DNA of 64,000 nucleotides from a virus (IMGVR_UViG_3300037067_027602:92498-156497); one strand, 5' to 3'; shown: positions 1-64,000, counted from the first letter of the stretch. Made by a program: numbers and translations. The notes: generated by a model from the letters alone, not told the origin.

Positions 1-436
1 CTGTGCTCGTCAGGTCGAACGGCTTGGAGGTCTGGTCCACCGGCTCCACGGACACCACGGGAAGCTTGTCGTCCGTCAGCGCGTCGGAGTCCGGGAACGC
101 CTCCATCAGCAGCTCCTGGTGGAAACTGTAGTCCGCAGTGAGCGCTCCGGACGGCTCCGCCGCCAGGATGAAGGTGTTGCGCTCGTAGTCGAAGAAAAAT
201 TCATCCGCTCCGAGTATCCTCCCCCCGTCCTTAAACGACACATAGGAGGAATCCACGACGCCGGACGGGTTGACCGTGAGAATCTGCCTGTCGGTGGGCA
301 AGCTTCCGGAGAAGTTGGAGTCCACCTCCAAGGCGACCCCGGAGGCGGATCCCGTGTAACCAGCCCCCTGGAGGATGATGTTCTGCACGGCGTGCAGCAA
401 AGACAGATGGATGTCCTGAAAGCTTATTTCGCTCAT
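1..436 (-). CDS. Putative tail completion/terminator protein, 3' end runs off the window
   Basis: ATG at 436 overlaps the stop of 433..1131. The frame MSEISFQDIHLSLLHAVQNIILQGAGYTGS...KLPVVSVE...KPFDL is open to base 1. Function is inferred from position after the head-tail genes. Confidence 0.5.
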   Translation of the reverse strand, partial: MSEISFQDIHLSLLHAVQNIILQGAGYTGSASGVALEVDSNFSGSLPTDRQILTVNPSGVVDSSYVSFKDGGRILGADEFFFDYERNTFILAAEPSGALTADYSFHQELLMEAFPDSDALTDDKLPVVSVEPVDQTSKPFDLTST

Positions 437-1131
437 GCCGGCCCCCCGCAAAACAATTTCGCCGCTATCTCCATAACATGTTCCCTGAAGTTCACGGGGC
501 TTAGGAGCTCCTCCATCGACAACCCCATCCTGAGCAGCGTCCGGTGCGGCTTGAACCCGCGGTAGGGGGAGAGGTGCAGCCTCTCGGCCATCGTCTCCTC
601 CCCGGCGTTGTCGCCTTTCTCCACCAGCCCCAGAGGCAGCATCACGCCCTCCCCATGGCGCCCAACTTCCCCTCCCTTGAACTTGTCGCCCAGAATATAG
701 GCCAGGAACTCCGACGAGACGAAAGCGTAGTCGTCGGTCGCCCCCACGACGGAGTTGTCGCCGTCCTCATGCAGGCGCCACCAACCGCCGGAGCCGCCCT
801 CCGCCGAGTGCATGGGGAGGAGTTTGTCCAGCACGCCGGTGTCCATCATCCTCAGCGTCACCCCGGACGGGGTCTCCTCCGGCCTCGAACCGCCAATCGC
901 TATCTCGAACGCCTCCATCAGCGATTTGTCCTCGTTCACGAGATCCCTTTTCGGCGTTAGGCCCTGAAGCTCCTCTATGGCCATGTCCACTATCTGCATG
1001 AGCCTGATCATGGCGCCCTTCGCCACCGCCGCCCTTATCCGCGGGACGGTGATCGTGGACGGGTCGCGGACATACCCAATCAGCCGCCCGTTTCTGCGAA
1101 GCCCTATCTTCATCGTCTTCAAAACGGCCAT
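433..1131 (-). CDS. Putative neck/tail completion protein
   Basis: 232 aa ORF tightly coupled within the head-tail joining run; function is positional inference. Confidence 0.45.
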   Translation of the reverse strand: MAVLKTMKIGLRRNGRLIGYVRDPSTITVPRIRAAVAKGAMIRLMQIVDMAIEELQGLTPKRDLVNEDKSLMEAFEIAIGGSRPEETPSGVTLRMMDTGVLDKLLPMHSAEGGSGGWWRLHEDGDNSVVGATDDYAFVSSEFLAYILGDKFKGGEVGRHGEGVMLPLGLVEKGDNAGEETMAERLHLSPYRGFKPHRTLLRMGLSMEELLSPVNFREHVMEIAAKLFCGGPA

Positions 1132-1134
1132 TTT

Positions 1135-1647
1135 TCAACCCTCGGTTTTCAGGATCATGCGGAAAACGTAGTCGTTCTTCAACCCTCTTTTCGTCTGCGG
1201 GGAGGCGAGGACCATCTTCAGCCCCTCCACCTCGAACCTGACCGCCGCCGACAGCTTGGCGAAAATGTCGGGGGACACCGTCAGCACCCCTTTCGCCTCC
1301 AGATACCGGAGTTTCACGTCTCCCAGCTTGGACACCAGTATGGCGTCGGCCTCGTTTTTGGACGGGTCCAGCCAGCGGTACGGGATGTAGATGTCGACGC
1401 TTCCGTCCACCGTCACGACGCCTTTGCCGCCGCACACGGGGCAGATCCCCTCGAAAGGCGACGGGCCGGAGCTGTTGTATTTCCCCGAGCTCCTCCTCCC
1501 GCGGATGTCGTAGACGCAATTTCCGCATCGCGACTCGGACGACGATCCCACGACCCTGATGGGAGTGGTCTTCTTCAGGTCGGAATAGAGCTGTCCAATG
1601 TATTTCTGGTACAAGTTTATCGTCTTCTGCGTGACGAGGGGTTTCAC
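1135..1647 (-). CDS. Putative head-closure protein with Zn-binding motifs
   Basis: CGNC...CPVCGGKG motifs; lies directly downstream of the adaptor-like gene. Confidence 0.55.
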   Translation of the reverse strand: MKPLVTQKTINLYQKYIGQLYSDLKKTTPIRVVGSSSESRCGNCVYDIRGRRSSGKYNSSGPSPFEGICPVCGGKGVVTVDGSVDIYIPYRWLDPSKNEADAILVSKLGDVKLRYLEAKGVLTVSPDIFAKLSAAVRFEVEGLKMVLASPQTKRGLKNDYVFRMILKTEG

Positions 1648-2294
1648 CGGAGCCTCCCGCCGTAGATGGCCACTCCCCGGGAGCGGTTGTGCAGGACCCT
1701 CTTGATAAGGTCATTCCACAAAACGGCGACGCTGTTGACGCTCTTGGACATCTCCTGGCTGGACACGGCGGTGTTGATCGTGGTCTCGCCGTCCTTGATG
1801 TAGATGGCGTCCCCGGCTCCGTTCATGACCTGGACGTTCAACATCCTCAGGGCAGCCGCGGTCACCGCCAGAGCCTTCATGTCATTGGGGACGTCCTTGT
1901 TGGACATCGTGTCCGGGGTTTCATAACCGGCCGGGATGTCGACCCCCAGGGCGAAATCATATTCCGTCCAAGGCTGGACGACGTTCTTTATGACGTCGCC
2001 GATATGGGCCGACACCTGCTCGTCGGTGTACTTGACGTAATCGTATTCCGCCGACACCTGCTCCCCCGCGGAGACCGCCGACGAGAATTTGACGACGTTC
2101 TTGGACACGGTGAAATCCTCACGGACGACGTCCCCCACCAGCATCCCGCTGGGGCGGACGGTGCAATAGGCGTCCTGGGACAAGGTGTAGTAGCGGGACG
2201 TTGACGGGGTGGAAGGGTTCTCGTCTAGCTGGTACTGGGCCTCGTCCCCTATCAGGCGGCGGACCTCCGGGATCAAGTCGGTGTAGTCGAACAT
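1644..2294 (-). CDS. Putative head-tail adaptor protein
   Basis: N-terminal LIPEVRRLIGD and C-terminal IKDGETTINT resemble large-phage adaptor proteins; downstream of the capsid gene. Confidence 0.6.
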   Translation of the reverse strand: MFDYTDLIPEVRRLIGDEAQYQLDENPSTPSTSRYYTLSQDAYCTVRPSGMLVGDVVREDFTVSKNVVKFSSAVSAGEQVSAEYDYVKYTDEQVSAHIGDVIKNVVQPWTEYDFALGVDIPAGYETPDTMSNKDVPNDMKALAVTAAALRMLNVQVMNGAGDAIYIKDGETTINTAVSSQEMSKSVNSVAVLWNDLIKRVLHNRSRGVAIYGGRLR

Positions 2295-2297
2295 CTT

Positions 2298-3011
2298 CTA
2301 AACCTCTTTCGCTATGAACGGGCATTTTTCGGAGCAGCGCTCGCAACGGCGCCCCTGGAACTCTACCCTTGACATCTCCCCGTTGACCATCCCTATCACC
2401 TTCTCCACGGCTGTGAGGGACGCCAGGAACATCGACGCCATGAAATCCAGGACCGCTAGCATCCTCTCCTCGTTGCTGTCGAAAACTATCTCGGACTCGC
2501 ATATCTGCCCGGCGTACCCTATCAGGAAATCCTTGTAGGGGGAATAGATGTCGAGGAACCTGGTGTAGGCTATCTTCGGCACGCCGTCCCGCTCGAATTT
2601 CCTCTCCACCGACGCGAAAGTCGCCTTGAGGACGTACTCCAGCATGTCCTTGAACTCCCTCCGGTGCCTGGCCATGGCCGGCTTGTCCGACACCAGGATC
2701 ACCATCGCCTGCCTGAGCTCCCCCATCTGCACGGATAGGATATGGGAGAAGACATGTTTCCGCAGGGGGCATTCGACCCTCATCGACGGGACGCCGAAGT
2801 CCATGATGGTCTTCATCTTGGTCAACGCCCCGCAATGCGGCAGATCTATGGGAGCCCCTCCGAAAAACTTCGACGGGGACGGTATTTTCTTCACCAGCGC
2901 CGGCGCCATCCATCCCAGGATCGCCAAGGCCACGACCGCCATCACCCCGGCGAAACCGCCGGTGGCGTAGGCCCCCTCTATCCAATCAGGCAACAAACCC
3001 TCCAAGGCCAA
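2298..3011 (-). CDS. Membrane-anchored hypothetical protein
   Basis: Single N-terminal hydrophobic segment GGFAGVMAVVALAILGWM. Confidence 0.5.
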   Translation of the reverse strand: MALEGLLPDWIEGAYATGGFAGVMAVVALAILGWMAPALVKKIPSPSKFFGGAPIDLPHCGALTKMKTIMDFGVPSMRVECPLRKHVFSHILSVQMGELRQAMVILVSDKPAMARHRREFKDMLEYVLKATFASVERKFERDGVPKIAYTRFLDIYSPYKDFLIGYAGQICESEIVFDSNEERMLAVLDFMASMFLASLTAVEKVIGMVNGEMSRVEFQGRRCERCSEKCPFIAKEV

Positions 3012-3038
3012 GCCCTCCCGAATATCCTGTTGGCGGGG

Positions 3039-3590
3039 CTATGCCCCGTGTTTGCGGCGTTCCCTCTTGGCCTCTACCAGCCTCTCGTTCCTGTCCTCCA
3101 GCGCGAGATACTCATCCAGGACGGGTTTCGCCGCGTTGGACAGGGCCAGGGTGAACAAAGTGTCCGGGACATGGATGAGGAACTGCGCCGTCGGCCGGAT
3201 GACGCTGCCTCCTACTCTCGGGGCTTTCCCGAAATGCTCCTGCATGGACGACTTCATGGCCTCCAGGGTTTTAGTCTGCTCCTTGACGGCGGCGTTCGCC
3301 GCCTGCTGCTTCGTTCCCCCGACGACGTCATACCCCATGTCGGAGGTGCATTTGACGTTCTCGTTGGCGAAGTGCTTCCGCAGGGCGTGCAGGACCATTT
3401 GCTTGCCGCACCCCCGGCAGGCGTACCTCGCCGGGACGCCCCCTTTCATGGCACCGCTCTCCACCATCCGCATGTTCTCCGCGAACCTGCGCTCGATGAT
3501 CTCGGCCGTGGACGAGGTCCCCGTGAACTCGGCGTTGGACGGGACGTCCCCGCCGGTGTCCGCCTGGCTATTCATCACCTTGAGTTCCAT
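3039..3590 (-). CDS. Hypothetical protein (CxxC...H motif)
   Basis: 183 aa ORF with an AAGGAG ribosome-binding site, after the capsid terminator. Confidence 0.55.
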   Translation of the reverse strand: MELKVMNSQADTGGDVPSNAEFTGTSSTAEIIERRFAENMRMVESGAMKGGVPARYACRGCGKQMVLHALRKHFANENVKCTSDMGYDVVGGTKQQAANAAVKEQTKTLEAMKSSMQEHFGKAPRVGGSVIRPTAQFLIHVPDTLFTLALSNAAKPVLDEYLALEDRNERLVEAKRERRKHGA

Positions 3591-3617
3591 TTTACGCTGC
3601 TCCTTTTTCCTTGTTTT

Positions 3618-3652
3618 AAAAAAAGGCCGGAGGCCAACATGCCTCCGGCCTT
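3618..3652 (-). terminator. Intrinsic terminator after the major capsid gene
   Basis: 12-bp stem AAGGCCGGAGGC/GCCTCCGGCCTT followed by a T run on the minus strand. Confidence 0.8.
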
Positions 3653-3678
3653 GTCCTGGTTCCTGGGCGATCCCTGGA

Positions 3679-4575
3679 TTAGCCGAAGGTCAGCTCGACG
3701 AGGGCCTTGTCGTCCAGGACGGCGAACCCGAGGTTCTCCCGGCCGAAGAAGCCGGTCTGGAACTCGAGGATGGCCGTGGGGTCGTCGTACGTGACGAGGT
3801 TCTCGCGGATCGGCATCATCCCGTAGGTGTAGCCCTCCCGCTGCCCGAAGGCATACCCCTTGGAGTCGGAGACCAAGGTGGGTTTCCTCACCCTGATCAT
3901 GTTGACGTCCCACACGCGGGCCAGCCCCTTGTTGCTGAACACCTGGTCGCGCAGGGTGTCGGAGGTGTTCTCCGCCTGGACCCAGCGCCGGACGTCGCTG
4001 TAGCGGCGCGGCGAGATGTACAGATCGGTGATGGAGCGCTCCAGGACCTCGCCTGCGGTCAGGATGTCGTTGAAGCACTCCAGATCCAGCCCGGAGGCGG
4101 AGATCTGCTGGTCGGTGTTGGTGATCTGGGCCGCATGGGCTTTGATCATGGTCCAGCCGCAGAGCTCCTCCTGGGCGATCAAGCGGTTCTTGAACCACTG
4201 GGTGGCGCGCTGGGCGACCTGGAAACGACCCTCCTGGGCGACCTGCATCTGCCAGCGGACGCGGGCGGCGATGTTGAAGGTGCCGACGGTGATCTCGCCG
4301 CCCTCGAACATCACGACCGGGAGCTGGCCGACCTGCGGCATCGTCATGGCGACCTCGCAGTCGTCGAACGGCAGCTTGTAGTTCGCCTGGGCGCCGGGGG
4401 CGAGCTCCTCGACGGTGAAGATCCGGCGGACGGTGGACTGCTCGTCGAGCAGCGGGAGGATGACCTCCGCGCGGCCGGCGGCGAACTCCGCGCGGAGCAT
4501 GGGGTCGGACGCGGTGGAACGGAAGAGCTCCCGTTTTTCGGCCGTGGTCAAAACAATCTCGTTAGGCATTTTCAA
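3679..4575 (-). CDS. Major capsid protein (HK97-fold, encapsulin/Linocin-like type)
   Basis: 298 aa, last gene of the portal-protease-scaffold-decoration run, followed by a strong terminator; LYISPRRYSDVRRW and C-terminal GFAVLD patterns. Confidence 0.8.
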   Translation of the reverse strand: MKMPNEIVLTTAEKRELFRSTASDPMLRAEFAAGRAEVILPLLDEQSTVRRIFTVEELAPGAQANYKLPFDDCEVAMTMPQVGQLPVVMFEGGEITVGTFNIAARVRWQMQVAQEGRFQVAQRATQWFKNRLIAQEELCGWTMIKAHAAQITNTDQQISASGLDLECFNDILTAGEVLERSITDLYISPRRYSDVRRWVQAENTSDTLRDQVFSNKGLARVWDVNMIRVRKPTLVSDSKGYAFGQREGYTYGMMPIRENLVTYDDPTAILEFQTGFFGRENLGFAVLDDKALVELTFG

Positions 4576-4593
4576 AACCTTTCCTTTGGTTGG

Positions 4594-5100
4594 TTAGGCC
4601 CGGCTCGGCAGGTCGAACCTGCAACGGTAGTAGGCGTTCAGGCCGGAGGCCTCGACCACGCCCAGGGAGGCGTCGGTCCCGGAGGCGGTGACGCGGAACA
4701 GGCCGCTCGCCGCCGGGAAGATGCTGTCGCCGACCGCCGGGGTGGTGGTGAAGTTCTCCACGCCGACCTCAGCGTAGAAAGGCCCGTTGGTGAGCACGCC
4801 GATCTGGGCGCCCTTGCGCTCCCAGGTGTTGTGGTGGAACTGGTAGCCGGAGAGGTCACCGAGGTTCGAGGGATCGTAGACCTTCTGGGTCGACAGGCCG
4901 AAGACGGTCCCCGACGGGCAGGAGCCCTCGGTGACGGGCTCGACGGCGGTGAAGTCGGCGCTCAGCTTGACGGGGGCGCCTTCGGGGATGACGCTGTTGC
5001 AGACGTAATAGGGGACGACGATGCCCCCCATCGCGTTCTGCAACGGCTTCTTGTAGGCGTGCGGGATGTTGGTGACCAGAAAGGGGTTGGACATTTCCAT
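4594..5100 (-). CDS. Capsid decoration/cement protein
   Basis: 168 aa beta-rich protein between scaffold and capsid genes; PAVGDSIFPAASG...LGVVE pattern. Confidence 0.6.
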   Translation of the reverse strand: MEMSNPFLVTNIPHAYKKPLQNAMGGIVVPYYVCNSVIPEGAPVKLSADFTAVEPVTEGSCPSGTVFGLSTQKVYDPSNLGDLSGYQFHHNTWERKGAQIGVLTNGPFYAEVGVENFTTTPAVGDSIFPAASGLFRVTASGTDASLGVVEASGLNAYYRCRFDLPSRA

Positions 5101-5109
5101 GTCTCCTAT

Positions 5110-5949
5110 TTAGATCTGTTTGAAGGCGGCGGCGCCCTTGAGGGGTGCGGCGGTCATGGACGCGATGGCCTGGGCCACGATCTCGGCCCCGGCCACTCCG
5201 GGGACGCCGGAGGCGGCCGATGCGGGGGGGACGGCGGTTTTGGCTGGCTCCCCGGAGGCCTTGCCCTGGTCCACCGGGCCCTTGAGCGACTTGATCTCCT
5301 CCAAGTAGCCTTGGAAGGTGGCGTCATCCATGGCCGCGGCGCGGGAGAGCTGCACCGCCTGGCGGGCGGGGTCGGAGACCAGGACGCCGGAGGCGTCGAG
5401 CTCGGAGCGGCGGCGGGCGACGGCGCGCTCGACGCGCAGCTGGCCAAGCTCCTTCTCGGCGGCGGCGAGCTGGTCCTTGGCGGAGGCCGCGGATTTCTCG
5501 ACCTCGGCCTTGGCCGTCAGGGCGGAGTCACGCTCCGTGGCCATGATGGCCAGCTTGTCCTCGAGATCCTTGGTTCCGGTGGACGCCTTGGCGGCGGCCA
5601 GATCGGTCTTCAAGGCCGCGTTCTCGGTCTTCAGGGCGTTGAAAGCGTCGTCCTGGTCTTTCCGGGCGCGCTCGGACGCCAAGGCGGCGGCGACCTCGTC
5701 CCTGATGTTCACCAGGGGCGCGGCGAGACCGTGCATCATGGCCTCGGGTTTCTTTTCGTCGGGCATTTGTCTTTCCTCCAATTTTTCGTTTGCCTCCCCT
5801 CGCTCGACGCCGTCACCGGTGGGCCCAGCCATTTCGATGCCCCCCGCCGCCGACGCTCCACTCGCGGATTGCGGTTTAAAAACCACCCTGAGCTCGTCAG
5901 GGAGGGTGTCGTCTATGTTTTTGACCGAATTTGCCATATATAAAACCAT
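5110..5949 (-). CDS. Capsid scaffolding protein
   Basis: Ala/Glu/Lys-rich coiled coil just upstream of the decoration and capsid genes. Confidence 0.6.
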   Translation of the reverse strand: MVLYMANSVKNIDDTLPDELRVVFKPQSASGASAAGGIEMAGPTGDGVERGEANEKLEERQMPDEKKPEAMMHGLAAPLVNIRDEVAAALASERARKDQDDAFNALKTENAALKTDLAAAKASTGTKDLEDKLAIMATERDSALTAKAEVEKSAASAKDQLAAAEKELGQLRVERAVARRRSELDASGVLVSDPARQAVQLSRAAAMDDATFQGYLEEIKSLKGPVDQGKASGEPAKTAVPPASAASGVPGVAGAEIVAQAIASMTAAPLKGAAAFKQI

Positions 5950-5971
5950 TCCTCAATTAAAGTCTACGCCG

Positions 5972-6856
5972 CTAGTTTATTTTTATTGCCCCGTCGTGCG
6001 CCAATATCAGCCGGTGCAGCTCCTCGTGCTCCGCCGCGAGCTCCTCGCTGGGGGACGCCCCATAGAGGACGTGCAGCTCGTCGTGGCGCCTCTGGACGGA
6101 AGCGAAAGCCCTCTGGGGGTCGTCCATGAACACGCAACCCCTGTCGGCGGGGTATGACACAACCCCGGCCCCGCTGAACCACATGTCGTTGAATATCTTC
6201 ACTACCGGGGCCCCGCCCACCAGCGTCCGTTTCCTCCAAAGCTCCTCCGTGTCGTCGTCGATCCCGAAAGGCTTGTCGAACTTCATGTGCTTGCCGCCCA
6301 CCACGTACGTCCTGTCGCGGTACCAGTTCTCCATGCTGATCTTCAGCATCCTGCGCCCGACCAGGGCGGCCATGTCGGTGATGGTCTTGGGGAAATGGAA
6401 CATGTAGAGGACCGCCGTGGCCAGCACCCACAGCTTGTCGGAGTCCTTCCTCCCCAGGTCGTCTGACGGATCCACCTTGGCGGCCTCGTCCTCCGTCATC
6501 GGGGAATCCCCGTCGAAAGACAGGGCCGTGTCCGTCATGTGCCCGATGATGGTGTTCTTGTTCGTCCCGGCGGAGGCGTAGGAGAAATAGCTCTCCTTCT
6601 CCTCCAGGACATGCTCGACGTCGATCGGTTTATGCCTGGGGCTCTTCCAGGAGCGCAGCAGCTCCGACCGCAGGAAAGCCTCGTTGTTGGAGTTCTTGCC
6701 CTCGCGGCAGAGCCTAAACTTCACGGGGATGATGTCCACCGAGCCGCGCTTGTCCAGCTTCTCGAAATCGAAATCGGCGGCGGAGGCGGAGCCCTTCGCC
6801 CACGACCCGAGCTCCAGGTCGCAGATGGCCCTCGACATCTTGGCGTCCGCCGGCAT
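5972..6856 (-). CDS. Putative prohead protease
   Basis: KPIDVEH, IIGH, ISMENW and FSGAGVVSYPAD motifs; located between portal and scaffold. Confidence 0.65.
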   Translation of the reverse strand: MPADAKMSRAICDLELGSWAKGSASAADFDFEKLDKRGSVDIIPVKFRLCREGKNSNNEAFLRSELLRSWKSPRHKPIDVEHVLEEKESYFSYASAGTNKNTIIGHMTDTALSFDGDSPMTEDEAAKVDPSDDLGRKDSDKLWVLATAVLYMFHFPKTITDMAALVGRRMLKISMENWYRDRTYVVGGKHMKFDKPFGIDDDTEELWRKRTLVGGAPVVKIFNDMWFSGAGVVSYPADRGCVFMDDPQRAFASVQRRHDELHVLYGASPSEELAAEHEELHRLILAHDGAIKIN

Positions 6857-6859
6857 CTC

Positions 6860-7141
6860 TCAAATCCCCCTGAAAGCGGCCGCCCTGGCCTTTGACCTGG
6901 GCGGGGGGAGGGCGGACTCCTCCTCCGTGAAAGAGGCCGTGGCGGGGCAGAAGGTCTTGTTGACGTAGGTCTGGAAATCGCCCGTCTGCTCCTTCTTCTG
7001 GCTATAGTTCATGCTGACGTTGTAGCACCACTTGTCCATGAAGAACGACAAGCTCTCGAGGTTCTTGACCTCCTTGCCCTCGACGAGCAGCTTAGTATCG
7101 TCGAACTTCCCGCTCTCGCTGACGATCTCGATCTTGGCCAT
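6860..7141 (-). CDS. Small head-module hypothetical protein
   Basis: 93 aa ORF with RBS, coupled to the protease-like gene. Confidence 0.55.
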   Translation of the reverse strand: MAKIEIVSESGKFDDTKLLVEGKEVKNLESLSFFMDKWCYNVSMNYSQKKEQTGDFQTYVNKTFCPATASFTEEESALPPPRSKARAAAFRGI

Positions 7142-7182
7142 GATGAAAACCTTTTTTTAAATTATCAACGCCGCTCTCCGGC

Positions 7183-8904
7183 CTAGCTTACCGCTTTCAC
7201 GCCCTTCGGGGTCTTCGTGGCGCTTTTCCTTCCGTTCGGCTCCTTGACGCCGGCCGGACGCCCCTGCTGCCCGTTCCCCAGCGTCTTCTGCGCCGCCTGC
7301 GGCTTTGACGCCGACTGGGACTCCGACGACTGCTGCGACGGGGCTGCGGTCATCACGAGGATGCCGTCCTCGTCGCGTATCTTCTGCTCCGCCTTGAGGC
7401 GCTTCACCTCTTTCGGGAAATTGTATTGCAGGGTCTCGGCCGCGGTGCGGTAGGAGATTATCTGCCTGTCGACCATGCTCATGAGCACGCGGATATAATC
7501 GTTGACGTCCTTCAGGTTCAGTTTCCCGAACACGCCTTTCGACCTGCCTTTGACCCCGAGCATCCTGTCCATGGCCTGGAGGTCCGGGGAAATCCAGTCG
7601 CAGAACACGTTCTGCAGCTTGTCGATGATCTCGATCATGCCCTTTAGGTTCAGCGTGTCGTTCCCCAGGGCTCCGCCGCCGTCGCCGCCGAGCAGCCCCT
7701 GGGACACGCCGATGCAGGTGCGGATGTTCGTGTCGCAGTTGCTGTATTTATCCTGCCCGAGGGTGTCCAGCGCCGGCTCGACGTATTTCATGTCGATGCA
7801 ATGGTGCCAGATCAGCGTCGAGTTCCCGTCGGAGGTGTTGAGCTGCCCGGCCACCACCTGGATGTCGTCCTGCGTCGCCGGGAACTCGTCAGAACCGACT
7901 TTGACCAACAATATCCTGTTGCGGATGCCGTTCACGGTGGACTCGTCCATGTCCATGAGCCTGCGCTTCTGGTCGACATACCGGAGGGCCGACCTGGTGG
8001 AGGGATTCCCCCATGGCTTGCTGGCTATGGTGGAGGTGGACACCATCTTGCATAGATATTGGGGGAGGTATATGTCCATGACCCCCGCTTTCACCTGGTA
8101 GACTATCTCCGGGGGGATCATCCCGACCCCGGGGGCGTCCATGGGAGAAGACCTGATGGCCGAGGAGAGGTTGTCGTCGATTCTGGAATACAACCCCCTC
8201 ATCCAGGGGAAGGCCTTCATCCCGCGGACGTCCATCCCCAGGGGTTCAAGAAGGACGTATCCGCCGGGGATGGACAAATCCTCGCGCTCGGCGAAGTTGG
8301 ACGGGAGTATCCCGTTGAGCTGCTCTATCAAATTTCCCCTGACGTCCTGGCGCGAGGCCGAGGACATGGCCATCCCCCACGCCTCCATGGACGAGGCGCA
8401 GCTTCTGTGCGCCGCTGAGCTCCTCGCCATAAGGGACGAGGAGGCGTCGTTGCCGCCCTCCACCTGGAATGGTACGGGTATCTTCAGAGGGAACACGACC
8501 CCGTCCTGGAGGTAGTTGAACAAGAAATCCCCTATGAACTGCCTGCCGCGGATAGCGGACCACCAGGCGTCGTAGAAAACCTGGTCGTCCTCCGACTCGC
8601 ACTGGATGCGGAACGAGTCGTTGGCGAGCTCGGAGATCAGCTCCAGCCCTTTTTGCAGGATCGGCTCATCCTCGACGGCCTCGCGGGAGCGGACTATGAG
8701 CCACTTCGCCTCCCCCTGGCGGAACCCGGACATCATGGAGGCGTATGGGGACCGGGCGGGAGACGATAATTGCTGGCGGGTCGAGGCCTGGGCCTTCGCC
8801 CTGCCCGCCGCCACCATCCCCATTGGCAGCTGTATCCTGGCGGCGGCCTGTCCGGCGCCGGTTATCTTCCTGGACATGTCTGTGGTCCCTATCTTTTGAT
8901 CCAC
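7183..8904 (-). CDS. Portal protein
   Basis: ~570 aa directly after the terminase; NRILLVKVGSDEFPAT pattern and a low-complexity C-terminus with GRP. The start may be at 8877. Confidence 0.75.
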   Translation of the reverse strand: MDQKIGTTDMSRKITGAGQAAARIQLPMGMVAAGRAKAQASTRQQLSSPARSPYASMMSGFRQGEAKWLIVRSREAVEDEPILQKGLELISELANDSFRIQCESEDDQVFYDAWWSAIRGRQFIGDFLFNYLQDGVVFPLKIPVPFQVEGGNDASSSLMARSSAAHRSCASSMEAWGMAMSSASRQDVRGNLIEQLNGILPSNFAEREDLSIPGGYVLLEPLGMDVRGMKAFPWMRGLYSRIDDNLSSAIRSSPMDAPGVGMIPPEIVYQVKAGVMDIYLPQYLCKMVSTSTIASKPWGNPSTRSALRYVDQKRRLMDMDESTVNGIRNRILLVKVGSDEFPATQDDIQVVAGQLNTSDGNSTLIWHHCIDMKYVEPALDTLGQDKYSNCDTNIRTCIGVSQGLLGGDGGGALGNDTLNLKGMIEIIDKLQNVFCDWISPDLQAMDRMLGVKGRSKGVFGKLNLKDVNDYIRVLMSMVDRQIISYRTAAETLQYNFPKEVKRLKAEQKIRDEDGILVMTAAPSQQSSESQSASKPQAAQKTLGNGQQGRPAGVKEPNGRKSATKTPKGVKAVS

Positions 8905-11900
8905 ACGCCCCGAGGCAGGGCCACTGGCTTGTTTGCGTCCTTAATGAAAGTATACGCCCTGTCGCACCCGATCAGGACCGCGCTATACCTGTCCTTCCTA
9001 TGTTTCTTGCTGGGGGAATCCCAGTGCATGTTGCCACGCTTCTCCGTCATGGTGACCACGATGTTCTGTATCTCCCTCACCGTCTGGGATATCTCCGCCA
9101 TGGCGGCCAGCATCTCGGCGGACTGGTCCTGCGGCCCGTCCAGCAGGTCCTCGAGGCATGGCATCTGCAGCATCCCGGTCTCCAGCATCAGCTTCATGTT
9201 GTGGTTGGCGTCGTACAGCCAGCCGTAGTCGGAGAACTCCACCAGCTCAAGTATCCTCCTGCCTTTCAATTTCCTGTGCTCGTCGAAATCCCTCTGGAGG
9301 ATTATCTCCTCCCCTTGGGGGGTGTTCTTCTCGTCGGCCAGGAGATCCCGCACCGGCTGCCCGCCGCCGCCCGAGTCCATCGCTATCTCGTCGATGTTGT
9401 AGGCCTTCAACAACGCCCTCATCTGCGCGTGGACGTAGGGGTATGGCTTCTTGTGGAAGCTGTGCATGGCCCGGAACCTGACCAGCCTCCGGTCGAGCAG
9501 CACCTGGAATATGGCCATGGTGAAATTATCGCTCATCCGGGCGGGGTCGGCCGCCAGGATATTGACGACACCCCTTCTCTTCGGGAGGTACAAGGCGCAC
9601 CCGAACTCCCGATGGGACATGGAGGAGTCCAGCAAGGCCCGACTAAAAAACCCTTCGGTGTCGGTGGGGAAGAAGGAGCAGTTCCTGACCGTGGCGTACG
9701 GCAGCGAATAGCTGTGGTCGCTCTCCACGGAAAAATTGTGGACCCATCCCTCGAAATCGAACACCGACGATTTGCGAACTGGAACAGCGGTCCATCCAGC
9801 GGGGTCCCTGAGCCACGCCACGCCGGATCTCGCCACGTCGACGGCCTCAATGTCTCCCGAGGGGGAGCAGAAATTGTGGGACGCCGTGAACACGGCCTCC
9901 GGCCAATCTCCGAATTTCAACGACACGGCCTTCCCCGCATACCATCTGGAAAAAATTTTCCCGACGTCCCCCCATCTTCCCATATGGGTGAACACGGCGT
10001 CGCCGGGGACCACCATCTCCACCGGCTTCTCCCCCGCCATGGTCGTCACCGGCACCCCCGCCGCCAGACAGTATTCCATGCGGAACTCATTGTCCGCCAT
10101 GTCCCTTCTCGCCTCATCGATGCTCTCGAGGTTCATGAACCCCTCGGGCATGCGGGTGTACTCAAGGGCGCATAGCGCCCGGTTCTCGTCCATCATGAAG
10201 TTGTATGGGATCTGCCCTCCGGGGACGAGGTCGGCGTTTAGCGGGAAGCCCCTAAGCTCCACGGAGTCCGGGTTTTTCTTGGCCGACTCCAAAATCGCCT
10301 CCATATAGTTCTGCACCTTCTTCCAGAGGTGGTTGAACTGGTAGTACGCCGTGGAGGTGTAGACGATCTTGTTGTCGTGGAGCTGGCGGATCTTGTCTAT
10401 TTTCCCGGCGGCCAGGAGCTTCTTCTGCTCGGCCATCCAGCGGACGGACTCCATCGGGTTCTTGAAGGTGGCCATCATGCCGCGGATCACCAAATTCAGG
10501 ATGTCCTCTGGTATCTGCGCCGTCTCGTCCCCCAGGATGCAGTGGTAGCGCGCCCCGCGGATCTTCGTGCCGTCGCCGATCGGCAGCGCCTCGATGAGCG
10601 ACGCCCGGCAGTTCGGAGCGGTCTTAAACCGCACCTGGCACATGTCCGTGCCCCTGGTGGGGGCTTTGTCCACGAACCCGCGGAACTCCTTGGATATGGC
10701 GTAGAGGTTCTCCACCTCCGCGAACACGAACTTCGACTGGCGGAAGCCGGGGGCCACGATGCCCACTTTGTCCCCGGGGAAGAACATCCCGCGGAGGACG
10801 GTGAACAGCCCGTCCAGGAACGTGTTGTGGGAGATGAACCCGTTGGCTATGAAAGTGTGGGTCCCCGGGACGCACAGGTCGTACGTGTCCTGCGGGGGGA
10901 GGACGCCGGTCTCGGTCACCATGTCGAAGAAAAGCCCTCTGGAGATATATTCCCGCAGCCGTTCCCTGGCCTTCCCCCCGGGGATCTCCGACGCATCCAG
11001 CTCCACCAGCAAATTGGCAGCGTCGGCAGGCCTCGCCAAATCATGGACGTTGCGCTTTTTCTTGTAGACGAACTGGGTCGTGCATATCCGTTTCCTCTTG
11101 CGGAGGGAGAGCTCGTTGGCGGCGTCCTCCATCAACATCCCATACCCCGGCGACCTCACCCGGGAGGCCATGAAGACCGAAGCCAGCCCTCCCTCCGGGA
11201 GCATCACCGGCAGGCCGCGGGTGGCGGCCGCCTCCCCCATGGGGACCAGGAAATCGCCGTTCTGCCTGCCGCTCGCCGACACCAGCACCCCAAGTGAGGC
11301 GAACATGGCGGACAGCATCTTCTCCTCGGACGCCGTCCTCACCCTGACCAGCCTGGGCTGGCATTGGCTGGCCTTCGACATCGGGCAGCCGCAGGCGTCC
11401 AGCTTGCCGCAAAGGAAAGCCTCGGCCACGGCGGTCCCCCCGGTGAGGATAGACCCTGACGGTGGGAACCAGCCGCCGTCCTCCTGGCGCACGCCGAACC
11501 TGGACAGGAACCCGTCCACGTCCCCCCCTAGCATGACGGAGTACCCTCTCGACATCTTCTTGACGGCGGGGAGCAGGCCGTTGCGGTCCGCTATCTCGGC
11601 TGCCATCACGGCGGCCCCGGGCCATCTGGCGAAATACGAGCGGTGCCGGAAGTTCGCCCTCCTCAGCCCGGCTGACATCATCCCCAGGAGGTACGCCTCC
11701 TCCGCCCCTGTGGACCCGTCGCCCTCGAAACGGTACGACCCGGACAGATCCATCACCATCACGTCCCCGGGCCTGATGGAGGACATCTCCGCCCATTCCA
11801 AGCTCCCTTTTTTGCCAAGGGTCCTGACCCGGTGCTTGGCGACGCCGTCGTCCACCATCCCGAGCGCGGTCCTGGCCCAATGCACCGGCTCCGGGGCGTT

Positions 11901-12221
11901 GCGGTAGGTGTGGGAGGAGCGTTCGCTGCCGCCCTCCCCCTCGACCATGGCCGACATCTCCCTGAATCCGTGCGGCGCCCCGCCGTGCAGCGCCCCCAGG
12001 GTGGCATACCCGCCGCCGGTGAGGACGACGGTGTCCGGAAGCTTGCATTTCCCCGCGCCGCGGTTGAATATGATGATGACGTTGTTCCTGATCCACATGG
12101 CTCGCAGGGCTAGTTTCTGGGGGGAGGCCAGCTCCACCCCCAATATGTCGCGGGCGGCCTCGCAGGGCTTGTCCTTATACTCTTTTATCAAATCTATCTG
12201 GGCGGCGTTCAAATCAGACAT
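8889..12221 (-). CDS. terL: Terminase large subunit interrupted by two inteins
   Basis: Walker A RGAGK|T split by an intein, IRGARYHCILGDE Walker B, YTSTA motif, nuclease ADPAR...D and KDRYSA. The spliced product is 572 aa. Confidence 0.9.
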   Translation of the reverse strand: MSDLNAAQIDLIKEYKDKPCEAARDILGVELASPQKLALRAMWIRNNVIIIFNRGAGKCKLPDTVVLTGGGYATLGALHGGAPHGFREMSAMVEGEGGSERSSHTYRNAPEPVHWARTALGMVDDGVAKHRVRTLGKKGSLEWAEMSSIRPGDVMVMDLSGSYRFEGDGSTGAEEAYLLGMMSAGLRRANFRHRSYFARWPGAAVMAAEIADRNGLLPAVKKMSRGYSVMLGGDVDGFLSRFGVRQEDGGWFPPSGSILTGGTAVAEAFLCGKLDACGCPMSKASQCQPRLVRVRTASEEKMLSAMFASLGVLVSASGRQNGDFLVPMGEAAATRGLPVMLPEGGLASVFMASRVRSPGYGMLMEDAANELSLRKRKRICTTQFVYKKKRNVHDLARPADAANLLVELDASEIPGGKARERLREYISRGLFFDMVTETGVLPPQDTYDLCVPGTHTFIANGFISHNTFLDGLFTVLRGMFFPGDKVGIVAPGFRQSKFVFAEVENLYAISKEFRGFVDKAPTRGTDMCQVRFKTAPNCRASLIEALPIGDGTKIRGARYHCILGDETAQIPEDILNLVIRGMMATFKNPMESVRWMAEQKKLLAAGKIDKIRQLHDNKIVYTSTAYYQFNHLWKKVQNYMEAILESAKKNPDSVELRGFPLNADLVPGGQIPYNFMMDENRALCALEYTRMPEGFMNLESIDEARRDMADNEFRMEYCLAAGVPVTTMAGEKPVEMVVPGDAVFTHMGRWGDVGKIFSRWYAGKAVSLKFGDWPEAVFTASHNFCSPSGDIEAVDVARSGVAWLRDPAGWTAVPVRKSSVFDFEGWVHNFSVESDHSYSLPYATVRNCSFFPTDTEGFFSRALLDSSMSHREFGCALYLPKRRGVVNILAADPARMSDNFTMAIFQVLLDRRLVRFRAMHSFHKKPYPYVHAQMRALLKAYNIDEIAMDSGGGGQPVRDLLADEKNTPQGEEIILQRDFDEHRKLKGRRILELVEFSDYGWLYDANHNMKLMLETGMLQMPCLEDLLDGPQDQSAEMLAAMAEISQTVREIQNIVVTMTEKRGNMHWDSPSKKHRKDRYSAVLIGCDRAYTFIKDANKPVALPRGVWIKR
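9681..10070 (-). mobile_element. Intein 2 (130 aa mini-intein)
   Basis: Begins EY|CLAAGVPV, block B FTASHNF, ends VHNFSVESDHSYSLPYATVRN|C. Confidence 0.85.
10824..12047 (-). mobile_element. Intein 1 (408 aa) with degenerate LAGLIDADG endonuclease
   Basis: Begins CKLPDT right after GAGK and ends TYDLCVPGTHTFIANGFISHN|T. Internal AYLLGMMSAG and AFLCGKLDACG helices. Confidence 0.9.
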
Positions 12222-12236
12222 TTCCTTTTTCCTCCG

Positions 12237-15200
12237 TTAAAACGCCAGCAACCCCGTCGGGGGGCCTGGCGGGGTGTTCACTAGAACCGTGGCGGTGGGG
12301 CTCCAGGGAGAGTCCTGGTTTCCGTCGGAGGCTTTGACCCTCCAAAAACGTTTCCCCGAAGACAGCGTCCCGGGAGGGACTGTGTAGCGGAAATCCTTTA
12401 TTCCGGACATGCTGACGATCTCCCCGTTGGACGGGTCGAAATCCGGCCTAGACGATATTTGCACGGTGTACGTGACAGCGTCGCCGTCGGCGTCCATCGA
12501 CTGCCCCCAGGAGAACACGGGGGAGGAGTCCCTTGACACCGTCGGCCTCGCCCCGAGGGAATCGGCCCCGTCCACCATCATGGGGGTGTACGGCATGGAC
12601 GGGACGTTGTTGCAGCGGGCGAGGAAATGCACCGGGGCGCTCCAGTTGACGCCGGCTTTGGCCGCCAGATGGAACCACCACTCCCCGCTCCTCTCCGCCT
12701 CGAACGACGCCTCCCTCCCCGCCATCTTGGTGAACGAGTCCGACGGCTGCGTCCCGGACGCCCCGTCGAAAGAGACGTAGTACCCGTCCACGGGGTTGAA
12801 TATCGTGGACGCCTCCGTCCACGAGAACTCCAGGCCGAACTCGCTTTGCCACACCCCCTCCTCGACGTTGGCGGACACCACCATCCCGAACGGGACGTCC
12901 CCCTCCACGTCCGCCCGCGCCGCGAAGGGGAGATATCCCTGGACGGACACGGACACGGAGGCGGCGGCCGGCCTCCCGAACTCGTCTATGAAACCGAAAT
13001 GCTCGGGGGTGTACACGGAGGCCAGGGACGGCAGCCCGCCGGCTCCGAGGGCCATGGGATGCACGAACCCGAGGAACGGGGCGTCCATCCCCGGGCATGG
13101 CCTGGTGGATCCGCCCATCCACGCGTCCAGGGGGATGGCCAGCCTAATCGACGCGTCCAACGGGGACGAACCGGACGACGGTATGCCGAACCTGGCCACC
13201 ATGGGGGAGGACGAGACTCCGTTCACCATCGCCGACGCCCGCATCTCGCCCCCGGGGAGGGATCTCACCATGGCGTCGAGCCCGGAATCGGACGGCGACG
13301 CCGGGACCACCCTTCCGAAAACCGCCCCTGACGAAGACGACCAAACGAACACCGACCCTCCGGGGTCGCCGTGGCCGACCACGTCCACGGATCCGTAGAA
13401 CCCGGCCTTGTCCTTCAACGGCAGCTTCACGGACGCCGGGATGTCCTCGTCCGTGGCCACGGAGAAAAAACTGGCCGTCTGGCTCCATGGCCCCGCCTCC
13501 CTGCCGTCCTGCGCCCTGACCCTCCACCTCCAGAGGCCAACCCCGTCCAACCTGCCGGAGCCTGGCAGGGAGTAAGACGCGACGCCCCCCACCGGGTTGG
13601 ACGCCACCCCCTGGAAAGACAGGCACCCGTCCGGGAACGACCCCTCCCTCGACACCTGCAGGTCGTACGAGACGACGTCCAGCTGGTCGTCGTCCACCGC
13701 CGCCCCCCATGAGAACGTCGGGGTGGACCCGCGCTGCGAGTCGGGGGATATATGCCCGTCCACCCTCATCGGGTACGACACCGCCCCCGGGGGCATGTTG
13801 CACCACACGGGGTAGACCGTCTCCGGCCCGAGGTTGCCTATGGTGTTGAACGCCCTGATATGGAAAAAATATTTCCCAGCGCCGTCGGCGGAGAAGGATA
13901 TCGCCCTCGACGACAGCTTCTCTCCCCCGCTGTCAACCATCGCCCCAGCGTCCATGTCCCAGGAGACGTAATATCCCGCCACCGGGTAGAACTCGTCATC
14001 AGGCTCATCCCACGAGAACTCCACCGAATAGGAGGTCTGCCACTCCCCCGACGGCACGGATCCGGACACCGGCACCGCTCCGGGGGCGTCCTCCACCGGG
14101 GACACCGAACCGGGGAGGGGCTGCCTTGACGGGACGAGGGTGGACGCCCCCAGCCCCCGGTAGGGCGGGACGTCCAGGCGCCCCGGGAAATCGCCGGACG
14201 CCGGGATGGAGGAATTCAGGCTCCCGCCCAAGGGGGACAACCCCTCGGCCGACACGGCCACCCTCCCCCTCATCACCCCCGCCACCGCCACGCTGGCGGC
14301 CATCCACGACCACGACGGGGAGGACACCACGGCCGACGCCAGCAGCCTCTGCTGGGAGTCGTCCACTGACAGCCCCCCGAAAAGGGAAGATTTCGAGGGG
14401 ATTTCGACGGACGATCCGAGCTCCCCGCAGAACTCCACGTTGGCCGACGCCCCCATCCCGGAGGCGTCGGGCAAGATCACCGCCGCCCGGCCGGGCAAAT
14501 TTTTACCCTGCTTTACCTCCAATTCCGCCGCCAGGGGTTCCGCCGCCACCACCGTCAACCCCCCGCCGATCCCGGAGACGGCCGGTACGTCCACCCTGCC
14601 GTCCACCGGGGCGCGCCCGGCGACGAACATCGACCCCGGCACCCTGGACGTCGACGGCGTGGACAGGGGCACGGACCCGCCGAGGTCGGCCGTCACCGCC
14701 GCTATCGAGAAAAACTGCGCCCCACTCCACTCTCCCCATTGTTTTCCGTCATAGGATCTCACCCTCCATTGCCATCCCCCCACGGACAGGTTGTCGTCCA
14801 CCTTCCAGGAGCTCATGCTGGAGTTGGTGGATTGGGGAATCCCTGACGCCTCCGCGGCCAAAACGTCCCATGACCCGGACGGCGACGCCTGGACGTGGTA
14901 TGTGAGCACGTCGTAGGGGTCGGCGTCGGCGGCGTTCGCCCACCACAGCTCCGGGCGGGTCGTCCCCACGACCCCGGACGACTGCGGCGACTCGGCGTAC
15001 ATCGGGGACAGCGGGACCCCGGGGGTTATGTTCGGCATCACCTTGTACGTCGCCTGCGGCCCCAGGTTGAGGTATGAGTTCCTGGCCCTGACATGGAAAT
15101 AAGCCTCACCCGACCATTCCCACTCCGCCCCCACATAGCGTTTGCTGGAATATATGTCCGACTCGGACACCACGTACACCGGGTCGTCGGTGATGGCGGA

Positions 15201-16379
15201 CAGGTATCCAGCGCCAACGGCTCCCTCCCCCCATCCGGACGGCTCCGTCCAGCTGAACAGGAACTCCGTGTGGGGGGACCATTCCCCGGATGGGACCACG
15301 ACCGCCCCGGACGGGGCCGTCACCCCGTCCCCGCCGTCCGACCATTCCTCGGGCAGCGGCGGGAACCCGGAGGGGCGGGCGTGGCACGACAACGACACCT
15401 CGGAAGGCAGATTCGGGAGGACTGGGACGGAGCCGGACACCCCGGACGCCATCCCCACCGTAACCACCGTCCTGCCGTCCAGGAGCTGCTCCGACACGTC
15501 GGGCACGAGAAACGAGCGCAAGGATCCCCATCCGTTGGCGAGGACGAAAGACGACGCTTTCACGGTCTGCCCGGAGTCGTCGGCGAACACCGAACCCCTG
15601 AAAGATGCGCCATAGGGGGCAGACACGTTGGTCGACGCCCCCAGCGGGGCGTCCTCCCCGTTCACCTTCGTGGATCCGGACAGCGACCCGTTCGACTCCA
15701 CCGCCGGGTAGACGACGGCCATGAAATCCCTAACCAGCCCGGGGATTGACAGCGACCCCGGCAGATCCTCAGCGAAGATCACCCTGGCCGACCCCGGGAG
15801 ATCCCTTTTCGCCGGGATAACCAGCGACCCAGGAAGGTCTCCGGCGCCCTCGACGAACAATTTCCCGGGAATGTTCCCCCTTCCGGGGGACGACACCGCC
15901 GCCATGGCCGGGAAATCGACGTTTATCGGCACGCCGGCCCTGCCAAAAAGGTCGCCATATCCCGGGATGGACGCCGACGCAGCCAGATCCCCCCAGGAAT
16001 TGGCCAGCGTCCACGCCGCCGCCCCCAGGTCGCCGGAGGAGGGGAGGCACGGGCGGAGGAATCCCCCGAGATCCCCGGACGCCGGGACGGAGGAAGCGAC
16101 CAAACCTTGTAAATTCCCCGTGGCCGGGACGAACAGCGCGGCCAAGGCGTCCTCCGACCCGCCCCATGGGACGAGGACGGACGACTGGATGGAACCGGAC
16201 GCGGGAAGGCAGATGTTGGACGAGGCGGGGAAACCGGTGTCCGACACCCCTATCACCATCACCCCGCCGCCGAGGAACCCCCCTCCTCCCGGGGTCAGAT
16301 CCCCTTCCAGGACGCGGACGTCGAGAAGCTCCGTCGCCCTGACGAAACCGCTTTCCGTTATCCTGATTGTCCTGGACAT
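12237..16379 (-). CDS. Large virion structural protein with three FN3/Ig-like modules
   Basis: Three copies of EW..EFSW...GYYVS...FHI.A...PM..DG..P.FSW..D.D...Y..Q.S...WRVRA.DG...WS, separated by Ser/Gly/Ala/Val-rich degenerate repeats. Confidence 0.75.
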   Translation of the reverse strand: MSRTIRITESGFVRATELLDVRVLEGDLTPGGGGFLGGGVMVIGVSDTGFPASSNICLPASGSIQSSVLVPWGGSEDALAALFVPATGNLQGLVASSVPASGDLGGFLRPCLPSSGDLGAAAWTLANSWGDLAASASIPGYGDLFGRAGVPINVDFPAMAAVSSPGRGNIPGKLFVEGAGDLPGSLVIPAKRDLPGSARVIFAEDLPGSLSIPGLVRDFMAVVYPAVESNGSLSGSTKVNGEDAPLGASTNVSAPYGASFRGSVFADDSGQTVKASSFVLANGWGSLRSFLVPDVSEQLLDGRTVVTVGMASGVSGSVPVLPNLPSEVSLSCHARPSGFPPLPEEWSDGGDGVTAPSGAVVVPSGEWSPHTEFLFSWTEPSGWGEGAVGAGYLSAITDDPVYVVSESDIYSSKRYVGAEWEWSGEAYFHVRARNSYLNLGPQATYKVMPNITPGVPLSPMYAESPQSSGVVGTTRPELWWANAADADPYDVLTYHVQASPSGSWDVLAAEASGIPQSTNSSMSSWKVDDNLSVGGWQWRVRSYDGKQWGEWSGAQFFSIAAVTADLGGSVPLSTPSTSRVPGSMFVAGRAPVDGRVDVPAVSGIGGGLTVVAAEPLAAELEVKQGKNLPGRAAVILPDASGMGASANVEFCGELGSSVEIPSKSSLFGGLSVDDSQQRLLASAVVSSPSWSWMAASVAVAGVMRGRVAVSAEGLSPLGGSLNSSIPASGDFPGRLDVPPYRGLGASTLVPSRQPLPGSVSPVEDAPGAVPVSGSVPSGEWQTSYSVEFSWDEPDDEFYPVAGYYVSWDMDAGAMVDSGGEKLSSRAISFSADGAGKYFFHIRAFNTIGNLGPETVYPVWCNMPPGAVSYPMRVDGHISPDSQRGSTPTFSWGAAVDDDQLDVVSYDLQVSREGSFPDGCLSFQGVASNPVGGVASYSLPGSGRLDGVGLWRWRVRAQDGREAGPWSQTASFFSVATDEDIPASVKLPLKDKAGFYGSVDVVGHGDPGGSVFVWSSSSGAVFGRVVPASPSDSGLDAMVRSLPGGEMRASAMVNGVSSSPMVARFGIPSSGSSPLDASIRLAIPLDAWMGGSTRPCPGMDAPFLGFVHPMALGAGGLPSLASVYTPEHFGFIDEFGRPAAASVSVSVQGYLPFAARADVEGDVPFGMVVSANVEEGVWQSEFGLEFSWTEASTIFNPVDGYYVSFDGASGTQPSDSFTKMAGREASFEAERSGEWWFHLAAKAGVNWSAPVHFLARCNNVPSMPYTPMMVDGADSLGARPTVSRDSSPVFSWGQSMDADGDAVTYTVQISSRPDFDPSNGEIVSMSGIKDFRYTVPPGTLSSGKRFWRVKASDGNQDSPWSPTATVLVNTPPGPPTGLLAF

Positions 16380-16442
16380 GGCCTGCCCGCCCTTTTTATC
16401 GCCGCCGGCGGAGGCCGCGGCGGCCGTGCGCCTGGGACGGGA

Positions 16443-16570
16443 TCATCCCGTCCGTTTGAAAAGCTCCAGGCTTGTCCCGACCCCGAACACGTTCCCCCCG
16501 GAGCCGTTCCGGACGATCTGCGTTATGTTGGACGCCGTGGCGTAGACCACGATCACCCCGGACGACGTCT
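16443..16570 (-). pseudogene. Orphan 3' gene half next to the IS607 right end
   Basis: Frame ETSSGVIVVYATASNITQIVRNGSGGNVFGVGTSLELFKRTG* has no start outside the IS; it joins in frame to 63411..63495. Confidence 0.5.
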
Positions 16571-16653
16571 CCCCTGGTTTACCAAACTTGGACAATCCTC
16601 CGTCCGCATTTGGAAGGTGGCCTTTCCGTCCACCTGATCTTGTTTTTTGGTTA

Positions 16654-17922
16654 TTAGAACTCGACGCCAACCCGACCAGTTATAGGGTTGGGCTCCCCGG
16701 ACGGAATCACGCCGTCCCTGCCGCGTGTGCCGCCGTGAGGCGGTGCCAGCGGCGAGGCTGTGAGCCTGGGTGGCTTCACCTTCAGGAAAACGTCCTGGAG
16801 GTACGACCAGGATTCCAGCGTCAAAGTCTCCTTACCGGATCTTCCTTCCAGGTTCACCGAAGGCACTTTGCGCTTGGCAATCTTGTCCGTGAAAGTCTTG
16901 CGCTCCTTGATCCCCATGCCGCGCCGGGCGATGACCAGCCCGGCGGCGGTGTGGCGGTTCAAAGAGTACATGGCTTTGTATTTGAGGTTGCCGAGGATGG
17001 AGGTGTACGCCGGGTTTACTTCCACCAGCGGCACGCCCTCCTTCTCCGACCGTGACCTCAAAGATTCCAAAAGCTTGTCGTGAACGAAGTTGGACTTCAT
17101 CCGGTTGAATTTCTTGCCCTTGTCCTTTTTCTTCTTGTCCTTGCCGAAATCCAAATCCTCAATGACCAGCGTCTTGCCGGAGGCCTTCGCCACCCCGACA
17201 ACCTCTTTCGCCATCATCCGGACATCGTAAATTCGTTTGCCGTTGGATGCGAACTGGAGCCGCTGCCCGAGCAGGTATTTGTGCTTGAACAAGTTCCCGT
17301 GGCCGTCCACCTCCACGACGGCGAGGCCGTCGGGGTTGCAGTCGACGCCGATCGCTCCAGGGACTGTGGGTTGTTTGGCCCTCGGCTCGACGTTCCAACC
17401 GATCTTCACCTCGAACTTGTCGTCTTTTCGGACGATTCGGACATCATAACAAGTCAAGTCTAGATTGACGAACTTCTTTGGGATAAACAATTTCCCCTCC
17501 AACCATAGGCCGCGGTCGGATGGATCGTTAACTAACAACCTACCACCGTCCACCCGGATGTTCGGGTTGCCGTTCTTGGACTTGTCACCCATGGAATAGA
17601 GCTGCGAGTTGCGTTTGGCGTTCCAATCTTCTTTGTCGAGGTTGCCGGAGACCATGGCTTCCCACAGCTTCCTCCCGCCGAACAAAGCGTTATCGAAGAC
17701 CATCCCGGACGCCAGGGAACAAGCGTCCGAGACGTATCGCTGGTTCAGCTCGGGGTAGTAGTTCTTCTTGACATGAAGTTTGACATCGTTGCCGATAAGG
17801 TTGTGCTTGTGGTAGGCTTGATAGGCGGAGCGCACAGCGGAGCACTGGAGCTTCATAAGATTCAGCAATCTAAGTTCCGTCGGCTGATCGAACCAAACGA
17901 CGCCGTGTGCTATTCTACGCAT
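16654..17922 (-). CDS. tnpB: TnpB-family RNA-guided nuclease-like protein
   Basis: RuvC-I IGVDCN, RuvC-II VIEDL, VNPAYTS, C-terminal NRHTAAGLVIARRG; no CxxC zinc finger. Start taken at MRRIAHG by comparison with the second copy. Confidence 0.85.
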   Translation of the reverse strand: MRRIAHGVVWFDQPTELRLLNLMKLQCSAVRSAYQAYHKHNLIGNDVKLHVKKNYYPELNQRYVSDACSLASGMVFDNALFGGRKLWEAMVSGNLDKEDWNAKRNSQLYSMGDKSKNGNPNIRVDGGRLLVNDPSDRGLWLEGKLFIPKKFVNLDLTCYDVRIVRKDDKFEVKIGWNVEPRAKQPTVPGAIGVDCNPDGLAVVEVDGHGNLFKHKYLLGQRLQFASNGKRIYDVRMMAKEVVGVAKASGKTLVIEDLDFGKDKKKKDKGKKFNRMKSNFVHDKLLESLRSRSEKEGVPLVEVNPAYTSILGNLKYKAMYSLNRHTAAGLVIARRGMGIKERKTFTDKIAKRKVPSVNLEGRSGKETLTLESWSYLQDVFLKVKPPRLTASPLAPPHGGTRGRDGVIPSGEPNPITGRVGVEF

Positions 17923-18520
17923 CTTTGCGCTTCCTTCCGCCACGTTTTCCATATAATCTACCACTATAAGACGCTACCAACGAGACAATGTCTTCCGCAA
18001 ACTCCTCTTCAAATTCTTTGTTTTCTTTTTGTTCCAGAACGACCACCTCAACACCGAAGTTTCGACAATAAATTTGAAATGTCTCAAAACCGAATCGGGT
18101 GAGACGATCCTTGAATTCGACGACGACTCGGACGACGTCTGGACGGGCTATGCGTTCAAGCAGGCGCTTGAACTGTTTCCTACCATCGTTCAACCCCGAC
18201 CCAATCTCTTTGAATAGCTCAACAGTCCAACCGCTTTTGGCGCAATGCTCCAGTACCCGCCCTACTTGCCGTTCCAAATTTTCGGCTTGTTTCTGAGTGC
18301 TGGTACGACAATAACAGCAACTTACCGTGCGGTCTTTATCAACTTTCCCCTGGATGCGTCGGACTTCGCTTAAAGGAACCCGTCTATGACCACCTTCAGT
18401 CCGTATGGTTTGTATTTGCCCGGAGGCGTCCCATCGACGGAGCGTCCGAACATCCACCCCAAGTTCTCTTGAGGCCTTCGACAAAGTCAAATGCTCCGTC
18501 GTAGTGTTTTTGAAACTCAT
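17915..18520 (-). CDS. tnpA: IS607 transposase (MerR-like HTH plus serine recombinase)
   Basis: ASRELGVDVRTLRRWD...RTEGGHRR HTH; YCRTSTQKQ..LERQ; EIGSGLN; DRLTRFGF; SYSGRLYGKR. Confidence 0.92.
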   Translation of the reverse strand: MSFKNTTTEHLTLSKASRELGVDVRTLRRWDASGQIQTIRTEGGHRRVPLSEVRRIQGKVDKDRTVSCCYCRTSTQKQAENLERQVGRVLEHCAKSGWTVELFKEIGSGLNDGRKQFKRLLERIARPDVVRVVVEFKDRLTRFGFETFQIYCRNFGVEVVVLEQKENKEFEEEFAEDIVSLVASYSGRLYGKRGGRKRKDA

Positions 18521-18612
18521 CTGGTGTCATTTCCTTTTCTAGAGTGGGAATGATCGGAAAAACGCTACCATCATCCAACTCAAACTCTTCTTTAGTAACC
18601 CTGACAATTTTC

Positions 18613-18641
18613 ATTATACACCACCTTTCTATCAAAGTCAA
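18613..18641 (-). promoter_or_regulatory. Sigma70-type promoter of the IS607 element
   Basis: TTGACT-N17-TATAAT on the minus strand. Confidence 0.7.
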
Positions 18642-18673
18642 GTAGGTTTGTCCAAAAATGTCCAGATTTTTAA

Positions 18674-18886
18674 CTAACAGCTAATCCTCCTTTTCTTGAA
18701 GTCCTCGACCACCTCGATCAAGGCGTCAACGGCGTCGCCGTAGAAGAAGATGTCGATGGAGTTGCCCTCCCCCTCCAGGGTGAGGACGTTGCATTCCGAC
18801 TCCCCGGGGTGCTTGGCAGGACTTTTGTCGAGCTTCGCCTCGACCGGCTTTTTGTGGAAGTGCATCATCACGCTTGTCATACTCAT
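18674..18886 (-). CDS. Small hypothetical protein with its 3' end supplied by the IS left end
   Basis: The last codons (ISC*) lie inside the IS end. Confidence 0.5.
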   Translation of the reverse strand: MSMTSVMMHFHKKPVEAKLDKSPAKHPGESECNVLTLEGEGNSIDIFFYGDAVDALIEVVEDFKKRRISC

Positions 18887-19623
18887 TTCCCTTTCGTCAA
18901 TCGGTTTTGCTCATACCTCGCCTTCGACTGCCCATGCGCCGGGATACAAACGTCCTTCGCCTCCCGGTTCATGCCGCAGCAGAGGCCGCACTCGAAGCAC
19001 AACTTGCCCTTCGTGATGTTGGGGCACATCACCTCCTCACCGACGTCGGGGCTCTCCTCCCCGCAAAGAATACGGAAAGTCCGCCATCCCAAAGCTTTGG
19101 CCTCCTCCCTCTCCGCCTCCGTGTCGCAGCTGGCCATGAGCCACCCCGCCAGATCCGGACGCTCCCTCCAGCGGCGGGTGTAGCCGGTCCAAGAGCCGGA
19201 GATGGCCATGATAGGCTCCAGGACGGCGTTGGGAAGGGCTCCCGGATCCCCGTATGCCCCGACCCTAACCCTCTTTCCTTTGAGGCTGGAGAGACATTCC
19301 AGGGGGGAGGGCGAGGGGTAGCCTTCCGCCATCAACTTCCTGCCGATGCCCTGCACCGACTTGGCGACATTGACGTAGCAAGTCCTGACGCCGTTGCCAG
19401 GCCCGCCCCTGTGGGGGCAGGAGCCGCAGACGGAGTCATGGGAGCCGTCCTTGATGGCGTCCATGGGCAATTTACCGTCGACCATGACGAAGATCTGCAC
19501 CATGGGGCCGGTCTTGGCGTTCTGGCTCGGCCTACCGACGCCCGTGGCGACGCAGACGATGGGCTTACCGTCGATCTCCGACGCCCCCCTCCAAAGTATG
19601 AATGAATCCAATTTTTTACGCAT
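18883..19623 (-). CDS. Cys-rich phage protein (gp88-like / radical-SAM-related)
   Basis: SQNAKTGPMVQ, CGSCPH...CY, VRVGAYGD and CP...CFECGLC...IPAHG motifs. Confidence 0.55.
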   Translation of the reverse strand: MRKKLDSFILWRGASEIDGKPIVCVATGVGRPSQNAKTGPMVQIFVMVDGKLPMDAIKDGSHDSVCGSCPHRGGPGNGVRTCYVNVAKSVQGIGRKLMAEGYPSPSPLECLSSLKGKRVRVGAYGDPGALPNAVLEPIMAISGSWTGYTRRWRERPDLAGWLMASCDTEAEREEAKALGWRTFRILCGEESPDVGEEVMCPNITKGKLCFECGLCCGMNREAKDVCIPAHGQSKARYEQNRLTKGK

Positions 19624-19846
19624 TCCGCTTTTCCTTCCTTTTCAATACCATGACGACGCCGGGCTCCGTCCCGGAACCGTTGGCGTAATGCACGGTGGCC
19701 TTCCCGAGGCCATATCTGATGTCCGCCCCCTTCAGGGGGATGTAGATCCCGCCCAGGGGCATCCGCCCGGGCGGGAACAGCTCGTCGATGACGGAGCACG
19801 CCTCGTCGGTGCCCTCCGGCATCTCAGCCTCCTCGACGGGCCTCAT
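19616..19846 (-). CDS. Hypothetical protein
   Basis: Overlapping start/stop codons with both neighbours. Confidence 0.5.
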   Translation of the reverse strand: MRPVEEAEMPEGTDEACSVIDELFPPGRMPLGGIYIPLKGADIRYGLGKATVHYANGSGTEPGVVMVLKRKEKRNA

Positions 19847-20181
19847 CCCCTCGCCCCCGCCGGCCGGAGGTCGGGTACAGCGTGGAGCGTGCCCCTCACG
19901 ATCCTCGACAGCCTGAACTGCCTCCAGCGCTTCGCCTTCTTGGGGCGTTTCCTGAGATAGGAGGACTTCGGCTCCAGCTTGGTGAGGATGTCCCTCTCCG
20001 CCTCCAGGGCGGCGTCCCTGCCCTCCACCAGGACCGAGCCGTCCTTGGCGCGCTTCATGTGGAAGTCCGTGAGCAGGACGGCCTGCGCCAGGAGCCCGCG
20101 CTCGCTAGACGGCGTCTCCGCCACGAAGCAGACCCCGACCCCGATCCTCGCGTAATGCCTCAACAATCTTTCCCTGGTCAT
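19843..20181 (-). CDS. WYL-like domain protein
   Basis: LVEGRD...WRQFRLSRI matches the R.FRLDRI hallmark of WYL/SH3-barrel domains. Confidence 0.5.
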   Translation of the reverse strand: MTRERLLRHYARIGVGVCFVAETPSSERGLLAQAVLLTDFHMKRAKDGSVLVEGRDAALEAERDILTKLEPKSSYLRKRPKKAKRWRQFRLSRIVRGTLHAVPDLRPAGARG

Positions 20182-20194
20182 CTCAACATCCCTT

Positions 20195-21244
20195 TCAGCC
20201 TATGATCCGGTATCCCGGATCGACATCGTAACCCTCCCCGGCCAGGTGAGCCCTGCCGGCGTCCGTGATGACCCTGCCCTGGGCCGTCCTCATAATGAAC
20301 CCGAGCCTCGTCAGCCAGGGCTCCACCACCGTGTCCACCGTGCGCTTGTCGGCGTCCACGGCGCGGCAGGCGGCGTCCAGCCCGACCGGGCGCTCCGACC
20401 TGTGCAGGAAACGGAGATAGGCCTGGTCCTGGCGGGTCAGCCCGCGCCTGTCGACCCCCTCCAAGGAGAACATCTTCTCCACCGCCACGGAGTTGGCCGT
20501 CTTCCCGCACCCGTCCGGCCTCGCCACCGCCATGATCCTCGCCAAGGCCGGCAGGAAAGTGGCCACGGCCAGCCGCGGCACGCCCCTGCTCCTGGCCGCC
20601 AGCATGGCGGGGACGCCGTCCGCCAGGGGTATGCCCATCTCCCTGGCGGCGTTGGAGACGATGGTCTCCATGTCGGCGTCGGAGTAGGCCTCGAACGTCA
20701 GCTTCTCCTGGAAGCGGTCGAGGAACGGCTTCGGGATCGACCCGGCGTAGTTCGTCGCCGCCACCATCGTGAAGTGCGGGAGCTTCACCGTCACCGTCTT
20801 GCTGCCGCCGTATGGGTTCATCTTCCTCATCGTGAGGACCCGGGACTCCAGGGCCGTGTGGAGCTGCTCCATCACGCCTTTGTCGAGCCTCTCGACCTCG
20901 TCAAGGAAGACTATGGGGAAACCGCAGCTCATCACCCCGGGCAGCCTCTCCATGTCGTCCCCATAGGCCTTGGCCGTGAGGGGGGCCATCCATTTGGCCA
21001 TGTCCTCCATGAACTTGCAGGTCTTTATCGACGCCGCGTTGTAGGGAAAAAAACGGTTCTCCGTGGAATTGGACAATATCCTCGCCAGCGTGGTTTTCCC
21101 CAGCCCCGGCGGGCCGTCCATCAAAATGTGCGGCATGGGCGAGTCCATCAGAAGCGACGCCTTGATTATCAGCGACACCTTCTCCTTGAAATGGGACTGC
21201 CCGACGAACCCGTCAAGAGTTTGCGGCCTGTAGGCTTCCATCAA
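20195..21244 (-). CDS. ruvB: RuvB-like AAA+ ATPase
   Basis: RPQTLDGFVGQ, GPPGLGKTTLA, FLDEVERL, FTMVAAT, DRF, SRGVPR, VVEPWL...MRTAQGR; full-length RuvB architecture. Confidence 0.9.
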   Translation of the reverse strand: MMEAYRPQTLDGFVGQSHFKEKVSLIIKASLLMDSPMPHILMDGPPGLGKTTLARILSNSTENRFFPYNAASIKTCKFMEDMAKWMAPLTAKAYGDDMERLPGVMSCGFPIVFLDEVERLDKGVMEQLHTALESRVLTMRKMNPYGGSKTVTVKLPHFTMVAATNYAGSIPKPFLDRFQEKLTFEAYSDADMETIVSNAAREMGIPLADGVPAMLAARSRGVPRLAVATFLPALARIMAVARPDGCGKTANSVAVEKMFSLEGVDRRGLTRQDQAYLRFLHRSERPVGLDAACRAVDADKRTVDTVVEPWLTRLGFIMRTAQGRVITDAGRAHLAGEGYDVDPGYRIIG

Positions 21245-21947
21245 ACACCTCTTTTCCTTTTTTGTTTCTGCCGTCCGGGGGGAAGTGGTACATCCACTGG
21301 TGCCCCATCGCTGCTATCCTGTCCATCACCTCGTCCGCCGTCCCCCCGCCCACCACCTCTAGGTGGCGCCTGGCGAGGATATGGAGGAACTGGTGGCCTT
21401 TCCTGGGGGAAACCGACGCCTTCGACCCGGCCATCACCAGCCGGATCACGCCTTTCCCCCCGCCGATGTCGGCCATGAACTCGTCATGGCAATCCCCGCC
21501 GGCCCCGTGGAGGAAGTACTCCCTCAGGTGCCAGATCTCGTGGAAGGCCATGTACTCCGGCGGGAACTGCTGCCCCCCGGAAAACCAGGAGTCGCCGGCC
21601 ACCAAGAATTTCCTCCACCCCCGGGAGAGGGACCCGGAGGTCATCCCGAAAGAGGAGAACAGGCACAACGCCCTGGGGTTGGCCCTCGTCCACGAGGCCA
21701 CTTTCTCCGCCATGGCGGGGATGGAGACGTCGAAAGTCGCCAGCAAGGCGGACTCCGCCGTGCGGTGGACCTCCACAAGGGGCGCCGCTAGGGTCTCATC
21801 GAGGGTCATCGCCCTGGACACGGGCCTCAGAGCCTTCGTCCATAGCTTCCTCGCCCTCCTGGACACCCCCTCGGCCACGAGCATCCTCATGGGGGAGCCC
21901 TCCATGGGCGGTGGCAGCTCCACTTCGTCAAATTTCAGGTCATCCAC
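21213..21947 (-). CDS. Hypothetical protein with HEXXH metallopeptidase-like motif
   Basis: AFHEIWHL...DEFMAD; overlaps both the RT and RuvB genes. Confidence 0.55.
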   Translation of the reverse strand: MDDLKFDEVELPPPMEGSPMRMLVAEGVSRRARKLWTKALRPVSRAMTLDETLAAPLVEVHRTAESALLATFDVSIPAMAEKVASWTRANPRALCLFSSFGMTSGSLSRGWRKFLVAGDSWFSGGQQFPPEYMAFHEIWHLREYFLHGAGGDCHDEFMADIGGGKGVIRLVMAGSKASVSPRKGHQFLHILARRHLEVVGGGTADEVMDRIAAMGHQWMYHFPPDGRNKKGKEVFDGSLQAANS

Positions 21948-23094
21948 GGCGCGCCTCCTTCAACTCCGCGAGTTTTCGTTTGAACCACGACCCCTGGGCC
22001 TTGTCGGCCCCGTCGATGTAGGCGACCTCCCCGGACAGCTTCATCATGTCCCCGCCACCTTTGGTGATGGCGTTGTGGAGGGCGGCCCTGATTTTGCGCC
22101 TCCGCCACTTCGGGACGGTCGCCCGCCCCTTCTCCACCACGCTCAGCCCGACGACCCGCTGGGCGCCGCCCCTGGCCATGACGGTGGTCTTCTTGCGGTT
22201 GACCACCAGACCGTGCCGTGAGGCCAGCCCCCCCGCCACGCCCATCAGCTTGCCGCATTCCTTCCAGTCCCATGACATCGTGATGTCGTCGGCGTACCTG
22301 GTGTAGGACGCGTCCAGCCTAATCGCAGCCCTGGACAGATTCTCGTCGAAGGCGTACATGGCGAGGTTGGAGAGGGCCGGGCTCGCCGGGCTCCCCTGAG
22401 GCAGCCGGCCGTCGAGGAGGCAGAGCTCCAGCGCGGCGCCGATCCATTTGACGTTGGAGGCGTCGACGCAGCGCCAAAGGCCGCGCCACACCATCCTCCT
22501 GGAGACTGACGGGAAGAAATCCTTGAGGTCCATCTTGACGACCGTCCTTTTCCCGGCGTGGGGGACGGCGCAAGTCCTCGTCGACCTCCCGGGAACGAAG
22601 CCGTGGGCCGCCTCGTGGGGGATGGACTTATGGTAGACTACCATGTCGAGGAACTTCCTCTGGAACTCCGCCAGCGGCTTGCACGGGGCCTCGACCGTCC
22701 GCCTGCCGCCGGACTTCTTGGGGATGGTGAATACCCTGTACGCTTTCCTTCCCGACTCCAGCAGGGATCCGAGAACAAGCGGGCACATGTCGAACGCCCT
22801 GGCCAGGGAATTCAGGTCGTGCGGGCGGGACACTTTCACCAGGCATGCCTCCGGCGGCAAGTCCATGTCGTAGTCCAGAACGCCGGCCAGCCCCAGGCGA
22901 ATCAACTCGGCGTAGCCGCGGTTCGGGATCATCATCCCGCCGGGGAGGCCGGACAGGATCTCCCCCATCCCATGGCCGCCGGCCGGGGCGGGATCCGAGG
23001 GGCAAGCCCCCATGAACAAGTGGATGTAATCCTCCACGAAACCTAGCTCCCTCATCAACGCCGCCCTGGCCCTGTCATCAGTTCTTGAACTCAT
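21940..23094 (-). CDS. Retron-type reverse transcriptase
   Basis: IPKKSGGRR.VEAP, AHGF, CAVPH (retron NAxxH position), KMDLKDFFPSV, LPQGSPASPALSN, YTRYADDITMS, QRVVGLSV (retron VTG position). No maturase or HNH domain. Confidence 0.9.
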   Translation of the reverse strand: MSSRTDDRARAALMRELGFVEDYIHLFMGACPSDPAPAGGHGMGEILSGLPGGMMIPNRGYAELIRLGLAGVLDYDMDLPPEACLVKVSRPHDLNSLARAFDMCPLVLGSLLESGRKAYRVFTIPKKSGGRRTVEAPCKPLAEFQRKFLDMVVYHKSIPHEAAHGFVPGRSTRTCAVPHAGKRTVVKMDLKDFFPSVSRRMVWRGLWRCVDASNVKWIGAALELCLLDGRLPQGSPASPALSNLAMYAFDENLSRAAIRLDASYTRYADDITMSWDWKECGKLMGVAGGLASRHGLVVNRKKTTVMARGGAQRVVGLSVVEKGRATVPKWRRRKIRAALHNAITKGGGDMMKLSGEVAYIDGADKAQGSWFKRKLAELKEARRG

Positions 23095-23422
23095 CCAGCA
23101 CCTCCTCGACGCTCATTCCGACGAAATACTTGTCAAGCAGCCCGGGCACGTCCACGAACTCCAGCCCCGCCTCCCTGGCGAGCCTGTCCAGCTCCTTGTC
23201 CGGATTGTCCGCCCATTCCGGCGGGAGCGTCCCGCCGTCGGGGAGCTTCCTCGTCCGCCGCTCGTTCGACTCCTGCATCAGGCGGAACTTCAACCGCGTC
23301 GAATACTCCCTCCAATTCTCGCCCGGCAACGGCGGCACCCGTCTGAACCAGAACCTGTCCCCGCCGGGGAGCACCCTGACGGCGTAATCCGCCGGACGGC
23401 CGCCGGCGGACGTCACCGACAC
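23078..23422 (-). CDS. Hypothetical protein immediately upstream of the RT
   Basis: Overlaps the RT start. Its own start is ambiguous: the GGAGGAG-preceded ATG is in the frame of 23133..23648. Confidence 0.5.
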   Translation of the reverse strand: MSVTSAGGRPADYAVRVLPGGDRFWFRRVPPLPGENWREYSTRLKFRLMQESNERRTRKLPDGGTLPPEWADNPDKELDRLAREAGLEFVDVPGLLDKYFVGMSVEEVLDEFKN

Positions 23423-23644
23423 CCATGCAGGAACGGGCTCCTCCGCTAGTGTAGCCCAAAGCTTGTCGGAGAGTCCAGAATCCGCAATATGATCCCTTCC
23501 CGGGCTGGTATATCTTCGCCATAGCGAATTCCCGGGGAACGTTACTGTCGTCCGTGGCGACCGCCACGATGACTCTGGTTAAATTCTTCCTATTGATGTT
23601 TTTGGGATCGACCCTCCCATATTTCCCGTTCCAAGTAGCTTTCA

Positions 23645-24139
23645 TCAAACAGCCCTCCTTTCTTCAAATTCCAGTTTCCTCGCGTCCAGGCAGAACATGT
23701 CCTGGCAGACGTAGCCTTTCTCCTCGAAATACAGGAACGAGGGAGGGGTGTTCCCCTTGAACTCGTTCCTGAAACCCTCCAGGCACGGCCCTTTGAACAG
23801 GGGATAGCCGCCGTAGGCCCTGGAGAAAGGGTAGCCGTCCATCGCCCAGCCCGTGCCGTCCAGACGGACGACCTCGAAGCCCTCGACCGTTTGGAGCTTC
23901 TCCGCGAAGTAGGACGCCTCGACGCCCCAACGGTTGACGATCTCGACCGCTTCGTCGACCTTGGGGAGGCAAGCCTCGGAGATGTCCATGAAAAAGTTGG
24001 GGGCGACGGGGCACAACCCCTCGTCCAGCATGGACTCCCGGTCGTAATAGGCCATGCGGTTCCACGCGAAGCCGCCGCAATCCATGTCGGGGCGGGCCCT
24101 CGCCAGCCTGTCGTTGTAGTAGTGTTTGAAGAAACGCAT
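23645..24139 (-). CDS. Hypothetical protein
   Basis: 164 aa, coupled to neighbours. Confidence 0.55.
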   Translation of the reverse strand: MRFFKHYYNDRLARARPDMDCGGFAWNRMAYYDRESMLDEGLCPVAPNFFMDISEACLPKVDEAVEIVNRWGVEASYFAEKLQTVEGFEVVRLDGTGWAMDGYPFSRAYGGYPLFKGPCLEGFRNEFKGNTPPSFLYFEEKGYVCQDMFCLDARKLEFEERRAV

Positions 24140-24142
24140 GGC

Positions 24143-25219
24143 CTAGCCTTTCCTTATTTTTTCGAGGATAATCTTAATCGCGTCAATATAGACGCCAGCG
24201 TCCTCCAACGGGTTGTGGTTGCCACCGGACGCGAAGAATTCCCCGCCCCAAGAAATCATGGCGTCCGGGGTCAACCCGCAGGAGACGTAGCTAGGGTAGA
24301 GGACGACCCCTTTCCCCTGTCCCCAATGCTGCAGGTCCGCGCCCTCATGCTGGCGGTCCTTCTCCGATATGCAAGGGCGTCCACCCTCGCCTTTCCCCCA
24401 AATAGGCGAGTCGAGGGGAGGGGCTTCCTTTTGTAGCTCCCCCGCCAGCCGCATCAACTCCCCGGCCTTCTCCGGGGTGAGATCGTAAACAGGCATGATC
24501 GACTTCCTTTTCCTCGCGTTTTTGCGGAGCTGCCCAACTAGCTTTTTGGAGACGGTGACGATCTCTTTCCATGGAAGGCCGACGGACAGGCTGGGGGTCT
24601 TCAGGATCTCCAACTCCTCCCTGGACGGGGCGTCCACCCGCATGCCGTCGACGACGATCTGCTTTGAGTAGGACGGGGACTCATCCCCGAACGAGCCGAT
24701 CGTGGCGTGGATCCCGTCGAGGTTGATCTCGTCCCCTTTGTCCGTGGGCGAGTGGAAGGCGGGCATGGATGCGTGGGAGTGGACGCTGCCCGCCACCATG
24801 GAGCCCTCCGGCATCCCTCCGATGGCGGTGCTTCTCCTTGACCATACCCCGTTCATCACCAAAATGGACGGGAGGGACAGGTCATAGCTAGCGGACGCCG
24901 GCGTCACCACCTGCCTGGGGACGACATATGACCAATCGCCGTCCTCCGTCACCCTCAAAACCACCACGCACTCGCACCCCAGGTCGCGGTGGACCTCCCT
25001 GAACAGGGACATCACGCTCCTGAGCAGCCAGCCCGGGAGGGAGATGCCGGGGCCGGGCTTGACGGAGGGCATGGCCTCGAAGCGCGGGGCGGCCGGGACG
25101 ACCGCCTCGAACAGCCTCGTCACACGCTTGACGAAAGTGCCGTTTCCGGCCACCAGGGGAACGCCGGCCGGGGCGGCGTCCAAAGCCGCCTGGTCGGGGA
25201 TGTAAATAGGCTCCCGCAT
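24143..25219 (-). CDS. JAB/MPN+ metallopeptidase (prokaryotic deubiquitinase-like)
   Basis: ECVVVL, VVPRQVVT, GSVHSHASMPAFHSPTDKGDE (HxH..S..D), GIHATIG. Confidence 0.85.
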   Translation of the reverse strand: MREPIYIPDQAALDAAPAGVPLVAGNGTFVKRVTRLFEAVVPAAPRFEAMPSVKPGPGISLPGWLLRSVMSLFREVHRDLGCECVVVLRVTEDGDWSYVVPRQVVTPASASYDLSLPSILVMNGVWSRRSTAIGGMPEGSMVAGSVHSHASMPAFHSPTDKGDEINLDGIHATIGSFGDESPSYSKQIVVDGMRVDAPSREELEILKTPSLSVGLPWKEIVTVSKKLVGQLRKNARKRKSIMPVYDLTPEKAGELMRLAGELQKEAPPLDSPIWGKGEGGRPCISEKDRQHEGADLQHWGQGKGVVLYPSYVSCGLTPDAMISWGGEFFASGGNHNPLEDAGVYIDAIKIILEKIRKG

Positions 25220-25249
25220 TTGGGGCCTCCTGTTTTAAAGGGGTGGAGA

Positions 25250-25819
25250 TTAGAGGGAGACGCACCGCGGCTCGTTGGCGGCCGTGGCCGGTTTGCCGAA
25301 CTTCTGGGGGTACTTGGCCACGAGCCCGGCGAAGGACGCCAGGCGCTCGTACTTGACGCCAAGGGCGAACAAGGGGTTGGCGGCCGAGGCTTTCTCCCAC
25401 TCGGCCAGGTCTTTCATCCTGGGGTCTAGCCCGGTCTTGCTGAGGTCGTTGTTGAAGGCGGACTCAAGGAACCTGCCGGGGATCAGCCCGGCGGACTCCC
25501 ACACCTTCTCGCTCAGCTTCCCCCGGGACTCGACCTGCCCGAAGCAGATCCTGCCGTCGTGATGGACGTTCGGGAGCGGCGGGAGGAAGAGATCGTCGGC
25601 CCCGGACTCCAGGGGCTCGACCGTGCATGTGACATGGACGGGGTCCAAGACCCCGCTTTCCCCGACGGGGACGAAGAACTGGAGAAAGGGGAAAGACAGT
25701 TTGAACCGCCGCGCCCCTTGCGTTATGACCACGTTCCTCGGCCTCCGCTCGATGACGAAGAGGACCGCGCCGCCCCCCTCAAGGGAGAAGGCGCAGTCGA
25801 CGGGCAGCCGATCGAACAC
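25250..25819 (-). CDS. Prokaryotic E2-like conjugating protein (family D type)
   Basis: LSFPFLQF, LPPLPNVHHDGRICFG (candidate catalytic Cys), FLESAFNNDL. Confidence 0.75.
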   Translation of the reverse strand: MFDRLPVDCAFSLEGGGAVLFVIERRPRNVVITQGARRFKLSFPFLQFFVPVGESGVLDPVHVTCTVEPLESGADDLFLPPLPNVHHDGRICFGQVESRGKLSEKVWESAGLIPGRFLESAFNNDLSKTGLDPRMKDLAEWEKASAANPLFALGVKYERLASFAGLVAKYPQKFGKPATAANEPRCVSL

Positions 25820-25822
25820 GGC

Positions 25823-26209
25823 TCAGCCCTTGACGCCGGAGACCTTGACGAACTCCAGGAGATCGCCGCCCTTGAGGATGTAGTCCTCCCCCACTTGCAT
25901 GGGCTCCATGCCCAGGCTTGGGTTGGAGACCATCGTCACCTCGCCACCGTAGCAGCCGACGGACTCGCGGACGGCGGGGTCGTTGGCCAGGGAGGAGACC
26001 GTCCTACCGACAAGCCCGTTGTCCTTGAGCTTGTTGGTCGCGCATTGGACGGTGGCCCACTCCGGCTCGGGGCCGGCGGCGACCTCCGGGCGCGCCAAGC
26101 GGGCGGACTCCGCCGCGCGCACCGCGTCCATGATGCTTTCGACCCTCTCACGCTCCTCGTTCTCGTCCTGCTCGTGCCCCAGATACAGATCCTGTTCCTC
26201 GCTCATCAT
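25823..26209 (-). CDS. Ubiquitin-like (beta-grasp) protein with acidic N-terminal extension
   Basis: C-terminal DYILKGGDLLEFVKVSGVKG ends in Gly; directly upstream of E2 and JAB. Start placed at 26209 after an AAAAGGGA RBS. Confidence 0.7.
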   Translation of the reverse strand: MMSEEQDLYLGHEQDENEERERVESIMDAVRAAESARLARPEVAAGPEPEWATVQCATNKLKDNGLVGRTVSSLANDPAVRESVGCYGGEVTMVSNPSLGMEPMQVGEDYILKGGDLLEFVKVSGVKG

Positions 26210-26253
26210 CGTTCCCTTTTCCTTTTTCGCCGGCGGAACCATTCCGCCGGCCC

Positions 26254-26487
26254 TCAAACCTTTTTCCCGACGACCACGTCGGCCGCGGGAAAGTGCCTCA
26301 ACTTCAGAACTTTTCCCCGGCGCCACAACAATAGCACGCGGCGCCCGTCTTTGTCAAGCCTTGGAAGAGCGTCCGTGTACCATGTCCTCCGCCTTCCCTC
26401 CTTCGTGTACATGTCGCAATCCACACCGATGTCGAGGAACGCCTTGAACGGGTGGCGCATGGCGTCCGGGAGCTTGCCCCTAGACAT
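26254..26487 (-). CDS. Small basic hypothetical protein
   Basis: ATG overlaps the stop of 26480..27388. Confidence 0.45.
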   Translation of the reverse strand: MSRGKLPDAMRHPFKAFLDIGVDCDMYTKEGRRRTWYTDALPRLDKDGRRVLLLWRRGKVLKLRHFPAADVVVGKKV

Positions 26488-27388
26488 CGGCGGACACCAT
26501 CCCGGAGGCTTCGCGCAACATCCTTTTGTCGGACTCATGCAACCCCAACAGGAAGTTCTCCCACCAGATCCTCTGCCGCCCATGGACAAAGGGCAGGACA
26601 TCGTCCGGATCCAAGGGATAACGCTTGTCGGCCATCTCCCGCAGGACGTCTATCTCCGCGTCGCAGCCACAGACCAACCTCGCCAGCCTCTTGGAGCCAT
26701 GGCCGTCCCCGTCGAGGCTCTCCATGGCGGAATGGATTAGCATCGCGTTCTCCTCCATGAACGCGGAAACTTCCGGATTGGTGAAGTCCCGCTCCTCGAA
26801 GGCCTTGTTGGCGGCGCCCGCGATCGCCGGCCACTCCTCCGCCTTCCTGGACGGGGAGTCAATCCCCGGTTGTTTTTTCCTCATCCAGTCCCGGAAAATC
26901 CCGCCCAGGTTCGAGAGCTCCTGCGCGCCGTCGATGGCGTAGACGAAGCCCTTGTCCACGGCGGCGGGCTCCTTGGCGGGAGGCGGGACGGGGCCGCAGA
27001 CTTTCTCCATGGCGATAGGCTCTGTCTCGGCGAGGCCGCCCTTCGGGGTGACGACCGCCACGAAGAAGGTCTCCGCGAGGCAGACCGCCACCGCGGAGGC
27101 CACCGCCTCGTCGCCGTCGAAGACGACGCCGACCTCCCTGATCTCCGGGACGGGGTCGCCGTCGAGGACGGGCTCCAGGCCGAACTCCGCCGGGTCGCAG
27201 GCCTTGAGGTTGACGGTCCCTTTGGGAAGGACGACGCCCATGGACTCCAGGGAGGGGCAGGAGATCTTCGCCGCGGCGAACGCCGCCCGGGCGGAGGACA
27301 GCAGCTTCTTGACGTCGGGGGTGATCTCCACCTGGACGACGTACTCATGGTCTTCGACCAGAGAGGGAGAGACAAAATATTTACCCAT
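26480..27388 (-). CDS. Hypothetical protein, first gene downstream of the ncRNA pair
   Basis: 302 aa, with a GAAGG RBS ~30 nt after ncRNA unit B. Confidence 0.6.
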   Translation of the reverse strand: MGKYFVSPSLVEDHEYVVQVEITPDVKKLLSSARAAFAAAKISCPSLESMGVVLPKGTVNLKACDPAEFGLEPVLDGDPVPEIREVGVVFDGDEAVASAVAVCLAETFFVAVVTPKGGLAETEPIAMEKVCGPVPPPAKEPAAVDKGFVYAIDGAQELSNLGGIFRDWMRKKQPGIDSPSRKAEEWPAIAGAANKAFEERDFTNPEVSAFMEENAMLIHSAMESLDGDGHGSKRLARLVCGCDAEIDVLREMADKRYPLDPDDVLPFVHGRQRIWWENFLLGLHESDKRMLREASGMVSADV

Positions 27389-27418
27389 GATAAACCTTCG
27401 TTTTTGGGGTGGAAAGGC

Positions 27419-27520
27419 CTCCTCCGGGCACTGATCGAAGAACCTGTTCTTCGATACCCTCCAACCAGGACAACCGTCCCGGATCCAGGGCGCTCCGCCC
27501 CGTGTAGCTGCCCGGAGGAG
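27419..27520 (-). ncRNA. Putative retron-like msr/msd ncRNA, unit B (102 nt)
   Basis: Perfect 12-bp terminal inverted repeat (27419-27430/27509-27520), G right after the 5' arm, two small stem-loops, TGGAGG, then a 10-bp hairpin at 27434-27455. Confidence 0.7.
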
Positions 27521-27532
27521 ACCAAAAAAGAA

Positions 27533-27718
27533 CCCCCTCCCCCCTGAATGGCGGACGGATCGCTAAGTGAGGGCTTGTGATACTTTTTCCGGTGTTTTTC
27601 GCCGAAGGCCCGGCAAAAGTATCTCAAGCTTGAGCTTAGTGATACGTACGGCGTCTTCCTCCACGCCGAAGGCAACCTTTCGGCGGGGGCGTTGCGCCCC
27701 CTGTGCCGGGGGAGGGGG
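27533..27718 (-). ncRNA. Putative retron-like msr/msd ncRNA, unit A (186 nt)
   Basis: 11-bp terminal inverted repeat (27533-27543/27708-27718), G after the 5' arm, stem-loops at 27685-27701 and 27664-27685, TGGAGG, then an 85-nt imperfect hairpin at 27559-27643. Confidence 0.78.
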
Positions 27719-27725
27719 AATAAAA

Positions 27726-30700
27726 TCAGACGGAGCCCGGGGCGACCCAGGCCACGAGTGCCAGGACGGTCTCGCCGTCGGGGGCGACGCCGGCGAACAG
27801 CTCGGGCTCGATGTCGTCGGGGACGCCTCTCCTGTCGGTCAACGACACCAGGAGCTCCTTGTTGCGGCGGCTGGGGAGCAATTTCAGGAAATCCTCGTTC
27901 CCTCCCTGCAGCTCGTGGTAGACCTCCATGGTCATGCGGTAGAGCTTGCAGTCGTCGTTGTGGATGTCAATCTCCAGTTTGCCGTTCGGGTCGTTGTCCT
28001 GCCCGAGCCAGAACACGTCCCGGTCGTACAGGGAGAGGACTCCGCCGCCCTCGGGGGTGCTGTCGGTGGGACCGAACGAGTAGGTCTCTCCCAGGTCGTC
28101 GACCATGTCGTCCTCGCTTTGGTTGAACGCCGCCCCGTCGTAGTTGGCCAGAACTTCGGCGAGATCCTCGAAGAAACGTCTGCGGGTATGGGGGTCGCCA
28201 AGCCACTCGCTATCCGGCGCGCCCATAAGCTGGATGGCCTGCAATAGCTCGGTCTCAGTAAGGTGCTTGCTCATGATGATCTCCGTTCAGTTGTTGAAAA
28301 AGTTGTTGTCGAGCTGAAGGATACCCTCCTTCAGGATCTTGATCTCCACGGGCACCCCCGAGTGGCCGTTGGCGCAAAAGCGCATCTTCCCGCCGCAGAC
28401 CCTGATCTGGAGATCGACTAGGGATTCCTTTGCGCCGCAAATCTCGCGGAGACGGATGGCCGCCCCCACCCCGACGCCCGAGGTCTCGTAAGTGTCTGTC
28501 TCATACCCCACCGGGGCATCATCCACGAGCACCCCGTGCTGGCCGCACATGGCGGACACCGTGACGGAACGGAGCTCGGGGAGGAGCTTCTTGCCCTCGC
28601 CCTCCAGGAAGGCGTCGGCGCGCTCCACAACATCCAGGAGCTTGTGGTTCAGCTCGACCTCAAAGGCCGCCTCGCAGTCGCTGGCATTGGTCAACAGGTA
28701 CATCTCAAGCCTCCTTTTTCCACGGGGGAGCCCCGCATTTTGAGTTCCAACTGGTGCAACCCTTCTCGTCGGCCGGATGCTCCATCTCGACATCCTCGGC
28801 TAGGCGCCAAAATTGTTGACGCTCGATAAACGCGTGGATGGAAATGAACGACACCACGAAACTTTTACGCCCCTGGTTGTTCCCCACGTCATGCAGCGTG
28901 CCATAGCCCCGTTGCCCCTTGCGGTCATTGGGGATCTCGGGGAAGGACACGATGCTGTTCTTCCAGCGGTCGATGTTGGAGGCGTCGATCCCGTCCATCC
29001 AGAGCCGTCCGTTCCCGGGCTCCATGGTCAACCCTCCTCGATGGTGACGCCGTCGGCGTTCTTGATGTCGTCGTAGGTCTCCGTCGCGACATGGCCGCAG
29101 CTGTCGCACTGCGCCCGGAGGAACGCCTCCAGATCGGTGGTCTCGGTCATGTCGACAGGCTCCAAATCCAGCCGCTCCTCGGACAGCTCAATCACGGAGA
29201 ACTCGCGGCACACTTGCCGGGTGAAGCTCCTGTAGACCATCTCCAGGCGGTCGCAGCCGCACTCGGGGCACTTGAAGCGCAGCGTCTTGTTTTTCTCCTT
29301 ACCAGTGGCCTTCTCGACCTCTTCGATGAGATTCCTGGCCATGACCGCGGTCAGATCCCCGTCGCCACCAGAGGCGTGGCGATGGGCATCAACATGGGGC
29401 AGGCATTGCTTCAACGCCGCCAGCAGTTTCGAGACCATTTCCTGTTTGTTGTCCATGGTTCAACCCTCCCAGTTCAAGTTGTCGTAACGCCTCCGCAAGT
29501 CTTCGACCAGGTCGGACAGCTCCTTGCGGACGTCGCAAGGCTCCAGAACCTCGAACTCCGGGTCGAGAAGAGCTTTCACGTCGTCCACCGCGAACTCCGC
29601 CCCCTCCCTCAGCCCGGGCTCGATCTCGGGCATGCTGACCAGCACCAGACTCACAGGGGCGGACGCTAACACGGACACTCCCGTGTTCTCGCTGTCGTCC
29701 AGCACATAGACCTCCGGGATCTGGCCTCCGGCGACGAGCTTGTCCAGGGTCTCCTTGGTGAACACCTTCTCCCGGAGCCCCTCCTCGAAACGCTTGTTGA
29801 GCCAGGGGACGCAGCTGTATGGAACAGGAGCGGAGCGGTCGCCCCAGGTGTACCAGTGAACGACGTCCCTGTGGATTCCGGCGAGAGCCGCGTAGCAGGG
29901 GGAGACCTCCCTGTTTCTGAAGACTAAACCGCATTCTCGGTGGATGGCCTTCTCGCTCTCCACGGGGGTTGCGTGGATGTCCCAGACGGCCAAGGGGTCC
30001 GGGTTGGTGACACGGTGGTCGAGCTCGACATGGAACAGCTGCTCCCCGCCGTCCACCTTGTTTTGCAATTTGATGAACATGGTCAAACCTCCTTCGCGAT
30101 TTTCTCGAACTCGGCGTCCTCGATGGCGCAGGTCTCTCCCATCCCGTCGTCGTCGTGGAAGCGGAACCAGACGAAGGCGCCGTCGAAAGCCATCTCGACC
30201 GAGCCGTTCTTGGCCTGCCAGTTCCAAACATGGTCCTTCTCCCGGGGGTATTTGACCCAGTCGCGGGGGCCGAACTCGGACTTCGGCAGACGTTCCCCGC
30301 AAAGGGTGGCCTGGACGCCTTCGTCCGTGGTCATCGCCATCATGGTAACGGCGGGCTCCGACCTGGACTCGAACGCCAGCTTCATCCGGCGATGGGTTTC
30401 CGCCAAGGCCTTGCCGACCATGACTTTCATGGTCTCCTCAGCCCCGGAAGCCCTATCGAGAACCTTGAGATGCAACATGGTGGGCATGATAAGCCACTCC
30501 TTTGTTTTGTTATTCTGGTTCCACCAAATCCGTCCCATCCCCCTCGTCGTAGGGAGGGGCCTTGCTCCTGGCCATGAAGATGGACTGCTTTTTCCTGGAG
30601 CAGAGCCCTATCTTCTGCCGCATGTCCATCCCGTCCCAGATCTCCTTCCTGGCCTCGTCCTGCAACCGGAGATAGCGGTCGTCGTCGAGGACGGGGTAAT

Positions 30701-33700
30701 GGGAAATCTCCTGGTCGATCTTGTCGGCCTCCTTCTCGGCCTTGCCGCCGCGCTTGACCAGCAGGTGCTCGATCCAGCCGCAAGTCCAGTGATGGCAACG
30801 CTTGATTTTGACCTCGTCGCCCTCGCCGCCCAGACGCTCCAGGGCGGACTCCCAGTTGCTCCTGGTGAGTATCTGGGCGTCTCGGTTGTTACCGACACAG
30901 GGGACGACAACCCAGCCGTCGTCCTCCTCGTCGCCCATGAAGTTGTCGGCGTTGGTGCCGATCCCGCCCTGTTTCAGGGTCTCCTTGAACGTCAGCATGG
31001 CACGTCCTCACAGGAAACGTCACCGGTGTAGTAGACGCAGCCGTCGTGTTTCCCGATGAACTCCAGGCAATAGCCCGCCACCCCCGACACCACGATCGGG
31101 GTCTCCAGGGAGAAACCGGGGTCTCCGAAAACCTCCAGGGACTTGATCTTGACGTCGGAGGCGTCCATCTTCACGGCCTTGAACTCCAGGCCGTGGGATC
31201 TCGCCACCTCCGAGGCTTTGACGGCCACATTTTGAATGAACCCGGCGGGGATGGAACATTCCACCCACCCGCACTTCTCCGTGTCGCGGTACAACGCATG
31301 TCTACTCATGGAGAAATCCTTCCGGTTGTGTTGAAGACGAAATACTGTAGCCTGCCAAGATACCCGGTTACTACCATCTTATAACTCCAAACATCTTTCA
31401 GGAAAAGGCATGGGCTATGACCGTTGACCTCCGCCGCCCGGCTGCAACGGCCGCTTGCCAAAGCTTCCTCCTCCATGGCGGAAACTTTATCCGGGCCGAG
31501 GAGGGACTCCATCTCCTTTTTGTTGAGCATGAACATGCTCATGGATAGAAGTCGAGTTTGCCGTTGACCTTCTGCGGCTCGACCTCCCCAAACTCCTCGG
31601 CCTTCTTCTGGAGCACGTCCTTGTGGGGGTACTCCCTGCGGTCGGAGAAGCCGCAACCATGCCCGTTCCTGGCCAGCCAGAAGTCGTGGCCGAATTGGTT
31701 GATGGGGACATTGTCGGTGAAGCAGCGGGCGGAGCCCAGGAAGGAGCCGCAATCGAAGTAGGCGCGCAACTGGGCCGACCTCGTTACCTCGATCTCTTGG
31801 TAGTTCTTCTTGAACTCCAAGGGCTCCTCGCTCGTCCAGGCCACGGCCAGCAGGTAATGCTTGACCATCTCCTTGATATTGGCCTTGGTGAACTCCAGCA
31901 GCTTGCGGGGCTCGCCGGGGAGGTAGAGATGGCCGGTCTCGACTTCGATGGCGTAGTCGTAGGCGAACTTGACGTAGGGGGTCTCGGAGGCGATCGCCTC
32001 GAACTTTTTCTGGGTGCCGTACGACCAGCAAGAGACGGTCGACCAGGTCTCCCCGGTGCAGAACATGAAGAGCGGCTCGGCCTTCCTCAAGTTCTCGTCG
32101 CCGGTCTGGGCCATGATCCGCCTGGCGTGGGCCAGGGCGGGTCTTGAGATGTGGCAGAAGGGAACTTTGTACATGATGGACTCCTAGACTGTGGGTTTGC
32201 GGTTGAGCTCGGGCTTCCAGGGGAAGGCGGCCGCCTCCTCGAACTCCTTCATGTGGCCGGCGAAGAACTTGCCGATCCTGAGGGCGAAGGACTTGACCTC
32301 GGGGAACGGGACGGGCTTCCAGATGTTCAGCTCGCGGAACTCCTCGGGGCAGCTGGCCATCCGGGCGAGGGAGTGGAGGACGATCAGGTCGGAGACCTGC
32401 TTGTTGATGTCGCCCCCCTCGGTGGCGAACACGCTGTTGACGTAGAGGACTTTGCCCTTGTCCCTGCTCAGCAGGAACCTGTCGTTGTGGTCGTCCTGGG
32501 CCATGGAGAGGCCGAGGAGGAGCACCTTCTTCCTGATTTGTTTTAAGCTCATGGCTCAGCCCTCCTCTTCCTGGGCGTCGATCTCCTTGGCGCGCTCCTT
32601 GGCCACGTCCACGTCTAGGTCGTCGTCGTAGACAGGGTAGCGGGAGAACTGCTCCTCCAGAGCCTCGACGAAGGAGGCGAAGCCCTTCTCCCGCTCGCCG
32701 ACCCCGCTCTTGACGGCGAAGGCTTTCAGCTCGTCGCCGTCGTGGATCTTCTTGGGGGTGCCGTCGTCCTCGATCTCCGACTCCTCGAAGTCCCATTCCC
32801 CGACCTTGGCTCCGTTGGTGTCCAGGCAGACGTCATGGCTGAAGCCGCTGTTCACCTTTTTGGTGACCTCCAAAAGTATCTTGGCCACTTCGTCCCTGCC
32901 ACCGTCCGCGAAGGCGGCGTTGCAACTGTCCATTGTCATCGAAAATTTCATAATCGTTCTCCCTAGTTGTGCCCCCAGTTGTGGGCGTAGATGAATTTGC
33001 CGTCGCACTTCTCGACCCGGAAAAGCTGCCCGTCGACCACGAAGGTCGCGGACGGGGGATACCCCTTGCCCTCCCAGATCTCGGCCTGCTGCTCTATCCA
33101 CCTGGCGGTGATAGGTTTCTTGAAAGGGGAGTTGTGGTTCGCCCTGGCCAGCAGCAGCTCAAAATCGGAGACGATTTTCTCGTTCAGGTCGTCGGTGGAA
33201 ATCTTGGAGGCCATCGCGTCGATGCCCAACCACCGCTTCAGCTCGTTCCCCTTGAGGGAGACCGCGAAGCTACGCAGGTGCTCCACGGCCTTGTCCCTGT
33301 CGGTGAACAGCCGCGCCCCGTAGCCATTGCCGCCGCTCCCGGCGTAGGGCGGGATGTCGTGGTATTTGCAGCAGGTGTCGTCAGGATGGTAGACGCAAGG
33401 CGGCAGGTTGGGGTCGAGCCTCCTGGCCTTGGCCTTGACGGCCTTGGGGCTGTAGTTCCAGATATAGCCGCGGTCCTCGACCTCCTCCAGCTTGAAGGCG
33501 ATGGTGATGTCGTTGGCTCCGTGGAGCCCGGCGATCGTCGCGATATAGGTCGTCTTCATGGTTTCACCTCCGGCCGGCAGATAGCCAGTGATTCCATAGC
33601 CTGCAAGAAGAACCTCGACGTCATGTCCGGCGTCTCCAGCAGCCGGGTGAGGGACGGCAGTTTCATCCATCCGTCCCTGCCCTTGACATAGCGGCTGACA

Positions 33701-36700
33701 AGGGACATGGTCGGAAACATCTCCGCCGCGCGCCGGCCGGTGAACTCCAGCTGCAAAAACCGGTCGGAGCCAAGATGATACTCGCACTTCGGCTCCGGCA
33801 AAAACTCGACGCCGATGGCCGAATCCATGATGGCCAAGACGCCATTATGGAACAGACCCACCGAGGAGGCCATGTCCGCGAGGAACACCTTCTTGCCACA
33901 CTTCGTCCTCCAGCAGCGCCCGGCCGGGTCGTAGGCGAACGCCCCTTTGAACAGGCGCTCGTCCAGGACGAACCGGGTTGCATGGTCATTCTTGTTGACG
34001 CACTCGTGGCGCCATTCCCCTTTTGATCCGATGTGGTTGGACAGCACAAGTGCCGTGTTCTCACTGCGAACGTCTCCCGAAAAGACAAGTTTGATCTTGC
34101 CCATGGTTCCGTACTCCGTTCTGGTTGTTTTTTAGTGCTTCAACTTGCCGATGAGGTGGGCGAACTTGCCCCAGCGTTTGGGGAACCTGTCCACCAGCTT
34201 CCTCAAATCCTCGTTGGTGAGCGGGTTCTTGGGGTCGTTGATCATGTCGGCGAAATGGGCGTTCTCGATGTCGCCCGACGTCCTCACCATCAGGCTGTCG
34301 CCGCTCCTCCCCAGGATTTTGATGTCCGGGAGTTTGGAGTCCTTGTCGTCCCCCACCACCTGAACCTCCAGCCTATCCCCCATGCCGGGGAAACGCCTGG
34401 AGATCTCGTCCTGGATGCTCTTGGCCTTGTCCATGTCATGTATCCTTTCGTTTTTTGAACACAACTCCACAGCCATCGGCGCGCTGATAGATCTTCCCGT
34501 CCTTGAGCGCCTTGACGGCGTAGCCTCTGCAATTGAGTCCGGGCGTCAGCGTGTCGGTCTTCGGGTCTTGGCACGTCGGACGCCAATCGCACTGGCGGCA
34601 GATGTTTTCGCTGTCGCCTTCCCATCGGGGGCCTTTGGGCACGGCGTAGTAACCGTCCGGTGCGTCGTCCGGATCGCAGGTTATCCCACGGTCGGACATC
34701 GTGAAAGGGTCTTGTTTTCCCGCCATGTCATGCCCCTTTGTATGCGAATTTGTGGCGGCAGGTCTCAAGGGAAATCCTCAGCCTGCTGTTGATGAACTCA
34801 TATTCGGTTTGACTGGCCGCGGTGTAGAGGATGGCCGGCAGCCTCAACCAGTTTTCCTCGTCGACCCTGACGTAGCGGAGAGCCTCCATCTCGTTGGGGA
34901 ACGAGAGTTTCGGGGCGAACCCCTCCTTCGGCCTGACGGAGAGGATCAGCCCGCCGTCCTCGTGAGAGGTGTCGGGGCGAAGGATCGGCTTGCCCTTCTC
35001 CATCTGGGAACCAGAGCAGAACAGATCGGAACCCTGTCCACACTTGGCACTGGTGGCCACGCAAACCCCGAAGCAGAGATCCTGCAAGTAGACCTCACCG
35101 TAGATAGACCTCCAGGAGCAGGACGACCTGCTGTATTTGAACAGGTTTTTAAAGACCTCCTCGTCCAGGGTGAAGCAGGTCGTCACCGGCTCCCGGGAGA
35201 TCCGCGCCTCGGCGACGTCTCCCATGTCGTCGTGGTCGACATGGTCAAACATCTTCTTTGTGACATCGCCCTTGTAGTGGGCGAAGATTTCCTTTCTGGA
35301 TCTCGTCCTCATGTTGCGGCTCCTTGTTTTTTGAATCCCGGCTTGCCCAACACCTCCTTGGCGAACGCCTTGTCGCCCTCGTCCATGGCGTCGAACGCGA
35401 CCCTGCGGCCGTACCCCACGCCGGGGTGCCTGCTGAAATCGACATCCCACCTGACGCCCTGTCCGGACGCGAACACGAGGCAGGCCGTCCTGCTCTTGTC
35501 GCAGTTGCCCTTGGCGTCCATCATGAATATCCGGCAAACGCCGTGCTTCTTATAGCAGCGGCAACGGTTGCCCTCTACGATGTCGTCCTTTTTCATGCTG
35601 CCGTCGCCTCCAGCAGGGCACCCATGTCCTCCCAGGATTTCTCCTCGGCATCGAAGGCGTCGGCCTCAGCTTGCTCAACGCAATACTTCAACGCACCCTC
35701 CGCCTCCTCCCGACAATAGTCCTCGCCGTAGAACCCGTAGCACGATTCGACAATTTCGTCGGTATCGTCGTCGTAGACCTCGAAACCGTGGACGTCCCCG
35801 GACACGTACTGCGCCAGGGTGCCAACCTCATCCTCGATGGCGGATTTGGCCCACTCCCGAAGCCCGGCTTCGTCGGCGGCCGACGACTCCTCCCGGGCGG
35901 TCTCCATGGTGACGTAGGCGAACCCAGCTCTCCAAGAGTCCCATTTGTCGCCGAAAGGGGTGGTTGAAACCAGCATTCCGCCGTGCTCGTAGACATAGAT
36001 GTCGGTGATGGCGGCGAAACCCTCGTCGCCGCCGCACTCCTCCTCGCAGACTTCCTTGACGAAGTCGATCCCGCCCCGGGCGTCGTAATTATGCTCGTCG
36101 CCAAGATGCTTGACCTTGCCGAACAGCACGATCTTAGACACGTTAGAGAATTCCTTCAGGGGACTACCCGTGTCGTGGTCATCCACAATTCTAACTTTCA
36201 GCATTTTAACTCTCCTTGTTTACGATAAAGTTTTTACCGGGCAGCCTTCCTCGAACCAGCGCAAAATGTCGAAGTTTCCGGCGCCGTCCTCGTAGTCCTT
36301 AAAATACAGCACCTCGACATTCCCGAAGCGCTCCTTGGCGTTCTCCAGAGCCTTCTCCTTCGTCGGATACTCGCCACCGAACTCCTCATTGTCGGCGCTG
36401 TACATCCAAAGGTCGGAGGAATCCGGATCTTTCCAAACGATGATGCGGACGGGATTCATACGAACGTTCCCGGAAGGGATGTCCCACGGGATGCCGTGGG
36501 TGAACACCCGGCAGCCGAGCGACGTGAACCACTCCAGCGCGTAGCCGTCCCTGGAGCCCTGGAGCCTGCCGCATTCCAGCTTGTCGGGCACGCCATCGAT
36601 CTCGGCGCGGACGACCTCCGGGAACCTCATGCCGCCGGAGAACTCGACGTCCACCCAGCCGACCTGCCGGCAATCGGGGCTGTAAAGACGATGGCGGAAA

Positions 36701-39452
36701 GTTTTCTTGTTCATGTCAGACCTCCAGCTCTTCGGTGTGGTATTCCTGGTTGTCGTACTTGCCCACCATCGTGAGCCAGAACGAACCGGGCTTGCGGTGG
36801 ATACGGGGTACGTCCATGGACACCCGCTCGCCATGGACTGTCGCGTTGATGGCGTTGTAGAGATCCGTCTCGTGCATCATGTCGTCGAGCATCATGCAGG
36901 ACAGCTCGACCCCGTTCGTCCTCAACGGGAGCCTCGCCTTCGCGAGGTACAACACCTCGCCAAGCTCCTCTATCATGGCATTGAGCCGCTTGAACTCGAC
37001 GGTGCCTACCTCCTCCGTGCCTTGATACAGCTTCGCTTTCATATTTCTCCTCACGGGTAAAGGGGGTTGGTGCTGCCGGGGTGTTTGGGCTCCTCGTCCT
37101 TGACACGACTCTCGATGTGCTTCCTGGTGGACTCGTCCAGGTCTTTGAAGGCGACCCTCTTTCCCAGGTGCCGCCCGGGGATGGCCGAGCAGAATTCCGA
37201 ATAGGCGACGCCGCCCTCCGAGCAACCCAAAGCTAGCCTGGTCATGGGGTCGCTATCCCACGGCACGTCAAGCAGCACGACCGTAAACCTGTCAACGGTC
37301 TTACCATCGTTATCGTAGACCCGGCAACGGAGCTCGTTGATAAAATCCTGAGCCTCTTCCTCTTGCCGGGCGTCGAATTTGCGGTCGGACTCGATCTTCT
37401 CCTCCACCGCGTCGGAGATGTAACCCATGATGGCGGGGCTGATATCCCAGCTATCGCTGTGGTGGAACGGGAGGGCGATCACCATCCCCTCCGACCCGGG
37501 AAAACGTTCCTTGTTGATCCTCCGGGCTATCCGGAGGATTTCCGCGTCGATGTGCTCCTTGTCCATTTTTCACACCCCATCCTCTTCGTCGTCATCGTCG
37601 TCGAAAAAGCCGCCGGAATAGGTCTCCACCTCCGGAGTGCCCTCGCAGTCGAGCTTGAAGATGCCGTCCTCGTCGCCCTCGTCGCCTTTGCGGTGCTCCA
37701 GGGCGGCGGCGTCGCGCTCGTCTCCGTCCTTGTAGGGGCCGTGGATCTCCGGCTCGCCGTCGCCGACCACGACCACCAGCCACATGCTCGTCTCGCCACC
37801 GGACATCAGGAAGTCCATCTGGGCGGACTCGGAACAGTTGTTGATGTCGGAGCCCATCTGGTCAAGCTTCTCGTTGACCATGTCCGACAGGGCGTCCTGG
37901 TGCTCGTCCTCGGGAACGCCTTCCAGCCTTTTGAGAATCTCTGCCTTCGTCATTCTAGTTCTCCTTGATTTTTGCCATGGCCGTTTTGGCCAGGTCGATG
38001 GCGATGGAAATGACGCCCATGATGTAGCCGCCCCTCAAGCCTTTCTGCATGTCCTCGGCTTTGACCATGGCCTCGCAAGCCTTGAGCATCCTGGGGGCGG
38101 CGGCGATGATCTTGACCAGGGCTTTCTGCTTGGCGGGCGTCTCCTCGCCGTTCATCCTGAAGGAGCCGATCCAGCGCCCCTCGTGGGTCGCGACGAAATA
38201 CGCGTCGGCGTCGCCCTGCTCCCTGACCTCCCAGTCCTCGTCGGAGCAATCGACGGAGGGGTTGTGCCCGACGTAGTCCGAGACCCGCATGGACGCCAGG
38301 CCTTTCCCGGTCTCCTTGTCGGAGGCCTCCTTGACAAGCTCCTGCACCAACTTCTTGACGTGGTGGGACATGCCCCTCCAGCGCAGGTTCTCGTCCTTGT
38401 CGGCGCAACGCCAGGCGACGACGGACGCCCTCCCGCCGCAATCCACGGCCAGGACGTAGAGGCAATGGTCTTGGTTGAGGAAGGAGGTCTTCTGGACGGT
38501 GCAGACGCCGTCCCCCAAATCGACCGAGTACCACTGGGTTTCTGGAATGTAGTCCCTGATCGCGATCATATCAATTCCCTTTCCTGTATTCCGTCCCGTC
38601 GGGCATAACCAGCCCCGGGAACTCTTTGGTGATGGCCTTTAGGTCATCGTAGACAATTTTCTCCAGCTCGGAATAGGGCACGCCCACCCCAAGCGAGGCA
38701 AGACCGGACGACAAAACCATGCAAAGCCGCTGCCCCAGTATGCAATAAACCTCCGTGGCATTCTCTCCGCGCATGGTCAATGCCCTTTCGTTTGAAGTTT
38801 GAACACGACGATCCCCGCCATGGCGGGAAGAATCAAAGTCACGAAGAAAAACGCCGCCGTCTCCATAGTCAACCACCTTTCCTTGCGTATATACCCCAGA
38901 TCTCCGGGTTGTAGCCGGCGAGGCAGTCATACAAATCCTGACGTTGCGCCATCAGCTCCTTGACCGTCCCGTGCAGCGTCTTGGAGCTCTCAATCTCGCT
39001 GAGATACGCCCGTTTGGCCTCCTCAAGCTCGTCCAACGCCCTCAGGGCGCGGTGTTTCATGTCCAGAACCTCCCGGCGAAGACGATCGAGAGCCACGGAC
39101 ACCTCCGTCTTTCCGGAGAGGGGGAGCGGGTTCTCACCGGACTCGCCCATGGTCTTCAGGCAACGGTCCACCACCATGCCGATGGAGCCGAACCACAGCT
39201 CCGTCCTCAGAATGTCCTTGGTTTTCTTCATCTAAAGCCCCGCTCATAATGTTTTTTGTCGATATTGACGAAAACCATGCTCCAATGGACAGACCCGGCT
39301 TCACGGGACTCGAAATGGCCGAAGCCCCCGCGCCCCTTGAGAAGCTTCCCGAGCACCGACATCGCCCCCAGGGGGCATCCCGCCTTGTTCTGGATGGTCT
39401 CCTCATTGCCCCGGCCATCGTAAAGAACCGACCTGAACTCTGTTTTACCCAT
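27726..39452 (-). other. Dense run of ~27 small co-oriented hypothetical genes (early/host-takeover type region)
   Basis: Abutting acidic ORFs with RBSs, for example 27726-28274, 28287-28703, 28705-29025, 29028-29456, 29460-30080, 30510-30998, 30992-31309, 31539-32174, 32184-32552, 33556-34104, 35309-35596, 35593-36204, 37051-37566, 37570-37953, 37955-38569, 38869-39231. None could be named. Confidence 0.75.
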
Positions 39453-39535
39453 GCCCACACCCTTTCCGATTTCCAAAATTGTCCGTTGCCCACGCCGGGC
39501 CCCGGTTTATGATCCACTTTCAACGGCGCGGACAA

Positions 39536-39561
39536 AAGAAAAAGCGGGGGCGGACCCCCGC
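39536..39561 (-). terminator. Intrinsic terminator
   Basis: GCGGGGGTCCGCCCCCGC hairpin plus TTTTTCTTT on the minus strand, after 39564..40001. Confidence 0.65.
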
Positions 39562-39563
39562 TC

Positions 39564-40001
39564 TCAGTCGTCCAGCTCCACCTCCAGGACGCGGAGGCAC
39601 ATCCGCGGCGTCCCGTCCGCCTTCATGGCCGTGGCGGGCGAGCTCCGCTCCATGGCCGCCATGGCCAGCGCCATGGGGTAGAGAGCCTCCGCCAGATCCT
39701 CCCGGGAAAGCTCGAGCCCCCGGTTGGCGTAGAACAGGTGTCGGGAGCCGTCCCAGTCCTTGGACAGCTCCGCCTTGAGGCAGGAGGCATGGCAGGACTT
39801 CCCCGCCGCCCTGTCCCCCAGGACGGAGCCTTCCGGGGTCTCCATCGTGTACTTCATGCCGCACAGGGCGCAACGCCCCTGCGCCGGCTCGAACCTGGGG
39901 GCGTAGGGCATGTTCACGTCCGCCCCCGCCAAGTCCTTGGCGTCCCTGAGGGCCTCCTTGAAGGCCGGCAACGAATTCTCCAACGTGTAGTAGTCCTTCA
40001 T
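39564..40001 (-). CDS. Hypothetical Zn-binding protein
   Basis: CALCG...CHASC. Confidence 0.55.
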   Translation of the reverse strand: MKDYYTLENSLPAFKEALRDAKDLAGADVNMPYAPRFEPAQGRCALCGMKYTMETPEGSVLGDRAAGKSCHASCLKAELSKDWDGSRHLFYANRGLELSREDLAEALYPMALAMAAMERSSPATAMKADGTPRMCLRVLEVELDD

Positions 40002-40002
40002 T

Positions 40003-41094
40003 TTACCTCAACGCCTCCAATCTGGCCTTCATGTCTTTTTTCTCCTCGGCGATCCTGTCCAGCTCCATGATCCGCTTGATCAAGTCTTGCCTCCTCGCCT
40101 CCTCGGCGCTCGCGGCGGAGGCTTTCACCCTGTCGGCCTCCCATTCCGAGAGGCGCCATTTCTCCATGTCGGCCACGTTGGGGAATGCCGAGCTGTACGC
40201 CTCCGCCCTGGCCACGGCCTCGTCCTGGACGGACACGAACTTGCTTTGGGGCACGACCTCCACATCGTAGGCGGAGGGGACGCAGCCCTCGGGAGCCGCC
40301 TGGCAGGCCAATATGCGGCCTTTGGAGGCGGCCTCCCTGAACCTGGCCTCCTCCCTCACCCTGTCGTCCTCGGAGAGCCCCGACTTGACCAGGTGGGCGG
40401 GGCGGCAGCAGTCGCCGTACTCGGTCGACCAGACCCACTTCCCCCCCCTGAACACGGCGCGGAGCCTCACGTAGTCCTTGACCACGTTAACCCGCTCCTG
40501 GAGGTTGTCCTTGAGGAACGTCAAATTGCGGATGGCCTTGCCGAGATCCTCCGAGCTGCCGTTCAGGGCCCGGTTCACCTGCGCCAGGAGCTTGTCCTTG
40601 GGGGAGCTGTCCCTCATGACATGCCCGATGAAGCCAGCCTGCATCTTGTCCTTGAAGTTCATGCAATCGTAATCCCGCTGGGCGAGCGGCTTGGGGAGGC
40701 AGTTGTCCTCCATGCGGAACTTGCGGCTACCGATGAAGATCCAGTATGGGAGCTCGTGGACTTGCCCCTCGAAGGCGAGGTCGCCGTATTTCTCGGAGAG
40801 GCGTCTGGACAGACTGCCCTCGTGGGGGACGACCGCCCGGTAAAGCTCCGGCGGGGCGGAGACCTTATTCCCCCGCTCGTTGACGACCTTTTTCTCGGAA
40901 GGGGCCCGGAATGTCAGGAGGGTGGCCAGGAAGCACTCCCCCTCCCGCCCGGCCTTCAGCGCGGCGTAGATGCCCTCGGCCACGCCGTCCTTGTCGTTGA
41001 ACCTCTTGCTATCCACCAGCGGCGCGGGGCCGCCGAATTCCATGTCCAAATCCGGCCCCATGTTCGTGTCGAAACCCATTTCCTTTTCCTCCAA
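40003..41094 (-). CDS. Hypothetical protein with C-terminal coiled coil
   Basis: 363 aa with phage-like codon use; N-terminal GPDLDMEF motif. Confidence 0.65.
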   Translation of the reverse strand: MEEKEMGFDTNMGPDLDMEFGGPAPLVDSKRFNDKDGVAEGIYAALKAGREGECFLATLLTFRAPSEKKVVNERGNKVSAPPELYRAVVPHEGSLSRRLSEKYGDLAFEGQVHELPYWIFIGSRKFRMEDNCLPKPLAQRDYDCMNFKDKMQAGFIGHVMRDSSPKDKLLAQVNRALNGSSEDLGKAIRNLTFLKDNLQERVNVVKDYVRLRAVFRGGKWVWSTEYGDCCRPAHLVKSGLSEDDRVREEARFREAASKGRILACQAAPEGCVPSAYDVEVVPQSKFVSVQDEAVARAEAYSSAFPNVADMEKWRLSEWEADRVKASAASAEEARRQDLIKRIMELDRIAEEKKDMKARLEALR

Positions 41095-41123
41095 TCAATT
41101 GTTGGCGTTATTTAGAAGGCAAT

Positions 41124-41540
41124 TCAGATATAGAAGTATTCGCGGATGGCCTCGCAGCAGGTTTTCTCCGCCCCCGTGGGCAGCGAGCGCCGGAGCTTGT
41201 CCATGCCGGGGACGCCGAAGGCGAACTCCGCCTTGAACGCCACCTGGCATCCCTGGATCACCGGAGCGTCCAAGGCGAGGCGCGCCCTGCGGAACTTGTC
41301 GGCGGCCCGCTCCGGATACCCCACGGCGGCCAAGGGGGTGGAATCCGGCTTGCAGACCCTGCGCCTCTCCGGGAGCTCCAAAGCGGCGTAGACCTGCTGG
41401 CCACCCCTGATGCAGAACTTCGCGGCGGCCTTGCGGGACTTGCCCAGCCGGGCCTCGCCCTTCCAGACGTCCGGGACGTCCAGGGGGTTTTTGGAAAGGA
41501 ACAACCCAAGGAACTTGCAGTTGCGGGCGGAGACGTTCAT
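41124..41540 (-). CDS. Hypothetical protein
   Basis: 138 aa ORF co-oriented with neighbours. Confidence 0.5.
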   Translation of the reverse strand: MNVSARNCKFLGLFLSKNPLDVPDVWKGEARLGKSRKAAAKFCIRGGQQVYAALELPERRRVCKPDSTPLAAVGYPERAADKFRRARLALDAPVIQGCQVAFKAEFAFGVPGMDKLRRSLPTGAEKTCCEAIREYFYI

Positions 41541-41966
41541 CGCGGGCCTACTTTCTTTTTCGGGTTTTGGTTTTCAGACAAAAGCCCCCTCCGGCGGGGA
41601 GGGGGTTGGGGGAGGGCGTCCGCCCATTCCACAAAAAGGAACGATTTCCATAATGTGGAAAGCACGGATCAGCCTAGAAAAAACACCGCATGGAGGAACC
41701 CCGCATAGGAGGGACGACCATGGACAGGAACAAGGTTCCCCACATAGGGGCGCATAGGGGAGCCCCAAGCGTGGACAGCCCCATGGGAGGGAACCTGGAA
41801 CAGGGGGGATTGGCTATCCGGGGGAGGGATTCGGGTCTCGCCGGGGTCGAACCGTGGGATATATCGGAGCGCAGGGTGGAGGCCACCGCCACACACACAA
41901 ATTCCACCACCCGGAATTTAGCCTCGAATTTCCATATTATGGAAGCCTTTCCACCATCCCTTGGGG

Positions 41967-42302
41967 CTACACCCGCTCGCCCCGGCTGTCCACGAACCCC
42001 ACATGCTTGAACGTCCGGGGCTGCCCCTCCACGGCCTGCATGGGCTCGGATTGGCTGGTGAACACGTCCTCCGCCCACAAGGCGTTTTGCCCCCGCAGGT
42101 AGCCCACCTTGAGGCTGAGCGCCTGGGGCAGGACGGCCACCACGGCCACCACGCCCGGCTCGTCGCACACGGCCTTGAGGCTGTCGATGTCGGTGAAGGT
42201 GATGTTCCTGGCCTCTATTTCGGTATGCGGCCATATCCTGGCGGCGTCCTCCCTCTGCAAGGCTGTCATCTCGTGCCTGCTTGCCCACACTACTTTTTTC
42301 AT
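41967..42302 (-). CDS. Hypothetical protein
   Basis: MKKVVWASRHEMTALQ... preceded by a GGAAGGGA RBS. Confidence 0.55.
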   Translation of the reverse strand: MKKVVWASRHEMTALQREDAARIWPHTEIEARNITFTDIDSLKAVCDEPGVVAVVAVLPQALSLKVGYLRGQNALWAEDVFTSQSEPMQAVEGQPRTFKHVGFVDSRGERV

Positions 42303-42710
42303 CTTCGTTCCCTTCCTGGTTGTTTGGGGATTCCCCGGAGGCGCTTCGCCCTCCAGACCTCCCGAATATTCGTTAGTGACTATCAAGATAAATAGACGAT
42401 CCACAACGGAACGCCACTTTACAACTTTCAGAATCACCTAATATCACATCCAGCCCTCCATGTCCGGGCAATTTGCTGGATTATATATGCCTTTGCCCGG
42501 ATATGCCAAAAAAACCGGGGTTTCGTCGGTTCTGCGTTGCGTGATTATACATCATCCCACCCGCCTCCCGGTTTCCACCCCGTTCGACGCCACCGTTTAT
42601 TAGCCAGAATCGGCGTAAACCATTTTGTATGGCGACATGCCACTTACGACTTGCGCCATGGCTAACATCCACGCCCCGCATGGGGGTTGGAGCGGCGTCC
42701 CACGCAAACG

Positions 42711-42743
42711 AAAAGCCCCTCCACGGGGGTTCCATGGAGGGGC
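42711..42743 (-). terminator. Intrinsic terminator candidate
   Basis: GCCCCTCCA/TGGAGGGGC stem followed by TTTT on the minus strand. Confidence 0.5.
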
Positions 42744-43586
42744 GTGTGGTTGCTTAGTTGATCATTATTGCCACCGGAGTCGTATAGACCCCGGTTTTTC
42801 GAGCATTCAACTTGACCAGAGTTGCTCCAAATGCCGAACCAATGGGGAATCCTTCCCCAGGCTGGCGTTCCTTTGGGGGAGCTGGGAGGCCATTTTCTCC
42901 CCCGTCTCCCTCATGTATTTCTCGAAATCCCCGTCGTCCTTCTTGGGGCGGAGCGTGATACTAATCACAGCACCCCCATCCATCGTGGGGGTGAGCGTCC
43001 ATCCGCCCACGTCCATACCATTAACCTCCGCCAGCTCGACCGCCAGTTGCCTGGCCTTGCTTCCTTCCCTGACCACGGCCAGGGAAGCCCTCACGTTGTT
43101 AGTCATCGTGCGCCCCCTTATTGGGTGTTGTTGACCACGCCTATTGGCGTGGTTGTTTTGTCCATGCCTTGCCCCTAGTTCGATTCCATGGGTTCGGCAT
43201 GGTGTTTTTGTCCATGTCCTATCTCTTGGCGGCAATCTCCATGCCGCCCTCGAATTTGTTCCACCCGGCGTTGAACGCCAGAGCCTTGCGTCTGGCCTCA
43301 AGCTCCTGCTTGACGTGCAGGAGCTCAATTCTCAAGGCGTCGCGCTCCGCTTCGACCTTGCCCTGGTGGCGGCGCATGGAGGCGGCCTCGTGCCGCAGAC
43401 GGTTGATGATAGCCGTCTTGCGGTTACTCGCCCCCAGCACGGTGGCGAGCTGCTCTTGCAGCTCCGCCGACTCAGCGCCGAGGTTATGCGCCTCGGCTTT
43501 ATAGAACGCCTCCGAGGCTTTCACCTCGAAACAGCTGCGATTGTCCGGTTTCATCTCAATCCTCCTTGCCCTTCCGGGCCGTCGCT

Positions 43587-43653
43587 CCATGCACTTTTGT
43601 GACACGGGGCTTGTTTCCCATGGGATACCTGAATCCCATGCACTTTTGTGACA
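43587..43653. repeat. Exact 18-bp direct repeat (two copies, 49-bp period)
   Basis: CCATGCACTTTTGTGACA at 43587-43604 and 43636-43653. Confidence 0.9.
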
Positions 43654-43828
43654 TTCGCCCATTCCAACGGGAAAGGGCTTTCCGATTTCCATATCCCCCG
43701 TTTGCCCCACGGGAAGCCCGGTATATGGGCGTCCCCCATGGGCGGGGAGAAAGCTTAAAAAACCCGCCCCCGGAGGGGCGGGCATGGGGAAAACCCCTCC
43801 CTTGCGGGAGGGGCCGGGGGGGGGCGGG

Positions 43829-44338
43829 TCAGAACTCCATATCGAGGTTCGGCCCCGAGGCCGTAGCCGGGGAATTGGGGCTGTAGCGGGGCGCCGGCTT
43901 GACGCCGAGCCCGGACAGGAACACGGTCTTGGAATTGACCGTCGCGCTCTTGGCGCGGCCGTTCTCAATCGCGATAGTCGCGGGCCAGAAGCCCGCCATG
44001 GGGAGGCCGGGCTTCCTGGCAATCAGCCTGGACTCCACGGCGGACGGGCCCCGGAACGTGAGGCGGACGGTCTCTTCTTCCGGGCCGTCCTCGATCAAGA
44101 TGGCCCGCCCCTTGAGCAGGCCGGACTCGGCCCGCAGGATGAAACTGTTGACGCGGTCTGCGTCCCCGCCCATTTCCTGGGCCAGAACGTCCAAGCCCCT
44201 GGCCTTGACCAGGGAGGCGCGGCCGTCCTCGGTATCCGGGATTTCGAACCCGGCGGGGGCGAGCTGCTCGGCTTTCTTCATGGCCAGCATGAGAGACAGC
44301 TCTTCCACGGACATTCCGGCGTAATTCGTGCTTTCCAT
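43829..44338 (-). CDS. Hypothetical protein ending in GPNLDMEF
   Basis: 169 aa with RBS and an upstream hairpin CCCTAGGGCG/CGCCCTAGGG. Confidence 0.6.
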   Translation of the reverse strand: MESTNYAGMSVEELSLMLAMKKAEQLAPAGFEIPDTEDGRASLVKARGLDVLAQEMGGDADRVNSFILRAESGLLKGRAILIEDGPEEETVRLTFRGPSAVESRLIARKPGLPMAGFWPATIAIENGRAKSATVNSKTVFLSGLGVKPAPRYSPNSPATASGPNLDMEF

Positions 44339-44464
44339 CTTCTTTCCCTACTTTCTTTTTGCCCATGGGAACTATTCCCTAGGGCGGGTTATGTTCGCCC
44401 TAGGGGAGACATTCCCCTAAGGCTGTAGACATTATTTTATCGCGTTCATCCCATTCCAGCCTTG

Positions 44465-44728
44465 CTAGGCTGTTTTCCTGAACTCCCGCCAGGCTTGTTC
44501 GCACTGGCGCTCTATCTCAATCCGTTCCCACCTCAAGGGCGGGCCGGGATTGTTAGAGCCGCCGCGGTAGTCCATTTTCAGGCGGTATTCATTGAACCTT
44601 GCCTGTTTTGCCCTTTCGAGCTCTCTGCCTAGGTTTTCAGCCCATGGCATGTAACCTTCGCGGCAGGCTCTGACGCACTCGCAATGCGCCCAATCGGGCG
44701 TTTCATTCCATTCGTCCCATTGTCTCAT
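44465..44728 (-). CDS. Hypothetical protein, first gene of the leftward region
   Basis: Strong AAGGAGGTGA RBS; TTGACA-N17-GAGAAT upstream at ~44771-44799. Confidence 0.6.
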   Translation of the reverse strand: MRQWDEWNETPDWAHCECVRACREGYMPWAENLGRELERAKQARFNEYRLKMDYRGGSNNPGPPLRWERIEIERQCEQAWREFRKTA

Positions 44729-44998
44729 GTTTCACCTCCTTTCCGGTGGACATGGGAACGAACGCGATTCATTCTCAATCGCCATTCTCCAATTGTCAAT
44801 CAGCACGCCCTTACGGGCTTCCCCTCGCCTCACAAGCGGGAGATTCACGCTCCGGGGTTCATCGCCCCTCGGCATACTTAGGGGAACGGCGGGAAAGCAG
44901 GCCGGGGGCCTTCTATAGCTTTGAGGTCAAACCGCCTCGAAAAGGGGGTGGGGGGTGGTCCCCACACAGTTGGCGTCGGTTTCCCCCGTTCTCCCCGC

Positions 44999-45089
44999 CC
45001 TCATGGTTGGCTCCAATTTCCCCTCCCTTCCTTCTTTCCTCATGGTTGGCTCCGATTTTCCCTCCCCTCCGCGCTTGGCTCCGATTTCC
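44999..45089. repeat. Degenerate tandem repeat (about 2.5 copies)
   Basis: CCTCATGGTTGGCTCCRATTTYCCCTCCC at 44999 and 45038; partial TTGGCTCCGATTTCC at 45075. Confidence 0.8.
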
Positions 45090-45532
45090 TTCCTTGCTTC
45101 CCCTTTCGTATTTGGTGTCGATCTCCTCCCCCGTCCACGAAGTTGTCTCCAGCCCCCATACCCGGCGCATGGACGGCAGGCGTCCGTTCCCCTTTCGGCG
45201 GTCTGCCCATGGACTCGTTCCCATATGGGGCCTTCTCCATGGAAAACGCCATGCCCTTTCCTGGACATGCGTTTCCTGAAAAAATTGGGGGCGTTCCTAA
45301 ATTTCCGGAGCCCACCCCCGAACCCCCTCCCGTGGGAGGGGATTTTTTTAAAAATCCACGAACATGGGCCAGTCCCGTTGGAGGGGGCTTTTCAAAGCCG
45401 CCGGAAACGGGCCACCCCCATGGAGGGGTTTTCCCCCCAAAAACCGGCGGGAGCCCCGAAAAAGCGGCGGCGGCGGTAAATTTTGGGTGGACGGAAGGAT
45501 TTTTTCCACCATTCAAGGAAAAGGGTTGGGAC

Positions 45533-46171
45533 ATGGGAAAAAGGATAGGGTTGGTGGTCTGCGCCGACTGCGTCGACCCGGAGGGGGCCATGGAGGCCGC
45601 CTCGCTTTGCTCGAAGCTGTGCGGAGGGGTCCCCTTCAGGGTGTTCTCCGACCGGGGCGGGACGGACACCGTCCCCAGGATAGGGTCGAAGGCGGAGTAC
45701 AGCCGCTTCATGGTGGAGTCGCTGCCGAGGCTCGTGAAGGGCGTTGGGGGGCATGTCCTGGTGGTCCAGAGGGACGGGGTCGTCGCCAACCCTGACGCCT
45801 GGGAGCCGGGGTTCCTGGACTACGACTACGTCGGGGCCCCCTGGCCGGACGGGGTGGTGGGCAACGGCGGGTTCTCGCTGCGGTCGGCCAGGCTCCTGGC
45901 GGCGCTGCCGGAACTTGGGCCGTGCCAGGGGCCGGAGGACGAGCACATCTGCCGTGTCCACCGGGCGGAACTGGAGTCGATGGGGATGAGGTTCGCCCCG
46001 AGGGAGGTGGCGGCCAGGTTCTCCTGGGAGAGGAATTGCGCCAACCCCTGCTACCGGGGGGCGTACGGGATCCACCTGGACGGCCCGGCCTGGCGCTTCA
46101 TGGACGGCGGGGCGAGGGCGATGTGCCACCCGCTGTCGGCGGCGTACCTCGCGAAACACCGCAATTTCTAG
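45533..46171 (+). CDS. DUF5672-like glycosyltransferase-fold protein
   Basis: VLVVQRDG, FLDYDYVGAPW, VGNGGFSLRS, PED...C, FAP..VA.RFS.E, GIH. Confidence 0.7.
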   Translation: MGKRIGLVVCADCVDPEGAMEAASLCSKLCGGVPFRVFSDRGGTDTVPRIGSKAEYSRFMVESLPRLVKGVGGHVLVVQRDGVVANPDAWEPGFLDYDYVGAPWPDGVVGNGGFSLRSARLLAALPELGPCQGPEDEHICRVHRAELESMGMRFAPREVAARFSWERNCANPCYRGAYGIHLDGPAWRFMDGGARAMCHPLSAAYLAKHRNF

Positions 46172-46211
46172 ACAAAACGGCGGTTTTCCGCCAAAAAGGA
46201 GTTTTCCGCCC

Positions 46212-47744
46212 ATGCGAACGAGATTTTTTCACTTTAAGTGGTTTTTGGCGGCCGCCCTGGTTTCCCTGGCGGCCATGGCTTTGGCGCAGGACACGCCGAT
46301 CCCAGTGACGCGGGGGAAGACGTCGGGGGACGTCCTCCAGCCGCCCGGCGGCCTGAACTGGACCGGCAGGCTCTGGGGGGTGGCGTCCAGCGGATACTAC
46401 ACGGCGGGCCAGGTGGACGCCATGCTGGGCGGGGCCGGGGTGGGGCTGGACTCGTTCCGGGCGGGGGACGGGATAGGGCTGGACACCTCGGCGGGGGACG
46501 TTCTGGTCCAGATCGGCGGCGCGACCAAAAACATGGTCGGCCTGTCGAACGTTGACAACACCGCCGACGCGGACAAACCTGTCTCCACGGCCACGCAGGC
46601 CGCCCTTGACGAGAAACTTGACGTGGACAGCGCCGTTTCCGGTGGGCATGGCATACAGGACGACGGGACGCCCATGCCCACGCGGGCGAACATAAACCTC
46701 ATTGGTTTTTCTCTTTTGGATGACGAGACGGGGGATGCGACGAAAGTCGAACTACCCCCAGGCCAAGAGGAAATCAGCTTCACATCCAGCGACGGAACCG
46801 GGGTTTCTTGGTCTGGTGACGTTGTGACTTTCACCCATGCGCTTGGCGTGGCGGACGTGCTTGGTGAGTTTTTCAACGCGGATGGTGGCGGTGGTTACAG
46901 GCTCACGCTGTCCGACAACCCAACCACGACCGCGGCCACGTTTGACATGACCCCGCTGGGCGGCAACGCAGCCATCACCGGAACATGGAAAGTCCGGCTG
47001 GTGGCCAACAGCGTCGGCTCCGGCGGCGGATCGTCCGCCTATGGCTTCGGCGACACGACACTTGACTCCTACGCGGCGAACCTGGTGGCGGCCTGGCAGT
47101 TCAACCGCGTGACATTGGTTCATGACTCCGTTGGCGACTGGCCCATGTTACGGAACTACGCTATCTTGCCAGGCGCGGGAAAGAGCGGCACATGCGCGGC
47201 TCTGGCGGGTACAAGCTATCTGACCAGGACAGGTGTTAACGCGACACACGGAGCGACAACCGTAATGCTTTCCGCATGGGTTTATTTCAGCTCCGCCCCA
47301 GCTGTCAAGAACATTATATTGTTCGAGGAAACCAGCGCAGCCGCCTATACCTGTTTCTCTGTGGCGGTCAACTCCGGCATGCATGTCGAGATGTTTGCCA
47401 GAACATCGCCGACAGGCGATTTGATCTCCGCGACCGGGACCGGCACCGTCACCACGTCGGCGTGGCACCATGTCCTGGTATTTTGCGACACCGCCAACAA
47501 CCTTTGCCGGATATCGCTCGACGGGTCGGTTGAAAGCATTTCCATGAATTTCGGGTCTGCGGCTTTTGCCCCCGGCACTGCGAGTAGCCACGTTTATATC
47601 GGCTATGACACGTTCAACTATTGCGTTGGCTCACTCGATGAAATCTATCTCTGGCGCAACCCGGTCATGGACTCCACGGCCTTCGCCGCGTTCGCCGCCG
47701 CGCTTTACAACTCCGGTTCCGGCAGGTTTTTCACAGCCCAATAA
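46212..47744 (+). CDS. Fibre/receptor-binding-like protein with C-terminal LamG domain and N-terminal signal peptide
   Basis: VGLSNVDNTADADKPVSTATQAALD fibre motif; LVAAWQFN...SAWVY...WHHV...IG...GSLDEIYLW LamG pattern. Confidence 0.7.
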   Translation: MRTRFFHFKWFLAAALVSLAAMALAQDTPIPVTRGKTSGDVLQPPGGLNWTGRLWGVASSGYYTAGQVDAMLGGAGVGLDSFRAGDGIGLDTSAGDVLVQIGGATKNMVGLSNVDNTADADKPVSTATQAALDEKLDVDSAVSGGHGIQDDGTPMPTRANINLIGFSLLDDETGDATKVELPPGQEEISFTSSDGTGVSWSGDVVTFTHALGVADVLGEFFNADGGGGYRLTLSDNPTTTAATFDMTPLGGNAAITGTWKVRLVANSVGSGGGSSAYGFGDTTLDSYAANLVAAWQFNRVTLVHDSVGDWPMLRNYAILPGAGKSGTCAALAGTSYLTRTGVNATHGATTVMLSAWVYFSSAPAVKNIILFEETSAAAYTCFSVAVNSGMHVEMFARTSPTGDLISATGTGTVTTSAWHHVLVFCDTANNLCRISLDGSVESISMNFGSAAFAPGTASSHVYIGYDTFNYCVGSLDEIYLWRNPVMDSTAFAAFAAALYNSGSGRFFTAQ

Positions 47745-47759
47745 ACGAAAGGCATACCC

Positions 47760-49013
47760 ATGAAATCCCTAATCATCATCGCACTGCTCTCCGCCATATC
47801 TCTGTCCACCCCAGTTCTGGCCGAAATCCAACCACTTTTTATTGACACATCTGACACTTCCGCCGTGCTGGACAGGCTCGGCCTGGGCACCGCCGCCACT
47901 ACCGCCTCCAGCTCCTACGCCACCGCGGCCCAGGGCTCCAGCGCCGAAGCGGCCTATGCCGCATCCGTCACCAACGCCACCAGCTCCAACACCGCCTCGG
48001 CCATCGTCAAGCGCGACGCGTCCGGCAATTTCTCGGCGGGGACGATCACAGCCGCCCTCACCGGCAACGCCTCCACCGCCACCAACGCCGAGCAGCTTGG
48101 AGGGGTGGCCGCGGTGAATTATGGTCAGATGCTGACCGCCAACACCACCATCAACATTGGCACGGCGGGCAAGGCGACGATGTATCTCGACAACGCCGCC
48201 GCCGTGGACAAAGGCTCCGGTTTGGTTGGACTCCCTTGCACCGGTCATAGTTTCGTCTCCGGCGACCCGATTAAAATCATTGGCGGGACGGCCTCGGTCT
48301 ACAATGACGACAACTACACCGTCGACGCGTCGAGCACAGTGAACGAGATCGTCGTCGCCGCCTCCGCGGTCAGCGTCTACTACTTCCAGCCGGACACCGC
48401 CGCCACCATGAAGGCGCTGATAGCCGCACAGCCGCGGAACCTTGGAGGCAAAACCTTGACCTTCCAGTTCCGTGACGGATGGTTCACGTTAACCACGCCG
48501 TTGGTGTTTGACAGCTTCTACAGCGGCATATTGATCGTTTATGGCAACGCCGCCGACAACACCGCGGCCAAGCGCAAACGCGCGGTCATCTCCGGCAGCG
48601 CTAAATATGTCCTGGATTTTCGGTACAACGCCTGCGCGTCGTTCCTATATTATCCGGGCATACGTTCCACCTATGCGGTATCAGGAGGAGCGGCTGTCCG
48701 CATGGTTTATACATCTGGGATGGCGGAGGTCCGCTATTGCGGGATTCTGTCGGACAACGCTGGGGCTACGGGCGTGCTGTCGCAGTCGTCAACATTTTCA
48801 TATGTAGCGTCAAATTACTTTTCTGGAGGGGCTCGAGGTGTTTTTGTCTTTAATTGCCCAAACGCGCTCATCAAGGACAATGTTTCGGAGTCCGCCAACA
48901 AGCCCATATATGGGCTTGTGTCGGATAGTGCTATCGTGCTAGTGAGCGGCACATTGCTGACTGGCTCAACCGCAAACACATCAGGCCGAGAAATCATCGA
49001 CATAACCCCCTAA
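47760..49013 (+). CDS. Tail fibre/spike-like protein with N-terminal signal peptide
   Basis: LGLGTAATTASSSYATAAQG and AIVKRDASGNFSAGTITAALTGNASTAT fibre motifs; C-terminal beta-helix-like region. Confidence 0.7.
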   Translation: MKSLIIIALLSAISLSTPVLAEIQPLFIDTSDTSAVLDRLGLGTAATTASSSYATAAQGSSAEAAYAASVTNATSSNTASAIVKRDASGNFSAGTITAALTGNASTATNAEQLGGVAAVNYGQMLTANTTINIGTAGKATMYLDNAAAVDKGSGLVGLPCTGHSFVSGDPIKIIGGTASVYNDDNYTVDASSTVNEIVVAASAVSVYYFQPDTAATMKALIAAQPRNLGGKTLTFQFRDGWFTLTTPLVFDSFYSGILIVYGNAADNTAAKRKRAVISGSAKYVLDFRYNACASFLYYPGIRSTYAVSGGAAVRMVYTSGMAEVRYCGILSDNAGATGVLSQSSTFSYVASNYFSGGARGVFVFNCPNALIKDNVSESANKPIYGLVSDSAIVLVSGTLLTGSTANTSGREIIDITP

Positions 49014-49025
49014 AGGAAGCTCATC

Positions 49026-49532
49026 ATGCAAATCATCTACAAGCTCAGCGACATGGAAATTTTGGGTGTGGGCAAGTTCGGGTCTCCGACTCCAGGCCAT
49101 GCGGTGTTGGAGGTGGGCGACGCCTCGGCGTTGCTTGACGAGTCCGGCGACATCCTCCCAGGCAAGACCTTGGCGGACATCCCCGGCGCCGTGGAGCTGC
49201 TCAAGGCGGACATCCGCGCCCGGATCGACGCCTCGACGGAAGCGAAAATACTCGCTGGATACACCTACGGCGGCGTCATGTTTGAACTTAATCTGGAGAC
49301 ACAGCTCGATTTTCTTGGGCTTTATGTATTTCGGGGCTTCGTCACGTTCCCGTTCCGGGTCAAGGGCTCTGGCATGACATTCTTGGAGCTGGAAAACCTC
49401 GCCTCCCTGGAGTCCTTCGCATCGGGGGGGATGATGCACAAACATGCAGTCCTCGCCGCTGGCTGGGCGGCAAAGCTCGCCCTTGACTCCCTGGCCCTGG
49501 CCGAGCTGGCGGCCTACGAGGTGGCGGGATGA
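49026..49532 (+). CDS. Tail fibre assembly/chaperone-like protein
   Basis: Follows the fibre gene; I.A.T..KIL.GY.Y.G..F.L..E.Q...GW..K pattern (DUF4376-like). Confidence 0.55.
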   Translation: MQIIYKLSDMEILGVGKFGSPTPGHAVLEVGDASALLDESGDILPGKTLADIPGAVELLKADIRARIDASTEAKILAGYTYGGVMFELNLETQLDFLGLYVFRGFVTFPFRVKGSGMTFLELENLASLESFASGGMMHKHAVLAAGWAAKLALDSLALAELAAYEVAG

Positions 49533-49887
49533 CCGAGGCGAGGTGGCCACCGCCGACCGCTTCGCACAAACCCGGCGTCATACTACAACACCATATCATA
49601 GAATGAGATTTAAGTTTGGTTCCTGGGCGTCTGTTAGTGCTCATGCGGCTAGGAAAATGGATGACCCGAGTTCTGCAATAGAGCACGACTTGAATCTGGA
49701 GGAATATCCAGATGTGATGCAGAAATTTGAGGAAGCCTTTGCTCTGCTCAACCCAATCGTGGCGGCGCGGCTAGGGGCTGAGATCAAGCAAATGGAGTTT
49801 GACGACCAGGAGACGGCGGAAGAACCTATGGTTCTATGACCACCAAATTTTTCAAATCCGCTTAAAAATATAAAATAGGGGGAGCTC

Positions 49888-50659
49888 TTGAGAAAAACAG
49901 TGGTTTTCGTTGGAGACCCGCATTGCGGGGCGGCGCTGGGCCTGACCCCGCCGGCGTGGATGTCCGGCATGGCCTACCCCACGCTAAGGGCGTCCCAAAA
50001 GACGGCGTGGAATCTTTACGGGAAGATCGTGGGTAGGTTGGCGGGGCCGCATCTGCTGGTCGTCAACGGCGACGCGATAGAGGGGTTGGCCAGAAAGAAC
50101 CATGGGGTGGGGCTGCTCACCTCCGACCTTGACGAGCAGGTGAGGATCGCCGAGGCGTGCCTGTGGCCATGGAACGCCAAGAACATCCTGGTGACGGCCG
50201 GCACCAGATACCACACGGACGCCGAGGGGCAGAGCTACGAGGCGGTGCTGGCGAGGAACGTCGGGGCGGAGTACGGGCCGGAGCACCGGTTCTCCGTGAA
50301 CGGGCTGTCGTTCTACTGCCGCCACAAGATCGGCCGGTCCACGAACCCCCACGGGCGGCACACCCCATCGGCCAAGAGCCATATGCTCAACGAGCTCGAG
50401 GCCGCCGATGGAAAAGAGCCATTGGCAAAGATCATGGTCCATTCCCACGTCCACTATTTCTCCCGTTGCGGCGGGGACGGCTGGGAGGCCTTCACCACCC
50501 CCCTGTTTGCAGATCAACTCCTCCTACGGGATAATGGAGTGCGAGGGGCGGACGGACTGGGGCGTGATATGGTTCGTCGTCGAGGACGACGGTTCCTACG
50601 AGTTCAACAAGGAGATCGCCACCCCGGTGGTCTGGCGGAAGAAGAATAAAATTTACTAG
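49888..50659 (+). CDS. Calcineurin-like metallophosphoesterase, apparently frameshifted at ~50500
   Basis: GDPHCG, NGDAIEG, GTRYH, RH, HSHVH. The expected TTPCLQ...DWG C-terminus is in another frame after a C6 run. Confidence 0.7.
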
Positions 50660-50669
50660 GAGACGGGAA

Positions 50670-51365
50670 ATGCCGAACATCATCGACAAAGGGAAACTGG
50701 CGGAGGAGTTGAGGAAGCTTGCGAGGAAGGGCGACGGCAGGCGCCGCTGGAGCGACGAGATGGATCTGGCTGCCGCCGAGGCGGTCAACGCCGGCGGCGG
50801 GGTGGAGGAGGCGGCGATCGCCGCCAAGGGTGCCGCCCCGGCGGGTGCCCCGCCGGTCTCGCTCAGCTCCGTCCAGCACCGGCTGCGGGAGCTGAGGTTC
50901 CTGGTGAAGGCGGGGTCCGCCTGCGTGGCGGCGGCCATGTTGTGCTCCTGCTCCAGCGTCAGCCTGGCGTCCGTCGGGATGGACATGCCGGCGGAGGAGT
51001 CGGAGTCCGCATCGGGGCCGTCCCCGATGACCTTGCGAGGGGCGAGGAAGTGGGTAGTCGCCAGGGCGTCCGTCCCCGAGCTGGACATCGCCACCCTTCC
51101 GGTCGTGTCCGGGTCGGTGGACAGCCCCGGGGACATGGACTTCCTCAAAGCCAACGCCACTTTGGAAAACGCCCTGGCGATGGCCTGCGCGGGATGCTCC
51201 GACAAAGGGGTCACCGACGTCGTCTGCGTCGAGGTTGACAAGGCGGACAAGGCGGCGTTCTCCGGGCAGAACGAGATCATGCAGGCCCTGGGGTGCATAA
51301 TAAGGGTGAAAACGGTGGAAGTGTCGGTGGCCGCGGCCGTCCCGGAGCTTGAAAACAACCCCTGA
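50670..51365 (+). CDS. Hypothetical protein with an internal lipobox-like segment
   Basis: AGGAG RBS; CVAAAMLCSCSS in the middle of the ORF. Confidence 0.45.
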   Translation: MPNIIDKGKLAEELRKLARKGDGRRRWSDEMDLAAAEAVNAGGGVEEAAIAAKGAAPAGAPPVSLSSVQHRLRELRFLVKAGSACVAAAMLCSCSSVSLASVGMDMPAEESESASGPSPMTLRGARKWVVARASVPELDIATLPVVSGSVDSPGDMDFLKANATLENALAMACAGCSDKGVTDVVCVEVDKADKAAFSGQNEIMQALGCIIRVKTVEVSVAAAVPELENNP

Positions 51366-51394
51366 CGGGGCTATAGGAAGGCAAGGGCGGCTCC

Positions 51395-51670
51395 ATGGCG
51401 AGAAAGACACCTGTCAGCGACAGCTTCGAACAGGAATGGCTCGTGGGAGCCTGGAAAATCCTTCCGCTGAAAAAAGCGGACGGCGCCATAACCGCCCGCC
51501 CCTTCCAGAAAGGAAAAGAGATCCCCTTGGCGAACCAGGGGGATCTCGTCGGTCTCAAGGACGCCGACCTGCGGCGTTTCTTCTACCCCGTCCTCAAGAT
51601 GGGCGGCGGGGAGTTCCGGTGCGACCCGGGCAGGCCGCACCGGGCGGCGAGCTACTTCGAGGAAGCTTGA
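51395..51670 (+). CDS. Hypothetical protein
   Basis: 91 aa ORF ending at the strand convergence point. Confidence 0.5.
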   Translation: MARKTPVSDSFEQEWLVGAWKILPLKKADGAITARPFQKGKEIPLANQGDLVGLKDADLRRFFYPVLKMGGGEFRCDPGRPHRAASYFEEA

Positions 51671-51965
51671 CGCCGAGGACGTCCCTGGCGTACTCCGCCG
51701 CCGTCCTATCCACGCCGCCGGACTCCGGGAACCAAAACCTGATGGCCATCCTGGACGGGTCATCATCGGGCGACACCTCGAACCCCGGAACCCCGTTCGC
51801 CGTCATCGGGCGGACGGTGGCCGTGCTGGACGACATCCCGTCCGGGCCCCTCAAGGATAGTTTGTGCGCCCCTCCCGGGGCCGCCCATGCCACCGGTGAA
51901 GCCAGCCCCAGCCGCTCGAAGGCGTTCGCCAGGGCGCTGGCCACCGTAGCGGCGGAGGCGGGCAT
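51594..51965 (-). CDS. Hypothetical protein
   Basis: Start overlaps the stop of the RdgC-like gene. Confidence 0.4.
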   Translation of the reverse strand: MPASAATVASALANAFERLGLASPVAWAAPGGAHKLSLRGPDGMSSSTATVRPMTANGVPGFEVSPDDDPSRMAIRFWFPESGGVDRTAAEYARDVLGVKLPRSSSPPGAACPGRTGTPRRPS

Positions 51966-53020
51966 CAGCCCACCCCCTTCGCCCAGTCGAAGACTTTGCG
52001 GGCCGTCTCCCCGTCCTTCCAGGAGGCGACGAACTTGTCTGCCAGCTTGTCCAGGAAGCCGACCAGCTCCACGGACGCCTGGATGCGGTCGACGAACATC
52101 GACGCGTCGTCGAGATCTTCCGAATCCGGCAGCTCGACGCCACGGAGCGCCGCGTTGGACGACTCCAGGCGGAATTTCCAGATCTCCTTCCCCCTGGCGA
52201 GGACGAAGGCGGCGGACACCGGGACGAGCCCGTCCCTAAGGGCGTCCTTGGCGATCCGGCTGCAGGACGGGCTTGCCCCGGACACGGACGCCAGATGGTT
52301 TCCGCCGGAAAACTTTATTTTGCCGTCGAGGATCCCTATCTGGACGTCTTCTAATACGTCCCCGTCGGTCTCGGAGAGCCACCACATCCAGAGGACGAGG
52401 TCGGCCGCGGGGTCGGAGCCGTCGCTGAGGTCGTCGAGCCCGTCATAGCCGCGGAATCCCGCCCATCCGTCGGCGTACGCCGCCCCCATCACTTTTTTGA
52501 ACGGTGAGAGGCTGGAGCAGGAAAAACCATCGCCGACGTCCCCCAGCATCTTGCAGACGACGGAGTCCACTTTCCTGGGGGAGGAGTTGCAGACGAACCC
52601 GGTCTTCGACGCCAGATCCACCGCCACCTCGACGCCGGACACCGCCGGCGGGGCCGCCTTGGTAAGCTCCTCGACGATCCCAGCGCGCAGCTCCGCCCTG
52701 ATCTTTCTTGGGCAGAAGGGGCAGTTGTTCTCCTTGTTGTACCGGAGAACGGCCTCCTCCAACCTGGCCTTCACCATGCCCGCCTGGGGGCGGCGCTTGA
52801 TGGAGCGGAGGGAGAAATGCGCGACGCCGCCCACCTTGATGCCATCGGCGTCGAACCCGCGGGAGAGGAGCCGGGCGCATTTCACCCAGCCGTCCGGCGG
52901 GTCGTTGACGTTCTCGAGATGGGCGGGCGTCCCCTGGTTCGCCGCCAAACGGGACTCCCACATGGGCGGAAGGTTGAATTTGAACGGGGCGAAGTTGACT
53001 TTACCTTTTACCAAGCTCAT
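51965..53020 (-). CDS. rdgC: RdgC-like recombination-associated DNA-binding protein
   Basis: GWV...FSLRSIKRRPQAGMVKARLEE...ELRAGIVEEL.K.APP...DL...GFV.NSS pattern. Confidence 0.6.
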   Translation of the reverse strand: MSLVKGKVNFAPFKFNLPPMWESRLAANQGTPAHLENVNDPPDGWVKCARLLSRGFDADGIKVGGVAHFSLRSIKRRPQAGMVKARLEEAVLRYNKENNCPFCPRKIRAELRAGIVEELTKAAPPAVSGVEVAVDLASKTGFVCNSSPRKVDSVVCKMLGDVGDGFSCSSLSPFKKVMGAAYADGWAGFRGYDGLDDLSDGSDPAADLVLWMWWLSETDGDVLEDVQIGILDGKIKFSGGNHLASVSGASPSCSRIAKDALRDGLVPVSAAFVLARGKEIWKFRLESSNAALRGVELPDSEDLDDASMFVDRIQASVELVGFLDKLADKFVASWKDGETARKVFDWAKGVG

Positions 53021-53273
53021 CGCGGTCTCCTTTGTCCTTTTTCTTGTTTCGTTGGTATTTTCCGAAGGCCCGGTCCCATCCGTCCCGGTATCTCCTATCG
53101 TTTCCGGGGCGTCTTCTGTCCCCTTTCCCTGCCATGGCGTCCTCCTGGTGTTATTCCAGAAATATATCTTGGAAAAAATTTATTTGCAAGCGTGAATTTT
53201 TTTTTTGGACACTTATATTTGTTCTCTCAGAAGCGGAATATAGTTTTTTAACCAAGGAAAAAGGAATCGGGAC

Positions 53274-53918
53274 ATGAGCGAGAGAAAAAGGAAAACGGCC
53301 GAAGCGGCTCAACCGAAGAAAACGCCGGAAACGTTCCATCGCATGCTTGGCAGGGCTTTGGACATATCCGTCTCCGTGAAGCTGGGCTCGGACGACGCCG
53401 GGAGGCTGGAGATCGTCGGCCTGGACAAAGACGACAACATGGCGGCCTCGCTGGAGAGGAGCCCCTGGGTTGACCCCCGCCCCTCCTGGGACGAGTATTT
53501 CCTGGGGATCTGCGAGGCCGTGAGCAAGCGCTCCATCGACTCCGAGACCAAGCACGGGGCGGTATTCGTGGACCAGCGCCATAACATCGTGGCCACCGGA
53601 TACAACGGCCCGCTCGCTGGGATCGACGACTCCAAGGTGCCCGTCACACGCCCGGCCAAATACCCCCATATGGCGCACGCCGAGGCGAACTGCGTGGCGC
53701 AGGCCGCCTCCCGTGGCGTCGCCGTCCTTGGCTCGGTCGCCTACGTCACCGGGATGCCCTGCCCCGCCTGCATGCAGCTGATGCTCCAGTCGGGTGTCGC
53801 CAGGGTGGTGTGCGGCCCGCGCTCCTCCGCCTGCGTGGACGAGGGGCAGAGGAAATTGTCGTTGGAGAAAGCCGGGGCGAAGGGCGTACCCGTCGAGTTC
53901 TTCGGGGTGGAGCGTTGA
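53274..53918 (+). CDS. dCMP deaminase
   Basis: RPSWDEYFL, KHGAVFV, ATGYNG, HAEAN, YVTGMPCPACM. Confidence 0.9.
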   Translation: MSERKRKTAEAAQPKKTPETFHRMLGRALDISVSVKLGSDDAGRLEIVGLDKDDNMAASLERSPWVDPRPSWDEYFLGICEAVSKRSIDSETKHGAVFVDQRHNIVATGYNGPLAGIDDSKVPVTRPAKYPHMAHAEANCVAQAASRGVAVLGSVAYVTGMPCPACMQLMLQSGVARVVCGPRSSACVDEGQRKLSLEKAGAKGVPVEFFGVER

Positions 53919-54129
53919 AGCGGCCGGCGGTTTTCAGGGGCGGGTCCCTCGACGGCAGGGGGATGGACCTGGAAAGCTCCACCATCACGAAGATGGTGGA
54001 GGTCGGCGGGCGGACGGAGATCTACCGGCGCACCGGAAGGCGGGTGTCCGTGGAGGGGCCGGGGAAGACCAGGATGGAGGCCGTCGTCTTCCGTTTCGAG
54101 AGGAGCGTGGAGAAAACCGGGGAAAAAGT

Positions 54130-54158
54130 TTGACGCGGGGGCGGGCGGGAGATATATT
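54130..54158 (+). promoter_or_regulatory. Sigma70-type promoter upstream of recQ
   Basis: TTGACG-N17-TATATT. Confidence 0.55.
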
Positions 54159-54279
54159 GCCCCTATGAAACCCCGGGGCTCGCCGGCACCCCACGGCCAG
54201 CCCCATCCTCGCCCCCTCCCGGCCTCTCCCCTTGGCCGGCGAGGGGGCACTTTTTCAAAGCTAACCAGACAGGCATACC

Positions 54280-55845
54280 ATGGCAAAAAATTCAGGATGC
54301 GAAAAATTCACGTCGTCCGCGGACATAGACGACTTCCTCTCCTCCGTCCCCGAGCCCCAGGCGCGCGGGGAGGGGGCCGTGTCCGCCGATCTGGAGGAGT
54401 TCTTCTCCCACGGCGTGGTGACCCCGGAGGAGACCTTGAAGCGGTGCTTCGGGTTCGACTCCTTCAGGGAGGGGCAGCGCGGCGCCGTCGTCTCCATCAT
54501 GGCGGGCGAGGAGCTCTGCTGCGTCATGCCCACGGGCTACGGGAAGTCGCTGTGCTACCAGCTGCCTTCCGTGGCCAGGCCCGGCTACGCCGTGGTCGTC
54601 TCCCCACTCATCTCGCTGATGGTCGACCAGGTGGCGGCCCTGGAGGGGCGCGGCGTCCACGCCGCCTTCATCAACAGCACGCAGAAACCCGCCGAGCAGG
54701 CCGAGGTTTTCAGGAACGTGGAGGACGGCAAAGTCAAGCTGCTCTACGTCGCCCCGGAGCGGTTCGACTCCGACAATTTCATTTCCCTCGCCGAGCGTCT
54801 GCCCCCCTCCATGGTCACCGTGGACGAGGCGCACTGCGTCAGCCAGTGGGGGCACGACTTCCGCCCCTCCTACGCGAGGCTGGGGGAGACGCTGGAGAAG
54901 CTGGGGATCAAGCAGGTTCAGGCCTTCACGGCCACGGCCACCGCCAGGGTGCGCCAGGACATCGCCAAGATGCTGCGCCGGCCGGGGATGAGGGAGATGC
55001 TCCATGGCTTCGCCCGCCCCAACCTGCGTTTCGCCGTCCGTTCCATGAAAGACCGACGGGCGCGGGAGGACTTCTTCCGCCACCTGCCGAAGGGCGGCGG
55101 GGCGACAATCGTCTACGCCCCCACCAGGAAAGGGGTCGACATGCTGGCCCAGACCATCAAGGGGAGCATCCCCTACCACGCCGGCATGTCGGACAAGGAC
55201 AGGATGAAGGCCCAGGCGCGGTTCATGGACGACAAAAACCCCGTCCTCGTGGCCACCTGCGCCTTCGGCATGGGCATCGACCGCGGGGACGTCCGGCGGG
55301 TATACCACCTCGGCTACCCCGGCTCCCTGGAGTCCTACTACCAGGAGGCGGGCAGGGCGGGGCGCGACGGCGATGACGCCCTCTGCGAGATGGTGGTGTG
55401 CTCCGGCGACTCGTTCATCCACAAATTTTTCATGGACATCAAGTTCCCCCCGGTGCAGTGCCTGGCCAAAGTCTGGGACTACCTGCGGGGCGAGGACGGG
55501 ATCTACGACGCCTACCCCGACAAGATCTCGGACATGACCGGCGTCGAACCGCCGAAGGTCACCGGCTGCCTGAACGTCCTGGAGCACGACGGCTTCCTCA
55601 GGAAGGTCATGGCCAGGATGGACAGGGACGGACGCAGGGTGGTCGTGGAGGATTCGGGGAGGGAGGTGACGGAGCTCGACCTGGAGGGGCTGGCCGAGCG
55701 GCGCTGCCAGGACGAGGCGAGGATCAGGACGATGGAGCGTTACGTCGCCTCGTCGAAGTGCCGGCAGCGGGAGATCCTGGAGTATTTCGGCGACCGCTCG
55801 ATGGAGGGGTCGGGGTGCGGCTCCTGCGACAAGTGCCGCCCCTGA
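54280..55845 (+). CDS. recQ: RecQ-family DNA helicase
   Basis: MPTGYGKSLCYQLP, SPLISLM.DQ, VDEAHCVSQWGHDFRPSY, TATA, AFGMGID, YYQEAGRAGRDG, CRQREILEYFG...CGSCDKC. Confidence 0.95.
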   Translation: MAKNSGCEKFTSSADIDDFLSSVPEPQARGEGAVSADLEEFFSHGVVTPEETLKRCFGFDSFREGQRGAVVSIMAGEELCCVMPTGYGKSLCYQLPSVARPGYAVVVSPLISLMVDQVAALEGRGVHAAFINSTQKPAEQAEVFRNVEDGKVKLLYVAPERFDSDNFISLAERLPPSMVTVDEAHCVSQWGHDFRPSYARLGETLEKLGIKQVQAFTATATARVRQDIAKMLRRPGMREMLHGFARPNLRFAVRSMKDRRAREDFFRHLPKGGGATIVYAPTRKGVDMLAQTIKGSIPYHAGMSDKDRMKAQARFMDDKNPVLVATCAFGMGIDRGDVRRVYHLGYPGSLESYYQEAGRAGRDGDDALCEMVVCSGDSFIHKFFMDIKFPPVQCLAKVWDYLRGEDGIYDAYPDKISDMTGVEPPKVTGCLNVLEHDGFLRKVMARMDRDGRRVVVEDSGREVTELDLEGLAERRCQDEARIRTMERYVASSKCRQREILEYFGDRSMEGSGCGSCDKCRP

Positions 55846-55895
55846 GGGTTGGACGATGAAAGACCATGGCCGCCTCCGGGCGGCCTTTTTCGTCC

Positions 55896-56633
55896 CTAGC
55901 CGATTTTGACGGGCGGGGTGCCGGGGAACGGCAGGGACACCAGCAGCAAGTTCCTGGACACCGTGGCCTTGTCCCCGGAGATCCTCAGCCACACCTTGGA
56001 AGTCCTGGGGATCTCGTTCCTGACGAACTTGACGGCGGTCTGCTCGGCCACCCGGTACACCCCCGGCACCTCGTCGGAGACGCAGCCGCCTATGGCCTTG
56101 ACCCAGCGCCAGAGGGACGGGGGCACGCCCTTGTCCCGGAGGACGCGGGCGGCGTTCCAGAAAGTCCTGTCCAGGGGGTCGAGAACCCTCACCCTTTCGT
56201 TGACGCATTGGAGCATGTCCTTGTCGCCGCTGGCGATTACATGGTTTCCAGGGATGTCCAAACATGCTCTGGCCATGGTGTCGTCGGCCTCGAAGCCGAC
56301 CTCCATCGCCACCGCGCGCCCGGAGCGGCGCAGGACTGCGGGGATAAAGGCGACCTGGCGGTGGATCTCGTCGCGGTCTGACATGTCCTTCTCGCCCCTG
56401 GAGCCGTCGGAGCGGCCAATCTTGTACTCGGGGAAGATTTCCCTGCGGAGGTTTTCCCCGCCGTCGAAATGGAACAGGGCTGACGACGCCCCCGCCATCC
56501 TGGACAGATCCTCCGACATCGACAGGAGGGAATTGAGGCAGACGCCGTCAAGCCGCTTCCCGGCCGCTTTCGCGGAGTGGTAGCCGATGGAGCAGACGTT
56601 CATGACGTCTATATGTATGATGGACATCGCCAA
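55896..56633 (-). CDS. 5'-3' exonuclease / flap endonuclease (PolA N-terminal type)
   Basis: RREIFPEYK, FEADD, SGDKDMLQ, SDEVPGV. Confidence 0.85.
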   Translation of the reverse strand: MAMSIIHIDVMNVCSIGYHSAKAAGKRLDGVCLNSLLSMSEDLSRMAGASSALFHFDGGENLRREIFPEYKIGRSDGSRGEKDMSDRDEIHRQVAFIPAVLRRSGRAVAMEVGFEADDTMARACLDIPGNHVIASGDKDMLQCVNERVRVLDPLDRTFWNAARVLRDKGVPPSLWRWVKAIGGCVSDEVPGVYRVAEQTAVKFVRNEIPRTSKVWLRISGDKATVSRNLLLVSLPFPGTPPVKIG

Positions 56634-56636
56634 CCT

Positions 56637-57488
56637 CTATTCCACGGAAAGTATTCTTTCCCAAGCTTTGATCGTTTTCTCTTTTTCGTACTGGAGCCCG
56701 CACTTCATCATATGTTTTTCCATCTCGCTTTTCATGATGCGGTCTTTATCCACGGGCTCTATTTCTGGGGTTCCGAGATATGGAAGCGTCATTATAATCA
56801 AATTCATCTTAATTTTATCGGCCTCTTTCGAAATCAACTCCAAGAATCTCGACCCTCCTTCCAACTCCCCCCTGACATAGCTCACCGCCGTCTGCTCCCC
56901 TATTCCGTCTATCTTCCAGAAATCGTTCGACGAGTGCCCTCCCACCGCCAGCACCATGGGCCAATCCTTTGGGGACACCCCCTTCTCCCTCATGAAACGA
57001 GTAGGGGTCCAGAGGCAATCCCTTTTCCAGTCCAACATGCTGACTTTTTTGGAAAGGCATTGGAGCATGTCCCTGTCGCCGCTCAGGATGACGTGCCCCC
57101 CGGGCTGCGTCGAAACCGCCCTTGCTATCAAATCCTCCCTTTCATATCCAGGGAAGGAATGCACCGCGGACATCCCCATCCCCCGCAGTTGCCCCTCCAA
57201 TGCTTTAACCTGCCTTTTCGCCTCGTCCACCCCGAGCTTATGGAGCTCGTTCTTGAATTTTTTCCTTTTCTTCCATTTGTGCGCCTTGCGGTAACCATCG
57301 CGGAGGTTTCCCGTCCCGTCAAAATAGAACGCCACCTTGTCGCAACCGGTGCCGTGGCATATCTCAGGGATATGCCTGAGGACGCCCTCCAACACCGCCG
57401 TCTTGTATTTGTCGGCGTTATATCCTTTTATGTAGGCGAAATAATGGGAGACGCCAAAATTGACGGTGTCCACGTGCAATGTCCTCAT
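56637..57488 (-). CDS. Second, divergent 5'-3' exonuclease paralogue
   Basis: YFDG, YEREDLIA, SGDRDMLQ, IDGIGEQTA. Confidence 0.75.
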   Translation of the reverse strand: MRTLHVDTVNFGVSHYFAYIKGYNADKYKTAVLEGVLRHIPEICHGTGCDKVAFYFDGTGNLRDGYRKAHKWKKRKKFKNELHKLGVDEAKRQVKALEGQLRGMGMSAVHSFPGYEREDLIARAVSTQPGGHVILSGDRDMLQCLSKKVSMLDWKRDCLWTPTRFMREKGVSPKDWPMVLAVGGHSSNDFWKIDGIGEQTAVSYVRGELEGGSRFLELISKEADKIKMNLIIMTLPYLGTPEIEPVDKDRIMKSEMEKHMMKCGLQYEKEKTIKAWERILSVE

Positions 57489-59227
57489 GCGGCCTCAGCC
57501 TCCTTTTTCCTTTTTTCCGACCTTTTCTTCCTCTCCTCCTCCACTTGCCTGCGGCGATCCTTCCAAAGACGGTCGGTGAGCCTGCACTCCTCGAAATAAG
57601 CCTTGCGGCATTCCATCACCCACAAGGACAGGCCGTTCATTCTCCGGGCGTACTCGGCGTACTGCTCCGGAGGTAGATACCCGACGGAATTCTTCCATTC
57701 CGCCAGCGAGGAAACTTGCCGTTTGGCCATGTTCAGGCAGCTGCGTTTTTGGTCCTCCTCCCAGCGGCGCCGATATTCCCTCCTGGACAAATGCCTCCTG
57801 GACTTCATGAATTTGCGGTCCGGGGAATCCTCCCTGATCTCCGGGAGCGGCTCGCCGTCCCCCGGCGGCTGGATCTCCTTCACCGCAATGTCCATGCCGA
57901 ACATCTCCTTGAAAAGGCGTTGCATCATCGTCTTGTATTTCGCCCCGTCCCCCTGCGGGCAGAGGAGCCCGTCATGGAGGATCAGCACGAACTCCCCTTG
58001 CCTGGCCGCCTCGATGGACACCCTCATCATCAGGTCCGACTCCATCCTCTGGAAAACCACGCCCCAGCTGCCCGCCCCTATGAACCCGGACGCCCATGGG
58101 TTGGCCTTGACGAAACCGATCAGGATCTTCTTCCCGGACACCGGTTTTCCGGAGTCCTCCATCCTGGAGAGCATTTCCTTCAACGCGGGGTCGTTCTCCG
58201 CGGCGTTCAGGATGAACTTGTCGGCGGCGAGACCCGCCAAATGGATGTTCTTGTTGCTCAGCCCCACGTTCACGGAAGCCTTCACCACGGCTTTCACGAG
58301 ATCCTTGTCCTCCCCCTCCAGCCCCTCCGGGATGTGCCCATACGGATTGAACGCCCCTTGCCCCACCGCTTTCTCCGCCGCCTCCCTGGCGGCCTTCTTC
58401 GATTCCCTGCCCCTTCCGGAGCGGGCCGCCGCCAGGGCCATGGTGATATGGATGGAGGAGAAGTCTAGCTCGACGAGCTTCTTCCCGTCTATCCGCAGGA
58501 ACCTGCGCTCGGCGCGGGTGAGGCTCTGCCACGGGGCGTATTGCCGTCCGCCATGGTTTAAATTTTTGCCCGGCTCCTGCTCCCCGGCGTCGTTGAAAAC
58601 CCTCCTGGTCTTGGTCAGGACCACGTCCTCCCCATAGGTGACGACATGCCTTTCCGATTCGCAGTTCACCAGGTCGAGCTCGGCCGCAAGGCGTTTCACC
58701 CCCTCGATATTGCCCAGGGTGGGGAAAATGATCCTTTTTTTCGAGTCCTTCAGCACGACAGGAGAGTCGAGGAGGTCGAGGATGGGGGTTGCGGCGGGCG
58801 ACGGGACGACCTCGGTCAACCTCCGCCCCTCGTCCCTGTACCCCCCCACCTTGACGGCCACCATCCCGTCGGCGGCTATGTCCGAAAGCACCCCCCTCAT
58901 GAAAGAGGGGGTGCATCCATAGATCTTCTTCCACGGATGGCCGCAAGCCCCCTTGATCTTTTTCCCCGAGTCGTTGACGTACCCCCTCCTGCCGCCGTAG
59001 TTCTTCTGGGGGTTGAACCCCATCAGCAGCGTGTTGCCGCGGCGCCTGCTCATGGAGAGGGAGTACATCACCACGCCCACGGCGTGGAGGTATTTGCCGG
59101 CGTTGAAATTTCCCTTGCCGGGCCTGGAGAGCTGGCGGGAGACGAAAGGGCACATCCCGCGGATCATGGCCACCGCGTCCCCGGGGAGTTCCCCGGACAC
59201 GTCCACCGCATAGTTTATTTTGGCCAT
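57485..59227 (-). CDS. Family-A polymerase-like (PolA/T7 RNAP palm) protein
   Basis: GGRQY..WQ, motif A VELDFSS, QRMESDLM, motif C LILHDGLL; no 3'-5' exonuclease domain recognised. Confidence 0.65.
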   Translation of the reverse strand: MAKINYAVDVSGELPGDAVAMIRGMCPFVSRQLSRPGKGNFNAGKYLHAVGVVMYSLSMSRRRGNTLLMGFNPQKNYGGRRGYVNDSGKKIKGACGHPWKKIYGCTPSFMRGVLSDIAADGMVAVKVGGYRDEGRRLTEVVPSPAATPILDLLDSPVVLKDSKKRIIFPTLGNIEGVKRLAAELDLVNCESERHVVTYGEDVVLTKTRRVFNDAGEQEPGKNLNHGGRQYAPWQSLTRAERRFLRIDGKKLVELDFSSIHITMALAAARSGRGRESKKAAREAAEKAVGQGAFNPYGHIPEGLEGEDKDLVKAVVKASVNVGLSNKNIHLAGLAADKFILNAAENDPALKEMLSRMEDSGKPVSGKKILIGFVKANPWASGFIGAGSWGVVFQRMESDLMMRVSIEAARQGEFVLILHDGLLCPQGDGAKYKTMMQRLFKEMFGMDIAVKEIQPPGDGEPLPEIREDSPDRKFMKSRRHLSRREYRRRWEEDQKRSCLNMAKRQVSSLAEWKNSVGYLPPEQYAEYARRMNGLSLWVMECRKAYFEECRLTDRLWKDRRRQVEEERKKRSEKRKKEAEAA

Positions 59228-59341
59228 CTCCGTGATCCTTCGTTTGCCACGGAGTCAATATAAACCGGCGGCGGCGGCGGCGCAAACCGTTTTTCGAAAA
59301 AAAATCTCCGACGCCCTCCCCCAGCCTCGGAAATCCAAACC

Positions 59342-59568
59342 TTTACACCTAATGTTCCACCCGGATGGGCTACTTGTAGCGCGTCTTGCGGTAGCTGCGC
59401 TCATGTGCCCTAGGCGGGTGGAAGCTTTTTTTTTTACGCGTGCGCATGCGACGAGCGTAGCGAGGAGTGTGCGCTTGCCTTGGTTGGCCGTTCGTTCGGC
59501 CGCTTGCAATCCACCCCTTTGGGTGGCAGGTTATGTTGCAGCCCAACGGGGGAGCCGTCGGGTGTAAA
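59342..59568. other. Highly structured intergenic element (ncRNA or hairpin origin)
   Basis: Outer inverted repeat TTTACACC/GGTGTAAA enclosing several nested stems and a T10 run. Confidence 0.45.
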
Positions 59569-59589
59569 CTTTCACAAGGAGCGAAAGAC

Positions 59590-59799
59590 ATGCCGGCGGT
59601 GGAGTTCAGCGTCAACATAGCGTTGTCGGTCCCGTCCATGGGAGAGGCGTCGCCCGCCACGGGGACGTTGTCGCCCATGGACGACGGCATGGCGAGGCTG
59701 TCGTTCGCCGTGGACGGCTCCGGCATGGAACTGGAATTCAACCCGAAGGCCATGCGCGCCGCGCTCGACGCCATAGCGGCCTTCGGCAACTCTAGATAG
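59590..59799 (+). CDS. Small hypothetical protein
   Basis: AAGGAG RBS. Confidence 0.5.
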   Translation: MPAVEFSVNIALSVPSMGEASPATGTLSPMDDGMARLSFAVDGSGMELEFNPKAMRAALDAIAAFGNSR

Positions 59800-59812
59800 G
59801 AAGGACCACGCC

Positions 59813-60106
59813 ATGCCAAGGGCGAAGAGGCAACAGCAGGCCGCCCCGGAGGGGCAAGCCAGACCCGTAGAACCGGTCGAGACGACCAAACCGGCCGCGC
59901 CGGCCGAACCCATGGAGCCCATGGAAACCGCCCCCCCTGTGGAGGCCCCGGCGAAAGAGCCATCCATGGAGCCCGCGGCTCCGTCCGCCCCTCCCCCCGC
60001 GGAGGGGAAAGTCTGGCGCCGCTGCTCGGCCTGTTTGGAGAGGCATCTCGCCGCCCCCTCCTCGCCGTGCCCCAGGTGCGGGGCCAACACGTTCCGCAGG
60101 GGTTAG
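59813..60106 (+). CDS. Pro/Glu-rich protein with C-terminal Zn ribbon
   Basis: CSAC...CPRCG. Confidence 0.55.
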   Translation: MPRAKRQQQAAPEGQARPVEPVETTKPAAPAEPMEPMETAPPVEAPAKEPSMEPAAPSAPPPAEGKVWRRCSACLERHLAAPSSPCPRCGANTFRRG

Positions 60107-60109
60107 GCC

Positions 60110-60688
60110 ATGCCGGGGGGCAGGGTCTGGACCGAGGGGGAGCTGGAGAGGCCCGACCAATGGATGTTCGCGGACGAGTCGTTCGCCGCCGCCATGGCCG
60201 CCAAGCTCACGCCGATAGCCTTGAGGGTCGCCCAGTCGATGCGGGGGCTCAGGCCGCACGAGAGGGAGGACCTGCGCCGCGACCTGGTGTCGTCGATGTG
60301 GGTCTCCGCCCCGCGCTACGACAAGTCCAAGGCGTCGTTCTTCGCGTTCGCCAAGGTCTGCATGTTCCACCGGGCGGTCGACTTCGCCGAGGCGGGCAGG
60401 CGCAGGGCGAGGGCGCCGGAGGCCTTCAGGGGCTTCCTGGAGCTGACGCTGCGCCGCCCCGGCGCCGAGGCCGAGGCCTGGGGGGAGGCCGTGGACATGG
60501 CGTGCTCCTCGGGCGTCACGGAGAGGGGCGCCAGGATATTGGCGGCGTACATGGCCGACCCCGGGATGAGCAAGCTGGAGGCAGCGGCCGCCGCCGGGAT
60601 GGGCAGGAAGTCGATGGCCACGGCCGTCATGGCCCTCAGGGAGGCCAGGGGGCGGAGCAGGAGGTCGCGCCATGGCGGGCCGCAGTAA
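60110..60688 (+). CDS. Phage sigma-factor-like protein
   Basis: EREDL...WVSAPRYDKSKASFFAFAKVCM...AVD (sigma region 2) plus a C-terminal HTH-like region. Confidence 0.6.
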   Translation: MPGGRVWTEGELERPDQWMFADESFAAAMAAKLTPIALRVAQSMRGLRPHEREDLRRDLVSSMWVSAPRYDKSKASFFAFAKVCMFHRAVDFAEAGRRRARAPEAFRGFLELTLRRPGAEAEAWGEAVDMACSSGVTERGARILAAYMADPGMSKLEAAAAAGMGRKSMATAVMALREARGRSRRSRHGGPQ

Positions 60689-61187
60689 GGCCGCTCCGCC
60701 GGCCCCATGCCGGGAGCCGGGGGGAGGGGGAGAAATCGAAGGAGGGGCCGTCTCCGGCCATTTCCCGGCCGTCCTGGGCCGGCACCTGCTGCCGGAGCTG
60801 CCCGTGGACCCAGCCGGGGCGCCGCCGCGCCTGACGCCGTCGCATTGCGCCGCCGCGTTCCCGGAGGCCGAGAAGGCCGCCTACGCCGAGTGCCTGTCGG
60901 AGTGGCTGCGCCGCGACCCGGGCATCGCCTCGGACACGGCCGCCCTGTCCGCGCTGAGGGAGCTGTCCATCGAGGAGGCCCTGATGCGCCGGCTGCTGCT
61001 CTCCGCCAAGCTGGACGGGGACGCCTGGGGGAAGGCCTCCATGCGCAGGGCGAGGCTGAGGGCGGAGATTTCCTCCTCCAGGAAAAACCGGCAGGACCCG
61101 CCGCCCAGGCCGGAGATCGGGGTGTCCGCCCCCTCGGACGTGGACGACGACTTCCCCATGGCGCCGAAAATGGCCGCCGCGGGGTAA
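60672..61187 (+). CDS. Hypothetical helical protein, possible terminase small subunit
   Basis: LRELSIEEALMRRL...ISSSRKNR helical pattern; the assignment is speculative. Confidence 0.3.
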   Translation: MAGRSKAAPPAPCREPGGGGEIEGGAVSGHFPAVLGRHLLPELPVDPAGAPPRLTPSHCAAAFPEAEKAAYAECLSEWLRRDPGIASDTAALSALRELSIEEALMRRLLLSAKLDGDAWGKASMRRARLRAEISSSRKNRQDPPPRPEIGVSAPSDVDDDFPMAPKMAAAG

Positions 61188-61247
61188 ACTTTGGTCGAGG
61201 GGCGAACAGCGCCCGCAGTTTAAACCAAGGATAAAGGAGATTTGGGA

Positions 61248-61760
61248 ATGTCCACCGCGCCGACTGTCACTTTCTACCCGGTGACGGACAACGGCGGATC
61301 CCCCCAGAGGGGCTCCGCGATAACCGTCCTGGACTTCGGGTCGGTGCAGGCCGGCAGGCTGTCCGCCGCCAAGGCTTTCCAGGTGTGCTACGCCGGCGAG
61401 GCCGGCCTGGTGGTCGAGAACCAGAAGATCTGGCTCAACGACACCGTCGCCACCGGCGGCAACACCGACGTCTCGCAGGCAAACGGCTGGGACCACTTCA
61501 TGTCGATCGACGACTCGTGGTTCAACCCGCTGGCCAGCGGCATCACCGACGCCGTGAAGGCCGGGGCGGCCAACCCGCTCGGCAACAACTTCGTCAGGAC
61601 GCCGGAGTCCGAGCCGGCGTCGAGCAACTTCGTCAACGCCAGCGTGTCGGGGGCTTTGTGCTACTCCGACTACGTCTACACCTGCGTCCGGCCGCCGTCC
61701 GACGCCGGGGCCGGGGTCACCGAGAACTGGGGATGGCGGGCGAGCTTCACGTACTACTAA
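61248..61760 (+). CDS. Putative virion structural protein
   Basis: Beta-rich (LDFGSVQAG...WRASFTYY) with an AAAGGAG RBS. Confidence 0.55.
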   Translation: MSTAPTVTFYPVTDNGGSPQRGSAITVLDFGSVQAGRLSAAKAFQVCYAGEAGLVVENQKIWLNDTVATGGNTDVSQANGWDHFMSIDDSWFNPLASGITDAVKAGAANPLGNNFVRTPESEPASSNFVNASVSGALCYSDYVYTCVRPPSDAGAGVTENWGWRASFTYY

Positions 61761-61801
61761 AAAAAACACCCCAGGATACAACCGGGGGGAAAGGCAATCC
61801 A

Positions 61802-62383
61802 ATGCCGCAAAAAAAAGACCCGTACGCCAGGGCCGTCCACTGGGAGTTGTCGCTCGCCGGGGGGACGAGGCTGTCCGAGCTCGACGGGGGGTGGCGCGAG
61901 CTGGCCGTCCCGAGGCTGGCGGAGGCCCGGTTGCTGGAGCTCGTCGCCGGGAACGGCTCCCGCTGGGGCGTGGACCTGCTGCTCGGGAGGTTTATGATAG
62001 GGGGCATGGCGGTGGAGCCGTGCAAGGAGGTGGATGCCAGGACGTTCTCGTTCTCCGGCATGCCGGACGCCGGGTACAACCTGGGGGCGTCGCAATACAA
62101 GCTTTCCCGCGAGGTGGTCGTGTCCAGGATGGAGCTGGAGGACAACCCGGGCGGGATCGTGAAGCTTACCCCGTTCGACCCTCCCGTCAGCCATTCCATA
62201 GGTTTCAAGGTGCCCGTGCCGCCATGGGCGTGCCGCTACGAGCGCAGGGGTTTCCCGGCGCGCGTGTCGAAATGCCACGCCATGCTCACCGTGATGGCCG
62301 CCGACCTCTCGTGCCGGCTGTCGGTGTCGCTCGTGGAGGAGACCACCATGCCGGACGGCTCGGTCCGGTCGAACAGGTTGTAG
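61802..62383 (+). CDS. Hypothetical protein
   Basis: Start at ATG 61802 (MPQKKDPY). Confidence 0.5.
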   Translation: MPQKKDPYARAVHWELSLAGGTRLSELDGGWRELAVPRLAEARLLELVAGNGSRWGVDLLLGRFMIGGMAVEPCKEVDARTFSFSGMPDAGYNLGASQYKLSREVVVSRMELEDNPGGIVKLTPFDPPVSHSIGFKVPVPPWACRYERRGFPARVSKCHAMLTVMAADLSCRLSVSLVEETTMPDGSVRSNRL

Positions 62384-62386
62384 CCC

Positions 62387-63403
62387 ATGGCGGACGAATA
62401 CAAAAGGATATCCGACCTACCGGAGGATGGCAGCCCGGTGGCCTCCGGGCTGCTGGAGCTGTCCCGGCCCACCGCGTCCGGGTACGAGTCGATGAAGGTC
62501 ACCGTGGCCGACCTGATGGCCATGTTCGGCGCCCCGGCCGTCCATTCCGCCGCCTTCACCGCGGCGTCGGCGTCCGGATACCTCTCGTGGGACGGAGACA
62601 CTCTCGTCCTCGCCCACGGATCCGATGGCATCGTGCCATGGGAGCTGCTCGACCAGGACGGGATGGAGGCCTCCGTGCCGCCCGCCCACGTCTCCGGGGA
62701 GCTCCTTTTCGACTTCTCCCTGTCCGGCGGGGCGTCCGGGATCATGGGCTCCGGCGAGTGGACCGTGAGGTGGATGGTGCCCGCCGCCGGAGAGGCGGGA
62801 TACGGCGGATACATGAGGAACCCGATGTCGGACGCGGGGGATCTTATCGTGGCGGGGGCGTCGGGGGTCCCCTCCAGGCTGGCGGCGGGGACGGATGGAC
62901 AAGTGCTTGCCATGGACGGCGACACCCCGCGCTGGGAAACCCCGGCGTCCGGCGCCGCGCCATTGGTGGCGGAGTTCAACGACACGAAGGGGGACGGAGT
63001 CCCTGGAGGCGGGTTCACCTCTGGTTCATGGGTGACGCGGACGCTGAACACCACGTTGCGCAACAACATATCTGGATGCTCGCTATCATCCAACGCGATA
63101 ACAGTTCCGGCGGGGACATACCACATCAGCGCCAGCGCGCCATCCTATAATGTCGGCACGAATAATATTCGCCTCTACAATGTCACCACATCCTCCGAGG
63201 CGGCGTCGGGCGTGACCTTTAACTGCCAGTCTGCATACTATGCGTCGGGGATGCCCACACTCGTCACCGTGTTAACTTTCGCCACTGAAACGACTTTGCG
63301 CATTGAGCATAAGTGTGAAGTCACGAAGACAACAAACGGTTTAGGGATTCCTGGGTACGGGAGCACCAACACTTATGCATACATTATGATAACAAAACTA
63401 TAG
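62387..63403 (+). CDS. Fibre-like virion protein
   Basis: KRISDLP; NPMSDAGDLIVAGASGVPSRLAAGTDGQVL fibre motif; C-terminal TRTLNT...ITVPAGTY beta-sandwich. Confidence 0.7.
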   Translation: MADEYKRISDLPEDGSPVASGLLELSRPTASGYESMKVTVADLMAMFGAPAVHSAAFTAASASGYLSWDGDTLVLAHGSDGIVPWELLDQDGMEASVPPAHVSGELLFDFSLSGGASGIMGSGEWTVRWMVPAAGEAGYGGYMRNPMSDAGDLIVAGASGVPSRLAAGTDGQVLAMDGDTPRWETPASGAAPLVAEFNDTKGDGVPGGGFTSGSWVTRTLNTTLRNNISGCSLSSNAITVPAGTYHISASAPSYNVGTNNIRLYNVTTSSEAASGVTFNCQSAYYASGMPTLVTVLTFATETTLRIEHKCEVTKTTNGLGIPGYGSTNTYAYIMITKL

Positions 63404-63410
63404 GGGCGCC

Positions 63411-63495
63411 ATGAAAAAGCTGATCGTCCTCGCCTTCCTCGCCGCCCTCGTGGCGGACGCCGCCCCCAACCCAAAAAACCTGGCTGTGAAGGAGG
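63411..63495 (+). pseudogene. 5' half of a small signal-peptide gene truncated by the IS607-like element
   Basis: MKKLIVLAFLAALVADAAPNPKNLAVKE, then the IS left end supplies GTT TAG. Confidence 0.55.
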
Positions 63496-63612
63496 TTTAG
63501 CTGTTAGCTGAAAATCTGGACGTTTCTGGACAATCTGTCCAATTTTACAAACCACTATTGACATTTGCAAAGAAGCATATATGTTAATAGGAATAGCAAA
63601 ACGGAGGCTACT

Positions 63613-63744
63613 ATGAAACGGATGGTCATACTGGTGGAGGACGAGCTCTTCTGGAAAATGAAGGCTCTCGCCGTGGAACGCAAGCAAACTGTCACGAAGA
63701 TCGTGACGGACGAGATCGAAAAACTGGTGGGCAAGAAGAAATGA
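63613..63744 (+). CDS. Ribbon-helix-helix (CopG-like) protein
   Basis: MKRMVILVEDELFWKMKALAVERKQTVTKIVTDEIEKLV; GGAGG RBS; TTGACA at 63558. Confidence 0.7.
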   Translation: MKRMVILVEDELFWKMKALAVERKQTVTKIVTDEIEKLVGKKK

Positions 63745-64000
63745 GAAAAATAGCGCACGGCGTGGTTTGGTTCGAGCCTTCCGTCGAACTTCGGGTGCTG
63801 GAGCTGATGAAGCTCCAGTGCTCCGCCGTGCGCTCCGCCTACCAAGCTTACCACAAGCATGACTTGACCGGCAACGACGTCAAGCTCCACGTCAAGAAAA
63901 ACTACTACCCCGAGCTGAACCAGCGATACGTCTCGGACGCTTGTTCCCTGGCGTCCGGGATGGTCTTCGATAACGCTTTGTTCGGCGGGAGGAAGCTGTG
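63741..64000 (+). CDS. tnpB: TnpB N-terminus (partial)
   Basis: MRKIAHGVVWFEP... is collinear with 16654..17922. Confidence 0.85.
   Translation, partial: MRKIAHGVVWFEPSVELRVLELMKLQCSAVRSAYQAYHKHDLTGNDVKLHVKKNYYPELNQRYVSDACSLASGMVFDNALFGGRKL

Follow-up and report, generated by a model that had tools for sequence, protein, structure and literature searches.

Does the group of genes around a reverse transcriptase (RT) in a large uncultured phage form one system centred on a retron, or do its parts merely lie side by side? The block occupies positions 19843–27722 on the minus strand of a 64,000-nt window, the whole stretch of DNA that was analysed and to which all coordinates refer; the phage record is 89% complete. 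From the RNA end, the order is a pair of retron-like RNAs, a gene for an orphan protein of 302 aa, a tagging kit consisting of a ubiquitin-like protein (Ubl), an E2-like protein and a JAB peptidase, a gene for a 164-aa protein, a frame-shifted gene and the RT, followed downstream on the same strand by an HExxH zincin, a RuvB-like ATPase and a stand-alone WYL protein. All parts named in the original prediction were recovered on the minus strand at their predicted positions.

The packing of the genes alone carries little information on their linkage, because tight packing is the norm throughout this genome: 46 of the 95 same-strand gene pairs overlap or lie at most 15 nt apart. The 302-aa orphan (26480–27388, minus strand, GC3 0.88) gave no matches in Pfam, PADLOC or PHROG and has no counterpart in the related phages. 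It is separated from the Ubl gene by an intergenic gap of 270 nt (26210–26479), which contains a sigma-70-like promoter (26357–26328), a consensus match only, and a 10-bp hairpin. A small ORF that had been predicted here falls within this promoter-bearing gap and is doubtful. The promoter-like site and the U-run behind the first RNA unit interrupt the 'operon', which we counted against reading the block as a single module. The three unknown genes reported upstream of the RT are in fact the gene for the 164-aa protein (23645–24139, GC3 0.85) and one gene (23078–23648) in which the coding frame, followed by sliding GC3, changes near position 23430; the cause of this switch may be a frameshift or an error in sequencing, or the stretch may consist of two short genes. 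The reported overlap of the RT and HExxH genes exists with the longest ORF (8 nt) and gives way to a 34-nt gap with the start of the 230-aa product in the database.

The Ubl (25823–26209, minus strand) consists of an acidic N-terminal part and one beta-grasp domain, and ends in SGVKG. It is homologous to two- and three-domain ThiS-family proteins of the related phages G001 and G002, in which each repeat ends in SGxKG and whose ThiS-family scores exceed the cut-off. The E2-like protein, of the Prok-E2_D type (25250–25819, minus strand), scored 23.5 bits against the Pfam Prok-E2_D cut-off of 25, and its homologue in phage L074 reached 33 bits; the PN..G-x-x-C motif with the catalytic Cys is invariant across four phages. 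The JAB/JAMM peptidase (24143–25219, minus strand) has a C-terminal extension and an exact H-x-H-x7-S-x2-D motif, and there is no variation among six homologues at E83, H147, H149, S157 and D160. Its Pfam Prok-JAB score of 18 bits lies below the cut-off, and the sub-cut-off scores of E2 and JAB were counted against the single-module reading. None of the PADLOC defence models matched Ubl, E2 or JAB. An E1 (ThiF) follows JAB in G001, G002, L112, L074, L029 and L035. In the present phage its position is occupied by the 164-aa protein, which gave no family matches and shows no likeness to the E1 profile. Neither Pfam ThiF at E ≤ 1 nor a profile of the relatives' E1 detected an E1 anywhere in the 89%-complete record, and no E1 remnant was found between JAB and RT. 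The missing E1 suggests that the tagging arm of this phage may be decaying or may rely on an E1 of the host; together with the frame-shifted gene between JAB and RT, it was likewise counted against a single module.

Directly behind the RT, the HExxH protein (21213–21947, minus strand), in which the motif reads HEIWH, has a predicted zincin-like fold and an ankyrin-like C-terminal stretch, the ankyrin similarity being weak. HExxH is unchanged across five homologues. The AF2 model (pLDDT 72.6) matched the catalytic domain of anthrax lethal factor with Z 7.4 and Wss1 with Z 6.0; its best matches, with Z 7.4–5, a range graded middling by the structure tool, were all zincins. Word-seeded protein searches with this protein and with JAB returned self-matches only, and a full HMMER search with the HExxH protein returned one real homologue. 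The RuvB-like AAA+ ATPase (20195–21244, minus strand) contains RuvB_N, lid and RuvB_C domains, matched solved RuvB structures with E 5e-42, and is 36–37% identical to the copies in the same position in G001 and G002. It scored 215.7 bits on the NCBIfam RuvB model, short of the cut-off of 282 and thus of the equivalog level. The last gene (19843–20181, minus strand) encodes a protein of 112 aa that is predicted to have a WYL (Sm-like beta-barrel) fold, so that the label 'WYL-like' is borne out by the fold search. The nine best structural matches of its AF2 model (pLDDT 74.7) were the WYL domains of PafBC, BrxR, CapW and DriD (VIA-align Z 9.1–7.1, rmsd ~2.3 Å over 75–78 residues), with generic Sm folds at Z 6.6, and it carries an FRLSRI motif. 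Pfam at E ≤ 0.1 gave nothing for this protein, the WYL profile included.

The RT (21940–23094, minus strand; RVT_1 E 5e-22) belongs to the retron clade. It has an N-terminal extension of ~90 aa and the catalytic YADD, and the best twelve matches in a search of solved structures were all retron RTs. PADLOC retron RT models scored 215–133 bits, the type XIII model lying only ~20 bits above several other types, and NCBIfam retron_St85_RT scored 187.9 bits with a cut-off of 235. Region X (NAxxH) reads CAVPH and region Y (VTG) reads VVG; the N and T are replaced and the H and G are kept, which are named as the most conserved residues in retron RTs (PMC7736814). The RT relative of L112 has TCAKAH and VTG. 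None of the PADLOC retron effector models matched the neighbours of the RT. CD-NTases are substrates of Cap2, and the RT was considered as a comparable substrate of E1; this idea was dropped, as the RT C-termini in E1-linked loci lack a consistent Gly end.

Relatives of the block were reached via RT alignment only; pattern scans of viral contigs that each used one protein, be it the RT, the RuvB-like ATPase or the downstream 246-aa protein, gave nothing. Three phages of 175–181 kb, G001, G002 and L112, keep the order Ubl-E2-JAB-E1-...-RT-HExxH-RuvB-WYL, each with the WYL homologue after RuvB. The block proteins of the present phage and these relatives are 27–37% identical, and GC content is 30–47% in the relatives compared with 62% here. 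These phages have ~50 collinear core genes in common and share few other accessory genes, and in G001 and G002, whose genomes are complete, the block is found at another place and in the opposite orientation relative to the core. We conclude that the linkage is more than mere mosaicism: the simple explanation by mosaicism offered in the original prediction is contradicted by an order that is kept in three other phages and by a block that is relocated and inverted. RT homologues without conserved neighbours had been named as the outcome that would speak against the prediction, and the reverse was found, with HExxH, RuvB-like and WYL genes following the RT in four phages including the present one. 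The original prediction named these three, and not the kit, as candidate partners of the RT, a point that calls for revision: the RuvB trio is confined to one lineage, and the E1-containing kit is the most widespread companion of the RT family across phages. The RT adjoins E1, JAB or E2 in the independent lineages L074, L029, L035 and L036, gene orders among the lineages with RT and kit including RT-E2-JAB-E1, JAB-E1-RT and E1-RT, and ThiF lies just upstream of the RT in all 11 members of an RT clade.

These comparisons also bear on the reading that the retron is real and that the kit and the trio are separate modules, adjacent through one inherited accessory island. We consider this unlikely, although several observations fit it. 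A JAB-E1-Ubl kit occurs alone, without an RT, in ~50 large-phage loci, which we counted against a single module, and an RT lies within 9 kb of JAB in only 8 of 61 related phage JAB loci. Furthermore, the four trio-bearing phages are relatives that share the collinear core, and part of their synteny may simply have been inherited; tight packing is normal in this phage, and the promoter-like site separates the 302-aa gene from the Ubl gene. However, the block changed its place and orientation relative to the core as a whole in G001 and G002, with other accessory genes now around it, and the adjacency of the RT to E1, JAB or E2 recurs in lineages with differing gene orders.

The RNA region (27405–27722, minus strand) consists of two tandem retron-like units. 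Unit A (27530–27722) is closed by a1 (CCCCCUCCCCC, 27718–27708) and a2 (GGGGGAGGGGG, 27543–27533), and contains two msr-like hairpins and, ahead of the U-run, a long msd-like hairpin that is imperfect and has arms of 41 nt (MFE −94.5 kcal/mol, z −6.4). Unit B (27405–27535) has a 15-nt closing stem, in which 27523–27509 pairs with 27430–27416, closing arms unlike those of unit A and a short msd hairpin of 9 bp (MFE −69.9 kcal/mol, z −4.4). In both units the closing inverted repeats are perfect over 11 or 12 nt, a G after a1 opposes a G before a2, and short internal hairpins accompany one msd-like hairpin, so that each has the complete anatomy of a retron ncRNA (a1/a2, msr hairpins, msd hairpin, opposing G). 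They have a scaffold in common, GGGGCG-NNN-CGCCC, a GGUU loop and UGGAGG, of which the record contains only these two copies, and it contains only one RT. The scaffold motif gave only chance matches across viral contigs. The gap holding the RNAs was rejected as a gene, its open frame having a GC3 of 0.61 compared with 0.85–0.90 in real genes, and the msd sequences were rejected as donors for the phage's own genes, with only chance matches of 12–14 nt in the phage genome.

The RNA pair lies ~4.3 kb from the RT, with seven or eight genes between them, and is thus not contiguous with it; no gap flanks the RT, and the claim that it has no room for an adjacent ncRNA is correct. These results support the prediction of a phage-borne retron with remote template RNAs. 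In G001 and G002 tandem retron RNAs adjoin the RuvB-WYL genes, and their position at the other end of the block here was counted against the single-module reading. In other lineages with RT and kit, two or three retron RNAs stand in tandem beside the RT, and the motifs at their junctions are conserved. Because tandem retron RNAs follow the RT in these kit-linked lineages, we regard the displaced pair as a hallmark of the family. In its strict form, the GAA/UAG motif at the junctions of the L053 and L076 units does not hold as a rule for all lineages.

The retron could alternatively serve the DNA metabolism of the phage, with msDNA as a primer or recombination substrate and the RuvB-like motor migrating branched DNA. 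The full-length ATPase, in which Walker A, Walker B and sensor motifs are intact, and the retention of the block over deep divergence in lytic-looking large phages are consistent with such a role. We nonetheless regard it as improbable, since no RuvA partner was found as RuvA_N across the record, the rest of the phage genome contains nothing homologous to the msd sequences, and the tagging kit and zincin are left unexplained. It is very improbable that the structured RNAs are, for example, terminators or regulatory RNAs and that the RT uses another template: their distance from the RT, the terminator-like U-run of unit A and the lack of any Rfam match would agree with this, but both units have full retron anatomy with opposing G residues, tandem units accompany related RTs in many phages, and the record has a single RT and no further scaffold copy.

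Given the identified parts with their motifs, and the conservation of their linkage, we consider it probable that the block is one conserved retron-centred phage module, in which RT-msDNA would direct protein-modifying enzymes in conflict. The single RT would serve both tandem template RNAs, and their common msr-like scaffold may be the feature that it recognizes. Since the arms and msd hairpins differ and the scaffold is common, two different msDNAs, one long and one short, would be expected. The retron appears to travel with two protein sets, a Bil-like kit and the HExxH/RuvB-like/WYL trio directly behind the RT. WYL domains of CapW and DriD bind ssDNA, and in type III retron effectors the winged helix of a RuvB C-terminus is named as the part that binds DNA; we infer that the WYL and RuvB-like proteins could hold single-stranded msDNA. 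The RT-msDNA complex would then form a sensing or directing arm, and the tagging kit and zincin an output arm that acts through protein modification. In bacterial retrons the effector is kept in check by msDNA, a control that the proposed arrangement would mirror. The likely use is conflict, targeting rival phages or host defences. More speculatively, and we think doubtfully, the msDNAs could be programmable baits or guides: proteins bound to them would be tagged with Ubl and then removed by a DNA-dependent zincin and the RuvB-like motor. Candidate targets would be DNA-binding proteins of host defences or rival phages, with one template RNA per target class, and such a function would explain the constant scaffold and variable hairpins of the tandem arrays.

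In bacteria, retrons are known for their defence against phages, and combine a toxic effector with a single template RNA located next to the RT. The retron described here is the phage's own, has several templates per RT and is linked to a ubiquitin-like kit for protein tagging, and in one lineage also to a RuvB-like motor, a zincin and a WYL protein that would bind ssDNA. Should these components cooperate, msDNA would control protein modification in a new manner, and two systems that have so far been read as host defences would gain a role on the phage side. The compact RTs and multi-template arrays may also be of interest to users of retrons in genome editing.

Retrons comprise an RT, an msr-msd ncRNA and an effector, and have been divided into 13 types (Mestre et al. 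2020, PMC7736814). The present block resembles them in its retron-clade RT, its ncRNAs with a1/a2 arms, msr and msd hairpins and opposing G, its co-travelling accessory genes, and the modular co-option of an existing system, as in type I-A with Septu (PMC7736814). It differs in its carriage by a large phage, in having at least two tandem template RNAs per RT, and in the 4.3 kb between these and the RT. The gene set was originally thought to match no described retron type, and it is indeed absent from the 13 types, Table 1 of which is without a Ubl kit, HExxH protein, full RuvB or WYL (PMC7736814); the effectors of types III-A3/A4 include a RuvB C-terminal winged helix (Mestre et al. 2020, PMC7736814). 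No type-defining effector or fused domain of types I–XIII was detected in the block, which fits no described retron type that we found, and we found no paper on the pairing of a retron with a tagging kit.

The order Ubl-E2-JAB/DUB-E1, with the E1 taken from the relatives, is that of BilABCD, which are ubiquitination-like anti-phage operons (Chambers et al., bioRxiv 10.1101/2023.09.26.559546). Further similarities are the conserved C-terminal Gly of the Ubl, Ubls with one to three beta-grasp domains or N-terminal extensions, a catalytic Cys in the E2 and a peptidase of the JAMM type, which could trim poly-Ubl. Unlike BilABCD, the kit is encoded by a phage and not by a host, has an E2 of the Prok-E2_D type, is joined to a retron, lacks the operon's E1 here and has no sequence match to defence-system models. 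The kit also resembles PRTRC, a ParB-related, ThiF-related cassette of plasmids and integrative elements: the closest NCBIfam models are PRTRC_A for JAB and PRTRC_B for E2, and the E1 of the relatives is closest to PRTRC_ThiF, with up to 100.7 bits. It differs from PRTRC in its phage setting and in its scores of 21–101 bits against cut-offs of 102–145 for these three models, and other PRTRC cassette models were not matched among the scanned proteins.

The WYL protein is similar to the WYL ssDNA sensors CapW, DriD, BrxR and PafBC in its predicted fold and its R-x-F-R-L-x-R-I-like motif. In contrast to these, it is a stand-alone domain without HTH or WCX, and is therefore not a transcription factor of their kind. 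Wss1 and SPRTN are DNA-dependent metalloproteases that work with the Cdc48/p97 AAA+ ATPase and SUMO or ubiquitin. The ATPase of the phage is RuvB-like and not Cdc48-like, and the structural match of its zincin is middling and tied with other zincins; by analogy only, the block resembles Wss1/SPRTN in combining a small HExxH zincin with an adjoining AAA+ motor, a Ubl system and a source of DNA.

From our comparative analyses, we conclude that the gene block around the retron-like reverse transcriptase (RT) was retained as one unit through changes in the genes around it. The phage record (156,497 bp, linear, 62% GC, estimated 89% complete) shares about 50 collinear core genes (25–54% identity) with two related phages, G001 (177.8 kb, 30% GC) and G002 (181 kb, 42% GC), which are complete with terminal repeats and are two of the 79 viral loci retrieved with the RT alignment as query. 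Their blocks have the order Ubl, E2, small gene, JAB, E1 (ThiF), three to four unknowns, RT, HExxH homologue, RuvB-like gene and WYL homologue. With JAB as the starting point of a scan, this block was also found in L112 (175.4 kb, 47% GC), which brings the number of phages that have it to four. Although the core is collinear, in the window phage the block adjoins the structural genes and shares their strand, whereas in G001 and G002 it is on the other strand and far away from them, and its flanking genes are not common to the three phages. The original prediction named the HExxH, RuvB-like or WYL products as possible partners of the RT, and tabulating the neighbours of RT homologues corroborates this linkage, since all three genes follow the RT in G001, G002 and L112.

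Terminase, portal and virion genes are present in the window, which covers the final 64 kb of the record and in which the minus strand carries nearly all genes between 1 and 46 kb. On this strand, a 182-aa gene (27726–28274) is followed by a 337-nt gap with two structured RNA units (27389–27725), a 302-aa orphan (26480–27388), a 270-nt gap with a sigma-70-like promoter (26210–26479), and the genes for Ubl (25823–26209), E2 (25250–25819), JAB (24143–25219), a 164-aa unknown (23645–24139), a protein with a coding-frame switch near 23430 (23078–23648), the RT (21940–23094), the HExxH protein (21213–21947), the RuvB-like ATPase (20195–21244) and a 112-aa WYL-fold protein (19843–20181). Past the latter lie three more closely packed genes and then an IS607-like element. 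Genes are generally packed closely throughout this phage (overlap or a spacing of at most 15 nt in 46 of 95 same-strand gene pairs), and packing was therefore left out as evidence of linkage.

The frame switch, inside an apparently single gene, adjoins GC-rich palindromes (23377–23421) and may reflect programmed frameshifting, gene decay or an error in the assembly. Just 3' of the WYL gene, and translationally coupled to its neighbours, a Cys-rich 246-aa protein (18883–19623, minus strand) matches phrog_2554, a family of unknown function (E 2e-62); no counterpart was found near the block in G001 and G002. The IS607-like pair (16654–18520), identified from reading translations only, consists of a putative serine recombinase (17915–18520, minus strand) overlapping a TnpB-like 436-aa ORF (16654–17964, minus strand). 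It sits between the virion genes and the genes downstream of the block, and may have had a part in local rearrangement. A terminase-like ORF of 1110 aa (8889–12221, minus strand) aligns with large-subunit profiles and relatives only at residues ~420–718, and may contain large insertions or fused domains.

The window RT is of the retron type in all profiles tried, and fits no retron type clearly (type XIII model 215 bits, several others ~190). It keeps the YADD motif, has CAVPH instead of NAxxH and VVG instead of VTG, and is without a close relative, its best matches being 35–43% identical. A phylogeny of 80 viral RTs places it with that of locus L074 and an 11-member clade of ~50-kb phages (SH-aLRT 93), in all 11 of which a ThiF gene lies just upstream of the RT. 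The window E2, JAB and Ubl score just below the Pfam cut-offs, but the catalytic residues do not vary among homologues, with the conserved motifs PN..G-x-x-C in E2, Glu plus H-x-H-x7-S-x2-D in JAB and a C-terminal SGxKG in Ubl. No E1 or E1 remnant was found in this ~89%-complete record, and the position following JAB is taken by an orphan and the frame-shifted gene. Either this tagging arm is decaying, or a host E1 is used, or the E1 gene lies in the unsequenced ~11%.

Both RNA units carry a G right after arm a1 and a G right before arm a2, thus having the 'two opposing G residues' that are a feature of retron ncRNAs (PMC7736814). The closing inverted repeat is perfect over 11 nt in unit A (27530–27722), and over 12 nt, extendable to 15 nt, in unit B (27405–27535). 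The units have in common an msr-like scaffold, consisting of GGGGCG-NNN-CGCCC, a second hairpin with a GGUU loop and UGGAGG, followed by an msd-like hairpin, which is long in unit A but short in unit B; folding gave z-scores of −6.4 for A and −4.4 for B. The scaffold was not found anywhere else in the phage record, which encodes a single RT. An open frame crossing the gap has a GC3 of 0.61, versus 0.85–0.90 in real genes, so the gap was rejected as a protein gene and is regarded as non-coding.

Such a pair is typical of this RT family, since relatives also carry tandem retron-like units. In the E1-RT phages, two (L076, L034, L060 and L069) or three (L053) units follow 3' of the RT, with z-scores down to −16, conserved junctions (a1-UAGAA and UAUAAUAG-a2), a common msr scaffold, and differing arms and msd hairpins. 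In L053 (8818–9494) and L076 (2283–2886), ~50-kb phages with terminal repeats, the E1 gene and retron RT are followed by template RNAs with msd hairpins of ~140 nt and z-scores of −10 to −16. G001 has three or four units directly past the RuvB-WYL genes and G002 at least one there. What is unusual in the window is the position of the pair, which is separated from the RT by 4.3 kb and lies at the opposite end of the block. Among the G001 units lies a tRNA with anticodon CUA (amber suppressor; 11584–11659 of locus L008), called tRNA-Pyl by ARAGORN, beside a small zinc-ribbon ORF (11260–11508); in this 30% GC phage, it hints at stop-codon recoding.

For the HExxH protein, a search of 1.84 billion representatives gave one homologue; further copies are present in the related phages, and the HExxH motif is invariant. 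The predicted structure of the protein (pLDDT 72.6) resembles zincins (Z 7.4–5). Its C-terminal residues ~147–199 show weak ankyrin-repeat similarity, to designed ankyrins (E 0.07) and, by HMMER, to a repeat protein of 765 aa. The RuvB-like protein has all three RuvB domains, but is only ~32% identical to cellular RuvB, and RuvA was not found in the phage record. The model of the 112-aa protein (pLDDT 74.7) suggests a WYL domain, matching those of PafBC, BrxR, CapW and DriD (Z 9.1–7.1) above generic Sm folds.

Our analyses show that the parts are present with intact motifs and that their linkage recurs. We infer that the RT makes two msDNAs, both of which would be bound by the WYL domain; the WYL domains of CapW and DriD bind ssDNA. 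The RuvB-like protein may also bind the msDNAs; the winged helix at its C-terminus is the domain listed as DNA-binding in type III-A3/A4 retron effectors (PMC7736814). This msDNA-protein arm would then control or direct the tagging kit and the zincin. We consider this module, taken as a whole, somewhat probable, and any single purpose for it much less so. No publication linking retrons with RuvB or with a ubiquitin-like system was found in a search whose coverage excluded most subscription journals, and neither link was found in Iyer et al. 2006 on Ubl genomics or in the Bil paper.

Retron-type RTs adjoin E2, JAB or E1 genes in several further orders, namely RT-E2-x-x-JAB-E1 (L074), JAB-E1-RT (L029), E2-JAB-E1-x-RT (L035) and E1-RT (L036). 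Seen from the kit side, an RT is optional. Of 61 JAB-related phage loci, only 8 include one within 9 kb, and in about 50 large-phage loci JAB-E1-Ubl stands alone without one. These roughly 50 loci (L114–L164 and L168; viral contigs of 14–268 kb, mostly >100 kb) have the gene order long JAB (~570 aa), E1, small Ubl. The phage-borne tagging kit is thus widespread in its own right. Since most JAB loci are without an RT, the pattern fits co-option of a free-standing kit by a retron, by analogy with the type I-A retrons, which co-opted Septu.
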